Shown here: positions 1 to 44,022 of the stretch, one piece after another | How the letters are laid out: every line of letters starts with the position of its first letter | How positions within the stretch are numbered: position 1 is the stretch's first letter | Source: Chloroflexota bacterium | GTDB lineage: Bacteria; Chloroflexota; UBA6077 | NCBI GenBank assembly: GCA_050942695.1 | Contig: JBMNNU010000001.1 | Coordinates: 1 to 44,022 of the forward strand | Reading direction: 5' to 3' | Length of the DNA: 44,022 nucleotides | The notes under the pieces: generated by a model | What the model was told of the DNA's origin: nothing | Database searches by the model: none | The model's input: only the letters and a program-made list of their open reading frames with translations | Program-made: the position numbers and the translations under genes

Positions 1-2041
1 TCAGGTAGCCGTCGGCAGTGACGGTCAGGGAGTAGGTGCCGGGCGGCAGCAGCAAGGTGTAGGCTCCGTCGGAGTTTGTCGTGCTCGAGTAGACGCCTGC
101 AGCTACCGTGGCTCCCCCATCGTTAGTCCTCGCTTGAAGGTCCACCACCCCGCTGACCCTGGGGAGGGCCGTAGGGGTAACGGTCGGTGTGGATGTCGAT
201 GTTGCTGTTGGAGTAGTAGTAGCCGTTGAAGTTGGAAGGGGTGTGTTTGTGGGCGTCGAGGTAGCGGCGGCGGCTCCCACTTCGAAGCCGTCGATAACCA
301 CATCGTGCCCGGCAGAGTTGGCATTCCGGAAGTCACTCACCTTCACCACAATCAGGTGCTCTCCCAGCGGAACGTTGAGTAGCACCCTCTCCCCCCATTG
401 GACACCATCGCTCCGGTAAAGGTCGATTTCGGGGCTCTGAACGTCGTCCAACCACACCTCGGCCACACCCTCGGCAGGCCCCTTCATAGTAACAAGCGTT
501 ATGCAAGACCCATGAAAGCGCAACCGGGCAGTTGCCCCTGGAGTCGAGGAACGATGGGCTGCTCCTCCCTCCGGTCCATCCCCCGCCCACTCTGCCCAGC
601 CGTCCGAGTATTGGATCATGGGATCCGAATCTTCATACCAGCCTGGACCCGCTACATCCAGGCTAGCGGTGGCGGTAGCGGTGGCCGTTGGAGTCTGAGT
701 CGGCGACGCGGTAGCGGTGAGTGTTGGGGTCTGGGTCGGTGAAGCTGTGGCGGTAAGGGTTGCAGTCGCGGTGAAGGTCGGTGTGGACGTCGGAGTCGCC
801 GAGGGGGTGTTAGTCGAGGTTGCAGTTGCCGTGCACGTTGGTGTCGAGGTAGGAAGGGCTGTTGCGGTGCTGGTGGGCTCAGGGGTGGCGGTGGCCGTGG
901 GTTGGGGCCAGCCTATGGTTGCAGTGTAGATGTCCCACACCCCGCTCCGTTTGTCTAACCACACTATACGGTCCCCGTGAATCCGCGGTTCCGATTGGTC
1001 CCCAGTCGCGGTACATATCGGAAACTCGACCTGTCTGGCGATGTCGTAGCCGTAGATGTCGTAACTGGATCCAGAGCGTTTATCCTGCCAGGCGACCAGG
1101 TCGCCGTGAATAGCCGGGGCACCCTTATCGCCCGGAGCGATGCATATCGGGAACTGAGAGCCGCCAGAGCGGTATCCCCATATTCCAGCGTCGGGGGACT
1201 GTATCTCATGCCACACCAGGGTCCAATTGTCGACATCTCCGGTGATCTGAGGATTGACCTGGCTGGTTGTGCCGGCGAATTTACCTGTATTAAAAAGCTC
1301 TTTCGCCTTCAACTGTCCGGCCTCCATGAAGAAGGAAAAAACCCGGACGTGTGTAAAGGTAGAGTTAATATCGGTGCTCTCGTGGAATGCGATAACCCCG
1401 TCGGCGAGGCTGGGGAAGCCCTGATTGCCGAGAGGGGATTGCGCCCCGAGCAATATCTCCTGCCCGCTTTGCAGCTCTTTCAGGCGAATTCGGTATGGAG
1501 CAGGGGTGCTGCGATCCTGGTAAGCTATAAAGGTGCTGTATACTGCAGCGGGCGCGTTAGGTACCTTACAGTTCGTCACCTGGGCAACCTCTGGGTCGCT
1601 GCCGCCAGTATACCGAAAGAGGGTCGGCTTGATGCTGCTGGGGACTCGCCAGTCGATCCAGACCACATCTGAACCGTGGACGCGAGGCATCATCTGGTTT
1701 TCGGTTTGCCCAGGCGATAGCGCCCAGGGAACTCTCGAATTGAGATCCACGGCGTAGACGGCGAAATCGCCCGATGCTCCCTGCTCGTGGTACACCACCA
1801 GATCCTGGTAGATGTCCGCTCCGCCCTTCAGATAACCGTTGCTCACCAGGGCGGATTCCACGATTTCAGGTAACCCTGCTGCGTGAGCTACCGGTGGCGT
1901 TTGGAAAATTGCCGAGGCAATTTGGAGGGGTGTTAGAGAGCTGCCTGCCTCAGGGCGTTCAGAAAAAACGCACAGCAGTAGTGACAATCCAGTTAGCAAT
2001 AGTAATGGCGAGTGAAAAAAAGCTGCTGAACGTCTACCCAC
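1..2041 (-). CDS. Secreted multidomain surface protein (signal peptide, TolB-like beta-propeller repeats, Thr/Pro linkers, lectin-like beta-sandwich, carboxypeptidase-regulatory-like domain); C-terminus runs off the window
   Basis: My own translation of the minus strand gives one open frame from GTG at 2041 to position 1, with an in-frame TAA just upstream at 2057-2059. The ORF track omits it because it has no stop inside the window. The N-terminus VGRRSAAFFHSPLLLLTGLSLLLCVF looks like a signal peptide. It has repeated HGD-VW-D-R-G-DIY motifs, two long T/P/A linkers, and ends ...NSDGAYTLLLPPGTYSLTVTADGYL. Confidence 0.7.
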   Translation of the reverse strand, partial: MGRRSAAFFHSPLLLLTGLSLLLCVFSERPEAGSSLTPLQIASAIFQTPPVAHAAGLPEIVESALVSNGYLKGGADIYQDLVVYHEQGASGDFAVYAVDLNSRVPWALSPGQTENQMMPRVHGSDVVWIDWRVPSSIKPTLFRYTGGSDPEVAQVTNCKVPNAPAAVYSTFIAYQDRSTPAPYRIRLKELQSGQEILLGAQSPLGNQGFPSLADGVIAFHESTDINSTFTHVRVFSFFMEAGQLKAKELFNTGKFAGTTSQVNPQITGDVDNWTLVWHEIQSPDAGIWGYRSGGSQFPICIAPGDKGAPAIHGDLVAWQDKRSGSSYDIYGYDIARQVEFPICTATGDQSEPRIHGDRIVWLDKRSGVWDIYTATIGWPQPTATATPEPTSTATALPTSTPTCTATATSTNTPSATPTSTPTFTATATLTATASPTQTPTLTATASPTQTPTATATATASLDVAGPGWYEDSDPMIQYSDGWAEWAGDGPEGGAAHRSSTPGATARLRFHGSCITLVTMKGPAEGVAEVWLDDVQSPEIDLYRSDGVQWGERVLLNVPLGEHLIVVKVSDFRNANSAGHDVVIDGFEVGAAAATSTPTNTPLPTSTATTTPTATSTSTPTVTPTALPRVSGVVDLQARTNDGGATVAAGVYSSTTNSDGAYTLLLPPGTYSLTVTADGYL

Positions 2042-2236
2042 AAAGCATCTCCCAGCTTAAGCTTAGATCTGGGAAACTAAGTTGATGTTCTCGTAGAATA
2101 AATCAGCTATCGTTACTTGTCAATCATCAATTAAAATCTACATGAGTCACGGCGAATCCTGCTCTTGATGCAGATTCTGCCCTGCGGTATACTTTTGGGA
2201 CCGCTTTATGGGTATATGGAAAGGGGGTTGGGCTCG

Positions 2237-3376
2237 GTGAAGCTCTCTTGCCTTCAGGAAAACCTAGATAAAGGACTCAACATAGTCAGCAAGGCCGTTC
2301 CGGCCAAAAGCACTCTTCCTGTCCTCGGCAACGTCCTGTTGTCAACCGATCAGGGTCGGTTAAAGCTGGCAGCCACTAATCTGGAGGTGGCCATAAGCTG
2401 CTGGATCGGGGCCAAGGTGGAGGAAGAGGGTTCAATTACCGTTCCCGCTAACCTCCTAACCGAATTCGTACGCTCCCTGCCCAACGATCGAATCGATCTA
2501 TCTCTGTCTCCGCGCACCAAGACGGTGAACCTGCGCTGCGCCCGTTTCGATGCCAATATCAGGGGGATCGATGCAGAGGAGTTCCCCACCCTGCCCAGTG
2601 CAGGCGATGGGTTCAAGATACTGGTGGATGGCGTGACACTCTCTGAAAGCATCTCCCAGGTGGTCTTCGCTGCCGCATCCGACGACAGCAGGCCGGTGCT
2701 AACTGGGGTACTGGTCACCTTCAAAGAAGACAAAATGACCATGGTGGCGGCCGACGGTTTCCGCATGGCTGTCAAAACGACACCTCTGGGCTCCGCAGTG
2801 GAGCAGGAGATCAGCGTCATCGTACCTGCCAGAGCCCTGCGAGAGTTAGGGCGGATCGTGTCCGACAGCGAGGAACAGATAGAGATCTCCGTCACTTCCA
2901 ACCGCAACCAGGCGCTCTTCCGTGCCGGGAACGTTGAGCTGGTCTCTCGGCTGATAGAGGGCCAGTTCCCCCCATATGAGCGGATCATCCCCCCGCCCAG
3001 CGAGAACAAGGTAGTGGTGAGCACAGGGGAGTTTCTGAACGCCAACCGCACAGCATCCATATTTGCCCGTGACAACTCCAACATCGTCCGGTTCCAGTTT
3101 ACCCCGGGGGAGGAGGGTCTCACGGCGGGCAAGATGATCATCACCGCCACCAGCGCCGAGGTGGGCGACAACGTGGGCGAGATCGACGCAGCCATCGTCG
3201 GACAGCCACCCCAGATAGCTTTCAACAGCCGCTACCTGGATGAGCTTTTGAGGGTGTTGGAGAAGAGTTCCCAGTTGGCGCTGGATATGAACTCTTCATC
3301 TAGCCCTGGGGTGTTCCGACCTGTGGGCGACGAGGGCTACCTGCACATCATTATGCCCATGCATACGAACAGGTAG
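2237..3376 (+). CDS. dnaN: DNA polymerase III beta subunit (sliding clamp)
   Basis: The 2165..3376 ORF reads VKLSCLQENLDKGLNIVSKAV..., with LPVLGNVLL and a C-terminal MPM motif typical of DnaN. I prefer the in-frame GTG at 2237, preceded by GGAAAGGGGG. The TTG at 2165 and ATG at 2216 are alternatives. Confidence 0.92.
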   Translation: MKLSCLQENLDKGLNIVSKAVPAKSTLPVLGNVLLSTDQGRLKLAATNLEVAISCWIGAKVEEEGSITVPANLLTEFVRSLPNDRIDLSLSPRTKTVNLRCARFDANIRGIDAEEFPTLPSAGDGFKILVDGVTLSESISQVVFAAASDDSRPVLTGVLVTFKEDKMTMVAADGFRMAVKTTPLGSAVEQEISVIVPARALRELGRIVSDSEEQIEISVTSNRNQALFRAGNVELVSRLIEGQFPPYERIIPPPSENKVVVSTGEFLNANRTASIFARDNSNIVRFQFTPGEEGLTAGKMIITATSAEVGDNVGEIDAAIVGQPPQIAFNSRYLDELLRVLEKSSQLALDMNSSSSPGVFRPVGDEGYLHIIMPMHTNR

Positions 3377-4737
3377 TGCATCTACAACAGTTGTCCCTCG
3401 CCAATTTCCGCAGCTACAGGCAGCTCGAACTCGAGTTGCCCTACCCCATTGTTCTGCTACAGGGCAACAACGGACAGGGAAAGAGCAACCTGCTGGAGGC
3501 TATCTATTTCCTAGCTACTACCCGGTCCCTACGGGCAGGATCCGATAGAGAGCTGATCAACTGGGAAGCCTTGGAAGAGCCCATCCCCTTTGCGCGCGTT
3601 GCCGGAACCGTTAAAAAGACCAGAGGCGACCTGAGGGTGGAGATAGCCATCCGCGCCGACCGGCCGGAACGAGCTGGCGCAGCCCTAGGGGAATCCGGCG
3701 GTACCCCGTTGGGGCTATCCAAGCGGATCAAGATCAACGGCGTAGCGAAGCGAGCGCTGGACCTCCTGGGGCAGATCAATGTAGTGATGTTCTCTCCACA
3801 GGACCTGGAACTGATCACCGGCTCCCCTTCCATCCGTCGCCGCTATCTCGATATCGTCAACTGCCAGGTAGACCGTCGCTACTGCCGGGCTTTGCAGCAG
3901 TACAACCGGGTGCTCCACCAGCGAAACCACCTTTTGAAGCAGATACGCGATGGCAAACAGCCCATTGAGACGCTGGAGTTCTGGAGCGAGGAGTTGGTGA
4001 AGAGTGGGGCTTACCTGCTTTGGCGACGGCTGGAGACAGTAGCGGCGCTAAACGGCTGGCTAGAGAGCTACTTCCACCGACTGACGAGAACGGGGAAGCG
4101 GCTGAAGATGGCCTATCGGTCTACAGTGGATGAGGCTGTGGGAGGCGCGGAGACGCGGGGACACAGGGACGGACCCCACCCCCTGCCCCTCCCCCACAGG
4201 GAGAGGGGAGATGAACTGGCTCTCACTGAGGGAGAGCGTGAACGTGCCAGAGGACACGTTCACGGGGGTGAGGGGGAACTAGCTCAGGACTCAGGACTCA
4301 GGACTCAGGACCCGCAACTCACCGAGACGGCCGAGCTGTTCAGGGAGGCTTTGCGCCGCTACCGCAGGCGAGAAACGCTCCAGGGGGTATCTCTATTGGG
4401 GCCCCACCGGGATGACCTAGTCTTCCGCGCAGATGGTATCGACATGAACGTCTACGGTTCTCGCGGCGAGCAGAGGGCGGTGGCGTTGGCGCTCAAGCTG
4501 TCGGAGGTGGAGTTCCTGCAAGAAGCCACTGGAGAATGGCCTCTCCTGCTGCTAGACGACGTGATGTCGGAGCTCGATCCCTCCCGCAGACTGCTGCTGC
4601 TGGAGACCATCGGCTCGTCGGGGCAAACCCTGATCACCACCACAGAGCTGGAGTCATTCTCACCGAAGTTCCTGGCTAGCGCTGCGCTTTTCGAAATCCA
4701 TCAGGGCACGGTGGTGCTAACGCGCAAACCTGCATAG
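3376..4737 (+). CDS. recF: DNA replication/repair protein RecF, carrying an ~57-codon low-complexity insertion
   Basis: N-terminus MHLQQLSLANFRSYRQLEL..GNNGQGKSNLLEAIYFL (Walker A), later GPHRDDL and LLLLDDVMSELD (Walker B). The GTG start shares one nucleotide with the dnaN stop (TAGTG). It is 453 aa, whereas RecF is usually about 360-370 aa. Confidence 0.9.
   Translation: MHLQQLSLANFRSYRQLELELPYPIVLLQGNNGQGKSNLLEAIYFLATTRSLRAGSDRELINWEALEEPIPFARVAGTVKKTRGDLRVEIAIRADRPERAGAALGESGGTPLGLSKRIKINGVAKRALDLLGQINVVMFSPQDLELITGSPSIRRRYLDIVNCQVDRRYCRALQQYNRVLHQRNHLLKQIRDGKQPIETLEFWSEELVKSGAYLLWRRLETVAALNGWLESYFHRLTRTGKRLKMAYRSTVDEAVGGAETRGHRDGPHPLPLPHRERGDELALTEGERERARGHVHGGEGELAQDSGLRTQDPQLTETAELFREALRRYRRRETLQGVSLLGPHRDDLVFRADGIDMNVYGSRGEQRAVALALKLSEVEFLQEATGEWPLLLLDDVMSELDPSRRLLLLETIGSSGQTLITTTELESFSPKFLASAALFEIHQGTVVLTRKPA
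4141..4311 (+). repeat. Composite repeat inside recF: CGGAGAC-like heptamers, 42-nt GC-hairpin core, 9-bp perfect hairpin, (CTCAGGA)x4
   Basis: Core 4171-4212 is ggaccccaccccctgcccctcccccacagggagaggggagat. Hairpin is gtgaacgtg(4238-4246)/cacgttcac(4255-4263). Four exact tandem CTCAGGA copies lie at 4283-4310. A 72-nt stretch matches the reverse complement of 29188-29259 at 66/72. Confidence 0.85.
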
Positions 4738-4844
4738 GAAACCCCCTGGTGTAATAGGGTGAACAGATATATAATCTAAATTGACAGGTTAAGCTCTGCT
4801 ACGTCCGCTGTTCATACGATTTCCCAAATGGAAAGGACGATAAT

Positions 4845-5354
4845 ATGAACTTCCTAGGCCTTGGTCCGGGTGAATTGTTCGTAGTGATGGTGTTGGCCCT
4901 CATCGTGTTCGGGCCACAAAAGCTACCTGAGATAGGCAAAGGACTCGGCAAGGCTATCGGTGAATTCCGCAGGGCTACCAACGATATAACCCAGGAGTTC
5001 AACCGTGAGCTGCAGCTCGATTCCATACTGAACCCAAATAACCAACAAGCCGCGCCTCCTCAGAAACAACAGGCTGCTGAACCAGCGGTTAGAAGCAGCA
5101 GCTCAACTACGGCGACAGCCATGGAAGAGTTGCCTAGGAGCGAGCCGATCGTAGGGGGCACGGCGCCGGAGAAGAAGCTTGCCCCCAGCGCCGAAAGACC
5201 GGGCGAGGGCTCTTCTTATCAGCGCGAAGAGGCAATAGCTCCATCTCCTGCAGAAGAGCCAACAGCCCCATCCGGCATCGAAGAGCCGCCGACTGCAGAA
5301 GCGGAAGAGTCTGGAGACAAGAAGCAAGAGTCAGGTAACGGCGAAATAATGTAG
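4845..5354 (+). CDS. tatA: Twin-arginine translocase TatA/TatE-family protein with a long Pro/Glu/Ala-rich C-terminal tail
   Basis: [44 protein letters not shown] is the canonical TatA transmembrane segment plus amphipathic helix. RBS GGAAAGGA lies upstream. Confidence 0.88.
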
Positions 5355-5536
5355 CCAGAAATGGCATCGATCATGCACTAAATTGGCGAGATCGAGCCGC
5401 CGGCCGAGCTTAACTAAGTCTAGTCGAGATGTGGGTAGGAAATGGCTGACGATACGAGAAAAGGGTCCTGATCCGGCTGCGATTCTTATCTTATCGTTCG
5501 TCCTCAAGATGGTACCCCTGGCAAAGGAGAAAACGG

Positions 5537-6115
5537 GTGATAGAGGTCTTCGTTGAGAGCATTCGAGTGAATATGGCCAACTACAAGCGGGTGGTGATGC
5601 TGAAGGAGAAGAACGATGGACGCTACCTCCCGATTTGGATAGGTCACTTCGAGGCCGATGCCATCGCCATCCCTTTGCAGAACGTCCAGGTGAGCCGGCC
5701 TTTGACCCACGACCTGCTGCGCTCGGTCCTCGGAGCCCTGAGCGCTAAACTGGTGAGCATCATAATCAACGACTTAGCCGACGACACCTTCTTCGCCAAG
5801 CTGGTGCTCGACCACGAGGGCCGCCACCTGGAGATCGACTCCAGGCCCAGCGACGCCATCGCGCTGGCCGTTCGAGCAGGAGTGCCTATCTACGTTGCAG
5901 AATCGGTTCTTGACCAGGCAGGGGTGAAGCTCGACTCGGAAACGGAAGAGACCGAGGAGGTAGATGGAGAGCAGATCCGGACGGAATCCTTGGAGCCAGG
6001 CCCAAGCGCCGACGATGAAAGGCTTTCCATCTTTCGACAGTTCATCGAGACTCTAGACATGGACGATCTCGATAAGGGTAAAGGCGGCAAGGAAGGTCCA
6101 TCAGAGACCAAATAG
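5537..6115 (+). CDS. Bifunctional nuclease family protein (DUF151/BFN)
   Basis: VVMLKEKNDGRYLPIWIGHFEADAIAI...RPLTHDLL...FFAKLVL....IDSRPSDAIALAVRAGVPIYV matches the DUF151 pattern. GTG start; acidic C-terminal tail. Confidence 0.8.
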   Translation: MIEVFVESIRVNMANYKRVVMLKEKNDGRYLPIWIGHFEADAIAIPLQNVQVSRPLTHDLLRSVLGALSAKLVSIIINDLADDTFFAKLVLDHEGRHLEIDSRPSDAIALAVRAGVPIYVAESVLDQAGVKLDSETEETEEVDGEQIRTESLEPGPSADDERLSIFRQFIETLDMDDLDKGKGGKEGPSETK

Positions 6116-6334
6116 CGCCTGTTTGAAAACCTGCGTTATCCCTCTAGCTCTATACCGAACCGGCATCGGATAGGGGATTATCCCCGCCGCTCCCTCGATC
6201 CAACAGATCAATGCGTTAGGCATGTGCGAGAATAAACTTTACTTGGTGGCGATATACTACAGTAATGGCGTTCTGAGCTGAAAAACCCGCGAGACAAGAG
6301 GCACGCGCTACTCATCAACTGGAGGGAGCCGCTC

Positions 6335-7345
6335 ATGACAAACGGGAGTTCCAAGCAGCGGATCAGGCTCGGACCCAGCCAGCGGGCCTTCGGCTTCTTC
6401 CCTCTGTTCGATCCAAGAGAGGGGATTACTATCGTAGAGCCTCTGGGGGCCGGCAAAGGCTGGTGGGCAGGGGCTCCTAGCGTTCTCTACGACGCGGAGC
6501 AAGACACCTTCTACGTTTCCTACCGACAAAGGCGGCCCAGGGAATTAGGCCGCGGTGGCGAGACCCGCATCGCCGCCAGCCGCGACGGCGTAACCTTTAA
6601 GGACATTTGGAGCGCCACTAAAGATACCTTCGACTCCCCCTCCATCGAGCGTTGCTCCCTAGTAAAAACTCCGCAGGGGAGATATCGGCTGTACGTGAGC
6701 TTCGTAGACGGCGCCGACGGTCGCTGGCGGATCGACGTACTGGAGGCCGCCGTAATCGAAGAGTTAAATCCATCTGAAAGGATACGGGTCTTGACCGCCG
6801 ACGATATAGATGGGGAAGGGGTGAAGGATCCGTACGTCTTCATGCTGGGGCCCTGCTGGTACATGCTGGCAAGCTGCACCCCAAAACCCGACGTCCTCAC
6901 CCCGGACGTCGCCAGCAGGATGCACGCCACCGCCGATATCTACAACACCGGCATCGTTAAATCGCTCACAGGCCTGGCATACAGCCACGATGGGCTCCAC
7001 TGGCAGTGGGAGGGATTCGTTCTCACGCCGCCGGAGCGTGGATGGGATGCCTACTGCACTCGAATAGGGGCTTTTTTATACCGACCGCCCGTCTTCACCG
7101 CTTTCTACGATGGCTCTGCCAGCGTTGAGGGCAACTACGAGGAGCGGACCGGTATAGCCGTCAGCACCGACCTGCGCAGTTGGCGGCGGGTTTCCGTCGA
7201 TGGCCCTGTTTTAACCTCTCCCAACGCTTCCGGTTCCCTGCGATATCTGGACGCCATAGAGGTCAACGGGGCTCTCTATTACTACTACGAGTTCGCTCGC
7301 GAGGATGGCTCCCACGAGCTTCGGGTGAGCAGGGTAAGGTTGTAA
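6335..7345 (+). CDS. Hypothetical protein, probable five-bladed beta-propeller glycoside-hydrolase-like fold (GH43/GH32/GH130-like)
   Basis: Recurrent blade-like motifs SRDGVTF, VKDPYVF, SHDGLHW and ERTGIAVSTDLRSW. RBS GGAGGGAG precedes the ATG. The family assignment is by eye only. Confidence 0.45.
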   Translation: MTNGSSKQRIRLGPSQRAFGFFPLFDPREGITIVEPLGAGKGWWAGAPSVLYDAEQDTFYVSYRQRRPRELGRGGETRIAASRDGVTFKDIWSATKDTFDSPSIERCSLVKTPQGRYRLYVSFVDGADGRWRIDVLEAAVIEELNPSERIRVLTADDIDGEGVKDPYVFMLGPCWYMLASCTPKPDVLTPDVASRMHATADIYNTGIVKSLTGLAYSHDGLHWQWEGFVLTPPERGWDAYCTRIGAFLYRPPVFTAFYDGSASVEGNYEERTGIAVSTDLRSWRRVSVDGPVLTSPNASGSLRYLDAIEVNGALYYYYEFAREDGSHELRVSRVRL

Positions 7346-7349
7346 CGAT

Positions 7350-8522
7350 ATGGCAACCTCAGTAGAGAAGATGGATGGAGAACGGCGAACAATCGGGATA
7401 GGCCTGCTCGGCTACGGTATGATGGGCCGCGCGCACAGCAGCGCCTTTCGTCGCCTACCCCAGTTTTTTGCGCCTCTACCCCTTGAGCCCCAACTGGTGG
7501 CCGCAGCCGCCAGGTCCGAAGATAAGCTGGCAGAGCTAGCCGGTCGCTTCGGTTACGCAACCTGCTACCGAAACTGGGAGGATCTGCTGGCCGATGAGCG
7601 AGTGGAGATCTTCGACAACAGCGGCCCCAACCACCTCCACGCGGAACCATGCATCGCTGCCGCAAAGGCCGGCAAACATATAATCTGCGAGAAGCCGCTT
7701 GCTCGGAGCGCAGCGGAAGCCAAAAGGATGCTGCTGGCGGCGCAGGAAGCGGGCGTCAAGCACCTTTGCGGCTTCAATTACCGCTTCCTGCCGGCCGTTC
7801 GGCTGGCGAGACAACTAGTGGAGGAGGGCAAGCTGGGCAGGATCTATCACTTCCGGGCTCGCTACCTGAACCCCGCCATGGCGGATCCATCCACCCCCTA
7901 CAGATGGAGGCTGGATAAGGATATTGCGGGTTCCGGGGTCCTTGGGGACATCGGGTCTCACATTATCGACCTGGCCAGGTTCCTGGTGGGCGAGCCTGCC
8001 GAGGTGGCCGCTTCCACCGATATCTTCGTGCCGGAGCGGCCTCTGGAGGGCGACCCATCCCGCACCGGGAAGGTGACCACCGACGACGCCTTCCAGGCCA
8101 TGGTTCGTTTTGCCGGTGGCGCCACCGGAATGCTGGAGGCCTCAAGGGTGTGTCTGGGGAGCCAGAACCGCCTGGAGTTCGAGATGAACGGGTCGGAGGG
8201 TAGCGTCCAGTTCAGCCTGGAGAGGATGAACGAGCTGAGGGTATACCTGAAGCAGGACGAGGCATCTAACCTTGCAGGCTTCCGCCAGGTGATCGTAACG
8301 GGGGCTGATCATCCCTACCTGCGCAGGTGGTGGCCGCGGCACCCGTTGGGCTGGGACCACACCTTCGTCCACGAGATAGCCCACTTCCTGGAGGCCGTGG
8401 CCGGGGAGCACGAGGTGGCTCCCTATGGCGCCACCTTCGAGGACGGCTATCGCGCAGCGGTCGTATGCGACGCCATCATAAAATCGGCCGAAACCGGCAC
8501 CTGGGCCAAAATTGAGTACTGA
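7350..8522 (+). CDS. Gfo/Idh/MocA family NAD(P)-dependent oxidoreductase
   Basis: IGIGLLGYGMMGRAH (Rossmann GxGxxG region) and ICEKPLARSAAEAKRML (EKP motif). The start is 4 nt after the upstream stop. Confidence 0.88.
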   Translation: MATSVEKMDGERRTIGIGLLGYGMMGRAHSSAFRRLPQFFAPLPLEPQLVAAAARSEDKLAELAGRFGYATCYRNWEDLLADERVEIFDNSGPNHLHAEPCIAAAKAGKHIICEKPLARSAAEAKRMLLAAQEAGVKHLCGFNYRFLPAVRLARQLVEEGKLGRIYHFRARYLNPAMADPSTPYRWRLDKDIAGSGVLGDIGSHIIDLARFLVGEPAEVAASTDIFVPERPLEGDPSRTGKVTTDDAFQAMVRFAGGATGMLEASRVCLGSQNRLEFEMNGSEGSVQFSLERMNELRVYLKQDEASNLAGFRQVIVTGADHPYLRRWWPRHPLGWDHTFVHEIAHFLEAVAGEHEVAPYGATFEDGYRAAVVCDAIIKSAETGTWAKIEY

Positions 8523-8632
8523 AAAAAGCAGATCCAGGGCACTCAACGCTGCGCTCGCTCGCGTCACGAGGTGTCCCAAAAACTCTATCCTAACAATAAT
8601 CTCGATCTACAGGTCAGTAAAAAGAGGGCCAA

Positions 8633-9598
8633 ATGAAGCTGGGCATCTTTACAACGCTATTTCAGGATAGGCCCCTCGGCCAGGTGCTCCGCCTGGCTGC
8701 GGAGCTGGGCTACGAGACGGTGGATTTACCCTGCTTCAGGGGAAATCCTCACGTGGACATCGACGAGGTGATCGAAGACCGGGGTAGGAGCCTGAGCAGG
8801 TTGGTGCGAGGCTTTGGCCTGGAGATCTCGGCTCTGGGCAACGGTCGGGAGAGCCAATTGATCCTCGGCCCTCACGATTGGACGATGGACCACTGGTCAC
8901 CGGTACAGGGAGCGGAGGAAAGGATCAACTATGCCACGGAGCGGCTGAAGCGGACCGCTCAGGCGGCCGCGATGCTGGGGGTACCGGTGGTGAACGGCTT
9001 CTCCGGGTCGCCAGTGTGGGATAAATGGTACAACTTCCCCTCCACAAACGAGGAGGCCTACGAGCGCGGCTGGCAGCTTTTCGCTGAGCGGTTCAACCCC
9101 ATCCTGGACAGCTTCAAAGAGTACGGCGTGCGCTACGCCTACGAAGTCCACCCAACGGAGATCGCCTACAATCTCGAAACGGCGGAGCGGGCTCTGGATG
9201 CGCTGGATCACCGTCCTGAGTTCGGCTTCACTTTCGACCCCAGCCACCTGATATGGCAGGGGATCGACCCGGTGGTGTTCATCAAACGGCTGGGCAAGCG
9301 GATCTACCACGCCCACGCTAAAGACGGCGAGGTGCAGGCCGACGAGGTAGCCAGGGCGGGAGTGCTCAGCGGCGGCTCGTGGACTCGCCCGGACAGGGGC
9401 TTTCGCTTCCGCGTGCCGGGCTGGGGAAACGTGAACTGGCGGCGAGTCATCAGTGCCCTGGTAGCCGTTGGCTACGACTACGTCCTGTCGTTCGAGCATG
9501 AGGACCCGGTGATGTCACCCGAGGACGGGGCTGAAAAGGCTATCGCCTTCCTACGGCCGCTGGTCATCAAAAAGCCAATCCAGAGCGTGTGGTGGTGA
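8633..9598 (+). CDS. Sugar phosphate isomerase/epimerase (xylose-isomerase-like TIM barrel) family protein
   Basis: MKLGIFTTLF...LAAELGYETVDL, ..YAYEVHPTEIAYN.., ..HAHAKDG.., ..LSFEHED are typical AP_endonuc_2/TIM-barrel metal-site motifs. Confidence 0.82.
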   Translation: MKLGIFTTLFQDRPLGQVLRLAAELGYETVDLPCFRGNPHVDIDEVIEDRGRSLSRLVRGFGLEISALGNGRESQLILGPHDWTMDHWSPVQGAEERINYATERLKRTAQAAAMLGVPVVNGFSGSPVWDKWYNFPSTNEEAYERGWQLFAERFNPILDSFKEYGVRYAYEVHPTEIAYNLETAERALDALDHRPEFGFTFDPSHLIWQGIDPVVFIKRLGKRIYHAHAKDGEVQADEVARAGVLSGGSWTRPDRGFRFRVPGWGNVNWRRVISALVAVGYDYVLSFEHEDPVMSPEDGAEKAIAFLRPLVIKKPIQSVWW

Positions 9599-9613
9599 GA
9601 GAAGCTACTAAGA

Positions 9614-9642
9614 TTGACAAGGTTAAGCCTCAATCTTAGAAT
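9614..9642 (+). promoter_or_regulatory. Sigma-70-type promoter: TTGACA, 17-nt spacer, TAGAAT
   Basis: TTGACA at 9614-9619, exactly 17 nt of spacer, TAGAAT at 9637-9642. It lies in the 235-nt gap before the 9834 gene. A perfect 10-bp inverted repeat (9608-9617 / 9630-9639) overlaps both hexamers. Confidence 0.6.
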
Positions 9643-9652
9643 GGTGGTAGTT

Positions 9653-9669
9653 AGGATATAACATTATAC
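9653..9669 (+). promoter_or_regulatory. Candidate GntR/HutC operator AGGATATAACATTATAC (contains the palindrome TATAAcaTTATA)
   Basis: The 17-nt sequence is identical to the reverse complement of 23197-23213. Both copies sit 10-12 nt downstream of a TTGACA-17-TAGAAT promoter and face the downstream gene. Confidence 0.55.
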
Positions 9670-9833
9670 TGTCATACCTTTATTCACCCTCAAGTGGGGA
9701 TGCCCCCTTCAACAGTGAGCTAGAGGGTGATGCGACATCCTGCTTCATATTGGGCGGCTAAGCTGTTATCCGATCTTGGGCGTTCTTGGCCAGACCTTTA
9801 ATCACGGCCATTATCCTTTGGGAGGAAGCCAAG

Positions 9834-10907
9834 ATGGATCCTATCCGTTATGGGGTTATCGGCGTGGGCGCCGTAACTTTACGTGCGCATCTCCCAGTGT
9901 TGGCCATGATGGAGGATGTGGAGATCGTGGCGCTCTGCAATCCATCCCGCCCCAAGGCTGAGCAGGGAGTCGAACTGTGCCGCTCCAGCCCCGACATCTA
10001 TGAGGACTATCGAGACCTGCTGGCAAGGCCCGACATCGATGCGGTAGTCATCGCCTCCCCCAACCACACCCACAAAGAGATCACCCTGGCGGCCCTATCT
10101 GCGGGTAAGCATGTACTGTGCGAGAAACCGATGGCTACCAACGAAGGCGACTGCTTCGCCATCCAAGCCGCTGCTCGCAAGTCTAGCCCCATACTTCAAT
10201 ATGGCATGGAATTTCGTTACTCCGACTTCTATGCCAAAGTAGCCCAGATCGTCCAGAGCGGCGAGATAGGCCATCCAAGGATGATGTTCTGCCGCGAGTT
10301 CCGGTGGCCGATGCTTCCCGGTTCGAGAGGATGGCGTACGGACAACCGCCTCTCAGGCGGGACGTTGCTCGAAAAGAACTGCCATCACTTCGACCTGTTC
10401 AACTGGTTTGCCGGCTCGAGAGCGGTCAGGGTGGTAGCAATGGGGGGAAGTGATGTAAACACCAACGAGCAGATCGACAACGCCTGGGTGGTGGTGGAGT
10501 ACGCCAACGGGGTACGCGGATGCCTGGGACTCTGCCTCTTCTCCCCCTATGGAAACGACCTGGAGGTGAGCGTTATAGGCGATCGAGGCAAGGTAGAGTC
10601 CTTTGCCTATAACCAGGTAATACATCAGTGGGGCGCTGACAAGCCCGACAAGACGGTGTACAACGTGGCTTTCGACCCCCTGTTTGGGGATATCGCCCAG
10701 GAGCCCCGTGAGAAGGAGCGTTCCATCATCTGGGAGAGAAGCATGATCTACCGGGAGCATCGAGCCTTCATAGTGAGCATTCGGACCGGAAAGCAACCCG
10801 TCACCAACGTTACTGTTGCTATCCAGAGCTGCCTGGTTCCGCTAGCTGCTCAGAGGGCTCTGAAAACCGGGCAGGTTGTCACATTAGCTATCCCGGGCAG
10901 CGTGTAA
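9834..10907 (+). CDS. Gfo/Idh/MocA family oxidoreductase
   Basis: MDPIRYGVIGVGAV..., ..VLCEKPMATNEGDC... I prefer the ATG at 9834, preceded by GGGAGGAAG, over the upstream TTG at 9786. Confidence 0.86.
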   Translation: MDPIRYGVIGVGAVTLRAHLPVLAMMEDVEIVALCNPSRPKAEQGVELCRSSPDIYEDYRDLLARPDIDAVVIASPNHTHKEITLAALSAGKHVLCEKPMATNEGDCFAIQAAARKSSPILQYGMEFRYSDFYAKVAQIVQSGEIGHPRMMFCREFRWPMLPGSRGWRTDNRLSGGTLLEKNCHHFDLFNWFAGSRAVRVVAMGGSDVNTNEQIDNAWVVVEYANGVRGCLGLCLFSPYGNDLEVSVIGDRGKVESFAYNQVIHQWGADKPDKTVYNVAFDPLFGDIAQEPREKERSIIWERSMIYREHRAFIVSIRTGKQPVTNVTVAIQSCLVPLAAQRALKTGQVVTLAIPGSV

Positions 10908-10944
10908 GTAAACCAGACCAGACAAGGTGATAGGAGGAGGAGAC

Positions 10945-11769
10945 ATGGCGGTTGCAACAGGCCGGCTTCCGGCAAACAAGCGTAAGCAACAACAGAGTGG
11001 TTCCCTCGCTACGCGAAAGCGGGCTATCATCAGCATCGCCTCGCTGGTGACCCTTTTCATCGCTTACGCGATTGTGAGCAACTCTGGGAGGGTGAACGCC
11101 ACACTTTTTCCGCCCCCCCAGGCTGTAGTAAGCGCGGCCATCGCACTGTTTGCGGAGGAGAATCTCTCGATCGATATCCTCACCAGCCTGGGCCGTGTGC
11201 TCACCGGCTACACTATCGGCGTGACCCTCGCCATCCTTTTAGGAGCCCTGATGGGGTGGTTCTGGCTGGTGGACGCTGTTTTCGATCCCATCGTGGAGCT
11301 CATCCGGCCGGTGCCTCCTCTAGCCTACATACCGCTGATGATTCTCTGGTTCGGCATTGACGAAACACCGAAGATCATGGTGATCACCCTCGGCTGCTTC
11401 GTTAGCTGCATTATCAACGTCGTCGCAGGAGTCAAGAACACCCCACTGGTATATATCGAGGCTGCCCGCACTATGGGAGCCAAGAGCAAGGACCTCTTCT
11501 TCACCGTGGCCATACCCTCCGCCCTGCCATACATCCTGACGGGTATGAGGGTCGCATTAGGCACTGCGTGGGCGATCCTGGTAGCCGCAGAGCTGATCGC
11601 TGCGCAGCGAGGCTTGGGATTCATGATGACCAATGCCCGCCGGTTTATCCGAACAGACTCAATAATCGTGGGGATCATCTGCATCGGCCTCCTGGCCTTT
11701 CTCATGGATAGAGCCCTACGCTATGTCAACATCCGGCTGACTTGCTGGATGGAACGCCGGGAGGGGTAA
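10945..11769 (+). CDS. ABC transporter permease, NitT/TauT (SsuC/TauC/ThiX-like) family
   Basis: Multi-TM protein with the EAA-loop region IEAARTMGAKSKDLFFTVAIPSALPYILTGMRVALG. ATG at 10945 follows AGGAGGAGG. Confidence 0.85.
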   Translation: MAVATGRLPANKRKQQQSGSLATRKRAIISIASLVTLFIAYAIVSNSGRVNATLFPPPQAVVSAAIALFAEENLSIDILTSLGRVLTGYTIGVTLAILLGALMGWFWLVDAVFDPIVELIRPVPPLAYIPLMILWFGIDETPKIMVITLGCFVSCIINVVAGVKNTPLVYIEAARTMGAKSKDLFFTVAIPSALPYILTGMRVALGTAWAILVAAELIAAQRGLGFMMTNARRFIRTDSIIVGIICIGLLAFLMDRALRYVNIRLTCWMERREG

Positions 11770-11772
11770 GCG

Positions 11773-12573
11773 ATGGCGATGGATAATCCTCAGACCAAAA
11801 TCGAATGCCAGCACATCACTCACATATTCGAAAAGGGGGACGAGGAAGGCACCATGGCCCTGCAGGATGTCTCCCTTGAGGTCTACGACAGCGAGTTCCT
11901 CTGCCTGCTTGGCCCCAGCGGGTGCGGCAAGACCACGTTACTGCGAATCGTCGCCGGCCTGGTGGTTCCAACAGACGGGATAGTATTGCTGGACGGGCAG
12001 CCCAGCATGGGACCCGATGCCAACAAGGGAATGGTCTTCCAGCGAGATGCGACCTTTCCATGGCTGACGGTGGAGCAGAATGTCGAGTATCCGCTGAAGC
12101 TGCACGGGGTGCCCCGAAGCGATCGCCAGAGCATCGTGCATAAATACATACAACTGGTTGGGCTGACCGGCTTTGAGAAAGCCTATCCCAAGGAGCTATC
12201 GGGGGGCATGCGCAAGCGGGTGGACATCGCCCGCACCTACGCTTACAACCCCAAGGTTTTGCTGATGGACGAGCCCTTCGGGTCGCTGGATCTCTTCACT
12301 AAGACACGAATGCAGGCGGAGCTGCTGGATCTGTGGAGCAAAGAGCGGAAAACGGTGGTGTTCGTCACCCATGACCTGGACGAGGCCATCTTCTTGGCCG
12401 ACCGGGTGGCGGTTATGAGCAAACGGCCGGGGCGCATTCGCGAGATACTGGAGATCAATCTGCCACGGCCCCGCAACGTCGATGTGAAGGTCTCGGAGTC
12501 CTTCGGCTCTATACGGCGAAGACTCTGGGAGCAGTTCGAGGATGAATTCGGCGTCTCTCAAGCCGACGGGTAA
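11773..12573 (+). CDS. ABC transporter ATP-binding protein, NitT/TauT (SsuB/TauB-like) family
   Basis: Walker A GPSGCGKTT, signature LSGGMRKRV, Walker B LLMDEPFGSLD, plus VFQRDATFPWLTV. The start is 3 nt after the permease stop. Confidence 0.9.
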   Translation: MAMDNPQTKIECQHITHIFEKGDEEGTMALQDVSLEVYDSEFLCLLGPSGCGKTTLLRIVAGLVVPTDGIVLLDGQPSMGPDANKGMVFQRDATFPWLTVEQNVEYPLKLHGVPRSDRQSIVHKYIQLVGLTGFEKAYPKELSGGMRKRVDIARTYAYNPKVLLMDEPFGSLDLFTKTRMQAELLDLWSKERKTVVFVTHDLDEAIFLADRVAVMSKRPGRIREILEINLPRPRNVDVKVSESFGSIRRRLWEQFEDEFGVSQADG

Positions 12574-12713
12574 GTCGCTCTGCAATGCGCTCTACATAAG
12601 GGAGGTGATAGAAAGCAGAAAAACGTGGTCGCGCTAGACGTTCCTCGGCAAATCGCGGATCTCTTGTTGCTCGCGTCTCCATTACGTGTAGTCGAAAGCA
12701 AAGGAGTTACGGC

Positions 12714-13895
12714 ATGAGGAAGGTAACCCATCTACGCGCCATAGCGATACTATCGACCCTATCTCTAGTAGTATGCCTCGCGGCCGCCTGTGGAAGTACT
12801 GCCCCTGCCCCTGCCGCGACGGCTGCGCAGCCAGCCGCGTCCACCGCTGCCGCTCCCAAAGCGGCTGAGCCGACTAAAGCCTCCGCTGCAGCTCCAACAG
12901 CCGCGACCAAAGCCGAGCCAACTAAGGCTGCCGCTCCCGCCCAGCTCACCAAGCTGCGGGTGGGGTGGGCCATAGCACCCCATATGTCTCTGCAGGGCTT
13001 GGCGTTGCAAAAAGGTTGGTTTAAGGAAGCGGGGTTGGATGTAGAGTTAACAGCGTTCGACACCGGCGCCCCGTTGTTCGAGGCGATGGCCGCGGGTAAG
13101 CTGGACATGGGCATAACCGGTAGCACACCCACCATCAGTACAGCCGCCGCTCAGGCGCCGGCCATCTACTTCGTCGGCTCCCACGGCGAGTCCACCGACG
13201 TGTTCACTGTCGTCTCCCGCAAAAGCATAGAGAAACCGGCCGACGTGAAGGGCAAGACGGGGATTACAGCCAAGGGTTCGGTAAACCACTATTTCCTCGA
13301 TCTTATGCTCGAGAAGTACGGCATGACGGAGAAGGACATCACCCTGATCCATATGGAGATGGCCGACGCCGTGACGGCTTTCGTAGCAAACCAGGGCGAC
13401 TTCGCATCCATCGGCACGGCCTTCTGGCCGCAGATCCTGGACAAATCTGATGATGCTAAGATCCTCTTCACAGGGAAGGATCTTGGTAGCTCGGATGGCA
13501 AGGCGCTGAAGACAAAGATGGTCGAAGTGACCACCGCATCAAAGACATTTGCCGATCAGAATCCAGAGGCTGTGACCAAATTCGTAGACGTTCTGTACAA
13601 CCGCACTCACAAATACTTCAACGATCCGGCCACTAAACAGACAGCTCACCAGGAGCTGCAGGCCTGGCTGAAGACTGCAGTCAACTTCAACGGCACACTC
13701 GAAGAGCTGAGCGCGATGCTCAACCCGGTGAAATACTACACCTGCTCCGAGCAGATCAAGCTGTTCGAGGACGGAACGTTCAAGGCCAGTATCGACGCAC
13801 AGGCTCAGTACCTACTGGATACCAACAAACTGAAGAGCGCGTTCACCTTCGAATCGTACGCCAAGCCTGATTTCGTCAAGGCAGCGGCCAAGTAA
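12714..13895 (+). CDS. ABC transporter substrate-binding lipoprotein, NMT1/THI5-like (SsuA/TauA/ThiY) family, paralog 1
   Basis: Lipobox-like LSLVVCLAAACGS, then an Ala/Pro/Thr tether, then LRVGW..AP...LALQKGWFKEAGLDVEL..FDTGAPLFEAMAAGKLDMG. RBS AAAGGAG. Confidence 0.82.
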   Translation: MRKVTHLRAIAILSTLSLVVCLAAACGSTAPAPAATAAQPAASTAAAPKAAEPTKASAAAPTAATKAEPTKAAAPAQLTKLRVGWAIAPHMSLQGLALQKGWFKEAGLDVELTAFDTGAPLFEAMAAGKLDMGITGSTPTISTAAAQAPAIYFVGSHGESTDVFTVVSRKSIEKPADVKGKTGITAKGSVNHYFLDLMLEKYGMTEKDITLIHMEMADAVTAFVANQGDFASIGTAFWPQILDKSDDAKILFTGKDLGSSDGKALKTKMVEVTTASKTFADQNPEAVTKFVDVLYNRTHKYFNDPATKQTAHQELQAWLKTAVNFNGTLEELSAMLNPVKYYTCSEQIKLFEDGTFKASIDAQAQYLLDTNKLKSAFTFESYAKPDFVKAAAK

Positions 13896-14008
13896 TACAT
13901 AGTGCACCTATGAGGAGGTGAACGGAAAAAAAGGTCTCGGCTACTCATTCTCACCTGAATCTCGGTATATAGCCGTCGTGAAGGCATAGTCGAAAAAGGA
14001 GATACTTC

Positions 14009-15193
14009 ATGAGAACGTTCGGCAGCCGAATGGGAGTCACATTACTGGTCTCTCTGTTAGCGATGAGCCTGTTAGTAGCCTGCGGACCCGCCCCTGCTCC
14101 AGCGCCGACGACCAAGCCTGCGGCAGCGCCAACTACTGCTCCCGCCGCTCCAAAAGCTGCCGAGCCGACTAAAGCCTCCGCTGCAGCTCCAACAGCCGCG
14201 GCCAAAGCCGAGCCGGCAAAAGAAGCTTCCCCGGCTCAACTAACCAAGGTGCGTGTGGGTTGGACGGTGGCTCCCCACCAGGCGTTGGCGGGGGTAGCCC
14301 TGAAGAAGGGTTGGTTCAAGGAGGCAGGGCTGGATGTCGAATTAATCGCCTTCGATACGGGCGCCCCTCTGTTCGAGGCTATGGGAGCGGGAAAGCTTGA
14401 TATGGGGATGAGTGGCAGCACGCCGCCCATCAGCGTGGCTGCGGCTGGGGCTGTGCCTCTCTATCTCGTAGGTACACACGCCGAGTCCACAGAGCTGTTC
14501 ACTATGATCTCGAGAAAGGACATCAAGGACATTACGGAACTGAAGGGGAAAACCGGTATAACAGCTAAGGGCTCGGTGAACCACTATTTCCTGGCAGTGG
14601 TGCTGGAAAAGGTTGGTCTCACGGAAAAGGATATCACCCTGATCCACATGGAGCAGGTGGATGCCGTGACGGCCTTCATAGCTAACCAGGGCGACTTTGC
14701 ATCTCTTGGCACCGCCTTCTTCCCGCAGATCCTGGAAAAATCCGATAACACCAAGATCCTAATCACCGGCAAGGATCTGCCCAACCCACCGGGCAAGCCC
14801 CTCAAGACCAAGCTGATGGAGTTGCACACCGTTCACAAACCCTTTGCCGATGAGAATCCCGACGCTGTCACCAAATACATAGACGTGCTGTACAACCGTA
14901 CCCACGCCTACTTCAACGACGAATCGACAAAGGCGACGGCGCGCCAGGAATTAGCCGATTGGCTAAAGACTACCGTCAACATCAACCAATCCGTCGAAGA
15001 GCTAAGTGAGATGCTAGAACCGGCCAACTACTACTCTGCGGAAGAGCAGCTAAAGATGTTCCAGGACGACACCTTCAAGGTGAGCATCGATACCCAGGTC
15101 AACTATCTTGTAGACACCAATAGGATCAAGAACCGCCTTGAATTCGCGTCCTGGGCCAATCCCAAATTCGTGGAGGCCGCGTCTAAAAAGTAG
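14009..15193 (+). CDS. ABC transporter substrate-binding lipoprotein, NMT1/THI5-like family, paralog 2 (tandem duplicate)
   Basis: It has the same architecture and length as 12714-13895 and is roughly two-thirds identical by eye. The lipobox is LLVACGP. The tether peptide AAPKAAEPTKASAAAPTAA.KAEP is shared, as is the 5' UTR motif tagtcgaaa..aaggag. Confidence 0.82.
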   Translation: MRTFGSRMGVTLLVSLLAMSLLVACGPAPAPAPTTKPAAAPTTAPAAPKAAEPTKASAAAPTAAAKAEPAKEASPAQLTKVRVGWTVAPHQALAGVALKKGWFKEAGLDVELIAFDTGAPLFEAMGAGKLDMGMSGSTPPISVAAAGAVPLYLVGTHAESTELFTMISRKDIKDITELKGKTGITAKGSVNHYFLAVVLEKVGLTEKDITLIHMEQVDAVTAFIANQGDFASLGTAFFPQILEKSDNTKILITGKDLPNPPGKPLKTKLMELHTVHKPFADENPDAVTKYIDVLYNRTHAYFNDESTKATARQELADWLKTTVNINQSVEELSEMLEPANYYSAEEQLKMFQDDTFKVSIDTQVNYLVDTNRIKNRLEFASWANPKFVEAASKK

Positions 15194-15204
15194 GTAATCG
15201 AGAG

Positions 15205-15247
15205 TGTAGCGCTACAATCCCCCCTTCCCTCCCTTTGGGAAGGGGGG
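15205..15247 (+). repeat. Two adjacent stem-loops after the second binding-protein gene (12-bp palindrome plus 11-bp GC hairpin)
   Basis: tgtagcgctaca at 15205-15216 is a perfect palindrome. cccccttccc-type arm 15219-15229 pairs with gggaagggggg 15237-15247 across a 7-nt loop. No T-run follows, so it is not a classical terminator. Confidence 0.55.
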
Positions 15248-15280
15248 AAGATGTTACCTTTACCCTGAGGGAGGTTGCTC

Positions 15281-16960
15281 ATGATAGGCGCTGATCTAGT
15301 GGCCCACGCCCTCAAAGCCCACGGGGTCACCTTTATCTCTGCCCTGGTAGGCAACGGGATCAACCCGGTGCTTTTCTCGGCTCGCCAGGCTGGAATCAAG
15401 GTTGTGGATACCCGCAACGAGCAGACGGCATCCTTTATGGCGGAGAGTTACGGCCGCTTCACCTGCCGAGTAGGTGTCTGCGCCGTGAGCAGCGGCGGAG
15501 GCCATACCAACGCCCTATCCGGCCTGGTAAACGCCCATCTGGGCAACGCCCCGATGCTACTGATCTCCGGCTGCAGCGATCACAATCTCACCGATCGTGG
15601 CAAGTTCCAGGACTTTGTCGACCAGGTGGCCATGGCTGCACCGGTAACCAAGTACGCCCGGTTGGTGGATCGGCCCGAGAAGATCCCCTTCTATATCCAC
15701 GAGGCCCTGGCTCACTCTGTAGCCGGCACTCCCGGCCCTGTACATCTCACCATCCCGGAGGATGTGCTGGATGCCGATGTATCGAATGACTTGATCACAC
15801 CAATCTCTGCTGCCACTAACGCTATAGTGGAGCAGCGATGTGTTGGCGATTCAAGATTGATCGAGGAGGCCGCTTCAGCAATAGCAGCAGCAGAGCGTCC
15901 ATTGATGGTTGCCGGCAATGGGGTCTTCTACGCCCACGGCGAGGATGCTCTGGCTGAGTTTGCTGCGATCGCAGATATCCCCGTAGTCGTGCCCATTTGG
16001 GATAGGGGATCCATTCCCAATCCCATTCCTCAATTCATGGGGGTTATCGGCTCAGCATCCGGCAGCCCAGATATCCTGCAGGATGCCGACCTGGTCCTGA
16101 TCCTTGGAGCGCAGGTAGACTACCGGCTCGGCTTCCTCCAGCCACCAGCCGTGCGAGCCGATGCGAAGGTGATCCGGGTCGACATCGACCCCCTACGGCT
16201 ACGCCAGGCGACCGATCCGCACATCGCGATCCTTGGCGACCCCAGGTCGGTTCTTGAGCAGTTGTCAGCCCGACTCCAGGGGGTATCCATGCCCGCACAC
16301 GCAGATTGGTTGGAGGAGGCGCGAAACCGAGACATGGACTTCCGAGAGCGATGGAGGGGATCGGCTATCAGGTGGGATGCCCCTGCCAACGGTTTGGCGT
16401 TAGTGGAGGCTATACGGCCGTTCGTACAGGGAGACGCCATCTTTCTGGTAGACGGCGGCAACATCGGCCAATGGATGCACATGGTGCTCTGCGACCGCTA
16501 CCCCGGGCACTGGATGACCTGTGGCGCCAGCGGCGTTGTGGGGTATGGCCTTGGAGCGGCAATGGCTGCCAGGATCGCTTACCCTTCCCGACCCGTCATC
16601 CTGCTTTCGGGTGACGGGTCGATGGGTTTCAACATAGCCGATCTCGAAAGCGCAGTCCGGCAGAAGCTGCCCTTCGTCGCAGTGGTGGCCGACGATCGTG
16701 CCTGGGGGATCACGGTCTCGAACCAGTTGGTCCAATACGGTAGTGAGAACATGGTAGGTTGCACTTTGGGCGCCATTCGCTTCGACCTCGCAGCCGAAGC
16801 CTTCGGTGCAATCGGGGTTCGAGTGGAGAACCCGCGAGAGATAGGAGCTGCCATCGAGCGAGCGCTGGCAGCGGACCGGCCGACGTTGATCCAGGTGCCG
16901 GTGCTCCATGGCGGTCCGGCGGATTCCCAGACCCTGTCGGCCAGTGTCGAATGCTGCTGA
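15281..16960 (+). CDS. Thiamine-pyrophosphate-dependent enzyme (acetolactate synthase / oxalyl-CoA decarboxylase-like superfamily), specificity unknown
   Basis: The N-terminal Pyr domain has ...DTRNEQTASFMAESYGR...GGGHTNALSGLVNA. The C-terminal TPP-binding region has LLSGDGSMGFNIADLE...VVADDRAWG. ATG at 15281 follows GGGAGG. Confidence 0.82.
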   Translation: MIGADLVAHALKAHGVTFISALVGNGINPVLFSARQAGIKVVDTRNEQTASFMAESYGRFTCRVGVCAVSSGGGHTNALSGLVNAHLGNAPMLLISGCSDHNLTDRGKFQDFVDQVAMAAPVTKYARLVDRPEKIPFYIHEALAHSVAGTPGPVHLTIPEDVLDADVSNDLITPISAATNAIVEQRCVGDSRLIEEAASAIAAAERPLMVAGNGVFYAHGEDALAEFAAIADIPVVVPIWDRGSIPNPIPQFMGVIGSASGSPDILQDADLVLILGAQVDYRLGFLQPPAVRADAKVIRVDIDPLRLRQATDPHIAILGDPRSVLEQLSARLQGVSMPAHADWLEEARNRDMDFRERWRGSAIRWDAPANGLALVEAIRPFVQGDAIFLVDGGNIGQWMHMVLCDRYPGHWMTCGASGVVGYGLGAAMAARIAYPSRPVILLSGDGSMGFNIADLESAVRQKLPFVAVVADDRAWGITVSNQLVQYGSENMVGCTLGAIRFDLAAEAFGAIGVRVENPREIGAAIERALAADRPTLIQVPVLHGGPADSQTLSASVECC

Positions 16961-17046
16961 GCAGGCAGCAGCAGGCCTTAAGTTCGATTATTCGAATTGT
17001 CGAAAAATAAGACCATGTCCTGGTTGTAGCCGGTTCACCTCCACAG

Positions 17047-17095
17047 AAAAAAAGCCGCTCACCCATGTTGATCAATGTGGGTGAGCGGCTTTTCT
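17047..17095. terminator. Bidirectional rho-independent terminator between convergent genes
   Basis: 13-bp stem agccgctcaccca (17053-17065) / tgggtgagcggct (17078-17090) with a 12-nt loop. It is flanked by a 7-A run upstream and TTTCT downstream. It lies between stop codons at 16960 (+) and 17103 (-). Confidence 0.8.
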
Positions 17096-17102
17096 GGGGT
17101 CG

Positions 17103-18974
17103 CTACTCAGCCAGGTCGGCGATCTCCAGCTCTATCAGCTTCTCCCTGGTGGGGACGCCGGTCTCCTTATCCCAACCCATCATCGCGTAGAAGTTATGCT
17201 TTGCATCTTCGAACGCTTTCTTGTCCAGACCGATACCCTTGAGCACGCCGCCTTCCAAAGGCTTGAACAGCCGCTCAGGAAGAACATCGTCTTCAGAGGT
17301 TAAGCCCTCGCGAACGTTGAACAGTCTGGCCATGGTCGTAGCCCGCTCCCCTGCCTTGAGGTACTCCCACATCGAGTAGTCCCAGCCGGTAACGGCCTGG
17401 ACCAGGTCCAGCATCGTGTCCGCAGTCCAGTAGCGGAAGCCGGGGAAGTTCACGAAGTTGCAGATGCCCATGGAATTGTGAGCGCTCCAGTGGTTCTGAA
17501 GGTAGTGGTATGCGTGCGTCTTCTTTTCACTCAGATCCCGCAGCGGCAGCGGCTCGTAGATGCCCATAGCCTTACAGAGATCCAGAGTGGGGCCTGGTCC
17601 GCCGATTACCGGATCGTGAGGGGCTTCGATGTGATCGGCCCCTGTGGGCGATACGGCGAAGGATAGAGATTGCATCGCCTTACCTCGAGGCTCGTGCATA
17701 GGCAGCTCCTGGCCCTTCACGTGCATCGCGAACTGCTCCGCACCCCTGCCGATCTGGCGGGCGGCCCTCATCGAGCCCTCGGCCAGCAGATCGCCCAACC
17801 CCTCGCGCTTCATGATCTTCTCCACCATCTTCACCATGGCATCGGCGTTGCCGAAGCGGAGGTCGAGCCCGTCGGTGTCCTTCAGCGTTAGAAGGCCGTT
17901 CTCGTAACACTCCATCGCGAAGGCGATGGTGACGCCGGTGGAGATGGTATCGGCCACGTAGGCGCCGCAGAGTTGGTTGGCGCGGCAGACAGCCACCAAG
18001 TCGGAGACGCCGCAGCAGGAACCGAAAGACCCCAGGGTCTCGTACTCCGGGCCTCCGAACTTAGGATCGACCTTGTAGGGATTTTCAGCCGCTACCACCC
18101 GTTTGCAGCGGACGGTGCAGGCGAAACAGCCCTCACCCTTTACCAAGACCGTATCCCGCATCTTCTCGCCGCTGATCGCCTCAGCTCCCTCGAAGGAGCC
18201 GGAGCGGAAGTTCCGGGTGGGCAGGATGCCGCCAGCGTCGAGCGCACGGACCAGGTTAGCCGAACCCAGCTCGGTTAGAACGTGCCCGCCCTGTGCCACG
18301 AACCATTTGGCCAGCCGTTTTATGCCGTCCGGATCGGCGAACTCCAGCTTGTTCTTGCCACGAACAGCCACAGCTCGCAGGTTTTTGGAGGCCATCACGG
18401 CACCCATACCGGTTCGTCCGTTGAAGTGCTTCAGGTTGTTGACGACATTGGCGAATCGGACGAACTTTTCACCCGCCGGCCCCATCTGGGCTATCCTAAT
18501 GCGAGGATCGTCAAGCTCCTGCCTGATTGCGTCCTCGGCCTCGTCGGACATCTTGCCGGTAAGATGCTTGGCCGACCGGATCTCAACCTGGCCGTCGTGG
18601 ATCCAGAGATACACCGGCTCGGGGGAGCGGCCTTTGACTACGATAGCGTCGAAGCCTGCGAACTTTAACTCAGGGCCCCAGAAACCTCCTGCCTCAGCCT
18701 CGCCAAAACCGTCCGTCAGAGGCGACTTGGCAGCCACCGTGTACCTCACCATACCGGAGGCTGGCGCGCCGGTAAGCAAGCCTGCCGCAAAGACCAGCAC
18801 GTTATCTGGGCTCAGGGGATCGCACTTGGGCGGCATTTCCTTCAGGAGGTAATAGGTTGCCAGGGCTCCACCGCCCAGATAACGCCTGTAGAAGGTCTCG
18901 CCTGGATTCTCGACAGACCAGGTACCATCTGTCAGGTTGACTCTTAGTATGTTACCTGTGTAACCGTAAGGCAT
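17103..18974 (-). CDS. aor: Aldehyde:ferredoxin oxidoreductase (tungstopterin AOR family)
   Basis: MPYGYTGNILRVNLTDGTWSVE...FYRRYLGGGALATYYL and the 4Fe-4S ligand motif GEGCFACTVRCKR (C-x2-C-x3-C). I prefer the ATG at 18974, preceded by GAGAGGAAG, over the 19061 start. Confidence 0.9.
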   Translation of the reverse strand: MPYGYTGNILRVNLTDGTWSVENPGETFYRRYLGGGALATYYLLKEMPPKCDPLSPDNVLVFAAGLLTGAPASGMVRYTVAAKSPLTDGFGEAEAGGFWGPELKFAGFDAIVVKGRSPEPVYLWIHDGQVEIRSAKHLTGKMSDEAEDAIRQELDDPRIRIAQMGPAGEKFVRFANVVNNLKHFNGRTGMGAVMASKNLRAVAVRGKNKLEFADPDGIKRLAKWFVAQGGHVLTELGSANLVRALDAGGILPTRNFRSGSFEGAEAISGEKMRDTVLVKGEGCFACTVRCKRVVAAENPYKVDPKFGGPEYETLGSFGSCCGVSDLVAVCRANQLCGAYVADTISTGVTIAFAMECYENGLLTLKDTDGLDLRFGNADAMVKMVEKIMKREGLGDLLAEGSMRAARQIGRGAEQFAMHVKGQELPMHEPRGKAMQSLSFAVSPTGADHIEAPHDPVIGGPGPTLDLCKAMGIYEPLPLRDLSEKKTHAYHYLQNHWSAHNSMGICNFVNFPGFRYWTADTMLDLVQAVTGWDYSMWEYLKAGERATTMARLFNVREGLTSEDDVLPERLFKPLEGGVLKGIGLDKKAFEDAKHNFYAMMGWDKETGVPTREKLIELEIADLAE

Positions 18975-19014
18975 TGCACACTTCCTCTCTTCGTAGAATA
19001 CTAGCCGACATTGC

Positions 19015-19245
19015 CTAGCATCCGCCTGCAATCGGCGGAAATAGTTCCACCTTACTTCCATCTTGCAGGACGGCGTCGGGGAGCGCGCCCCTTCCGTCCA
19101 GGTATAGAGTTCCTACCTCGCCGCTGGGTATCCGCAGGGCTGCAATAAGGTCGGATACCGTTGACCCTCCCTCCAGGTCTACCGTGATATCCTTGCCGTT
19201 CCCATACGTGCTCAAGTGTCCGGCTAAACGCACATTTATCTTCAC
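19015..19245 (-). CDS. MoaD/ThiS-family ubiquitin-like sulfur-carrier protein ending in GGC
   Basis: VKINVRLAGHL...GSTVSDLIAAL...VLQDGSKVELFPPIAGGC, 76 aa. GTG at 19245 follows GGGGAG; TTG at 19266 is the alternative. It ends 40 nt upstream of the AOR start. Confidence 0.72.
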   Translation of the reverse strand: MKINVRLAGHLSTYGNGKDITVDLEGGSTVSDLIAALRIPSGEVGTLYLDGRGALPDAVLQDGSKVELFPPIAGGC

Positions 19246-19427
19246 TTCACCACTCCCCAGATCCAAGCCCCTATACCGTGGTCAGCAAGGAAGCCATTGC
19301 CCACGCAATGCCCAACAAAGACAGGCATGCACATATAGCGGAGCTAATTGGATTGACAAAGATTCAGCGATTCAGCGCATATCTCTAGCCATCGTATTAC
19401 TAGTATGGGGCAGTAGTCAACCATTGG

Positions 19428-20231
19428 TTAACCAAGTCCAAGCAATTTTGCCATGGTGCCGCCGAAGATTTTTGATTGGATCCCGGTGTCTAAACCTAAC
19501 CCATCGAAAATGCGCTTATGGTCCGCCAGGGCCCACTCCATTTCAGAATAATGGACGTCGGTGCCAAAAACAATCTTCTCGTATGCGCCCGGCCAGAAGA
19601 AGAGATTTCTGTAGAAAGACAACGGCTTGTGAGACCTCCAACCCTGCTTTCCTCCGGTCAGGTCCAGGTATACGTTGGGGTTAAAGCGGGCTAGCTCAGA
19701 GGCTTCCTCATACCAGGGCAGCCCAAGGTGAGCGGCGATGATGGCCAGATCCGGAAAGGAGCGGGCGATACCATCCAGGAATACAGGCCGCATCCGGGCC
19801 GAGGACACGTTGTGCTTGTGGTCGTCCGCGAGCCGCACCACCATCCCCGTGTGGAACAGGATCGGCATACCCAATCGCTGAGCTCGCTCGTAGACAGGGT
19901 AGTAGGAGGGATCATCGTAGTTGGACAGGGGGCGGTGCAGCTTCAGGGCTTTGAAGCCCTGTGCATGTAGCTCGTCTACCAAGCGGGGGTCGTCTCTCCC
20001 CAATCGGAAATAGGCGAAGCCGACTATCCTATCCGGGTACAGCTCGAAAGCGTGGCGAACGTCTTCGTTGGTGACGGCCCCCGGTAGGCCGGACCCGTCG
20101 GAGAAGAGGCCGGTGAAATCAGACAGGGCCGACAGACACACACGGTCGATACCGAGCCTGGTGCACTCCTCCAACATCCGCGGCAGGTAGTCCCTTTGAT
20201 TCAGCAGGTGGTGGTGCGCGTCGATGATCAT
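19428..20231 (-). CDS. Amidohydrolase-2-type metal-dependent TIM-barrel hydrolase (lactonase/decarboxylase-like)
   Basis: Starts MIIDAHHHLL (HxH metal motif), with later ...ILFHTG.. and ..FGTDV... The ATG at 20231 overlaps the upstream stop as ATGA, so the longer 20360 start is unlikely. Confidence 0.8.
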   Translation of the reverse strand: MIIDAHHHLLNQRDYLPRMLEECTRLGIDRVCLSALSDFTGLFSDGSGLPGAVTNEDVRHAFELYPDRIVGFAYFRLGRDDPRLVDELHAQGFKALKLHRPLSNYDDPSYYPVYERAQRLGMPILFHTGMVVRLADDHKHNVSSARMRPVFLDGIARSFPDLAIIAAHLGLPWYEEASELARFNPNVYLDLTGGKQGWRSHKPLSFYRNLFFWPGAYEKIVFGTDVHYSEMEWALADHKRIFDGLGLDTGIQSKIFGGTMAKLLGLG

Positions 20232-21076
20232 GATTGCTGGTATCCTACTGTAAGACGGTCGGCGACGATCTGCCAGTCCGGATGGTCGCGGATCAGTGTT
20301 GCGGGATACTCCACCGTCGGCTCCAGAAAAAGGGCAGCTCGCAGCGCCGTTCGCTGCCAAAGCCCGCCATCGCAGTAAAGCCGGATTCGCCGCGCCCCCA
20401 GGATCTGCTTCATGCCCATGGTGACGGCCATAGGAGGGAAACCGGCAACATCACCACCCGTCCACCTGGCGGCCCCCATGACAACCGTTTCCGGGTTGAG
20501 GAAGACCACCCTTGGCATGCTCCCTTTGAACTCCTCAGCGCTGACCCGCCAGAGTCCGTGAATCGGCGGTTCGTTGAAAGCCACGTGGCAGTGGATGCCG
20601 ATGCCCCCGTAGCAGATGTCTATTCCGCCCACCCGATCGATCTCATCCACAAGCTCATCCAAGTGGAAAGGGTGAGGGAAGTGGAGCTGGCGCTCCGGCA
20701 GCCTCAACCCCGGTGCCAACCGGTCGAATAGGGCCTCCCGAGCCTGCCCGGCGAAGCTGAGAGGGTGATCTGAGGGGATCGGCCTTCCCTGCCAATCGAG
20801 ATACTCGTCCATGAAGAATATGTGCGCGTTGGCCCAGCTAATCTTCCTGCGATTGCATATCTCTGCCAGCAGTGGATACTGGTCTTTAGGTCCCAGTGGA
20901 AGGATCAGCCGGGTGAGTCTCCCGGCGGCGTTGTTGCCCTCCAGTTCGGTTGCTATCGCCTCGGCGAAGTGGAGGTGGAGAGATGGAACGTCGGGCACGA
21001 CGACCAGATGATCCTCCGCCTCTCTCTCGATATCCTCGGGCGGCAGGCTCGTTAGTTCCTTTAGAGTGTGGCCCAT
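20228..21076 (-). CDS. NagB/6-phosphogluconolactonase-family sugar-phosphate deaminase/isomerase
   Basis: ...RLILPLGPKDQYPLLAEI......ISWANAHIFFMDEY... resembles the glucosamine-6-phosphate deaminase fold motif (F.MDEY). Confidence 0.7.
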   Translation of the reverse strand: MGHTLKELTSLPPEDIEREAEDHLVVVPDVPSLHLHFAEAIATELEGNNAAGRLTRLILPLGPKDQYPLLAEICNRRKISWANAHIFFMDEYLDWQGRPIPSDHPLSFAGQAREALFDRLAPGLRLPERQLHFPHPFHLDELVDEIDRVGGIDICYGGIGIHCHVAFNEPPIHGLWRVSAEEFKGSMPRVVFLNPETVVMGAARWTGGDVAGFPPMAVTMGMKQILGARRIRLYCDGGLWQRTALRAALFLEPTVEYPATLIRDHPDWQIVADRLTVGYQQS

Positions 21077-21130
21077 ACATAACCTCTGGATCGAGTTGGC
21101 AGGGTTACGGGCGCCAACAGCCGAAGTGAA

Positions 21131-22339
21131 TTATTTGCCACACAGCTTGGGCACGGGCAGCGGCTGGAGACGGGTATACTTGGGCAGCGGCCCTCCTAAG
21201 AGCGGCTCCGCGTAGGCGCGGAAGGCGGGAGCTACGCCATCGGGTGTCATGAACTCAGGCGGGATCAAACGTTCGCGGTTCGCCACATCCTTCAGCCTGG
21301 CCGCGCCGGTAGTGCAACGGTAAGGCTCTCCAGGCAGTCTCTCCAGGGTCACCATGCAGCCACTCTTACCCTCCAGCGCCAGCCGAACGGCGGCTTTGCC
21401 GACCTCGCGAGCCTCCGCCTGGTCCACGGGGGAGACGCAGGCCATGGCGGCCCTTTGGACGGTGCCTGGGCGCTCCGAACGACAGGGCAATTTCAACTCG
21501 GCTCGGATCAGCCCGGCAAGATAGTCTCCGGCACCGGCTGGCACCGGGTGGCCGAAGGAATCCACCGTTCCCGGCTGGGCAAGGCTCGTCAGCAGCTTGC
21601 CATCGGGATTACGGAGCCCCTCAGAGGCTACCACCAGGGCGCAACCATACTCTCGCTGCACCTCCGATACCCTTTCGAGGAAGCTGTCGGATTGGAAAGG
21701 TTGCTCCGGGAGGCATATCACCAGGGGGAACTCCGAGCCAGGCTGGTTGGCCAGGGAGGCCGCTGCGGTGATCCAACCTGCGTTTCGCCCCATCACCTCC
21801 AGTACGTATACCTTCATGAAGGTGCGCATCGAGAGAAGGTCGGTGCCGATATCCATGACGGTCTGGGCAACCCAGCGGGCGACGCTGCCGTATCCGGGGC
21901 AGTGGTCGGTCAGAGCGAGATCGTTGTCGATAGTCTTGGGGACGCCCACAACCGTGAGGTCGTACCCGGCGGAGCGAGCTAACGATTCGATCTGCATGGA
22001 GGTGTCCATGGAATCGTTCCCGCCGATGTAGAGGAAGTAGCGCACGTCGTGGGCACGGAAAACCTCGACTACACGCTCGTAATCGGAAGGGCTTAGCTTG
22101 CGCCGGCACGACCCAAGGGCAGAAGCCGGGGTATTGAGTAAGCCATCCAGGATGGAGGCCGTTTGGCTCCCGAGGTCCAGGAGATTTTCTTGAAGAGCGC
22201 CCTCGATACCGTTGACCAGGCCTAGCACTTCACCTATCTCGGAATAGCTGCGGGCCTCCTCGACGACCCCCACGAGGCTGCAGTTGATAACCGATGTCGG
22301 CCCACCCGACTGTCCAACTACCAGGTTGCCTTTGGCCAT
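21131..22339 (-). CDS. Phosphofructokinase-family (PfkA/Pfp) sugar-phosphate kinase, PPi-type signature at one of two diagnostic positions
   Basis: VVGQSGGPTSVINCSL, FLYIGGNDSMDT, VGVPKTIDNDL, MGRNAGWI. Confidence 0.85.
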   Translation of the reverse strand: MAKGNLVVGQSGGPTSVINCSLVGVVEEARSYSEIGEVLGLVNGIEGALQENLLDLGSQTASILDGLLNTPASALGSCRRKLSPSDYERVVEVFRAHDVRYFLYIGGNDSMDTSMQIESLARSAGYDLTVVGVPKTIDNDLALTDHCPGYGSVARWVAQTVMDIGTDLLSMRTFMKVYVLEVMGRNAGWITAAASLANQPGSEFPLVICLPEQPFQSDSFLERVSEVQREYGCALVVASEGLRNPDGKLLTSLAQPGTVDSFGHPVPAGAGDYLAGLIRAELKLPCRSERPGTVQRAAMACVSPVDQAEAREVGKAAVRLALEGKSGCMVTLERLPGEPYRCTTGAARLKDVANRERLIPPEFMTPDGVAPAFRAYAEPLLGGPLPKYTRLQPLPVPKLCGK

Positions 22340-22378
22340 GATGTTCCCCCAAATGTCCTAAGAATTCAGGGACCGAGA

Positions 22379-23155
22379 TCAATTTTCCGCGGGGAATTGT
22401 GAGATCTTTAGCGCAGCTTTGGAGGAGGGCGATCCTTTTCTCTTCAGGCGAATCCGGTAAGCATAGCGATCAGCTCGGTAGAACGCCCGTGTAAACTCCA
22501 CTGAGCGACCTTCGGCAGTGAATACGGTTCGCTCCACCAGCAGGACGGGCATGCCCTTTTTCACTTCCAGATGCTGCGCCGTAAAATCGTCGGCGAGGGT
22601 GGATTGGATGGCCTGGTCCGCCCAATCGAGCTGGAAACCCTGCTCCTCCAAAATGGTGTATATAGCATCCTCCAGGTTTTCCTCGAGCAGCTTCTCCCCT
22701 AGGTCCGAGGGAAAGTGGCTGATATCCAGGGCCATCGGCTCTCCATCGGCGAGTTGAACCCTCACAACCCTGAGCGCATTCTCCCCCTCACCTATACCGA
22801 GCTTTGCCGCAACAATGCAGTCTGCCTCCCGCATCTCAGCAGAAACCAGCCGGGTGCCGGGCTTGAGCCCCCTCATCCTCATCTCTTCGTAGAAACCTGT
22901 AAGGGTGGCCAGCTCCTGTTCGATGCGATTCCGTCGGACGAAAGTACCACGTCCCCGTTGCCGGTAAAGCAATCCGTCTCCCATCAGGCTGTTGACGGCC
23001 TGCCGGACGGTGATGCGGCTAACACCGTATTTATCTATCAGCTCTCGTTCTGTTGGGATGATATCGCCAGGCTTGAGAACGCCCTTCTCGATCTGCTCCA
23101 GCAAGAGGGTGCGCAGTTGGAAGTAGAGCGGCAGGGGACTGGACCTGTCGAGCAT
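22379..23155 (-). CDS. GntR-family transcriptional regulator, HutC subfamily (winged HTH plus UTRA domain)
   Basis: PLYFQLRTLLLEQIEKGVLKPGDIIPTERELIDKYGVSRITVRQAVNSLMGDGLLYRQRGRGTFV, followed by a UTRA-like C-terminal domain. Confidence 0.9.
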   Translation of the reverse strand: MLDRSSPLPLYFQLRTLLLEQIEKGVLKPGDIIPTERELIDKYGVSRITVRQAVNSLMGDGLLYRQRGRGTFVRRNRIEQELATLTGFYEEMRMRGLKPGTRLVSAEMREADCIVAAKLGIGEGENALRVVRVQLADGEPMALDISHFPSDLGEKLLEENLEDAIYTILEEQGFQLDWADQAIQSTLADDFTAQHLEVKKGMPVLLVERTVFTAEGRSVEFTRAFYRADRYAYRIRLKRKGSPSSKAALKISQFPAEN

Positions 23156-23196
23156 GAGGCGTTTCCTCCAATCGGTTATTCCGAGACGTTATCAAG

Positions 23197-23213
23197 GTAT
23201 AATGTTATATCCT
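23197..23213 (-). promoter_or_regulatory. Candidate GntR/HutC operator (second copy of AGGATATAACATTATAC)
   Basis: The reverse complement of 23197-23213 equals 9653-9669 at 17/17. It lies 41 nt upstream of the GntR start codon and 12 nt downstream of the -10 hexamer. Confidence 0.55.
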
Positions 23214-23225
23214 TTGTGCCCGCTC

Positions 23226-23254
23226 ATTCTATTGGGAAGTCCCCGCGCTGTCAA
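23226..23254 (-). promoter_or_regulatory. Sigma-70-type promoter of the GntR operon: TTGACA, 17-nt spacer, TAGAAT
   Basis: On the minus strand, TTGACA is at 23254-23249, the spacer is exactly 17 nt, and TAGAAT is at 23231-23226. Confidence 0.6.
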
Positions 23255-23262
23255 CATAAGAA

Positions 23263-23311
23263 AGCGAGTAGTAAGTCCACTCTCGCTACTTACCACTCGC
23301 TACTCACTATC
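23263..23311. repeat. Heptamer-phased short tandem repeat (AGCGAGT / CGCTACT / ACTCGCT units)
   Basis: Read in 7-nt phase: agcgagt agtaagt ccactct cgctact taccact cgctact cactatc. AGCGAGT (23263-23269) is the complement of ACTCGCT (23295-23301). The ACTCGCT unit recurs at 38107-38127. Confidence 0.6.
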
Positions 23312-23332
23312 CCGGTGGCTACCGGATCGACT

Positions 23333-23647
23333 CTAGGCGGCCCTGCGGCCCATTTCTCCTGCTTTCTTGGTGGCTTCTACAAGCCTGCTGCCTGCGCTGA
23401 AGGTCGGACGCATGCCTCCAGGGATCTGCATCTCCTCGCCTGTGCGGGGGTGTCGCCCTTTGCGAGGTGCCCTCTCGACCACCTTGAAGGTGCCGAAGCC
23501 GGTGATGCGCACCTCTTCACCCCTCTCCATGGACTCCGTCACCGTGTCGAGAAAAGCATTGACAACCTTCTCAGCCTGTTTGTTTGGAATGCCGGCGTGT
23601 TGGGCTACGCGAGAGATAACATCCTGCTTGCCAATTGTTCCTGGCAT
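23333..23647 (-). CDS. hup: HU-family nucleoid-associated DNA-binding protein
   Basis: ...VISRVAQHAGIPNKQAEKVVNAFLDTVTESMERGEEVRITGFGTFKVVERAPRKGRHPRTGEEMQIPGGMRPTFSAG. ATG at 23647 follows GAAAGGAG. Confidence 0.9.
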   Translation of the reverse strand: MPGTIGKQDVISRVAQHAGIPNKQAEKVVNAFLDTVTESMERGEEVRITGFGTFKVVERAPRKGRHPRTGEEMQIPGGMRPTFSAGSRLVEATKKAGEMGRRAA

Positions 23648-23799
23648 GATGATGCTCCTTTCCATGGTGAACAGGGCGGCCCATTTGCCGCCTAGCTGTA
23701 GGAAGTAGCATACACCGTGCCTAAACCTAGCCTGGCAGTAGGCGAGATTCGAACGGATAGCCGAAACCAGCCTGGGAGTAGGAGCAATCGCCGAGCTGT

Positions 23800-24501
23800 C
23801 TATCGCCTTCGGCGGAAGAGGTCGAGAAATCGGTCTTCATACTCCCTGAAGACGCCCCATCGATCCAGCTCAGCCTTCAGATCGCTGGGGTTTAGCTCTC
23901 CGCGTTTTACAGCAGAGAACATCGCATCGAGGCGCACCCGCACGGCTCTGGGCAGCCCATCCTCCATTCCGAGCATACCTCTATGGGCCAGTTCAGCCAC
24001 ATTGCTGCCCAGGGATGAAACCGTCAATTCGAAGATAAACTTCATCAGGGAGACATCCCAGAGGAAATCTACCCCCTGGATTACCGCCGACTTTCGCTCG
24101 CCCTGTTTCTCTAGATCATCTACCAGCCGCTGGGCAACCGTGGGAGGAGGGTCAGAGACGATGGTAGTTTCCTGGAGCTCGTTCTTGTAGGAATACATCA
24201 GACCGGGGGAATTGCGCCCGTAGTGCTCAGCCAGATACTGCGCATACTCCTTCCCATGCTCGAAGCCGCTGAACAGGCTCAGCAGATAGTATGGGGTGAC
24301 GATCTGCGGCCGCTCGGCAGTAACTCGGCCGTGCCGCACCACCGTTTCCTTCGACTCCCCCACCAACTCCGAATACACCGGCTCGGTAACCAGGTAGTAG
24401 GGAATAGTGGTGACGCCGAAGGTAGCCAGCGCTTGCTTGGGAGCACGGACAACTGCAGTGGCCTCGGCTACTTGCCGAAAGGTATCGGGATCGATAGACA
24501 T
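23800..24501 (-). CDS. Hypothetical protein, 233 aa, no family recognised
   Basis: ORF MSIDPDTFRQVAEATAVVRAPKQALATFGVTTIPYYLVTEP...RFLDLFRRRR. I prefer the ATG at 24501 (AAAGGTGA upstream), because the longer 24720 start adds a Cys/Arg-rich, non-protein-like leader. Confidence 0.55.
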   Translation of the reverse strand: MSIDPDTFRQVAEATAVVRAPKQALATFGVTTIPYYLVTEPVYSELVGESKETVVRHGRVTAERPQIVTPYYLLSLFSGFEHGKEYAQYLAEHYGRNSPGLMYSYKNELQETTIVSDPPPTVAQRLVDDLEKQGERKSAVIQGVDFLWDVSLMKFIFELTVSSLGSNVAELAHRGMLGMEDGLPRAVRVRLDAMFSAVKRGELNPSDLKAELDRWGVFREYEDRFLDLFRRRR

Positions 24502-24809
24502 CTGGTCACCTTTTCGATAATTGCTGTTTGCCGATATCAATGATAGCCTTGCACAACACCTGCTCGCAAGCCATAATACCCTATTGGGATTTCCGTCACG
24601 TCTCTGGGAGCAGCAACGTCTGTTGTCCTCGTAGCATAGGGCGCTCTGCCCTGTTGCCCTTGTCGACATACGCCATCCAAGATAATGCCGGTCAACGGGG
24701 ACGGCATGGCACAGGGCCATGCACTACAGAGTATGGGCGTGTTGCTGTCTGGTAATCTGGCGTACAGCTTGCACCAAAAAGGTATTGATTGGCGGAGGTA
24801 ATTTGGGTT

Positions 24810-25571
24810 ATGGCCGAGAGAGCGCTGGTTGGTATCCAGGTAACGGAGGGGCTGGCTACCTTACGGTTGCAATCCCCTGAGAAGAGGAATGCCTTGAGCC
24901 CGGAGCTGATAGCAGCCTTTCGAGGCGCTCTCCGCCAGATAAAAAACGATTCGAGGGTCCGTGCAGTCGTCATCGCTGGCACCGCCGGTGGGGCTTTCTG
25001 CGCCGGTGCGGACCTACGAGCCGTCCTGAGCCTGGAGAACGACCAGATCACTTCCTACTTCGAGGAGATGGCTACCCTAATTTGGGAAGTGATAGACTGC
25101 CACCTGCCGACGGTAGCTGCTGTTGGAGGCCCGGCCATGGGCGGAGGGGCCGACATCGCAGTTGCCTGCGACCTCCGCGTAGCTGCTCCCAAAGCCATCT
25201 TCGCCTTTCCAGGTCTATCCTTTGGCCTGGTTCTCGGTACCCAGCAGTTAGCGCGATTGATCGGCCCCTCCAGAGCGAAGCAGATGGCCTTCCTTGGGAA
25301 AAGGGTCGACGCTCAGGAGGCGCTGAACATGGGATTGGTGGACCTCATTGCCGACGATCCTGAGTTAGCGGCTCTGGACCTCGCCCGCGAGATGGCGCAG
25401 CGCCCTCCTCACGCACTGGCGATGGCTAAGACGCTTCTTAAACCCGCCGCCAATCCGGAGGAGGTCATCGGACCGGTTCGCGCCTCAGTGCGGCATCCGG
25501 AATTCCTGGACCAGCTCCGCGCTTACGCATCCGCCCGCTTGAAGCCTGCATCTACACACCAGAACCGTTAA
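24810..25571 (+). CDS. Enoyl-CoA hydratase/isomerase (crotonase) family protein
   Basis: LATLRLQSPEKRNALS, VVIAGTAGGAFCAGADL, GGPAMGGGADIAVACDLRVA. ATG at 24810 follows GGCGGAGG. Confidence 0.88.
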   Translation: MAERALVGIQVTEGLATLRLQSPEKRNALSPELIAAFRGALRQIKNDSRVRAVVIAGTAGGAFCAGADLRAVLSLENDQITSYFEEMATLIWEVIDCHLPTVAAVGGPAMGGGADIAVACDLRVAAPKAIFAFPGLSFGLVLGTQQLARLIGPSRAKQMAFLGKRVDAQEALNMGLVDLIADDPELAALDLAREMAQRPPHALAMAKTLLKPAANPEEVIGPVRASVRHPEFLDQLRAYASARLKPASTHQNR

Positions 25572-25612
25572 CAAATCCAGTAAAGTAGAGCCATGTTTTG
25601 GTCGATTACGAG

Positions 25613-27466
25613 TTACTTCTTTTCGACCTTATCGCCGTCGCGGAGCTCGTTCTGGCCAGCCACAACAACCTCTTCGCCTGCCACTACCCCGCTTACCAAC
25701 TCCACGCTCCCGTTCTGCGAAAGCCCTAGCTCCACTTCCCTCATCTCCACTACATCACCATTCACAACATACACAACCGAACGCCCATCCCTCACTAATA
25801 CCGCTTCCTTAGGTACCAACAGCGCTCTCTCCTTCTCACCTGTCACTATCTTCACCTGCGCAAACATTCCAGGCCTAAGCTTACCTCCATCTATCTCCGG
25901 CCTCACCTTCACCTGAAATGTCCGCGTCCTCGCATCCGCTGTCGGTGATACCTTCGCTACCTTCGCTAATATCTGCTCCCCCGGATACGCCGCCGTCTCT
26001 ATCTCAGCCCTCTGACCTTCCTCTATCTGCCCTATCTGGCTCTCCTCTACTCCAAGGGCTATCTCTACCCCTTCGCTCACTATCGTCACTATCGGAGTCG
26101 CCGGACTCACCAACGCCCCTATCTCCCCATGCTTCTCCGCAACCACTCCGTCTATCGGACTCCTTACTTCACTCTCCTTAAGCGCTAGCTCCGCCAACTC
26201 CAGCGCAGCCCTCGCCTGCTCTACCGATGCCCTACCCTGCGCCAAATCCTCATCCAAATACGGCTTCACTGCCATCTGGTACGCTTGGCTCGCCTGCGCT
26301 ACCGCTGCCTCCGCCTGACGCTTCTCCTCTTCTGTCGCACCTTCCTCAAGAGCCTTCAGCCGAGCCTCCGCTCCCACCAACACCGCCTCCGCTGTCTTCA
26401 CCGCCGACTCCGCCTGCTGAATATCCTCCTCTGTTGCCCCTCGCTGCAACTGCTCCAGCCTCGCCTTCGAACTCTCATAGTTAGCCAACGCGGTGTACAA
26501 CGCTGTCTCCGCCGCCTGCAACTCGTGAGGATACGGCCTACCCTTCAGATAGTTCAGCCTCGCCACCGCACTGTCCAACGCCGTCTGCGCCGCCTGCCTC
26601 CCAGTCTCTGCCTGGCTCGCACTCGTCGCTCCACTCATCCTCTTCTCTGCGTCAGTGCTCTCACCCTTCCAAATCTGTACCTGGTCGTTCGCTGCATCAA
26701 GCGCCGCCCTCGCCTGCTCTACCGCCTGCTGCGCCGCCCACAGCTCATGGTCCTTAGGCCCTGCCTTTAGATCATCTAGGTTCGCCTGCGCTGCCTTGAT
26801 CGCAAGCTCACTCTGGTCCACCGCTGCCTTCGCCGCTGCTAGCTCCGCCTGCGTTGCCCCTTTCTTCACACGCTCATACGCAGCCTGCGCGTTCGCTAAC
26901 CCTGCTCTAGCCTGCTCTACCGCACTCTGTGCCGCCGCTAGATCACTCTCCCTAGCCCCCTTCACCACCGCATCTCGCCTGGCTTGCGCCTGCTCCAACG
27001 CCGCTGCAGCCTGCCCTACCTGCTCCGACCTCGGCCCCCTCTCCATGCTCGCATACCGAGCCTCCGCTGCCGCTAACGCCGCTCTCGCCTGCGCTACCTG
27101 CGCCTGCAGACTCTCGGCATCCAGCTTCGCAAGCACATCTCCCTTCTTTACTCGACTCCCTACCTCTACTAGTATCTCCTCTATCCGACCACTACCCTTC
27201 GGCACCACAGCTACCTGAGTGACTGCCTTCACATCCCCACTGTAGCTAAGGTGACTCGCTATCGACCCCTCCGCCACAGGCGCTACCTTGATCGCTATCG
27301 CAGTTGCCCCCTGAGGAGTAGCTTCCCCGGGGTTTTCATCTTTCGACATTGCGGCGATGCTCAGCGGCACTGCTAACAGTAGCAGCGCCACCACCGCCAA
27401 CGCTGCCAACACTGACACCCTTCTCCCCATTGCCTGTTTTCCTATATTCAACAGTTGCGATCTCAC
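25613..27466 (-). CDS. Efflux periplasmic adaptor (HlyD/membrane-fusion protein) with a greatly extended Ala-rich coiled coil, 617 aa
   Basis: N-terminal membrane anchor, lipoyl-like half KKGDVLAKLD ... SPIDGVV, and about 330 aa of repeating G-x-x-x-E...AA.AAV.QA.AAL modules. The C-terminal beta-barrel region reads VRDGRSVVYVVNGDVVEMREVELG. GTG at 27466; ATG at 27430 is the alternative. Confidence 0.85.
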   Translation of the reverse strand: MRSQLLNIGKQAMGRRVSVLAALAVVALLLLAVPLSIAAMSKDENPGEATPQGATAIAIKVAPVAEGSIASHLSYSGDVKAVTQVAVVPKGSGRIEEILVEVGSRVKKGDVLAKLDAESLQAQVAQARAALAAAEARYASMERGPRSEQVGQAAAALEQAQARRDAVVKGARESDLAAAQSAVEQARAGLANAQAAYERVKKGATQAELAAAKAAVDQSELAIKAAQANLDDLKAGPKDHELWAAQQAVEQARAALDAANDQVQIWKGESTDAEKRMSGATSASQAETGRQAAQTALDSAVARLNYLKGRPYPHELQAAETALYTALANYESSKARLEQLQRGATEEDIQQAESAVKTAEAVLVGAEARLKALEEGATEEEKRQAEAAVAQASQAYQMAVKPYLDEDLAQGRASVEQARAALELAELALKESEVRSPIDGVVAEKHGEIGALVSPATPIVTIVSEGVEIALGVEESQIGQIEEGQRAEIETAAYPGEQILAKVAKVSPTADARTRTFQVKVRPEIDGGKLRPGMFAQVKIVTGEKERALLVPKEAVLVRDGRSVVYVVNGDVVEMREVELGLSQNGSVELVSGVVAGEEVVVAGQNELRDGDKVEKK

Positions 27467-27501
27467 GTCTCGTAACCTCCAGCCGCTATGTGAGATAGTT
27501 T

Positions 27502-30500
27502 CTATATTCTTGCTTCCTCACCTACTTTTACCCCAGTAGGCTCTACAGTCTTCGGCGTGCGCCGAAGACGCCGCCGGATCCATCCTCCGGTATCGTCTAT
27601 CAGCGAGTAGGCAACCGGCACCACTATCAGCGTCAGGATAGTGGATGTGATCACACCACCCACTACGGTCACGCCCATCGGTTGACGCAGCTCCGACCCC
27701 GCTCCAAATCCCACGGCTACGGGCATCATGCCGAAGATCATTGCAAATGTAGTCATCAGGATGGGTCGCAACCGTATCGGCCCTGCCTGCAGGATCGCAT
27801 CACGGGTGCTCATACCCCGCCTTTTTAGCTGGTTTATGAACTCGACCAGCAGGATGGAGTTCTTTGTCACGAGCCCCATCAGCAACAGCATCCCGATCAT
27901 CGCCATTGCGTCGAGGCTAATCCTACTTATCAGCAGCGCAAGCAGCGCCCCGATGATCGAGAATGGCAGCGCAAGCATGATGGTGAAGGGGTGCACAAGG
28001 CTCCCGAACTGAGAGGCCAGGATCATGTACATGAACAGCACCGATAGCACCAGGGCCAATGACAGAGAGCCGAAAGCCTCATCCATGTACTCAGTATCGC
28101 CACCGATCTTGACCATTACCCCCTCAGGCAACTGCATCGCGGCCACGGCCTCCTGGGCTTCCGCCAAGATCGGGCCGATGTCGTTACCCTGGTAGTTGGC
28201 CCCCACGATCACCTGCCGCATCCGGTTCTCCCGCTCGATCTGATGGGGCTCCGATGAGGGCGCCAGGCTGGCGACCGCCGAAAGAGGCATCAAGCTGCCC
28301 CTAGTGGAAGCAATGGGCAGCTTAAGGATGTTCTCTGCATGGTAGCGGTCCTCTTCGGCCAGCCGGACCATAATGTCCATGTCCTCTTCTTCTGCCATAT
28401 AGCTACCGGCCTGCTCACCGTTGACCAGTGTTCTTATGGTGGTGCCCACCTGCGCCGTGGACACTCCCAGGTCGGTCGCTCGGGCGCGGTTGAGAACGAT
28501 GATGCGGCCCGGCCGGCCGGGCCGGATGGAGCGATCGATATCCACGACACCCGACACCTTCGACAGGCGCTCCATCACTTCGATCGATACCTTGTCCAGT
28601 TGGTCGATGTCGTTGCCCTGCACCTTAAACTGGATTGGTTGGCTCATCAGAGCGGTCATGGCCGAACCAAGAGCACCCGCCGCCGCGGTCTCCTTGTTGA
28701 AGGTAACCTTGGTGCCGATCAGTTTGCCGTTCAACGCATCTCGCACTTTAGTAATCATCTGGTCGGTATGTCCCCGAGACTTGAGGATGACGCCCACCGA
28801 GGCGGAGTTGACCGCCTGTCCCGAAGAGCCAACAGTGGTGAAAATGTGGCTCACCATCGGATCGTTCCTCAGCAGCTCCTCCACCGTCCGAGCTACCTCG
28901 TCGGACTCCTCGAGCCGAGCCCCCGGTCTAAGCTCCATCATTACGGAAAACTCGCCCTGGTCTACCGCCTGCATGAATGCCTGATTCATCAGTGGGACCA
29001 TGGCCAGGCTGCCCAGCAAGGACAGGACACCCACCCCCACCACCACCTTCCTGTGGCTGAGAGACCAGCTTAGGAATCCACGGTAGATGGTGTAGATGGT
29101 GCCGAGTGTAGAGTGCTGAGTGCTGAGTCCTGCATCCTGTTTTGAGTGCTGTTCTGAGTGCTGGGTTCTGGGTTCTGGGTTCTGGGTATCTCCCCTCTCC
29201 CTGTGGGGGAGGGGTAGGGGGTGGGGTCCGTCTCCGCGTCTCCGTGTCTCCGCGCCTCCTGTTGCCTGTTGCCTACTACCCACTGCCTTCTTCTTGAATA
29301 AGTAGGCGGACAGCATCGGGGCGAGGGTGAAGGCCTCCACCAACGAGATCAACACTGCCGTAGCTATGGTGACGCCGAAATCTCGGAGGTAGACCCCCAT
29401 CATCCCGCCGGTGAAGGCGATAGGCAGGAAGACGGCTACGATAGTGGATGTGACCGCTAGTACTGCCAGCGCTATCTCCGCCGTCCCCCTTCCGGCCGCT
29501 ACTTTGGGCTCCTCCCCCCGCTCCATGTGTCGGAATATGTTCTCCCGGACCACGATGGCGTCGTCGATCAGCATGCCGATAGACATGGAGAGGGCCATCA
29601 TGGAGATCATGTTGAGCGAGATCCCCAGGGCGTGTAGCACAGCGAAGGTGCCCAGCACCACCACCGGCAGCCCTGCGATGGTAACCAAGGTGTTGCGCAG
29701 GTCGCGGAAGAACAGCAGCACCACGAGTGCCGCCAGGAGGCCGCCTAGCAGCAAAGCGGTCTGGACGTCACGTAACGCATCTCGGGTGAAGGTCGAACCG
29801 TCGTAGACGAAGCCAAAATTCAGATCAGGATACTCGCCCTGCAGCTTCGCCATCTCGGCTTTGGCAGATTCGGCCACCTTCACGGTGTTGGAGCCCGATT
29901 GCTTGTATAGCACTGCCACTACACTATCCTGGCCGTCCAAACGGGTAAGATGACGCACATCGGCGTGGCCTTTGGAAATAGAGGCTAACTCCTTCAGCTT
30001 GACCGTGCTCCCCTGTAGGGTGGGCACCGGGATTTCTCCAAGCTCTTCCAGAGACGTTACCTGGCCGGCTGTTCTCAGAAGCTCCTCGTTGCCGGCCTCG
30101 TAAATCCGGCCGGCTGGCAGGTCCAGGTTCTCGCCCCGAATCGCCTGAATCACCTGTTGTGGAGACACAGTGAACGCTTGAAGCTGAGCCAGAGACAGCT
30201 CGACGTGGACCTCCTTCACCAGTCCACCGTAGATCTCCACGAGGGCTATTCCATCCAGCCGTTCCATCCTCGTCTTGACCACGTCGTCTGCCAGGGTACG
30301 CAACTGCTCCCCATTCAAGCGGCCTGTCTTGTCAGATATGGCGAAAACACCGATGGGAAGGGCTGTCATGTCCATCTTCCCGATGACCGGCTCCTGGATG
30401 TCGGCTGGCAGGCTGTTGCGGATCAGGCCTATCCGGTCCCGAACATCGTCGGCCGCCGCATCGCCATCCATGTCCATGTCAAATTCCACAATCACCGTGG

Positions 30501-30855
30501 ATACACTGTCTGATGAGGTGGATCGGATCTTTTCCACCCCGTTCAGCGAGGCCATGGCATCCTCGATCGGCTTGGTCACCGACCGTTCGATCGTCTTGGG
30601 GTCCGCGCCCGGATACACCGTGCTCACCGCCACGATGGGCAAGGTAGTATCAGGCATCAGGTCTACGGCCATTCGACTGTATGACAGCCAACCAACCAAT
30701 ATGACAGCCGCCACCATCATCATTATGAAGACAGGCTGGCGGATGGAGAGGTCAGAAAGCCACATCTTCTGTGGGCCTTTGCTTAGGTTATCGTGAAGAT
30801 GGTCCAGGGCGGAGACGTCGTCGATTCCGTCGTTCCCCGGATCATTATCAGCCAT
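27502..30855 (-). CDS. RND-family efflux transporter permease (AcrB/AcrD/AcrF-like) carrying an in-frame repeat-derived insertion in the central loop
   Basis: LSIRQPVFIMMMVAAVIL.., 12-TM architecture with two large loops, 1117 aa. Strong RBS AAGGAGG before the ATG at 30855. Confidence 0.92.
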   Translation of the reverse strand: MADNDPGNDGIDDVSALDHLHDNLSKGPQKMWLSDLSIRQPVFIMMMVAAVILVGWLSYSRMAVDLMPDTTLPIVAVSTVYPGADPKTIERSVTKPIEDAMASLNGVEKIRSTSSDSVSTVIVEFDMDMDGDAAADDVRDRIGLIRNSLPADIQEPVIGKMDMTALPIGVFAISDKTGRLNGEQLRTLADDVVKTRMERLDGIALVEIYGGLVKEVHVELSLAQLQAFTVSPQQVIQAIRGENLDLPAGRIYEAGNEELLRTAGQVTSLEELGEIPVPTLQGSTVKLKELASISKGHADVRHLTRLDGQDSVVAVLYKQSGSNTVKVAESAKAEMAKLQGEYPDLNFGFVYDGSTFTRDALRDVQTALLLGGLLAALVVLLFFRDLRNTLVTIAGLPVVVLGTFAVLHALGISLNMISMMALSMSIGMLIDDAIVVRENIFRHMERGEEPKVAAGRGTAEIALAVLAVTSTIVAVFLPIAFTGGMMGVYLRDFGVTIATAVLISLVEAFTLAPMLSAYLFKKKAVGSRQQATGGAETRRRGDGPHPLPLPHRERGDTQNPEPRTQHSEQHSKQDAGLSTQHSTLGTIYTIYRGFLSWSLSHRKVVVGVGVLSLLGSLAMVPLMNQAFMQAVDQGEFSVMMELRPGARLEESDEVARTVEELLRNDPMVSHIFTTVGSSGQAVNSASVGVILKSRGHTDQMITKVRDALNGKLIGTKVTFNKETAAAGALGSAMTALMSQPIQFKVQGNDIDQLDKVSIEVMERLSKVSGVVDIDRSIRPGRPGRIIVLNRARATDLGVSTAQVGTTIRTLVNGEQAGSYMAEEEDMDIMVRLAEEDRYHAENILKLPIASTRGSLMPLSAVASLAPSSEPHQIERENRMRQVIVGANYQGNDIGPILAEAQEAVAAMQLPEGVMVKIGGDTEYMDEAFGSLSLALVLSVLFMYMILASQFGSLVHPFTIMLALPFSIIGALLALLISRISLDAMAMIGMLLLMGLVTKNSILLVEFINQLKRRGMSTRDAILQAGPIRLRPILMTTFAMIFGMMPVAVGFGAGSELRQPMGVTVVGGVITSTILTLIVVPVAYSLIDDTGGWIRRRLRRTPKTVEPTGVKVGEEARI
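29104..29273 (-). repeat. Composite repeat inside the RND gene: 12 heptamer-phase units, 42-nt GC-hairpin core, GTCTCCN heptamers, (TGTTGCC)x2
   Basis: 29104-29187 reads in 7-nt phase (gagtgct x2, tctgggt x3, etc). Core 29188-29229 matches the reverse complement of recF 4171-4212 at 41/42. 29230-29259 continues the match. tgttgcc x2 lies at 29260-29273. Confidence 0.85.
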
Positions 30856-30901
30856 CTTCGGTACCTCCTTCGTGTCGGATCGCGGACTGAGAACGTGGGC
30901 C

Positions 30902-30931
30902 CTTCTAGTTCACCCAATCAGAAGAGTCTAA
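30902..30931 (-). promoter_or_regulatory. Possible promoter of the RND-adaptor operon: TTAGAC, 18-nt spacer, TAGAAG
   Basis: Minus-strand hexamers at 30931-30926 and 30907-30902, 47 nt before the start codon. This is a hexamer match only. Confidence 0.3.
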
Positions 30932-30952
30932 CCGACCAAGTAGTTGGTTGTC

Positions 30953-30970
30953 ATGTATCTTGGGATACAT
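30953..30970. promoter_or_regulatory. 18-bp palindrome ATGTATC-TTGG-GATACAT, candidate operator upstream of the RND operon
   Basis: Perfect 7-bp arms with a 4-nt centre, about 100 nt upstream of the RND start. A 9-mer direct repeat gttgattca x2 follows at 30975-30992. Confidence 0.4.
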
Positions 30971-31000
30971 TGAGGTTGATTCAGTTGATTCAAAAGAGGA

Positions 31001-31132
31001 TCAGGCTCCTATCAGGCCCAACTCCAGGGCCTTTGCGATAGCCTGAGAGCGGCTCTGCACTTCAAGCTTACTGTAGATGTTGTGTGTATGGCGCTTGACA
31101 GCTCCAATGGCGATAATCTGTGCGTAACCAGT
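31001..31132 (-). pseudogene. Remnant of a LuxR/GerE-type HTH regulator (C-terminal ~43 codons only)
   Basis: Minus-strand translation between the TAG at 31133-31135 and the TGA at 31001-31003 gives TGYAQIIAIGAVKRHTHNIYSKLEVQSRSQAIAKALELGLIGA. This matches the recognition-helix end of GerE domains. It has no usable start codon and no N-terminal part. Confidence 0.55.
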
Positions 31133-31232
31133 CTACATTGGGTTGAACCAACCGGGCAATAGGCAGACTGGTACTAAAGAAGTAAAGACGATATCATCGC
31201 CACCAACCATAATGACACCAGGAGAAGATACC

Positions 31233-31934
31233 ATGCCCCCCTTAATCAGGTTGGAAGGTGCGGAGAAGGTTTACGGAAACGACGTTAAGACCGTAGCGCT
31301 GAAACCCACCGATCTGACCATCGACCGAGGAGAGTTGGTGGTCATCCTGGGTCCGAGCGGGTCGGGCAAGTCGACGCTGCTCAACCTGATCGGTGGATTG
31401 GACCAGCCCTCCGCCGGGCGAGTTCTCGCAAACGGATACGATCTCGGCATCCTCACTCCAGACCAATTGGCCGACTACCGGCGACACATGGTCGGCTTTG
31501 TTTTCCAGTTTTACAACCTGATCCCCAGCCTGACCGTTTACGAGAACGTCCGCTTCGCGGCAGAGATGACCCGGCAAGAGGAGCGCATCGAAGAGGTGTT
31601 GAAGGCCGTTGGTATAGCCAATAGGGCAGAACACTTCCCAGCTCAGCTTTCGGGGGGCGAGCAGCAACGGGTAGCCATCGCTAGGGCGCTGGTGAAAGAC
31701 CCACCGTTGCTACTCTGCGACGAACCTACGGGGGCCCTGGATTTCGAGACCGGCAAGGAGGTGCTCGGCCTCCTGGAAAAGCTGGTCCAGGACGGGCAGC
31801 GGTCGGTCCTGATTGTCACCCACAACAGCGCCCTGGCCGCGATGGCTACCCGGCAGATCCGGCTCAAGGATGGTCGGGTAGTGGCCGACGAGTTACAGCC
31901 CAATCCTCGCCGAGCTGCCGAATTAGTCTGGTAG
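31233..31934 (+). CDS. ABC transporter ATP-binding protein (MacB/LolD/FtsE-like)
   Basis: IRLEGAEKVYGN, Walker A GPSGSGKSTLLN, FVFQFYNLIPSLTV, signature LSGGEQQRVAIARAL, Walker B LLLCDEPTGALD. ATG at 31233 follows AGGAGAAG. Confidence 0.9.
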   Translation: MPPLIRLEGAEKVYGNDVKTVALKPTDLTIDRGELVVILGPSGSGKSTLLNLIGGLDQPSAGRVLANGYDLGILTPDQLADYRRHMVGFVFQFYNLIPSLTVYENVRFAAEMTRQEERIEEVLKAVGIANRAEHFPAQLSGGEQQRVAIARALVKDPPLLLCDEPTGALDFETGKEVLGLLEKLVQDGQRSVLIVTHNSALAAMATRQIRLKDGRVVADELQPNPRRAAELVW

Positions 31935-31943
31935 GGAGGGGCG

Positions 31944-34397
31944 ATGTTACGCAAGAAATTGCTACGTGACCTGTGGCGGCAACGATGGCAGGTTTCAGCG
32001 GTCATTTTCATCATCTTTCTGGGTACGGCGCTCTTCATCTCCTCCTATCTGGCCTATCAGAATCTCCGCGACAGCTATCGCGACGTTCAGGTCCGCACGA
32101 AACTGGCCGACGTAACTGTGGAAGTGACGAAGGTATCGGATAACCAGGCTCGCCAGGTCAGAAGATTGCCGGGAGTTGAAGCTGCTGAGGTGCAGTTGAT
32201 CGTCGACCTACCGGGGATCGTCCCCAAGGGGAGGGATCGAGAGGGCAACGCGTGCGAGGTGAAACCGGTGATCCGCCTCATCAGCATACCTCTCCGCGAA
32301 CAACCGCCGATAAATCAGATAATAATGGTCGACGGCCGCTACCCGAGACGTCAAGGAGAGGTGATTGTTGAGCACCATTTCGCCGACTACCACCACATCC
32401 GCTCAGGTGACGAAGTTCAGGTCGAGACCCCGGCGGGCAAGGAAACGCTCAAGATCGTGGGCGTGGGCGTTAACGCCGAATATCTCTGGGTTGCCCGCAG
32501 CCGCCAGGATGTTATGCCTTCGTCGTCTGAGTTTGGAGTGCTCTTCGTCCCTCGCCAGACACTCGCCGATCTAGGTCGCGCCGCACTCCAGGCTTTTCAA
32601 GAGAGCCCCAGTGATCTGGCGGAAGCGCAGCTTTATACCCTGCAGTTGGCGTCGGATGCCGATATGAGTAACAGGCTGATCTACAACCTAAAGCCTGGGG
32701 CCGACGCCGAGCAGATAGAGCGCAGGGTGGAGGGGTTATTGGGCAAGCAGAATGTGGTGACCACCACCCCCAGGGAACAACTGGTGGGCATCGAGTTGCT
32801 GCAGATGGACGTGGACGGATTCCAGGAGATGGCCGTGGCTTTCCCCTTTTTCTTCTTAACGGTGGCAGGCTTCATCGTCGCAGCGCTCATGAACCGGCAG
32901 GTGGACCAGGAGCGACCGATTATCGGCACGATGCTAGCTCTGGGGCTGAGTCGCCAGGCAGTGATGAAGCATTACATCAGTTACGGCCTGCTTATCGGTT
33001 TTCTCGGTGCGGCACTGGGAAGCGTAGCGGGTATCCTGATGGGTAACGAAATGACTGTGGCATATGCCGCAGAGCTGTACATACCGTTCGTGACAACACA
33101 TGTGGATTACGCCGTCGTTGCCTCGGGCTTCCTGACCGGCCTGCTCGTCCCCCTGGCAGCAGCTTTTCTTCCCGCGAGGCGCGCTGCCGGGCTCGAGCCC
33201 GCCCAAGCGATGAGAGTCTTTCTTCCCCAGCGTGTCCCCAGCCTGCAGCTTGGTAGCGGTTGGACTCGAGAGCTACCCCTGTGGCTGCGGCTGCCGCTTC
33301 GAGATATCGGGCGGCACCCCCTTCGCTCTCTAGGCACTGCTGCAGGAGTAGCCGCCGCCGTGATGTTGATCGTAACCACGGCTGGGTTGTTCGATTCCGT
33401 CGAACGAGGCCTTGCTCTCGCCTTCGACGAATCCCAGCTCTACGACCTGAGAGCCGATTTCTACACGCTTCGCTCGGCGAAGCAGTTGAGCTACAGCGTC
33501 CAGCGGTTGCGCGGGGTCCGGGAGGTCGAAACCATCCTCTCCCTGCCGGTACAGGTAACAAACCCGCAAACCGGCCGCTCCTACGACACAGTTCTCCAGG
33601 GATTGCCCAGCCCAAGCCGGCTCCTGAAGATCCTGGATTCCAGTGGTGTACCGCTACAGCCTAGCCATGGCCGCGTGCTCCTCGCCCGGTCCGTAGCCAA
33701 TGAACTCGGCGTGAAGGAGGGGGATAGGGTAAAGGTGAAGCAGTTGCCCAGGGGTTCGGATACCACGGTGACCATCGGCGCCCTGAGCGACGCCCTGATG
33801 GGTAACTCCATCGTCTTCACTGCGGAGGAGGCGGCAGAGGCCTTTGGAATGGCGGGCAAAGCTACCACAGTTCTCTTAACCGTGGACCCCGAGCGAGCAA
33901 AGGATGTGCGCTCCGACCTGGAAGATCTGGAGGGAGTGGCCCAGGTCACCGACCTGCGAATGATGAAAAGGCAGATCGAAGATCTCATGGGGCTAGGCTA
34001 TCTCTTTTTCGGATTAATGTTTGTTTTCGGCGTCGTGCTGGCCTCTGCCATACTGTTCAACACGGCTACGCTCAGCGTCCTGGAGAGGCAGCGAGAGCTG
34101 GCCACCATGCGAGCACTCGGTGTTCCGATGAGCGGTATAGCCCGACTGATAACGGTTGAAAACGGCCTGATTGCTCTGGTGGGATTGGGGATCGGTTTGC
34201 CTCTATCCGTGGCAAGCTTGTGGGGGTTACTGCTGCTGTTCTCCAGCGACCTCTTCAGCATGCCTTTCTGGCTACAGCCCCGCACCGTCATCGCATCCGT
34301 CTTCGGGGTCTCGGTGGTATTGCTCGTTGCGCAATGGCCGGCCTTGCGGCAGGTCGCGCAGCTCAACGTCGCCGAAGCCTCGAAGATGAGGGAGTGA
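31944..34397 (+). CDS. ABC transporter permease with two FtsX-like domains (MacB-type), 817 aa
   Basis: MLRKKLLRDLWRQRWQVSAVIFIIFLG..., two TM bundles each preceded by a large extracytoplasmic domain. It starts 9 nt after the ATPase stop. Confidence 0.85.
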   Translation: MLRKKLLRDLWRQRWQVSAVIFIIFLGTALFISSYLAYQNLRDSYRDVQVRTKLADVTVEVTKVSDNQARQVRRLPGVEAAEVQLIVDLPGIVPKGRDREGNACEVKPVIRLISIPLREQPPINQIIMVDGRYPRRQGEVIVEHHFADYHHIRSGDEVQVETPAGKETLKIVGVGVNAEYLWVARSRQDVMPSSSEFGVLFVPRQTLADLGRAALQAFQESPSDLAEAQLYTLQLASDADMSNRLIYNLKPGADAEQIERRVEGLLGKQNVVTTTPREQLVGIELLQMDVDGFQEMAVAFPFFFLTVAGFIVAALMNRQVDQERPIIGTMLALGLSRQAVMKHYISYGLLIGFLGAALGSVAGILMGNEMTVAYAAELYIPFVTTHVDYAVVASGFLTGLLVPLAAAFLPARRAAGLEPAQAMRVFLPQRVPSLQLGSGWTRELPLWLRLPLRDIGRHPLRSLGTAAGVAAAVMLIVTTAGLFDSVERGLALAFDESQLYDLRADFYTLRSAKQLSYSVQRLRGVREVETILSLPVQVTNPQTGRSYDTVLQGLPSPSRLLKILDSSGVPLQPSHGRVLLARSVANELGVKEGDRVKVKQLPRGSDTTVTIGALSDALMGNSIVFTAEEAAEAFGMAGKATTVLLTVDPERAKDVRSDLEDLEGVAQVTDLRMMKRQIEDLMGLGYLFFGLMFVFGVVLASAILFNTATLSVLERQRELATMRALGVPMSGIARLITVENGLIALVGLGIGLPLSVASLWGLLLLFSSDLFSMPFWLQPRTVIASVFGVSVVLLVAQWPALRQVAQLNVAEASKMRE

Positions 34398-34604
34398 CAG
34401 AACACCCGCAAGCCCCGCCAGACGTTGTACGGTAGTGTATGCGGGATTGCGGAAATCGGACATCGTACAACCCTGAGTGTCCAATTATCCACTTCTCGAA
34501 GGGTGGTAAAAGCTTCTAGCCATAGTAGAATCGTAAACTAAAGAACATCCAGATCCGGCGAAAGAAGATGTGACTCCGTTGGTGTTGACTGCGCTGGTGG
34601 AACG

Positions 34605-35756
34605 GTGCTAGGGCGCCGCGAACGCAGCCTTGCGGCGATCATGATATCGGGTATGATCGCCGGGATCAGCGACGGTATGACGGTTCCCCTGATACCGTTG
34701 GCACTGGAGCAGCGCGGGATCGATGTCATGGTCATCGGGCTCTACGCGGCGCTGCCCTGGGTTGCCCTGGTGGTAGGCGGGCCATTCATGCCCCGATTCG
34801 TCGCTGCGCTCGGCGCGATCAAGGCCTATGCTCTAGGTCTGGGGTTAACTGCGCTGGCGCTGCTGCTGTTCCCACTGTTCGACACCATGCCAGGATGGTT
34901 TCTCTTGAACCTGATCCTGGGGTTCGGGTGGGCTTTCCAGTGGATCGGCGCGGACACCTGGATAAACACCGTCGTTTCGGAGCGGACTCGCGGCCGCATA
35001 CTGGCACTTTCCGAGACCACCTGGGGAGGCACCGCCGCCTTAGGACCGCTCCTGCTTGGACTCATTGGGGTCGAAGGGGCACTACCATTCCTGATTGCCG
35101 CCTCCTTGCTAGTGATTGCCATCGCGCCGACGATCGCCGGTGCCGGGACGGTTCCCTCCCTGGATGGGAGCGGCGTATGGCGTCTAGACCTGGCCCCGGT
35201 ACTGCTGTTGCCGACGGCCACTGCCGGCGCTTTGGTAAGCGGTTTCGTAGACAGCACCGCTTTCGCGCTCCTGCCGCTCTACGGCCTCGAACTCGGGCTC
35301 GACCAGGCGACGACGGTGGTGATGCTGACGGCGATATCTGCAGGCAGCTCGCTGCTATTATTGCCGCTCGGGTGGCTTTCCGACCGTTTTGACCGTCAAC
35401 TGCTCCAGTTGGGCTGCGGGATGGCAGCCCTCGCAGGTGCCTTGCTGCTGCCATTCACCATCGGGACGACAGCGGTCGTGTGGCCTCTTCTGTTCTTGTG
35501 GGGAGGCGCGGTGTCAGGGCTCTACATGATCGCCAGTATACTGGTTGGCCAATATTTTAGGGGCGAGCAGCTTACCAGCGCCATCACAACCATGGCCATG
35601 ATCTACACGATAGGCAGCCTGCTCGGCCCCCTGCTGGGAGGGGCTATGCTGGCCGCATTCCCTCCACATGGGATGATGATAGGGCTAGGGTTCGCACTAG
35701 TCGCCTTTACCGGCCTGGCTATCCTCCAGCGCGACCACCAGATGCCGCCCGGTTAG
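34605..35756 (+). CDS. MFS transporter
   Basis: 383 aa and highly hydrophobic, with about 12 predicted TM segments by eye. GTG start is uncertain. Confidence 0.7.
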   Translation: MLGRRERSLAAIMISGMIAGISDGMTVPLIPLALEQRGIDVMVIGLYAALPWVALVVGGPFMPRFVAALGAIKAYALGLGLTALALLLFPLFDTMPGWFLLNLILGFGWAFQWIGADTWINTVVSERTRGRILALSETTWGGTAALGPLLLGLIGVEGALPFLIAASLLVIAIAPTIAGAGTVPSLDGSGVWRLDLAPVLLLPTATAGALVSGFVDSTAFALLPLYGLELGLDQATTVVMLTAISAGSSLLLLPLGWLSDRFDRQLLQLGCGMAALAGALLLPFTIGTTAVVWPLLFLWGGAVSGLYMIASILVGQYFRGEQLTSAITTMAMIYTIGSLLGPLLGGAMLAAFPPHGMMIGLGFALVAFTGLAILQRDHQMPPG

Positions 35757-35773
35757 ATCGACAAGAGCAGGTT

Positions 35774-37807
35774 CTACGTCCTCCTGATCTTATCTCCATT
35801 CTGGAGGTCGTTGTGGCCGGAGACGACCACCTCCTCGCCTGCCTGGAGCCCGTTGGCGATCTCCACCATCCCGTCCTGCCGCAGCCCAAGCTGGACGACT
35901 CGCTGCTCCACGACATCCTCCTTCACCACGAACAGCACGCTCTGCCCGGAGCGTGTGACCACCGCATCTTTGGGCACCAGCACCGCGTTCTCCTTTTCCT
36001 GGGTCAAGATGGTGACCTGTGCGAACATCCCCGCCCTGAGCTTGCCGCCGTGATCGTCAGGCCTTACCTTAACGGTAAAGGTCCGGCTTCTGGGATCCGC
36101 AGATGGGCCTATCACCGCCACCCTTGCCGGGAACACCGTCCCCGGATAGGCCGCCACGGTGATCTCCGCGCTCTGCCCCTCGCTGACCTGCCCTATCTGG
36201 CTCTCATCCACCCCCAGCACGAGTTCGACCTCACTCGAGATCACGCTGACTATCGGTGTTTGAGGGCTGACCAACGCCCCAACCGATAGGAACCTCTCCG
36301 AAACCACCCCGTCGATCGGGCTGATCACCTGCGTCTCAGCAAGCGCTATCTCGGCCATCTCCACCGCCGCCTGGGCCTGCTGCACCGAGGCTCCTGCCAT
36401 CTCCATATCGTGCTCCGTGTATGGGTTCATCGCAATCTCATATTGCTGCTCAGCCACCACCAGGGCGCTCTGCGCCTGAGCGATATCCTCTGCCCTTGCA
36501 GGTCTCTTCGCCATCTCCAACGCCTGCTCCGCCCGGATCACCGCGGCATCGGCTATCTTGATATCTTCCTCGGTCGGCCCGTCCTTCAACTGCTTCAACC
36601 GCGCCTCCGCGGCTGCGAGGTTGGCCTCAGCCTTCTGAAGATCCTCCTGCGTCGGGCCGCGCTTCATCTGGTCCACTCTGTGCCAGGCTGCCTCGTAAGA
36701 CGCCTTTGCTGAATCGTAGGCCGCCTGAGCAGCCGCCAGATCCGCTGGCAAGGGGTAGCTCTTCAGCAGCTCCAGCTTCTTGACGGCCGCCTCGTAGTTC
36801 TTGTACGCAGCATCGGCGCTCCGCTCAGCCTGTCCCGCGCTCGTAACGCCGGTAGTCGCCAGCTTCGTGATGTCGTTGTTGTCTGCTGCGAAATCCTTCC
36901 TATCGTCTGCAGCGTAAAGCGCAGCCCTGGCAGCCTCCACAGCAGCCTCGGCCGCCATGATGTCTGCTGGCTTGGGACCGGCTTGCACATCTGCCAGCCT
37001 CTCCTCCGCTGCCTTCATGTTGGCTCGGGCTGTGTCCAGAGCAGCCAACGCCTGCCCCCACTCCGTCTGAGTTGGCCACTGCTTGACCTGCTCCAGAGCG
37101 GCTTTCGCCTGGTCTACGGCTGCCTGGGCCTGCTGGATCTCCGTCTCCTTGGCCCCCTTCTTGACGGTCTCCGCCCTGGCTCTAGCCTCCTCCAGCGCGG
37201 CCTCCGCCGTGGCGATCTGCTCCTGCCTGCCGGTTTGCAGCGAAGCTAACTTGGCTCGAGCCGCATCTACGTTGGCCTTTGCCTGGGCTATCTGCTCTTC
37301 CCGCGACCCCGACTCCATGCTGGCCAGCTTGGCCCTCGCCGCCGCCAGATTGGCCTTAGCCTGGCTGAGCTGAGCCTGCAAGGTGGCCGAATCCAGCTCC
37401 GCTAGCACGTCACCCCTCTTTACCCTGCTGCCCACATCCACTGCAAGCTTCTCTATCCGCCCTGTGCTCTTGGGGAGCACGTTGACGCTGGAGACGGCAT
37501 TCACGTCCCCCGTGTAAGAGAGGTTGGCCGCGATCTTCCCCTCTTCGGCAACCACCGTTTTCACCGCCGACCCGCCAGGAGCCTGAGCGGCGGCGGCCGA
37601 AGGCTCCATCCCTCTGCCACCTAGAGCCAGTAATCCCGCTATAGCGAGCGCTACAGCCAATCCCCCGGCGCCCAGCCACCACCGCTTGGATACCGAAGGG
37701 GGGATGCGCTCCGCCAGCTTCCTTGGGATGCGGCTGCTCAGCATCTTCCCGAAACGCTCAGCCGGATTCACCACTTTGACGCCCCGTGCCAAAGCCCTGA
37801 ATTCCAT
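35774..37807 (-). CDS. Efflux periplasmic adaptor (HlyD/membrane-fusion protein) with extended coiled coil, 677 aa; paralog of 25613-27466
   Basis: Same architecture as the other adaptor: KRGDVLAELD ... SPIDGVV around about 330 aa of Ala-rich repeats, with C-terminal VTRSGQSVLFVVKEDVVEQRVVQLG. RBS GGGAGGACGAGG. Confidence 0.85.
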   Translation of the reverse strand: MEFRALARGVKVVNPAERFGKMLSSRIPRKLAERIPPSVSKRWWLGAGGLAVALAIAGLLALGGRGMEPSAAAAQAPGGSAVKTVVAEEGKIAANLSYTGDVNAVSSVNVLPKSTGRIEKLAVDVGSRVKRGDVLAELDSATLQAQLSQAKANLAAARAKLASMESGSREEQIAQAKANVDAARAKLASLQTGRQEQIATAEAALEEARARAETVKKGAKETEIQQAQAAVDQAKAALEQVKQWPTQTEWGQALAALDTARANMKAAEERLADVQAGPKPADIMAAEAAVEAARAALYAADDRKDFAADNNDITKLATTGVTSAGQAERSADAAYKNYEAAVKKLELLKSYPLPADLAAAQAAYDSAKASYEAAWHRVDQMKRGPTQEDLQKAEANLAAAEARLKQLKDGPTEEDIKIADAAVIRAEQALEMAKRPARAEDIAQAQSALVVAEQQYEIAMNPYTEHDMEMAGASVQQAQAAVEMAEIALAETQVISPIDGVVSERFLSVGALVSPQTPIVSVISSEVELVLGVDESQIGQVSEGQSAEITVAAYPGTVFPARVAVIGPSADPRSRTFTVKVRPDDHGGKLRAGMFAQVTILTQEKENAVLVPKDAVVTRSGQSVLFVVKEDVVEQRVVQLGLRQDGMVEIANGLQAGEEVVVSGHNDLQNGDKIRRT

Positions 37808-37847
37808 CCTCGTCCTCCCGACACAAAGCTGTCTGCTTTTTTTAGCA

Positions 37848-38169
37848 ATCAGCTTTCAGCAGTCAGCTATCAGCTTTCTCTATCAAAACAGGCGATTATG
37901 CATCCTCTACTATCTTAATAACACATTGCCAATTATCAACGCCCCTAGTTTCAGCTTTTTACCTATCCTGACATCTGGAACCTTCAAACCTTCATCCTGT
38001 CATTCTAAGCCCCTACGCTGTCATTCTGGGTGTCGAGCGAGGAATCTCCACGATCCCTCCCTACCTACATGGAGATGCTTCATTCCGTTCAGCATGACAC
38101 CTCGCCACTCGCTTTTCGCTACTCGCTCTCTCGCCCTGAAGGCTGAAAGCTGACGGCTGATAGCTAAAA
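37848..38169. repeat. MITE-like nest of repeats bounded by inverted TCAGC-heptamer arrays
   Basis: Left array is atcagct ttcagca gtcagct atcagct (37848-37875). Right array is gctgaaa gctgacg gctgata gctaaaa (38142-38169), its inverted counterpart. Inside are an AT-rich segment, an imperfect ~79-nt palindrome (38020-38098) and an ACTCGCT-type heptamer array (38107-38134). Confidence 0.7.
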
Positions 38170-38170
38170 G

Positions 38171-39091
38171 CTATCTACTCAGCACGCTGATGAAAACGTC
38201 CTCCAAAGACGGGCGTATCGCCTCGACCTTGCGAACCACCAGCCCGTGGCGCTCGAGGGACTCCCGCACCAGGGCCGGCCGGTCATCCGAGGGCTCCACC
38301 ACCAGGTGAAGCATACTGCCGTAGACTGCCACCTCTTTCACACCATCAACCGTAGGGAGCAGATCCAGAGCCGGCACCACCGGCTCGCACTCCACCTCCA
38401 GCAAGGAGCCGGGAACACCGGCTGCCTTGAGCGACTCCGGGCTCTCGCAGGCGACCAGCTTGCCCGCCAGCATCAGGCTCACCCTATGGGCGTGCTCGGC
38501 CTCGTCCATGTAGTGGGTGGTCACGAAGACCGTAACCCCGCCATCAGAGAGATCGTAGATCATATCCCAGACGCGGCGCCGCGACACGGGGTCCACGCCT
38601 GCGGTGGGCTCGTCCAGGAACAGAATCGGCGGGCTGTGGACTATCGAGCAGGCCAGGGCCAGCCGCTGCCGCCATCCGCCGGAAAGGTTAGCCGCGAGCT
38701 CGTCGCCCCGCCCCTCCAGCCCCGCCATGGCGATCAGCTCGTCTATCCGGGAGCGCTGCTTCCCCTGCGGCACCTGATACACGCCCGCGTAAAACTCCAG
38801 ATTCTCACGAGCCGTAAGCTCCTCGTAGAGAGAGAAGCGCTGGGACATGTAGCCGATATGCTCCTTCACCCGATCGCTCTCCTCGCGGATATCGAATCCC
38901 GCAACCTTTCCCGTGCCGGATGTGGGGGTGATGATTCCGCACAGCATCCGGATGGTTGTGGTCTTTCCGCAGCCGTTGGGGCCGAGGAAGGCGAAGATCT
39001 CTCCCCGGCCTACCTGGAAGGAGACGCCATCCACTGCCGTGAAGTCGCCGAACTTTTTCGTTAAGTTGAGTGCTTCTACAGTGTATTGCAT
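38171..39091 (-). CDS. ABC transporter ATP-binding protein (ABC-2/YbhF-like drug-export type)
   Basis: LNLTKKFGDFTAVDGVSFQVGRGEIFAFLGPNGCGKTTTIRML, signature LSGGWRQRLALA, Walker B ILFLDEPTAGVDP. Confidence 0.9.
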   Translation of the reverse strand: MQYTVEALNLTKKFGDFTAVDGVSFQVGRGEIFAFLGPNGCGKTTTIRMLCGIITPTSGTGKVAGFDIREESDRVKEHIGYMSQRFSLYEELTARENLEFYAGVYQVPQGKQRSRIDELIAMAGLEGRGDELAANLSGGWRQRLALACSIVHSPPILFLDEPTAGVDPVSRRRVWDMIYDLSDGGVTVFVTTHYMDEAEHAHRVSLMLAGKLVACESPESLKAAGVPGSLLEVECEPVVPALDLLPTVDGVKEVAVYGSMLHLVVEPSDDRPALVRESLERHGLVVRKVEAIRPSLEDVFISVLSR

Positions 39092-39098
39092 GTTACCA

Positions 39099-40691
39099 CT
39101 ACATCGCCGGCATCCCGCCGCGGGCTCGCTTGTCGGCGCGCTCGTTTTTTAGGGTCAGCCCCGGCAGCAGCCCAAGCCACAGCACTATCGCAGTGATCAG
39201 GAAGGTATCGTTGAATGCCATAACGAAGGCCTGCTCTGCGATGCGGCCCTCCAGAAAGCCGTTCACCGCTATCCTTACCTGGTCCGGCATCAATCCCGCT
39301 CGGGCCATCTGGGCCTGCAGCGCGTTGATCGTAGTCACTGCGGTGGGTGAGAACTGGTTGACCGTCTGGACCAGGTTGGCGCTGTGGAAGGCCATGCGCT
39401 GGCTGTCCACAACGGTCATCACCGAGAGCCCAATCGGCCCTCCCAGATTGCGCGCGAGGCTCAGGATACCCGAGGCTACGCCGCTCATCTCCACCGGCAC
39501 CCTGGCGAGAGCTGCGCTGGTCATGGGCGCCATCAGCAGCCCGACCCCCAGGCCCGATATGAACATCGGGCGCACCAGGTCCATAACCCCTGAGGACGAG
39601 TTCAGAAAGGTGAAGCCGTAGGTCCCGTAGCCCGCGATGGCGATTCCGAGAAAGGCGGGGAGCTTGGGTCCGAGCTTATCGGCCAGCTTCCCCCCGATTG
39701 GGGCCGTGCACATGATGCCGAATGCCGTCGGCAGCATCATCAAACCCCGCTTGGTGGGGCCGTAACCGAGGATGTTGCCCATGAAGAAGGGGAGAAGGAA
39801 AGTGGCCCCAGTCTCCACTGAAAGCATCATCAGATTGGTCCCCAACACCGTGAGGTAGTTACGGCGCCTGAACAGGAGCGATGGGATCAGCGGCTGGGCT
39901 GTGCTGGTCTGGTGCACGATGAAAACGAACATCAGGAAAGCCGCCAACCAGAAGCAGCCGAAGATCAGCAGGGAACCCCAACCCGCTTCGGGTCCTTCGT
40001 TGATGCCGAACAGCAGGAAGCTTATGCTGCTTGCCAGCACTATCGCCCCCACGTAGTCAAAGCTGCCTTCGCCCCTGGCCCTGTCCCTCGGCACGACCAG
40101 CAGGGCTAAGAAGATCGCCAGCAGCCCGATAGGTACGTTGACGTAGAAGATCGAGCGCCATCCGAAGTTATCTACAAGCACCCCCCCGAGCACAGGGCCG
40201 AACATAACCGCCGAGATCCCAGCCGAGCTGTAGAGACCGAGAGCCTGGCCTTTCTGGCTGCTCGGGAAGCTGTTGTTCACTATAGATAGGGCGATCGGAT
40301 ACATATTGGAAGCACCTACAGCCTGGATCACTCGGAATAGCACCAGCGAGGGGGTGTTCCAGGCCATCCCGCAGAGGGCCGATCCGATCACGAAGGTGGC
40401 GAAGCCGAAAAGGTAGGAGCGCTTGAGGCCGAAAAGGTCTCCTATCCGGCCCATGATGGGCATCAGGGAGCCGTTGGTCAGGAGGTAGCCGATGGAAACC
40501 CATTTGATCCCCTCGAAGTTGGTGCCGAAAGAGCTAGCGATGTTGGGTATGGCCACGGCGACGATGGTGCTATCGAGCATGCCCATCATCGAACCGATGG
40601 AAACCACCAACAGCACGAGCCATTTCCGGCTACCGAGATCTTCCGGCTCGTCCACAGCCGTCGCTTGCGATGGCAGCCTATTCTCGGCCAT
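39099..40691 (-). CDS. MFS transporter, DHA2 (EmrB/QacA, 14-TM) drug:H+ antiporter family
   Basis: 530 aa. LVLLVVSIGSMMGMLDSTIVAVAIPNIASSF..., ..GRIGDLFGLKR... Confidence 0.87.
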   Translation of the reverse strand: MAENRLPSQATAVDEPEDLGSRKWLVLLVVSIGSMMGMLDSTIVAVAIPNIASSFGTNFEGIKWVSIGYLLTNGSLMPIMGRIGDLFGLKRSYLFGFATFVIGSALCGMAWNTPSLVLFRVIQAVGASNMYPIALSIVNNSFPSSQKGQALGLYSSAGISAVMFGPVLGGVLVDNFGWRSIFYVNVPIGLLAIFLALLVVPRDRARGEGSFDYVGAIVLASSISFLLFGINEGPEAGWGSLLIFGCFWLAAFLMFVFIVHQTSTAQPLIPSLLFRRRNYLTVLGTNLMMLSVETGATFLLPFFMGNILGYGPTKRGLMMLPTAFGIMCTAPIGGKLADKLGPKLPAFLGIAIAGYGTYGFTFLNSSSGVMDLVRPMFISGLGVGLLMAPMTSAALARVPVEMSGVASGILSLARNLGGPIGLSVMTVVDSQRMAFHSANLVQTVNQFSPTAVTTINALQAQMARAGLMPDQVRIAVNGFLEGRIAEQAFVMAFNDTFLITAIVLWLGLLPGLTLKNERADKRARGGMPAM

Positions 40692-40699
40692 CTCCCCGG

Positions 40700-41389
40700 C
40701 TACTCCTTAACCCTGATGCTGACACGAACGGAGGTGCCAGGGTAGAGAGAATACCCGCTGTAGTCCACGGATATCTTCACGGGAACTACCTGTGTTACTT
40801 TAGTGAAATTGCCCGTGGAGTTCTGAGCGGGGAGAAAGGAGAAGAGGGCTGCCGTCGCGGGGGTCACCGCCTCCACCTTTCCCTGGAGCGTTTTGCCCAG
40901 CATATCCACGTGAACGTCTACCGGCTGGCCTTGCTTCACTCGCCCCACTTTGGTCTCCTCCACGTTGGCCACAACCCACAACGCCCCTGGGTCCACAAGG
41001 GTTACCACTGCCTGGCCGGCCGCCAGCGTATCCCCTACGCTGGCAGGTTTGGCCACAACCAATCCGGTAATGGGGGCTGTGGCTTCAGATGTGAGGTTGG
41101 CGGCCTCGTAGTACCTGGCCAGGGAGGCGTTGCTTCCGGCTACCGCGGACACCACGGGCACGGCAACCCTGGCCAGCACATCCCCTTCATTTACCTCTTG
41201 CCCGATTTCCGCGTTAATCGCGAGCACCCGACCTCCAGTTGGGCTCCCCACCTGCACTAGTGATCCCGATACGTAGGCATTTTCCGTTTGCACGTAGTGT
41301 TCGTTTTCGTACCAGTAACGATAGATGTAAACCGCGCCCACCAGGAGAAAAAGCGCACCCACCGTAAGGATGATGGACTTATGTTTCAC
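40700..41389 (-). CDS. HlyD/EmrA-family adaptor lacking the coiled-coil hairpin, 229 aa
   Basis: N-terminal TM IILTVGALFLLVGAVYIY. Lipoyl halves GGRVLAINAEIGQEVNEGDVLARV and ITGLVVAKPASVGDTLAAGQAVVTL are only ~25 aa apart. A beta-barrel region follows. The GTG start overlaps the PadR stop (GTGA). Confidence 0.75.
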   Translation of the reverse strand: MKHKSIILTVGALFLLVGAVYIYRYWYENEHYVQTENAYVSGSLVQVGSPTGGRVLAINAEIGQEVNEGDVLARVAVPVVSAVAGSNASLARYYEAANLTSEATAPITGLVVAKPASVGDTLAAGQAVVTLVDPGALWVVANVEETKVGRVKQGQPVDVHVDMLGKTLQGKVEAVTPATAALFSFLPAQNSTGNFTKVTQVVPVKISVDYSGYSLYPGTSVRVSIRVKE

Positions 41390-41778
41390 CCTCGCCCCTC
41401 CCCAAACAGGTACTCGATGTGGATTTGCAGCATCCGGAGCGTGTGCCGGAGTTGAGGCTCCAACTGCTCCCGCAGTCGCACCCTCTCCTCCTCCCCATCC
41501 TCAGTGAGTTTGTAGACCCGTTGCGGCTTGCTCGAAGTGTCCCATCGGCTCTCAACCAACCCCTCCCGCTCCAGACGGCGGAGGAGAGGGTAGATAGTGC
41601 CGGGAGATGGCTTCCACTTGCAGCTCTCGTGTAGCGTCTCGGCCATCTCGGCGCCTGTGCCCGGCTGTCTGTGGAGCTGCTCCAGGATGTAGAGCCGCAA
41701 GTATCCGCGCAGCAGAACGTTGCTTGCGCGATTGTGCTCTTCGAACAGGTCGACGGTTTTGCGGGGTTCTCCGGTCAT
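41386..41778 (-). CDS. PadR-family transcriptional regulator
   Basis: YILEQLHRQPGTGAEMAETL....PSPGTIYPLLRRLEREGLVESRWD...QRVYKLTEDG. I prefer the ATG at 41778 (GGGAG 6 nt upstream); the GTG at 41826 is the alternative. Confidence 0.85.
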   Translation of the reverse strand: MTGEPRKTVDLFEEHNRASNVLLRGYLRLYILEQLHRQPGTGAEMAETLHESCKWKPSPGTIYPLLRRLEREGLVESRWDTSSKPQRVYKLTEDGEEERVRLREQLEPQLRHTLRMLQIHIEYLFGEGRG

Positions 41779-41795
41779 GTATCGCTCCCGATATA

Positions 41796-41809
41796 TATCG
41801 CTTGCGATA
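41796..41809. promoter_or_regulatory. 14-bp palindrome TATCGC-TT-GCGATA just upstream of padR; candidate operator
   Basis: Perfect 6-bp arms, 18 nt upstream of the preferred PadR ATG, embedded in an ATATATAT stretch. A second perfect 10-bp palindrome ACATCGATGT lies at 41825-41834. Confidence 0.4.
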
Positions 41810-41833
41810 CAATACTCATGTTCCACATCGATG

Positions 41834-42817
41834 TCAATCCCGTTTGGGTGATGAGCTCAAGCTCATGAACGCGTCCTCCATAGTTGGGGCGATCGGCCGG
41901 AGCGAGAGCAGCTCTATCCCCTCCCTCTCCAGCACCTCCCTGGTCGCCCGCTCGGCCGCTGGAGCGTCCGAGGTGACCAGGTGCAGCGTGTCGCCGAAAA
42001 CTCGCACGTCTTCCAGCAGCGGCACCGATTGGAGCGCCGCCTTGGCTGCCCGCCTCGGCTCGGCCCGCAGCTCCAGCACATCCTTACCCATCTGCTCCTT
42101 CAGCCGCTGGGGTGTATCGCTCACCACCACTTTTCCCTCAGCCATGAAGCCCACGCTGTTGCACCGCTCGGCCTCGTCCATGTAGGGGGTGCTGACCAGG
42201 ATCGTTACCCCCTGGCCCAGCAGGCTGTACAGTATCCGCCAGAACTCCCGCCGGGATACCGGGTCCACCCCCGTCGTCGGCTCGTCCAGCAGCAGCAGCT
42301 CGGGATCGTGGATCAGGGTGCAGGCCAGGGCCAGCTTCTGCTTCATCCCCCCAGAGAGGAACTCTGCCAGCCTGTCGACGAACGGCTCCAATCGACTGAA
42401 GGCCAGCAGCCTCCGCGAGCGCTCCTCTCTCGCCTGCCGGGGTACCCGGAAGAGGTCGGCGTAGAAAAGCAGGTTCTCCATCACCGTAAGGTCCCCATAG
42501 AGGGAGAAGCGCTGGGACATGTAGCCGATCTTCTCCCGGACCTTCTCCACCTCCGCCACGGCGTCGTAGCCCAACACCCGGACTCGGCCCCCGTCGGGCG
42601 ACAGCACCCCGCACAGCATCCGCAGGGTGGTGGTCTTACCAGCTCCGTCCGGCCCCACCAGGCCGTAGATCTCGCCCCTCTTCACCCGCAGGTCGAGCCC
42701 GCGAACGGCGCGCACCTCGCCGAAGCTCTTGGCGAGCCCAACCGCCTCCACTGCCGGGGTGGTGGGGTCCGTCCTCGTACCCCTAGCAGGATTTATGGTG
42801 TCCCCGGACATACTCAC
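41834..42817 (-). CDS. ABC transporter ATP-binding protein (ABC-2/YbhF-like drug-export type)
   Basis: VGLAKSFGEVRAVRGLDLRVKRGEIYGLVGPDGAGKTTTLRML, signature LSGGMKQKLALA, Walker B LLLLDEPTTGVDP. Confidence 0.9.
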   Translation of the reverse strand: MSMSGDTINPARGTRTDPTTPAVEAVGLAKSFGEVRAVRGLDLRVKRGEIYGLVGPDGAGKTTTLRMLCGVLSPDGGRVRVLGYDAVAEVEKVREKIGYMSQRFSLYGDLTVMENLLFYADLFRVPRQAREERSRRLLAFSRLEPFVDRLAEFLSGGMKQKLALACTLIHDPELLLLDEPTTGVDPVSRREFWRILYSLLGQGVTILVSTPYMDEAERCNSVGFMAEGKVVVSDTPQRLKEQMGKDVLELRAEPRRAAKAALQSVPLLEDVRVFGDTLHLVTSDAPAAERATREVLEREGIELLSLRPIAPTMEDAFMSLSSSPKRD

Positions 42818-42826
42818 TCCCTCTTG

Positions 42827-43957
42827 TCACTCGAGCTTCTTCTGGAAGCGCTTGGCGCTCAGCCCGAAGATGATGGTCGCAAAAACCGTCAACAACAGCA
42901 CCTCGAACCAGAGGTACTCCATACCGATGCCCTTGAGGGCTATGCCCCTCAATATCTTCAGAAAGTAGGTCAAGGGGATCAGATACCCCATGTAGTCCAG
43001 GATTGCCGGCATCGACTCCCTGGGAAACATGAACCCCGACAGCAGTATTGAAGGCAGGATCACCAGCACGGACATCTGGAGCGCCTCGGTCTGAGTCTTA
43101 GACACCGTGGAGATCAGCAGGCCGATCCCCAACGACCCCACCAGAAACACCACGGAGAGGACCAGCAGGAGGAGCAAACTCCCGGCGATCTCCACCTTGA
43201 ACCAGAGGGTGCCCACTGCGAGAGCCACGGAAACCTGGGCGAAGGCAATCAATACGTAGGGTGCAATCTTGCCAACCATTAGCTCCCAAGGCTTAATCGG
43301 GGTGACGATCAACTGCTCCAGGGTGCCCTTCTCACGCTCCCTGACGATGGCGAAGGCCGTGAGGATGACGGCCTGCATCTGCAGGATCAGGCCGATCAGC
43401 CCGGGGATCATGAAGTTCACGCTCTGCATGCTGGGGTTGTACAGGATGTTGGGCCGGATCTCGATGGGCATCTCGACGGATCTGCTGATGCCAGTCCGGG
43501 CTAAGCTGGCCTGTACCTCCGAGGCCGCCCGGGACTGCGCTATGCTGGTCGCGGTGAATAGCGCAGTGCTTGCCACGTTGGGATCGGAGCCGTCGATGAT
43601 CGCCTGGACGTAGGCCGGCTTTCCTGAGTCCAGGTTGCGGGAGAAGTCGGGCGGAATGATGAAAGCCACTTTGGCATCCCCACGGTCGATGGCATCCCGG
43701 GCCTCGTCGTGGCTGGAGACGTTTCCAACCACCGTGAAATACTCCGTGTTCGTGAAGGCGCGAAGAAAATCCCGGCTCCGCCCGTCCATCGCCTGGTTGA
43801 ACACCACCGTGGCGATATGGTCCACGTTCGTGGTGACGGCGTAGCCGAACAGCAGCAGTTGCAGGGCCGGCACCACCAGGATGATGGCCAGGCTGCGTGG
43901 GTCTCGCTTTACCTGGATGAACTCTTTTCGGATTATCGAGAGGATACGAGTGTTCAT
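42827..43957 (-). CDS. ABC-2-type transporter permease (YbhS/YbhR-like)
   Basis: MNTRILSIIRKEFIQVKRDPRSLAIILVVPALQLLLFGYA, a large extracytoplasmic loop, then 5 further TM segments. Confidence 0.88.
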   Translation of the reverse strand: MNTRILSIIRKEFIQVKRDPRSLAIILVVPALQLLLFGYAVTTNVDHIATVVFNQAMDGRSRDFLRAFTNTEYFTVVGNVSSHDEARDAIDRGDAKVAFIIPPDFSRNLDSGKPAYVQAIIDGSDPNVASTALFTATSIAQSRAASEVQASLARTGISRSVEMPIEIRPNILYNPSMQSVNFMIPGLIGLILQMQAVILTAFAIVREREKGTLEQLIVTPIKPWELMVGKIAPYVLIAFAQVSVALAVGTLWFKVEIAGSLLLLLVLSVVFLVGSLGIGLLISTVSKTQTEALQMSVLVILPSILLSGFMFPRESMPAILDYMGYLIPLTYFLKILRGIALKGIGMEYLWFEVLLLTVFATIIFGLSAKRFQKKLE

Positions 43958-43968
43958 ACGTTACCTCA

Positions 43969-44022
43969 GGTTCTGAGTGCTGGGTTCTGAGTTCTGGGAA
44001 TTCTTTTCTCAGAACTCAGAAC
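43969..44022. repeat. Inverted heptamer arrays (GGTTCTG/AGTGCTG family), truncated by the window edge
   Basis: ggttctg agtgctg ggttctg agttctg (43969-43996), an 11-13 nt loop, then (ct)cagaac tcagaac (44008/44010-44022), the inverted counterpart. The heptamers are the same as in the RND insertion. Confidence 0.7.

Follow-up and report, generated by a model that had tools for sequence, protein, structure and literature searches.

The recF gene of a Chloroflexota metagenome-assembled genome (MAG) carries a block at 4141-4311 of the 44,022-nt stretch of DNA analysed here (the window) that its sequence supports as an in-frame insertion of repetitive DNA, not RecF sequence. We consider it quite probable that this block is a mosaic of repeat modules in a permissive surface loop, that it contributes around 51 extra disordered residues, and that it was derived via mini-elements encoding a DUF559 nuclease.

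In-frame insertion of repetitive DNA in recF

The gene and the block are located as follows:
3376..4737, + strand: recF coding sequence, host of the insertion (453 aa; ORF list and translation)
4141..4311, + strand: whole composite insert, residues ~256-312 (171 nt; absent from L004/P0004; pLDDT ~45)

An earlier note on this DNA gave the recF ORF a length of 453 aa, which the ORF list and the translation confirm, and the insert peptide that it quoted matches the translation exactly. The RecF model TIGR00611 matches the product in two stretches (E=1.6e-90; best listed, residues 3-254), the related RecF model NF010680 picks up again at residues 301-431, and the RecF structure 5z67 of the PDB matches with an alignment that covers both sides of the insert (E=3.6e-48). 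Structure modelling, proposed at the time as a way to see whether the block loops out, places it in a low-confidence loop (pLDDT ~45): the AlphaFold2 model has an overall pLDDT of 84.8, with values of ~45 at residues 256-311 and >90 for most remaining residues, and thus predicts a disordered loop within an otherwise confident RecF fold. The protein is indeed overlong as had been claimed, but RecF of this clade normally measures ~400 aa without insert (402 aa for P0004 and 408 aa for P0010), and the block therefore adds ~51 aa and not ~90. Similarly, the insertion is in frame as described, but to call recF "interrupted" is too strong since there is no sign of RecF inactivation, and the effect on RecF is probably neutral. 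Annotators and structure modellers should regard residues 256-311 as non-RecF sequence, and the unusual length of the protein is accounted for by an ordinary, probably harmless selfish-repeat insertion in a floppy loop.

Modular composition of the insert

The insert can be divided into the following modules:
4141..4170, + strand: array of the 8-nt unit GGAGRCRC, ~3.7 copies, read as GGAETRGHRD (TRF period 8)
4173..4208, - strand: triplex-motif core (BoxC/PIT/TMECO-like), 36 nt (own three-block detector; nhmmer E=1e-11)
4141..4212, + strand: 72-nt unit (octamers plus core) common to recF and an RND gene (66/72 identical)
4213..4282, + strand: second module (from the sequence; RNA folding gives an outer C/G stem that encloses three hairpins, z = -1.96)
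4283..4311, + strand: tandem CTCAGGA heptamers, 4.1 copies, read as (A)QDSGLRTQD (TRF, 100% identity)

The units of the first array had been described as CGGAGAC-type heptamers, which has to be corrected to a period of 8 instead of 7 (GGAGACGC; TRF). The adjoining core reads CCCCTCTCCC-TGT-GGGGGAGGGG-CA-GGGGGTGGGG on the minus strand, with the sense strand of recF as the C-rich strand; its previously noted stem is present (CCCCTCCCCC/ACA/GGGAGAGGGG; 10 bp, one mismatch, 3-nt loop), and ViennaRNA folds the core as a hairpin only. The second module could represent a triplex motif that has degenerated and faces the other way (CTCTCAC-TGA-GGGAGAG ... GGGGGTGAGGGGG) with a hairpin nested inside. 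This second hairpin at 4238-4263 has the perfect 9-bp stem that had been claimed for it (GTGAACGTG-CCAGAGGA-CACGTTCAC) and no further copy in any retrieved DNA; as a guess, it could be a nested insertion in the degenerate second motif. Finally, TRF recovers the four exact tandem copies of CTCAGGA that had been reported, where none would be expected by chance.

The whole 171-nt insert is open in recF's own frame only (six-frame translation). Its tolerance can be attributed to a 72-nt unit that lacks stop codons in all six frames, to a CTCAGGA array that is stop-free in every phase as oriented in recF (the reverse orientation has stops), and to a loop of variable length. Searches of Rfam returned nothing credible for the whole window (gathering threshold) or for 4000-4450 (E-value mode), and BLAST of the block against plasmids gave three weak partial matches only. 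An intein or self-splicing intron was rejected based on the lack of a Pfam intein match or Rfam family and on a content of only 171 nt of simple repeats.

A second copy in an RND pump and repeats across the window

The second copy lies in an unrelated gene:
27502..30855, - strand: RND/AcrB-family permease, 1117 aa, with the second copy in its central cytoplasmic linker (Pfam ACR_tran, E=3e-253)
29192..29227, + strand: second triplex-motif core, CCCCTCTCCC-TGT-GGGGGAGGGG-TA-GGGGGTGGGG (three-block detector, nhmmer)
29099..29274, - strand: whole composite RND insert, translated ...GGAETRRRGDGPHPLPLPHRERGDTQNPEPRTQHSEQHS... (TRF, translation)

ACR_tran matches the permease as two stretches (best, residues 34-526 to profile positions 2-496), and TIGR00914 resumes at residues 589-1086. 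Along the + strand, the RND insert consists of heptamers (29099-29187), the core, octamers (29229-29259), and further heptamers (29258-29274). That a repeat is shared between recF and this gene, as the earlier note had pointed out, is evident from the 92% identity (66/72) of 4141-4212 to the reverse complement of 29188-29259, a match that stops sharply at each end. The RND copy of the 72-nt unit is in frame, in a frame identical to that in recF; it sits in the TM6-TM7 linker, and as in recF, the C-rich strand of the core is the sense one. With one mismatch or fewer, the 42-nt core has two copies in the window versus none expected (100 shuffles), and both nhmmer and the three-block detector find two core copies only in the 44 kb; a 26-nt match at 42758-42783 that was missed by both methods was treated as chance or a remnant. 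Among relatives of the RND pump, the insert is absent from most and represented by octamers alone in the closest one. The octamers of the recF array recur in the RND copy as well as in recF of L098 and the RND gene of L182. Heptamer arrays were detected by TRF at 4283-4311, 29099-29187, 37840-37875, 38101-38165, and 43969-44022, and those within 37840-38165 are intergenic.

The recF linker of close relatives

By its repeat content, the recF linker of close relatives is a mosaic of these same repeats. Alignment with orthologs, one of the checks suggested previously, found the block absent from P0004 and P0010 (63-71% identity to the RecF of the window), and at the DNA level the linker of L004 is empty. 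Other relatives carry heptamers only, including the CTCAGGA array (L001), three motifs in the opposite orientation (L002), octamers with a GTAG-type hairpin and heptamers (L098), a full 21-bp palindrome (L099), or content different from the window insert (L100). Across 28 close relatives, the linker spans 20-90 aa with a median of 39.5 aa versus 21 aa in distant Chloroflexota, and it includes motif-derived peptides in 5, heptamer-derived ones in 7, and octamer-derived ones in 3 cases. The linkers of 12 distant relatives measure 10-32 aa without motif-, heptamer-, or octamer-derived peptides. Two samples of one lineage (L002 and L003) are 99.96% identical with no informative indel, and so provide no direct sign of recent gain or loss.

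A linker that is longer in 28/28 close relatives than in distant Chloroflexota RecF, together with an insert that is always in frame, could also mean that RecF has been extended under selection by a functional segment (for example, a disordered linker or a tail for interactions) and that the DNA repeats are incidental. We regard this as very improbable, given that relatives at 70-80% identity differ in the sequence, the length, and even the repeat strand of their linkers, that P0004 and P0010 are essentially without the insert, that the same 72 nt in the same frame are found in the RND pump, and that the DNA repeats dictate the composition of the peptide. Even less credit can be given to a slippage-prone contingency locus in which a change by one unit of the 7-/8-nt arrays would shift the frame and turn RecF off and on. 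The gain or loss of one of the four perfect CTCAGGA units would indeed be out of frame, array lengths do vary among relatives, and such repeats have been linked to phase variation (PMC4666352), yet every recovered allele is in frame, the list of RecF homologs contains no frameshifted allele, and four units make a short array; the occurrence of the same arrays in intergenic DNA also shows that they are not devices specific to genes. An assembly artefact had been named as a possible objection. Short repeats can mislead assemblers and the window is a MAG contig, but a chimera induced by repeats or a collapsed repeat is scarcely conceivable for a recF gene that is collinear on both flanks with its frame kept, for an RND copy that is in frame too, and for comparable inserts at the same codon position in independent assemblies from other samples.

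Relationship to BoxC/PIT/TMECO motifs and other bacterial repeats

Judged by its block layout, the core of the insert is a member of the BoxC/PIT/TMECO-type G/C-rich class II intrastrand triplex motifs, in the wider class and not as a strict TMECO. BoxC was described in the 1990s, followed by studies of the Maher lab in 2000 and of Holder et al. in 2015 (PMC4666352). Strict TMECO have been counted in 262 proteobacterial genomes, with other G/C-rich triplex motifs reported from cyanobacteria and Thermus, and Holder et al. found the E. coli motif to be without mobile-element association and without stable triplex in vivo (PMC4666352). Both 4173-4208(-) and 29192-29227(+) consist of a C block, a reverse-complement G block, and a mirror G block, with one T.G mismatch between blocks 1 and 2 and with block 3 mirroring block 2 with T opposite A. 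The E. coli motif CCCTCTCCC-TGT-GGGAGAGGG-CCG-GGGTGAGGG is near-identical to CCCCTCTCCC-TGT-GGGGGAGGGG-CA-GGGGGTGGGG of the window, and CCCTCTCCCTGTGGGAGAGGGCCGGGGTGAGGGC on the TMECO list for E. coli (PMC4666352) has its counterpart in CCCCTCTCCCTGTGGGGGAGGGGCAGGGGGTGGGG. The motifs further share widespread occurrence, local sequence variability, and presence as single copies or inverted pairs, and, with two copies in 44 kb, may share a multi-copy nature. Unlike in E. coli, the blocks in the window are 10 nt instead of 9 nt long, with GGGGGTGGGG as the third block and a loop 2 of 2 nt, so the published pattern (CCCTCNCCC N3-6 GGGNGAGGG N3 GGGNGAGGG) fails with zero matches in the window, while a regex relaxed to allow 1-6 nt in loop 2 and A/T in block 3 matches both cores. 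Moreover, 23/23 TMECO copies of E. coli K-12 are intergenic (PMC4666352), whereas both window copies lie within genes, as part of the translated reading frame. Different are also the host, here a Chloroflexota MAG with motif copies in at least six phyla, and a link to nuclease genes (see below) that is not reported in the literature on the E. coli motif.

The likeness to Rickettsia palindromic elements (RPEs) proposed in the earlier note holds as an analogy of outcome, in-frame insertion, since the same 72 nt are found in an unrelated gene, orthologs exist without the block, and the pLDDT of the insert is low; it does not extend to family membership, with a 36-nt core, a Chloroflexota host, and no Rfam match. 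RPEs, reportedly introduced by Ogata et al. in 2000, are ~100-150 bp long and known only from Rickettsia. Like the repeats studied here, they are small and palindromic, reside in frame and in various reading frames in unrelated housekeeping genes, and are tolerated on protein surfaces, but there is no sequence relationship, and RPEs lack the three-block design, which here takes the form of a 36-nt core within tandem 7-/8-mers.

By analogy, the tandem heptamers resemble cyanobacterial STRR arrays, as head-to-tail 7-nt units occur at several loci of the window, intergenic ones included (TRF). Such arrays were reportedly described by Mazel in 1990, and Elhai et al., cited in PMC5861425, are said to have found small dispersed repeats (SDRs) embedded in them in 2008, so that both systems combine tandem heptamers at many sites with tiny hairpin elements nested in the arrays. 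They differ in phylum and in repeat unit (those of the window are presumably distinct from STRR1-3), and SDRs measure 21-27 nt and are not triplex motifs. RAYT-associated REP elements were considered and set aside because hairpins of the GTAG type, present only in the recF linkers of L098 and L099, are missing from the insert in the window.

Motif copies in other genomes

A motif scan of one genome per species places copies in at least six phyla, with Planctomycetota, Chloroflexota, Pseudomonadota, Cyanobacteriota, Peribacteria, and Bacteroidota among the matches listed; the matches listed also include three contigs of the related MAG UBA6077. Elsewhere, in-frame copies are found in genes for UvrA, HrpA, CobB/CobQ, aconitase, glutamate synthase, a ResIII enzyme, and an RND pump (in the same linker). 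Repeats of this class, which in E. coli have been described as intergenic without exception, are thus found in frame within essential and housekeeping genes of at least four phyla. They therefore recurrently give rise to loop insertions in bacterial proteins, which makes this an RPE-like phenomenon far beyond Rickettsia.

Association with DUF559 nuclease genes and proposed origin

In metagenomic data, 68/80 loci with a DUF559 gene have a motif at most 200 nt away from this gene; the loci represent one subfamily and were obtained by means of two peptide patterns. Motif density reaches 4.40 per kb close to the gene versus 0.095 far from it (46-fold; Poisson p ~3e-172). The arrangement is oriented, with a '+' motif as the nearest one upstream in 57/61 and a '-' motif as the nearest one downstream in 43/50 loci, and the third block is a perfect mirror of the hairpin in 71/135 cases versus 14% after permutation. 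The bracketed units measure 430-540 nt; the two brackets of one unit match each other, loops included, block sequences vary between units, and the sequence outside of the brackets is unrelated from locus to locus. Among finished genomes of several phyla, TM-type repeats lie beside a DUF559 gene in 5/6 cases examined, with the bracketing motifs of Deinococcus and Synechocystis in reverse facing. Both MetH and a DNA methylase even contain whole motif-flanked units in frame. The 44-kb window contains no DUF559 gene by tblastn, making both of its motif copies solo, and only 2 of ~93 motif-centred loci have one. Neither a target-site duplication nor a matched empty/filled pair was seen for the motif or the DUF559 unit, so we infer mobility from distribution.

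This distribution suggests that the triplex motifs probably belong to DUF559 mini-elements, either as their ends or as solo copies. More precisely, they would be the ends, or solo or internally deleted copies, of ~450-bp mini-elements that encode a DUF559 endonuclease (Vsr-like PD-(D/E)XK). Cleavage and repair at the motifs would cause their copying, deletion, and reshuffling, the flanking 7-/8-nt arrays would lengthen and shorten through slippage, and selection would retain frame-preserving variants only. The same process could have placed the 72-nt unit in the cytoplasmic TM6-TM7 linker of the RND pump.

The overall organization, with many short, structured, non-autonomous copies and few nuclease or transposase genes bracketed by the same repeats, is like that of REP/RAYT and MITE/IS systems. 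RAYTs are HUH/Y1 enzymes and IS transposases mostly DDE enzymes, whereas a Vsr-like PD-(D/E)XK nuclease of ~110 aa would be the partner of the motifs studied here, and we know of no transposition chemistry for DUF559 nucleases. A precedent for a selfish homing role is the homing endonuclease of the Vsr/DUF559 clade, which we take to be I-Bth0305I and which is likewise a small nuclease of this clade, though it is housed in phage introns while the DUF559 genes studied here are free-standing or in frame in host genes and bracketed by motifs. Clade 58 of the PD-(D/E)XK nucleases joins Vsr, DUF559, and DUF2726 and includes a group I intron homing endonuclease (PMC3424549). Action of a Vsr-like nuclease on the T.G mismatch of the stem was considered and dropped because many motifs flanking DUF559 genes have perfect stems or another mismatch.

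As a rule, the recognition site of a homing nuclease is split by its own gene, and such splitting would likewise yield inverted brackets around a DUF559 gene. The motifs could have spread otherwise, for instance through RNA or replication slippage, which has been proposed for the cyanobacterial small dispersed repeats, with DUF559 as a homing-type gene that inserts between pre-existing inverted motif pairs and to which the recF insert owes nothing. The presence of a homing endonuclease in the clade (PMC3424549), the gene-free inverted motif pairs of E. coli with 17-28 nt between them (Table 1 of PMC4666352), and the majority of motifs being far from any DUF559 gene would all agree with this scenario. 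We nevertheless consider it unlikely, as brackets that match within but differ between units fit ends travelling with the gene, the flanks beyond the brackets are unrelated between loci, and no other mobilising activity was identified.

Extended beyond recF, a derivation from DUF559 mini-elements would cast BoxC/PIT/TMECO repeats in general as the terminal inverted repeats, along with solo and deleted derivatives, of pan-bacterial ~450-bp mobile mini-elements with a YcjD-type, Vsr-like DUF559 gene that colonise coding sequences in frame and remodel surface loops (RecF, UvrA, MetH, HrpA, RND pumps) across phyla. We put this forward tentatively, as a generalization that has nearly even prospects of being correct. 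It would imply that the mini-element ends, being stop-free in any frame, therefore colonise genes in frame, sometimes with the whole nuclease unit. The oriented association with DUF559 provides a first testable hypothesis for the origin and movement of BoxC/PIT/TMECO repeats that would also account for the unstable surroundings of the motif. If the nuclease recognises the motif DNA in folded form, as a hairpin or triplex, its structure specificity would make it unusual as the enzyme of a mobile element.

The same hypothesis proposes a role for the uncharacterised ycjD gene of E. coli, which lies ~170 nt from the TMECO copy beside fabI. In phylogroups A, B1, and C this gene is conserved, and lineages that carry eef, including the B2 sequence types examined, lack it. 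Of the strains with published motif counts, 55989 presumably belongs to phylogroup B1 and IHE3034 to B2. TMECO copies number 23 in K-12, 29 in strain 55989, and 1 in IHE3034 (PMC4666352). Salmonella reportedly has no TMECO. Across 5426 E. coli genomes, we found ycjD in 3378 and one TMECO variant in 4605.

Composite repetitive block in recF

The window is a 44,022-bp contig from a metagenome-assembled genome (MAG) of a Chloroflexota bacterium. Its recF gene (3376..4737) lies immediately downstream of dnaN and encodes a protein of 453 aa, for which our homolog search gave a 100% match to a MAG protein at NCBI; the textbook length of RecF is about 360 aa. The RecF equivalog model TIGR00611 matches this protein in two stretches, the best listed spanning aa 3-254, the related RecF model NF010680 picks up again at aa 301-431, and alignments with solved structures of RecF cover aa 1-64, 114-236 and 339-424. 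An earlier note had described an in-frame composite repetitive element with a 42-nt core, a 9-bp hairpin and CTCAGGA copies that recurs in an unrelated gene, and we indeed found all of these in a block composed of four modules:

4141-4170: module a, GGAGRCRC units with a period of 8, not 7 (TRF)
4171-4212: module b, the 42-nt core with the stem CCCCTCCCCC/ACA/GGGAGAGGGG
4213-4282: module c, 70 nt more, containing a perfect 9-bp hairpin at 4238-4263
4283-4311: module d, CTCAGGA in 4.1 copies, 100% identical (TRF)

The first array had been read as CGGAGAC-type heptamers; the repeat array is present, but its unit is an octamer. Neither the 42-nt core nor the CTCAGGA run was matched in any of 100 shuffles. 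The RNA of the block is predicted to fold into three hairpins within an outer C/G stem, with a modest gain over shuffles (z = -1.96), and an Rfam search of the block and the window gave no family match.

Modules a and b together (72 nt) match the reverse complement of 29188-29259 at 66/72 positions and with sharp ends. This second copy is hosted by an RND/AcrB permease gene (27502..30855, minus strand) and sits where the match to Pfam ACR_tran breaks, at profile position 496, which corresponds to the cytoplasmic TM6-TM7 linker of AcrB. The reading frame of the 72-nt unit is identical in both genes (GGAETR..GDGPHPLPLPHRERGD), and each continues into heptamer-encoded peptides. Most relatives of the RND pump lack any insert at this site, and its nearest relative (73% identity), which shares its JGI sample with the UBA6077 contig L002, carries GGAGACGC octamers and no core.

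The recF linker among orthologs

The 28 close relatives of the window RecF found by homolog search (at least 61% identity) are 385-473 aa long, and their differences cluster in a single linker between 'YRSSVEEA' and 'QAELFREALRRYRRR'. This linker measures 20-90 aa in close relatives versus 10-32 aa in 12 more distant Chloroflexota RecFs, in whose linkers we detected no repeat-derived peptides. At six orthologous recF loci, we compared the linker at the DNA level.

Linker DNA at six orthologous recF loci, with protein identity to the window RecF
L004, 71%: linker empty, protein of 402 aa
L001, 80%: no core; 1.5 octamers and a number of heptamer arrays, among them the CTCAGGA run of the window recF
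L002 (contig of MAG UBA6077), 73%: three cores in opposite orientation (SPLPVGEGPGVGS...)
L098, 63%: four octamers, a GTAG-led GC hairpin and heptamers
L099, 64%: a GTAG-led hairpin as in L098 and a perfect 21-bp palindrome, CCCTCACCCTGACCCTCTCCC/AGC/GGGAGAGGGTCAGGGTGAGGG
L100, 65%: heptamers only

The block in recF is an insertion of repetitive DNA in a permissive loop: some orthologs, such as L004, lack it, and an unrelated gene shares it. The pattern of presence and absence among recF and RND relatives shows that the octamer and heptamer arrays are older at both sites, with cores that come and go. The REP-like, GTAG-led hairpins (GTAGGGGCCGGC...GCCGGCCC; L098:5853-5878 and L099:10790-10815) lie in frame in the recF linker, so that this site holds small palindromes of two unrelated kinds.

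AlphaFold2 run on the RecF alignment returned a confident model (pLDDT 84.8, pTM 0.82, 293 residues at 90 or more) in which the insert at aa 256-311 has low confidence (pLDDT ~45), placing the block in a predicted disordered, hypervariable loop. A second low-confidence loop (aa 99-111, window 3670-3708, PERAGAALGESGGTP; pLDDT below 50) is found clade-wide and accounts for part of the RecF length of about 400 aa in this clade. Its coding properties explain how the insert is tolerated: none of the six frames of the 72-nt unit contains a stop codon, and the whole 171-nt block is open in the used frame only. In coding orientation, the in-gene heptamers CTCAGGA, CCCAGAA and TCAGCAC show no stop in any of the three phases, while two of them (CTCAGGA and TCAGCAC) contain stops in reverse. 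RecF function is probably unaffected by the insert, and the 7- and 8-nt arrays probably change length by slippage under selection for frame.

The core and the intrastrand triplex motifs

On its G-rich strand, the core reads CCCCTCTCCC-TGT-GGGGGAGGGG-CA-GGGGGTGGGG: a C block is followed by a G block, its reverse complement apart from one T.G mismatch, and then by a third block that mirrors the G block. We scanned one genome per bacterial species with a degenerate core pattern that fixes the blocks and leaves the loops free, and the matches listed come from Planctomycetota, Chloroflexota, Pseudomonadota (Gallionellales, Pseudomonas and Thiomargarita), Cyanobacteriota, Peribacteria and Bacteroidota, with variable loops. 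The recF core is of the kind that Holder et al. (2015, PMC4666352) treat as a G/C-rich class II "intrastrand triplex motif"; it was known first as BoxC in E. coli, was later described again as PIT elements, and received the name TMECO in that paper. E. coli K-12 carries 23 TMECO copies, e.g., CCCTCTCCCTGTGGGAGAGGGCCGGGGTGAGGGC, all of them intergenic and in surroundings of unusual strain-to-strain variability; a TMECO oligonucleotide forms a triplex in vitro, though no stable triplex was seen in vivo and neither promoter nor terminator activity was found (PMC4666352).

Since the window copies show the three-block design with our own detector but are not matched by the published TMECO regex, we assign them, judging by sequence, to the wider triplex-motif class and not to TMECO in the strict sense. 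They differ from TMECO in their 10-nt blocks, GTGGG instead of GAGGG in block 3, a second loop of 2 nt, and their location inside genes rather than between them. The likeness to Rickettsia palindromic elements proposed in the earlier note therefore holds as an analogy of in-frame insertion; in kind, the element joins a variant of a known repeat class, here in coding regions, to arrays like STRRs, the tandem heptamers of cyanobacteria. A perfect 11-bp hairpin at 15217-15248 (CCCCCCTTCCC-TCCCTTT-GGGAAGGGGGG), intergenic between ORFs 14009..15193 and 15275..16960, scores as a weak triplex-type motif with our detector, and similar CCCTTCCC/GGGAAGGG hairpins lie beside motifs in three retrieved loci (L021, L032 and L065).

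Copies in other genes and association with DUF559

Across the fetched loci, the reading frame stays open for 60 codons or more on each side of 58/97 motif copies. As high G+C makes some of these frames spurious, nine of the longest were checked with Pfam, and seven proved to be ordinary genes interrupted by the motif alone:

UvrA, Peribacteraceae
HrpA, Planctomycetota
CobB/CobQ, UBA6077
aconitase, Anaerolineae
glutamate synthase, Anaerolineales
ResIII enzyme
RND permease, Planctomycetota, at the same profile position 496 as the window pump

The other two contain a whole inserted unit with a gene of DUF559, a family of Vsr-like PD-(D/E)XK nucleases:

L087:4545-5167, Anaerolineales MAG: in frame in MetH, between the pterin-binding and B12-cap domains
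L047:1988-2465, Thiobacillaceae MAG: in frame in a DNA methylase-like ORF

Each holds a complete DUF559 domain (PF04480) with motifs on both sides in one continuous ORF. All six motif reading frames are used across the Pfam-checked cases, and the triplex-motif class is found in frame in many genes.

We retrieved 80 metagenomic loci (L102-L181) that encode relatives of these DUF559 proteins and scanned them with the three-block detector. A motif lies within 200 nt of the DUF559 gene in 68 of the 80, and motifs number 137 in 31.1 kb near the gene versus 24 in the other 252.6 kb of these loci, a 46-fold difference in density (4.40 versus 0.095 per kb; Poisson p about 3e-172). Upstream, the closest motif lies on the + strand in 57/61 loci; downstream, it lies on the - strand in 43/50. 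Inverted motifs bracket the gene in 37 of 68 loci that had enough flank, forming units of 430-540 nt. In 71/135 hairpins the third block is a perfect mirror of the hairpin, versus 14% after tails were exchanged between hairpins, a contrast inflated by sequence relatedness. Among finished genomes, TM-type repeats lie beside the DUF559 gene in five of six cases examined:

Deinococcus proteolyticus: bracketing inverted motifs, facing the other way
Synechocystis sp. B12: bracketing inverted motifs, facing the other way
Neisseria gonorrhoeae: degenerate motif upstream, motif pairs downstream
Azospirillum lipoferum: motif pair upstream, plain hairpin downstream
Picosynechococcus PCC 7002: shorter versions with 5-6-nt blocks on both flanks
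Sinorhizobium: no clear motif beside the gene

The association between the motif class and one DUF559 subfamily is tight and oriented, although a tblastn search found no DUF559 gene in the window itself. Our literature search found no paper linking DUF559 or YcjD to BoxC, PIT or triplex motifs.

The brackets of one DUF559 unit are mutual reverse complements, loops included, and block sequences differ between units. In the main rival mechanism, DUF559 genes would do no more than home into motif pairs already present; the Vsr/DUF559 clade includes a homing endonuclease (PMC3424549). We propose instead that the motifs could derive from DUF559 mini-elements, either as their ends or as copies that stand alone or have suffered deletion, with nuclease-made breaks and their repair copying, deleting and shuffling them. 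Among the five inverted TMECO pairs of E. coli K-12, four have the order "+ then -" with a gap of 17-28 nt (Table 1, PMC4666352), which is what internal deletion of a bracketed DUF559 unit would leave. TMECO no. 9 (1351204-1351239, beside fabI) lies ~170 nt from ycjD, the DUF559 gene of E. coli K-12 (within locus L101, 1349000-1352500), and the last codons of ycjD are motif-like. The ycjD locus is polymorphic in E. coli, given that the gene is found in 3378/5426 complete genomes and that its fabI-sapF site is described to carry the eefRABCD efflux operon in other phylogroups. The recF insert hence yields a testable hypothesis on the origin of BoxC/PIT/TMECO repeats and the role of DUF559/YcjD.

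Other repeats in the window

Several further repeats were noted:

37840-37875 and 38101-38165: intergenic tandem heptamers (AGCWNTC; CTCGCYW; CTGAARG) at both edges of an AT-rich spacer that separates two minus-strand genes; STRR-like and related to heptamers in L001 recF
43969-44022: two inverted heptamer arrays (GTTCTGA.../...CTCAGAAC) forming a long hairpin that runs off the contig end, just upstream of the start of minus-strand ORF 42827..43957
42758-42783: 26 nt with 81% complementarity to 4158-4183 (GGACCCCACC-type), close to the 5' end of minus-strand ORF 41834..42817; may be a motif remnant or chance
26189-27104 and 36350-37124: nine copies of a diverged 30-38-nt repeat family (…CTCGCCTGCTCTACCG) in two regions; may be repeats within the coding sequences of two related proteins
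12849-13739 and 14144-15034: adjacent segments, 71-75% identical and 1295 nt apart; may be tandem paralogous genes

Follow-up and report, generated by a model that had tools for sequence, protein, structure and literature searches.

The GntR regulator NagR (YvoA) of Bacillus subtilis blocks transcription at dre operators and is released by GlcN-6-P or GlcNAc-6-P. Release involves a large displacement of the DNA-binding domains, and base-specific contacts to the operator are made by Arg38, Arg48 and the wing residue Gly69 (PMC4333415). A survey of GntR motifs gives the canonical HutC operator as NyGTMTAKACNy, with GT and AC 4 nt apart, and treats the SdhR-type HutC motif TCTTATGTCTTATATAAGACATAAGA, a ‘palindrome with additional symmetry’, as an exception to that consensus (PMC4494728). 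According to the same survey, GntR-family palindromes typically have an extra, weaker box 7-12 nt from the centre, and zero Chloroflexi HutC regulators were among those analysed (Chloroflexi counts of 6/0/1 for FadR/HutC/YtrA; PMC4494728). IolR of Corynebacterium glutamicum is named in one paper, which cites Klaffl et al. 2013, as a GntR-type repressor of myo-inositol genes (PMC9603128).

Here, we consider a HutC-type regulator and its putative operators in an entire 44,022-bp contig, hereafter the window, to which all motif scans of the source DNA refer. A first-pass annotation of this DNA had proposed that the GntR protein regulates its own gene and also represses the operon at 9834-16960. 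The conservation of site, promoter and position across orthologous loci supports this reading at the level of sequence. We consider it likely that a 17-mer shared by two promoters is the conserved core of the operator of the adjacent HutC-subfamily regulator, which would repress both its own operon and that at 9834-16960.

Results

Two promoters share a 17-nt element

Promoter-operator units at 9614-9669 (+) and 23254-23197 (-), 13.5 kb apart, each carry an identical 17-mer just downstream of a promoter, oriented alike relative to the downstream genes.

9614-9619, + strand: -35 hexamer TTGACA of promoter 1, predicted to drive the oxidoreductase-ABC-TPP operon
9637-9642, + strand: -10 hexamer TAGAAT of promoter 1, after a 17-nt spacer
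9653-9669, + strand: 17-mer, copy 1, AGGATATAACATTATAC, 10 nt past the -10 hexamer
23249-23254, - strand: -35 hexamer TTGACA of promoter 2, predicted to be the regulator's own
23226-23231, - strand: -10 hexamer TAGAAT of promoter 2, after a 17-nt spacer
23213-23197, - strand: 17-mer, copy 2, identical AGGATATAACATTATAC, 12 nt past the -10 hexamer

The coordinates, strands, spacers and gaps that the first-pass annotation gave are exact on reading the sequence; the inverted repeat TATAA-CA-TTATA that it described within the 17-mer is also present. Between positions 6000 and 25000, the two promoters are the top two sigma-70-like matches (11/12 each), a consensus-based ranking in a phylum whose promoters are little studied. 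Similarity between the copies runs beyond the 17-mer (24 nt at 88%). Outside the hexamers and the operator, the spacers, the stretches from -10 to 17-mer and the flanks of the two regions are unrelated, so the pair is not a duplicated segment.

Searched with a tolerance of up to 3 mismatches, the window contains the 17-mer at exactly these two places, and a repeat search of the window returned this single pair for the motif and no further copies. Dinucleotide-preserving shuffles give a chance expectation of 0.03 matches, with two or more matches in 0/100 shuffles. Other short dispersed repeats exist in the window.

Gene content of the two predicted transcripts

The gene content described by the first-pass annotation is correct by Pfam. 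For the putatively autoregulated unit, it had named the regulator gene, which stands; further genes on the same transcript encode a PPi-PFK-like kinase, a NagB-like protein and an amidohydrolase (Pfam).

9834-10907, + strand: Gfo/Idh/MocA oxidoreductase, predicted first regulated gene
10927-11769, + strand: ABC permease, NitT/TauT type
11773-12573, + strand: ABC ATPase, NitT/TauT type
12714-13895 and 14009-15193, + strand: two paralogous NMT1/SsuA-like substrate-binding proteins, a tandem duplication
15275-16960, + strand: thiamine-diphosphate enzyme, acetolactate-synthase / 2-hydroxyacyl-CoA-lyase-like, below all equivalog cut-offs
17050-17093: 22+22-nt palindrome between the convergent gene sets, likely a bidirectional terminator
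19428-20360, - strand: Amidohydro_2 protein, whose ORF overlaps the NagB-like ORF (start codon uncertain)
20228-21076, - strand: NagB/Glucosamine_iso-like protein
21131-22339, - strand: PFK-family kinase of the PRK14072 diphosphate-dependent subfamily (476.8 bits, cut-off 273)
22379-23155, - strand: GntR/HutC regulator with GntR winged helix-turn-helix and UTRA domains, NagR/YvoA-like (Pfam, PDB match)

Beyond the amidohydrolase lie a small MoaD-like ORF and a gene for an aldehyde:ferredoxin oxidoreductase, and these two may be transcribed from a separate promoter. The regulator's promoter is preceded by an HU gene with its terminator, and a PadR gene at 41386-41826 has its own palindrome.

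Several more specific enzyme identities were considered and rejected. The nagB model gives the NagB-like protein 62 bits vs a cut-off of 237, equivalog scores for IolG, IolE and IolD fall far below their cut-offs, and those for Xsc are under the curated cut-offs.

A HutC-subfamily regulator

The 258-residue regulator combines a GntR winged helix-turn-helix (PF00392, 70.7 bits, residues 11-73) with a UTRA effector domain of the chorismate-lyase fold (PF07702, 125.3 bits, residues 95-231), and it aligns over its full length with NagR. Its nearest solved relatives are NagR (E 1e-52) and DasR (E 4e-35), and the structures used in the comparison were PDB 2WV0, 4U0V, 4WWC and 4ZS8. In the alignment, the base-contacting Arg38, Arg48 and wing Gly69 of NagR have their counterparts in Arg37, Arg47 and Gly68; Arg47 and Gly68 are invariant across 38 orthologues. 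The recognition helix reads SRITVRQA, vs SRMTVRQA in NagR. Judged by domain content and contact residues in the protein sequence, the regulator is a member of the HutC subfamily. Its closest relatives, at 59-88% identity, are found in Chloroflexota metagenome-assembled genomes and metagenomes; assembled genomes with orthologues include GCA_040960625.1, GCA_021806765.1 and UBA6077.

Conservation of the site in related DNA

We compared every orthologous regulator locus for which upstream DNA was available. In all of them, the regulator gene is preceded by the layout TTGACA, 16-18 nt, TAnnAT, 7-13 nt and then the operator. Site and promoter thus recur in eight metagenomic loci of distinct sequence (L001, L004/L007, L005, L086/L087, L088, L089, L090 and L091), each time ahead of a GntR orthologue (59-73% identity) and in gene neighbourhoods that otherwise differ. 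The PFK-family kinase gene is co-located with the regulator in L004 and L005. The versions of the operator are as follows.

L001 (also L002, L003, L006): AAGATATAACATTATAC
L004 and L007: AGGATATGACAGTATAATGTTATATCCT
L005: AAGATATGACATTATAC
L086 and L087: AGGATATGACGGTATAATGTCATATCCT
L088, L089 and L090: variant forms of this site
L091: a version that has diverged further

Counting the window together with its relatives, TTGACA is present at 13/13 aligned sites, and at 13/13 a gap of 7-13 nt separates the -10 hexamer from the operator downstream of it. In L004, L007 and L086, an exact or near-exact 17-mer occurs on the opposite strand, inside a near-perfect 28-bp palindrome. These strand flips indicate that the signal is independent of orientation, as for a DNA-binding dimer.

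The target operon has an orthologue in L166, with a first gene 78% identical and the same gene order, and it too is preceded by TTGACA-17-TAGAAT, 12 nt and then AGGATATAACATTATGCTGTTATGCC. Flanking DNA is unalignable in all loci that share the site. Comparison with relatives, suggested as a check by the first-pass annotation, therefore finds the motif kept upstream of both the regulator orthologues and the orthologue of 9834-16960, where the flanks have fully diverged. Orthologous loci bear out both of the loci that had been assigned to the regulon, and the relatives add a third operon. A third promoter of the same design, with the site, occurs in L004 and L086; in L004 it precedes genes for a sugar ABC transporter, a Fucose_iso_C-family isomerase and a xylose-isomerase-like TIM-barrel protein. 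This sugar-ABC/isomerase operon is absent from the window.

A position weight matrix (PWM) built from these sites was run over 168 loci totalling 2.09 Mb. Hits of at least 22 bits are all found in front of a HutC regulator gene or of an operon adjoining one. Had the 17-mer been part of a dispersed repeat at many non-promoter sites, the proposed role would have failed; instead, it has two copies in the window, and strong matches in the 2.09 Mb are bound to promoters. Paralogues at ≤51% identity (L008, L009, L093, L094) gave no PWM hit of that strength. The site is missing where the oxidoreductase orthologue is 64-66% identical and set among other genes (L167, L168), which indicates that regulon membership is limited to closer relatives. 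More distant HutC regulators with an S-R-I-T recognition helix (L032, L059, L060) have TATAAC-type palindromes just 5' of their own genes.

Within the window, high PWM scores are limited to the two sites and the second box of site 1, and no site was found upstream of 6335, 7350 or 8633. A 15.9-bit match at 19177-19193 (-) was rejected as chance because it falls inside the MoaD/ThiS-like coding sequence and is outscored by single-base shuffles of the window, which reach 19.0 bits. A literature search on the motif strings gave only irrelevant matches.

Anatomy of the operator

An alignment of 12 sites gives the operator consensus AGGATATRAC-RTTATRCY-GTYATATCCT, a dyad of ~28 bp. Columns A1, T5, A6, T7, C10, A14, T15 and T23 are invariant, G3, A9, T13, A22 and T28 are kept in 11/12 sites each and A24 in 10/12, and the conserved columns are symmetric about position 14/15. 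The 17-mer singled out in the first-pass annotation is the promoter-proximal 60% of this site and its best-conserved stretch. It holds up as the core of the operator, but the alignment extends the full site to ~28 bp, with the dyad at 14/15.

9653-9680, + strand: operator 1, AGGATATAACATTATACTGTCATACCTT, an imperfect 28-bp dyad, predicted to cover ~+4 to +31
9665-9676, + strand: second overlapping half of operator 1, TATACTGTCATA, which completes the dyad (box score 23.1 bits)
23186-23213, - strand: operator 2, the putative autoregulatory site, AGGATATAACATTATACCTTGATAACGT, with 6/10 dyad positions in the distal arm

Operator 1 is the fuller palindrome, and the distal arm of operator 2 is degenerate. 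With only 6/10 positions kept in that arm, the autoregulatory site may be weaker than operator 1.

The operator can be read in three ways. In the first, it is a 28-bp dyad whose 10-bp arms flank a TATA-containing centre of 8 bp. It is also a pair of overlapping 12-bp palindromes, TATRAC|RTTATR and TATRCY|GTYATA, with centres 8 bp apart. Finally, it can be taken as tandem 8-bp boxes, of which the outer two, GATATRAC and GTYATATC, are spaced G-N6-C like canonical HutC cores.

Discussion

A predicted autoregulated local repressor

The same site stands at the regulator's own promoter and at a target promoter and is conserved in orthologous loci, the pattern of an autoregulated local repressor. The conserved placement of the operator downstream of the -10 hexamer, at near-consensus promoters where no activator is needed, points to the same mode of control. 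The operator starts 7-13 nt past the -10 of a near-consensus sigma-70 promoter and, if transcripts start ~7 nt past the -10, would cover ~+4 to +31. Bound there, the regulator would occupy DNA that RNA polymerase needs in the open complex and for promoter escape. It might bind as one dimer or two, and the 28-bp site exceeds the span of one NagR-type dimer. Two transcripts would be repressed: one encoding the regulator, the PPi-PFK-like kinase, the NagB-like protein and the amidohydrolase, and the other the oxidoreductase, the TauT-type ABC importer and the TPP enzyme. By analogy with NagR, a pathway intermediate may bind the UTRA domain, displace the DNA-binding domains and so relieve repression.

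So, is the adjacent regulator the protein that binds? The site could be a genuine operator for another transcription factor encoded elsewhere, with the GntR gene as one of its regulated targets. Our view of the genome spans 44 kb, and the motif differs from the canonical HutC core, both of which leave some room for such a factor. However, the site tracks the GntR orthologue at the eight sequence-distinct loci despite their differing neighbourhoods and is gone with the paralogues at ≤51% identity, and the more distant HutC genes with the S-R-I-T helix are themselves preceded by TATAAC-type palindromes. Neither site in the window adjoins a further regulator gene, and the PadR gene mentioned above has a palindrome of its own. 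We therefore regard a different binding factor as improbable.

A second possibility, which we consider very unlikely, is that the shared sequence acts in RNA. It is predicted to be transcribed from +4 onward and would lie at the 5' end of both transcripts, where it might form a stabilising hairpin or a site for an RNA-binding regulator, and the 28-mers of some relatives do fold strongly (-13.2, -11.1 and -14.5 kcal/mol, z ~-6 to -8). These strong hairpins are confined to the most palindromic relatives, however. The 28-mers of the window fold no better than shuffles (-3.1 / -2.0 kcal/mol, z -0.8 / -0.4), as do those of L001, L005 and L088, and a z of -0.6 was obtained for the 187-nt stretch at 9650-9836, which takes in the operator together with the remaining 5' leader. 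Conservation is seen in the bases of the proximal 17 nt, not in their pairing, and in L004, L007 and L086 it is the opposite strand that carries the exact 17-mer. Rfam returned nothing for the whole window at the gathering threshold or for 9560-9900 at E up to 1.

Equally slim, in our estimation, is the chance that the GntR protein binds the site and activates transcription, or plays a dual role. Some GntR-family proteins are activators, but all 13 sites begin 7-13 nt past the -10 hexamer, as is typical of a repressor, promoters at 11/12 of consensus should need no activator, and the closest characterised relatives, NagR and DasR, are repressors. Finally, although the window holds other short dispersed repeats, there is next to no prospect that the 17-mer has no regulatory role and was duplicated by chance or left behind by a mobile or dispersed repeat, given that 0.03 matches are expected by chance, that just two copies exist, both at a like distance from a consensus promoter, that the site is kept where flanks have fully diverged and that no strong off-promoter match appears in 2.09 Mb.

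A tentative link to sulfosugars

The substrate of the regulon may be approached through its enzymes. The best PDB matches of the 9834-10907 product, over its full length, are FlSqgA (E 6e-41) and ArSqgA (E 5e-40), which are NAD-dependent sulfoquinovosidases of family GH188. Equivalents of SqgA Lys107, the sulfonate-binding Arg166, Glu189 and His193 are kept; Tyr136 is replaced by Phe and Lys172 by Gly, and His321 aligns with Glu. For the binding proteins, SsuA/TauA sulfonate-binding models score best, below their cut-offs. The gene set of the window has no isomerase, and the isomerase of the relatives' third operon has sulfoquinovose isomerase SftI as its best NCBIfam match (324 bits vs a cut-off of 700). 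In relatives, the regulator's operon places the PFK-family kinase beside a class-I-aldolase-like protein of the Cgl0159 family. None of these sulfosugar candidates attains its equivalog cut-off.

Fructose 6-phosphate has its 6-sulfonate analogue in sulfofructose, and a PFK-type kinase acting with an aldolase would therefore mimic the sulfo-EMP steps (described in PMC12890257). Known sulfoquinovose (SQ) clusters include GntR-family genes, and neither of two papers on them gives the operator of those genes (PMC7491151, PMC10507154). It is conceivable, if rather doubtful, that the regulon represents an undescribed route for a sulfonated sugar or sulfonate in uncultured Chloroflexota, switched by a HutC protein through an atypical 28-bp operator. 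One transcript would then supply an SqgA-like NAD-dependent enzyme, an SsuA/TauA-type sulfonate ABC importer and the TPP enzyme, and the others a PFK-family kinase acting on sulfofructose, a class-I-aldolase-like or NagB-like enzyme and, in relatives, the SftI-like isomerase. In the regulator, recognition of the sulfonate group might fall to the phosphate pocket of the UTRA domain. The regulon would suit inositol-like or other acidic sugars about equally well as substrates, and IolG, IolE, IolO and IolM are weak matches among its enzymes.

Regardless of the substrate, a HutC regulator from a Chloroflexota lineage known from metagenomes only can now be assigned a testable predicted operator, a PWM and a regulon of three operons. 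The predicted regulon links genes of uncertain substrate, namely those for the PPi-PFK-like kinase, the SqgA-like oxidoreductase, the sulfonate-type ABC importer and the TPP enzyme, and so provides a handle for pathway assignment, possibly to sulfonated sugars. The mechanism proposed is ordinary, with a local repressor that controls its own gene through a site overlapping the start of the transcript, and the operator is somewhat atypical. The findings are thus useful for annotating an uncultured lineage and, mechanistically, are no surprise.

Comparison with known systems

How does this locus compare with described systems? Like IolR, the regulator appears to be a local GntR-type repressor of a catabolic cluster with Gfo/Idh/MocA, xylose-isomerase-like TIM-barrel and TPP enzymes; unlike in the IolR cluster, the IolG, IolE and IolD equivalog scores are far below the cut-offs. 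The half-site of C. glutamicum IolR is reportedly KGWCHTRACA, which resembles GGATATRACA here.

Set against the HutC rule, the operator contains no GTMTAKAC. In a simple register it departs from that core, with GATATRAC as its left box, and the recognition helix is almost that of NagR. The left box, G-A-TATR-AC, has the same G-N6-C spacing, and in L088 it reads GT-TATG-AC. The site resembles the listed HutC exceptions more than the HutC rule. Among these it comes nearest to the SdhR motif, with which it shares, in architecture only, a long dyad with 9-10-bp arms and an 8-bp A/T-rich, TATA-containing centre, as well as an inner overlapping symmetry; the arms differ (TTATGTC in SdhR vs ATATGAC here). 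The 12-bp TATRAC|RTTATR with a further box, GTYATA, ~11 nt from the centre is like the GntR-family palindromes that carry an extra box; the target operon has a good copy of this box, the autoregulatory site a degenerate one.

The regulator is only ~42% identical to NagR/DasR and is not an orthologue. Whereas their dre operators are ~16 bp long and of the TGGTCTAGACCA type, the operator here spans ~28 bp and is not dre, and its targets are not nagA, nagB or nagP. We accordingly rejected membership of the NagR/DasR GlcNAc regulon, given this non-dre operator and a target set made up of the kinase, oxidoreductase, TauT-type ABC importer and TPP enzyme. The likeness lies elsewhere. Like NagR and DasR of Streptomyces, the regulator is a HutC-subfamily GntR protein with the same domain pair, its natural sites are imperfect palindromes, and its predicted operators overlap the promoters of catabolic and transport operons, the regulator's own included.

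Genes flanking the regulated operon

The promoter that precedes the oxidoreductase, TauT-type ABC importer and TPP enzyme operon has its -35 element (9614-9619) 16 nt beyond the end of a set of three forward-strand genes. The closest PDB relatives of their oxidoreductase, 6A3F (putative dehydrogenase) and 4H3V (oxidoreductase-domain protein), are deposited only as such, and the next is 5YA8 (scyllo-inositol/L-glucose dehydrogenase). We found no operator ahead of these three genes, so it is possible that transcription from them runs on into the regulated operon. On the other strand, a small MoaD/ThiS-like ORF immediately precedes the gene for aldehyde:ferredoxin oxidoreductase and extends over the start annotated for that gene. 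A sequence weakly resembling a promoter lies at 19420-19391.

6335-9598, +, three genes: 336-aa protein without a family, Gfo/Idh/MocA oxidoreductase, xylose-isomerase-like TIM-barrel protein
19018-19245, -, small MoaD/ThiS-like ORF, C-terminus ...PPIAGGC

Chromosomal setting, repeats and a PadR-family gene

The contig probably adjoins the chromosomal replication origin, because a recF-like gene comes after dnaN (the pair spans 2165-4737). The first 2 kb of the window hold short G/T-rich repeats (168-852) and ORFs without a family.

2165-3376, dnaN (DNA polymerase III beta)
4141-4212, +, first 72-nt repeat copy, within the RecF-like gene (453 aa)
25613-27466, -, HlyD-family membrane-fusion gene
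29188-29259, -, second 72-nt repeat copy, within the AcrB-like gene (about codon 533)
35774-37807, -, HlyD-family membrane-fusion gene
41386-41826, -, PadR-family ORF as listed, GTG start

The two 72-nt copies are 92% identical to each other and lie in frame and in sense orientation within two unrelated ORFs. Both encode a peptide of approximately GGAETR..GDGPHPLPLPHRERGD (translated by eye), and the sequence contains a hairpin, CCCCTCCCC-CACAG-GGAGAGGGG. In the AcrB-like gene, the copy adjoins the end (residue 526) of the first of two Pfam ACR_tran matches. The 72-nt sequence, absent from all 168 related loci fetched for comparison, may be a small repeat element that is tolerated within coding sequence. 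Beside it, at 29099-29193, a G/T-rich unit of 7 nt (GTTCTGA, GTGCTGG or GTTCTGG) is repeated in runs, which reappear at the extreme contig end (43970-44012). The contig may have broken at a repeat.

In both HlyD-family genes a degenerate 38-nt repeat (..GCCTGCTCTACCG) occurs many times over, and across the first gene the local GC skew makes a strong excursion, to -0.40 at 26001-27000. These features probably reflect long, repetitive coiled-coil coding sequence. The PadR-family gene is the first of an efflux gene set (HlyD-like, MFS, ABC). At 41778-41811, where the listed ORF has its 5' end, lies an overlapping palindrome, TGTATCGC..CGATATATATCG..GCGATACA, which is likely a PadR autoregulatory operator, provided that the true start codon is further downstream.

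Predicted operators of distant HutC regulators

Palindromes of the TATAAC|GTTATA type occur ~30-180 nt upstream of HutC genes in nine related loci (L032, L047, L050, L058, L059, L060, L063, L069 and L073). The regulators concerned are distant (32-39% identity), derive from Trueperaceae, Rhizobiales, Anaerolineales and Caldilineaceae, and sit in unrelated gene contexts. The L060 palindrome (CTCATTATAACGTTATAATGAG) is perfect over 22 bp, and that of L059 (AAGATATAACATTATGC) scores 28.5 bits against the matrix built from operator sites of the window and its relatives. The recognition helix carries S-R-I-T in all three distant regulators checked (L032, L059 and L060), which suggests that non-canonical HutC operators of this kind form a widespread class. 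One further locus, from a Hyphomicrobiales MAG (L082), has a direct repeat, TGGTATT-ATAA-TGGTATT, ~100-125 nt upstream of its HutC gene. This repeat matches TGGTATT, the direct-repeat motif of NagQ as quoted in PMC4494728.

Follow-up and report, generated by a model that had tools for sequence, protein, structure and literature searches.

How did two unrelated genes on one stretch of Chloroflexota DNA come to carry, and to translate, nearly the same 42 nucleotides? The stretch analysed here (44,022 nt; hereafter the window) includes recF (453 aa; 3376..4737, + strand) and a gene for an AcrB/MdtB-type RND permease (1117 aa; 27502..30855, − strand). The 42-mer GGACCCCACCCCCTRCCCCTCCCCCACAGGGAGAGGGGAGAT occurs in it exactly twice, at 4171-4212(+) in recF and at 29188-29229(−) in the pump gene, and not at all in 100 dinucleotide shuffles. 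The preliminary description of this DNA had reported a 41/42 match between these sites, which we recovered; the sole difference, a synonymous G/A change, falls in a Leu codon (CTG/CTA). Inclusion of the adjacent 30 nt, which by themselves match at 25/30, gives the 66/72 also reported there. The two copies are indeed read on the same strand and in the same frame within intact ORFs (GGAETR..DGPHPLPLPHRERGD), the core being translated as GPHPLPLPHRERGD in both genes with the C-rich strand as the coding strand in recF. The earlier account assigned the core to no family, whereas we find that it falls in the described BoxC/PIT/TMECO repeat class.

Read on the G-strand, the core has the form CCCCTCTCCC-TGTG-GGGGAGGGG-TA-GGGGGTGGGG, which is the G/C-rich class II intrastrand-triplex layout of BoxC/PIT/TMECO elements (PIT, potential intrastrand triplex), whose pattern and biology are given by Holder et al. 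(2015, NAR, PMC4666352) and in earlier work cited there. On the plus strand of the RND triplex-motif (TM) core, the Y-arm CCCCTCTCCC (29192-29201) is followed by the loop TGT(G), the R-arm GGGGGAGGGG (29205-29214), the loop TA (29215-29216) and the third arm GGGGGTGGGG (29217-29226). With 9-nt arms and one mismatch allowed as the rule for membership, both cores fit CCCTCNCCC-N3-6-GGGNGAGGG-N2-4-GGGNGAGGG; each has a single substitution, located in the third arm, and a second loop of 2-3 nt, and the pattern had 0 matches in 50 shuffles. A strict regular expression of the Holder pattern (CCCTCNCCC-N3-6-GGGNGAGGG-N3-GGGNGAGGG) matched none of the window cores, and is missed by one base because their third arm is GGGGGTGGGG instead of GGGTGAGGG. 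Pairing the arms by hand suggests a hairpin of ~9 base pairs plus one T-G, with ~9 G.G-C / T.A-T triads at a 1-nt shift. Both copies also contain a canonical G4 pattern (G4-5 N1-2 x4), and a predicted G4 fold is thus an alternative to the predicted triplex. At the RNA level, Rfam yielded noise only and no family, whether the whole window was scanned at the gathering threshold or 28950-29450 by E-value. A structured RNA element is unsupported because neither insert folds significantly better than its shuffles (z = +1.38 and −1.74).

In the pump, the core is part of a composite insert that separates TM6 from the pre-TM7 segment (about residues 525-582; nt 29110-29283). The proposed placement in the TM6-TM7 linker is borne out by alignment to MdtB/AcrB structures, which covers query residues 34-529 and 587-1099 and leaves the extra residues directly after TM6; the only Pfam domain precomputed on the whole pump protein is ACR_tran. 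Tandem Repeats Finder confirmed the heptamer units described earlier, both the heptamer-phase arrays at 29099..29187(−) (coding strand GAACCCA, CAGCACT, CAGAACA and others, read as TQNPEPRTQHSEQHSKQDAGLSTQHST) and the (GGCAACA / CCTGTTG) x2.4 array at 29258..29274(−) that lies at the N-terminal edge of the insert. That description of the repeats did not name an octamer array, coding strand GGAGRCRC x ~3.9, at 29229..29259(−), although this array lies within the shared 72 nt; it is read GGAETRRRGD and has the 25/30 positions in common with the recF copy.

The recF insert spans about residues 255-312 (nt 4138-4311) and is likewise composite. It includes the octamer array GGAGGCGC GGAGACGC GGGGACAC AGGGAC (4141..4170, +; read GGAETRGHRD), the TM core and a second, degenerate TM in inverted (G-strand) orientation, GCTCTC-ACTGAG-GGAGAGC ... 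GGGGGTGAGGGGG (4219..4277, +), supported by minimum-free-energy helices and broken up by a 28-nt hairpin nested in it, CGTGAACGTG..CACGTTCACG (4237-4264, +). The C-oriented TM followed by the degenerate G-oriented TM makes an inverted, REPIN-like pair. The insert also has a perfect (CTCAGGA)x4.1 heptamer array (4283..4311, +; 100% identity), which is read QDSGLRTQD and is also found in the closest recF orthologue (L101). In the AlphaFold model of RecF the insert is a low-confidence coil (pLDDT 42-50, flanks > 92), and its site is therefore predicted to be a disordered loop. Both host sites are supported as tolerant of insertion, as had been suggested for the pump linker. We saw no cluster of DnaA boxes near dnaN.

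Comparison with relatives indicates that both sites turn over quickly, and both are insertion hot spots. The pump position is empty in 56 of the 59 other closest homologues. The closest RND orthologue (L099) has octamers and a remnant of the G-arm only, the pump of L100 has an independent single unit and a planctomycete pump (L088) has four units at the same linker. Members of the recF clade range from 402 to 473 aa, and the site is empty in L102, has heptamers only in L101 and a single unit in L103; the orthologues thus also differ in heptamer-array content. In L048, another UBA6077 member, three units occupy the orthologous recF site in the orientation opposite to that in the window.

The repeat extends far beyond this lineage. 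Only two copies of the TM core are visible in the 44-kb window, and heptamer arrays are also found in its intergenic DNA (37840-38165 and 43969-44022). A single exact 23-mer of the core, with which we surveyed other genomes, is present in 98 or more genome stretches spanning many phyla, and near-identical cores range from Proteobacteria to Chloroflexota, Planctomycetota, Armatimonadota and Gemmatimonadota. The third arm is kept across copies as (G)ACCCC[A/T]CCCCC, and loop 2 is of the TTA and CCG types, with inverted pairs, as in E. coli; TAAC and CCGG loop variants, together with inverted pairs, were seen in Gemmataceae and in L088, L108 and L109. A lineage-specific metagenome scan with GACGGACCCCACCCCC-N2-3-CCCCTCCCCCAC gave no match, a relaxed fixed-gap pattern gave two metagenome loci only, and a case of rnpA with the element came from metagenome scanning. 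BLAST against E. coli genomes gave no match, probably through the low-complexity filter.

Approximately 19 of the ~104 copies in other genomes are located in coding sequences supported by Pfam, with MutS, MutL, Lhr, kinases, hydantoinase and subtilase among the hosts; six long spanning ORFs without Pfam support (L025, L043, L045, L051, L056 and L064, in Gemmataceae, Fimbriiglobus and Gemmatimonas) are left uncounted. MutS domain II is another permissive site and, like the RND linker and the RecF loop, has been hit in more than one lineage. DNA-repair genes (recF, mutS, mutL, lhr) make up 6 of the 19 Pfam-supported matches (nominal P = 2.4e-4 at a 5% background).

The preliminary description offered two alternatives for the shared reading frame, a filter against copies that carry stop codons or break the frame and an element adapted for translation. 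The first fits our data, whereas the second does not agree with the use of several frames and orientations. Built of C-runs and G-runs, the 42-nt core is nearly without stops: a six-frame check, as had been proposed, found it open in 6/6 frames (recF copy) and 5/6 (RND copy), with no sign of adaptation to one frame. For the RND composite as a whole, 3/3 forward frames are open, and TGA in the heptamers closes 3/3 reverse frames. Orientation is thus forced, and a shared frame would then arise about one time in three by chance. Pfam-supported intragenic copies elsewhere are read in G1 (SPLPVGEG), C2 (PSPTGRG) and C1 (PPPQGEG), compared with C0 here, making at least four orientation/frame combinations overall, yet G1 is the commonest (~11/18). 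The stop-free core, the varied frames and the opposite orientation in L048 therefore argue for a selection filter on an open repeat rather than adaptation to one frame.

We consider it probable, at roughly three chances in four, that the element is a tolerated passenger repeat of the BoxC/PIT/TMECO class lodged in permissive loops, not a module adapted to one frame. Composite low-complexity inserts fill two hypervariable, permissive positions, the cytoplasmic linker after TM6 and the disordered RecF loop, with the core embedded in slippage-prone repeats (CAGNACY heptamers and the octamer GGAGACRC, the latter probably expanded from the GGAGAC flank of the element itself). Its C- and G-run composition, with essentially no stop codons, would allow it to persist in coding DNA, only variants with a frame-preserving total length would survive, and the Pro/Gly/Arg/Glu-rich peptide would be disordered, harmless in a loop and neutral for protein function. 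As for the origin of new copies, the arrangement in inverted pairs suggests one of two routes, trans mobilisation of single-stranded DNA hairpins in the manner of REPIN/RAYT, or insertion of a copy through template switching or repair where the structure of the element stalls replication forks; by either route the flanking tandem repeats would be by-products of slippage. The ~37 window ORFs scanned with Pfam include no transposase or RAYT. Nor do the recF and RND comparisons show a definable target-site duplication, as the sites with and without the element have diverged too far. Some observations run against a simple passenger. The L099 remnants suggest that the insert in the RND gene is old, and still it matches the recF copy at 41/42. 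An old-looking insert with such identity, together with near-identity across phyla, points to homogenisation or to sequence-level constraint beyond simple neutrality. The uneven spread of intragenic copies, in frame G1 and in repair genes, hints at non-random targeting or retention.

Alternatively, the insert could act at the nucleic-acid level, being selected as a triplex, G4 or hairpin that stalls polymerases, or with its non-triplet repeats ((CTCAGGA)x4 in recF, heptamers in the pump) serving as slippage on/off switches, in which case RecF (recombination or a mutator state) and efflux would be phase-variable. The DNA identity exceeds what the peptide needs, since the sole difference is synonymous, and arms and loops alike are conserved across phyla. 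The G4 pattern in both copies, the perfect 7-nt repeats within a CDS and the fast turnover of both sites agree with this, as do the arrest of DNA polymerase by PIT elements in vitro and the instability of TM loci in E. coli (PMC4666352). Repair genes are enriched among the intragenic copies, as has also been remarked for REPs (Di Nocera 2013). However, work in E. coli showed no promoter or terminator activity, no polymerase effect in vivo and no triplex in vivo (PMC4666352), insert RNA folds no better than its shuffles and most orthologues lack the element altogether. Moreover, low slippage rates are predicted because the arrays have only 4-5 repeat units. We thus regard selection of this kind as unlikely.

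In a broader reading, the TM repeat would be ancient, kept near-identical from E. coli to Chloroflexota and Planctomycetota by an unrecognised, conserved copying or homogenising machinery. Its preferred sites of entry or retention would be the linkers of transporters and repair genes such as recF, mutS, mutL and lhr, where with its 7- and 8-nt satellites it would make genes hypervariable or phase-variable as a built-in mutator and efflux switch. We hold this to be quite unlikely and offer it as speculation.

It is very unlikely that the element has been domesticated for translation, with a favoured frame that supplies a useful peptide, such as a flexible spacer or a motif containing RGD. The window copies do share orientation and frame and encode RGD twice, intragenic copies elsewhere favour one frame (G1), and RPEs are a precedent (PMC10969869). 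The frame preferred elsewhere is, however, G1 and not the C0 used here, the orthologous recF site of L048 holds the opposite orientation, and the shared frame is expected in about a third of cases once heptamer stops force the orientation; the insert is also predicted to be disordered, and most orthologues do without it. Finally, mis-assembly of a metagenome-assembled genome through a repeat, or homology of a shared protein domain, is hardly credible and already largely refuted: the contig does come from such a genome and ends in heptamer repeats, and the repeats are of low complexity, but both genes remain in frame with conserved sequence on either side, independent assemblies (L048, L099, L101, L103) have inserts at the same sites, in-frame copies occur in isolate or complete genomes (Cardiobacterium hominis NCTC10426 mutL; Ktedonobacterales CP126532), and copies in non-coding DNA and in both orientations rule out a domain. 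The core is a dispersed DNA repeat.

That palindromic repeats can lie in frame within genes is already known from RPEs and intragenic REPs; possibly new are the pump linker hit in two phyla and the 6/19 in-gene copies in repair genes. Many odd Pro/Gly-rich stretches in proteins from metagenome-assembled genomes (SPLPVGEGPGVRS, PSPTGRGE, PLPHRERG) stem from translation of copies of a single DNA repeat; they are not domains and are unfit as homology signals. The RND TM6-TM7 linker, the RecF loop and MutS domain II, being hit in more than one lineage, are therefore natural sites for engineered insertions. If the repair-gene bias is true, it ties to the role and spread of widespread non-B-DNA repeats.

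Among known systems, the likeness to BoxC/PIT/TMECO elements is closest in layout: a C-rich arm, a 3-6 nt loop, a G-rich arm, a 2-3 nt loop and a G-rich arm with a T/A interruption, with the TGTG first loop also present in E. coli TMECO no. 20. In that family arms are more conserved than loops, loop 2 is TTA (A) or CCG (B) and inverted A+B pairs are frequent (PMC4666352). Our element is likewise multi-copy, dispersed and locally unstable, with loop-2 TTA/CCG and inverted pairs in the relatives. In contrast, the window copies have longer G/C runs (4-5 instead of 3), the variant third arm, a second loop of TA or CA and flanking octamer and heptamer tandem repeats. These copies also lie inside genes and are translated; for E. 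coli, TMECO is reported to be intergenic without exception (PMC4666352). In the other phyla sampled, about one-fifth of copies lie in Pfam-supported coding sequence.

Rickettsia palindromic elements (RPEs) resemble ours in their in-frame insertion into unrelated housekeeping or conserved ORFs, with the peptide at tolerated surface positions, but they are ~100-150 bp long and confined to Rickettsia, compared with ~40 nt and many phyla here, and each RPE family has one conserved peptide and frame whereas ours uses several frames and orientations. REPs and REPINs, too, are short and G/C-rich, form hairpins and frequently occur as inverted doublets (PMC3733652; Bertels & Rainey 2011 for REPIN/RAYT, PMC3116915). 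REPs tagged GTAG/CGTC sometimes lie within ORFs, notably of replication and repair genes, where they are read as neutral loop insertions (Di Nocera et al. 2013, PMC3733652). The window element differs in lacking a consistent GTAG/CGTC tag, in its extra third arm, in the absence of a RAYT from the window and in being near-identical across phyla, whereas REPs are lineage-specific. We rejected membership among GTAG-REPs because the tag is inconsistent: GTAG is found in the RND copy only because of its TA loop, the recF copy having GCAG and relatives TTAG or CCGG. MITEs are defined by terminal inverted repeats plus a target-site duplication; inverted pairs exist among the TM copies, and the sites compared have diverged too far for such a duplication to be defined. 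The heptamer arrays, intergenic and here also within CDSs, resemble cyanobacterial STRR heptanucleotide repeats and simple-sequence contingency loci, although the window units differ from STRRs in sequence and number only 2-5 copies. A heptamer unit is not a multiple of three, such that slippage could cause frameshifts, and the (CTCAGGA)x4.1 array of recF is, as at contingency loci, a non-triplet tandem repeat inside a coding sequence.

Exactly two copies of the 42-mer GGACCCCACCCCCT[G/A]CCCCTCCCCCACAGGGAGAGGGGAGAT are present in the window, a complete contig of 44,022 nt from a Chloroflexota MAG: one at 4171-4212 (+) in recF and one at 29188-29229 (−) in an RND pump gene. The 42-mer is absent from 100 dinucleotide-preserving shuffles. 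The two copies of this core differ at one site (41/42), a third codon position (Leu), and because the 30 nt upstream add 25/30 identities the match totals 66/72. The two copies lie within long ORFs and share both orientation and reading frame (GGAETR..DGPHPLPLPHRERGD), which bears out the preliminary description of one element shared in frame by both genes. Tandem Repeats Finder resolves the shared 30 nt as an octamer array (GGAGACRC) and detects heptamer arrays adjoining the RND core and a (CTCAGGA)x4.1 array in recF.

We scanned species-representative genomes for the exact core 23-mer CCCCTCCCCCACAGGGAGAGGGG, which occurs at 98 or more places. Hosts among the matches listed are Gemmataceae (dozens of copies per MAG), Anaerolineae, Ktedonobacterales, Chloroflexia, Chthonomonadaceae and Gemmatimonas, as well as Competibacter, Rhodoferax, Metapseudomonas and Cardiobacterium. 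Alignment of 106 copies among these matches gives a conserved unit of ~40 nt, (G)ACCCC[A/T]CCCCC-N3-4-CCCCTCCCCC-ACAG-GGAGAGGGG, with inverted pairs frequent. The G-strand sequence of the window unit is CCCCTCTCCC-TGTG-GGGGAGGGG-TA-GGGGGTGGGG, in which a pyrimidine arm is followed by a purine arm and then by another G-rich arm. Rfam gave no family match, and RNA folding of the inserts is no better than that of shuffles.

Solved RecF structures align on both sides of ~58 extra residues in the window RecF (ORF 3376-4737, +). In an AlphaFold model from 50 homologues that is confident overall (pLDDT 88.4, pTM 0.86), residues ~256-312, exactly the insert (nt 4138-4311), are predicted as coil with pLDDT 42-50. 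The site is hypervariable in this RecF clade (protein lengths 402-473 aa). Among stretches from other genomes, it is empty in L102, holds one canonical unit in L103 and, in the UBA6077 member L048, holds three units in the opposite orientation with the frame kept (SPLPVGEGPGVGS...). L101, the closest among the matches listed (80% aa), carries heptamers and one octamer unit only, and has both insert edges in common with the window recF. A 28-nt perfect-stem hairpin (4237-4264, CGTGAACGTG-ccagagga-CACGTTCACG) sits inside recF's degenerate second triplex unit, separating its second arm from its third, and is an insertion inside an insertion. Upstream of dnaN (1-2164) dnaA is absent and no DnaA-box cluster was found; the ORFs at 398-742, 977-1672 and 1774-2085 have no Pfam match, and a 36-nt tandem repeat lies at 672-754.

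The AcrB/MdtB-type RND permease (ORF 27502-30855, −) aligns to MdtB over residues 34-529 and 587-1099, with ~58 residues directly after TM6 versus ~12 in MdtB. In the comparison with orthologous genes that the preliminary description had proposed, this position proved empty in 56 of the 59 other closest RND homologues. In the closest orthologue (P0002/L099, 73% aa) the octamers and a GGGGAGAGG remnant are present but the C-arms are missing, P0059/L100 carries a single independent unit, CCCTCACCCC-CGG-CCCCTCTCCC-GCTTCGC-GGGAGAGGGG, and P0056 has a low-complexity insert of ~170 aa at this TM6-TM7 linker position. Exactly the same post-TM6 linker holds four triplex-motif (TM) units, two in G- and two in C-orientation, in an unrelated AcrB-type pump of a Planctomycetota MAG (L088, JAJYGU010000275.1, ~nt 1340-1650; peptide SPLPVGEGLGVRAS..SPLPAGQGSGVRAN..LSQRERGPG..LSPRERGP). 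Several Chloroflexota pump orthologues have a C-terminal PF08239 (SH3-like) extension; homologues singled out for this extension or a linker insert include P0022, P0023, P0050, P0056 and P0062.

The core is stop-free in six of six frames in the recF copy and in five of six in the RND copy (TAG in loop 2). All three forward frames of the 170-nt RND composite are open, whereas TGA on the opposite strand of the heptamers closes all three reverse frames. This leaves a single possible orientation, within which a shared frame has a probability of ~1/3. We surveyed other genomes for spanning ORFs with a coding-like GC3 pattern and checked candidates by Pfam. Among the matches listed, Pfam-supported genes hold ~19 of ~104 copies, most with domains on both sides of or spanning the element (on one side only in L055, L065, L072 and L080). 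Naming frames by coding strand (C- or G-rich) and phase, G1 (SPLPVGEG) is read in RecF L048, MutS L038, L077 and L087, RND L088, kinases L008 and L013, hydantoinase L036, subtilase L090, NACHT-FGE protein L006 and Eco57I-like L080; C2 (PSPTGRG) in the MutL linker of Cardiobacterium hominis NCTC10426 (L062), polyprenyl synthase L020 and protease L024; C1 (PPPQGEG) in Lhr helicase L066 and acyltransferase-ligase L027; and C0 (PLPHRERG), not the common frame elsewhere, in the two window copies. An inverted pair lies in frame in the rnpA gene of L109. At least four orientation/frame combinations are thus read rather than one, so that of the two explanations first offered for the shared frame, a selection filter is supported and an element adapted to be translated is not.

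Repair genes account for 6 of the 19 Pfam-supported copies among the matches listed in this unbiased scan (recF, mutS x3, mutL, lhr); the nominal binomial P of 2.4e-4 at a 5% background leaves gene length uncontrolled and is biased, as Pfam verification favours long multidomain proteins and one 23-mer variant was sampled. The in-frame mutL copy is on the complete chromosome of a cultured isolate, and the MutS units of L077 and L087 are at different positions in domain II, ~50 nt apart. Intragenic GTAG/CGTC REPs show a like tendency (uvrA, uvrD, polA, recBCD), for which neutral loop insertion and mutator effects have been weighed (Di Nocera et al. 2013, PMC3733652).

The best-supported reading is that the core is a passenger repeat, landing in or copied into many places. 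In coding DNA it would be retained only where the surrounding protein structure can accommodate a disordered loop rich in Pro/Gly/Arg/Glu, where its length keeps the frame and where it introduces no stop, the last being met almost automatically by its composition. The inverted-pair organisation of copies suggests spread by REPIN-like, hairpin/ssDNA-based mobilisation, but the GTAG tag is inconsistent between copies, a RAYT (REP-associated transposase) was not found in the window and a target-site duplication is not definable. Alternatively, the core might be copied at forks stalled by the structure, through template switching or repair. Pure neutrality fits neither the near-identity of the two window copies, given that the RND insert looks old, nor the near-identity across phyla, nor the skewed intragenic distribution. 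Viral contigs with the element are rare (four contigs, two distinct loci); three IMG/VR contigs (L104-L106) sample one viral/proviral locus with two tandem C-oriented TM units, so DNA classified as viral can carry the repeat along.

Slippage may have expanded the passenger repeat's own GGAGAC flank into the octamer array; GGAGAC precedes CCCC[A/T]CCCCC in many Gemmataceae copies among the matches listed. The heptamers (CAGNACY) form a satellite of their own in this genome, also found intergenically. At the contig end (43969-44022), the heptamers that flank the RND core recur inverted (GGTTCTGAGTGCTG ... CTCAGAACTCAGAAC); this satellite is probably where the assembly broke off, and many more copies are therefore likely in the genome. 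A ~330-bp intergenic element (37841-38170) between an HlyD-family gene (35774-37807) and an ABC ATPase gene (38171-39091) looks MITE-like, with inverted heptamer arrays at its ends (AGCTATC/AGCTTTC versus GCTGATA/GCTGAAA) and a long interior hairpin (tgtcattctgggtgtcgagcgaggaatctcc...ggagatgcttcattccgttcagcatgaca); its gtcattctg...cagaatgac hairpin resembles a repeat widespread in other phyla.

The layout of the window unit is that of the BoxC/PIT/"TMECO" class II intrastrand-triplex motif, CCCTCNCCC-N3-6-GGGNGAGGG-N3-GGGNGAGGG (Holder et al. 2015, PMC4666352), which both window cores match with one substitution and 50 shuffles do not match at all. That class has 3610 copies in 262 proteobacterial genomes, with G/C-rich motifs abundant in cyanobacteria and Thermus; its loop-2 types TTA and CCG and its inverted A+B pairs (PMC4666352) are paralleled in the Planctomycetota copies. 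A TMECO oligonucleotide formed a triplex in vitro, none being detected in vivo; neither promoter nor terminator activity was found, and the loci are linked with local genomic instability (PMC4666352). An intergenic pyrimidine/purine hairpin at 15218-15251 (TCCCCCCTTCCC-TCCCTTT-GGGAAGGGGGGA) has no clear third arm; it is similar to the 'ccccttcccc..ggggaagggg' variants with which the core is paired in copies from Gemmatimonas and Fimbriiglobus. Whereas the E. coli motif is "always located intergenically" (PMC4666352), both window cores lie inside ORFs; the core is a Chloroflexota, intragenic member of this known class. In-frame translated palindromic repeats are already known from Rickettsia palindromic elements and intragenic REPs (MITE review PMC10969869); translation of TM-type repeats within genes of several phyla, their recurrence at one pump linker in two phyla and their link to satellites of 7 and 8 nt appear to be described here for the first time.
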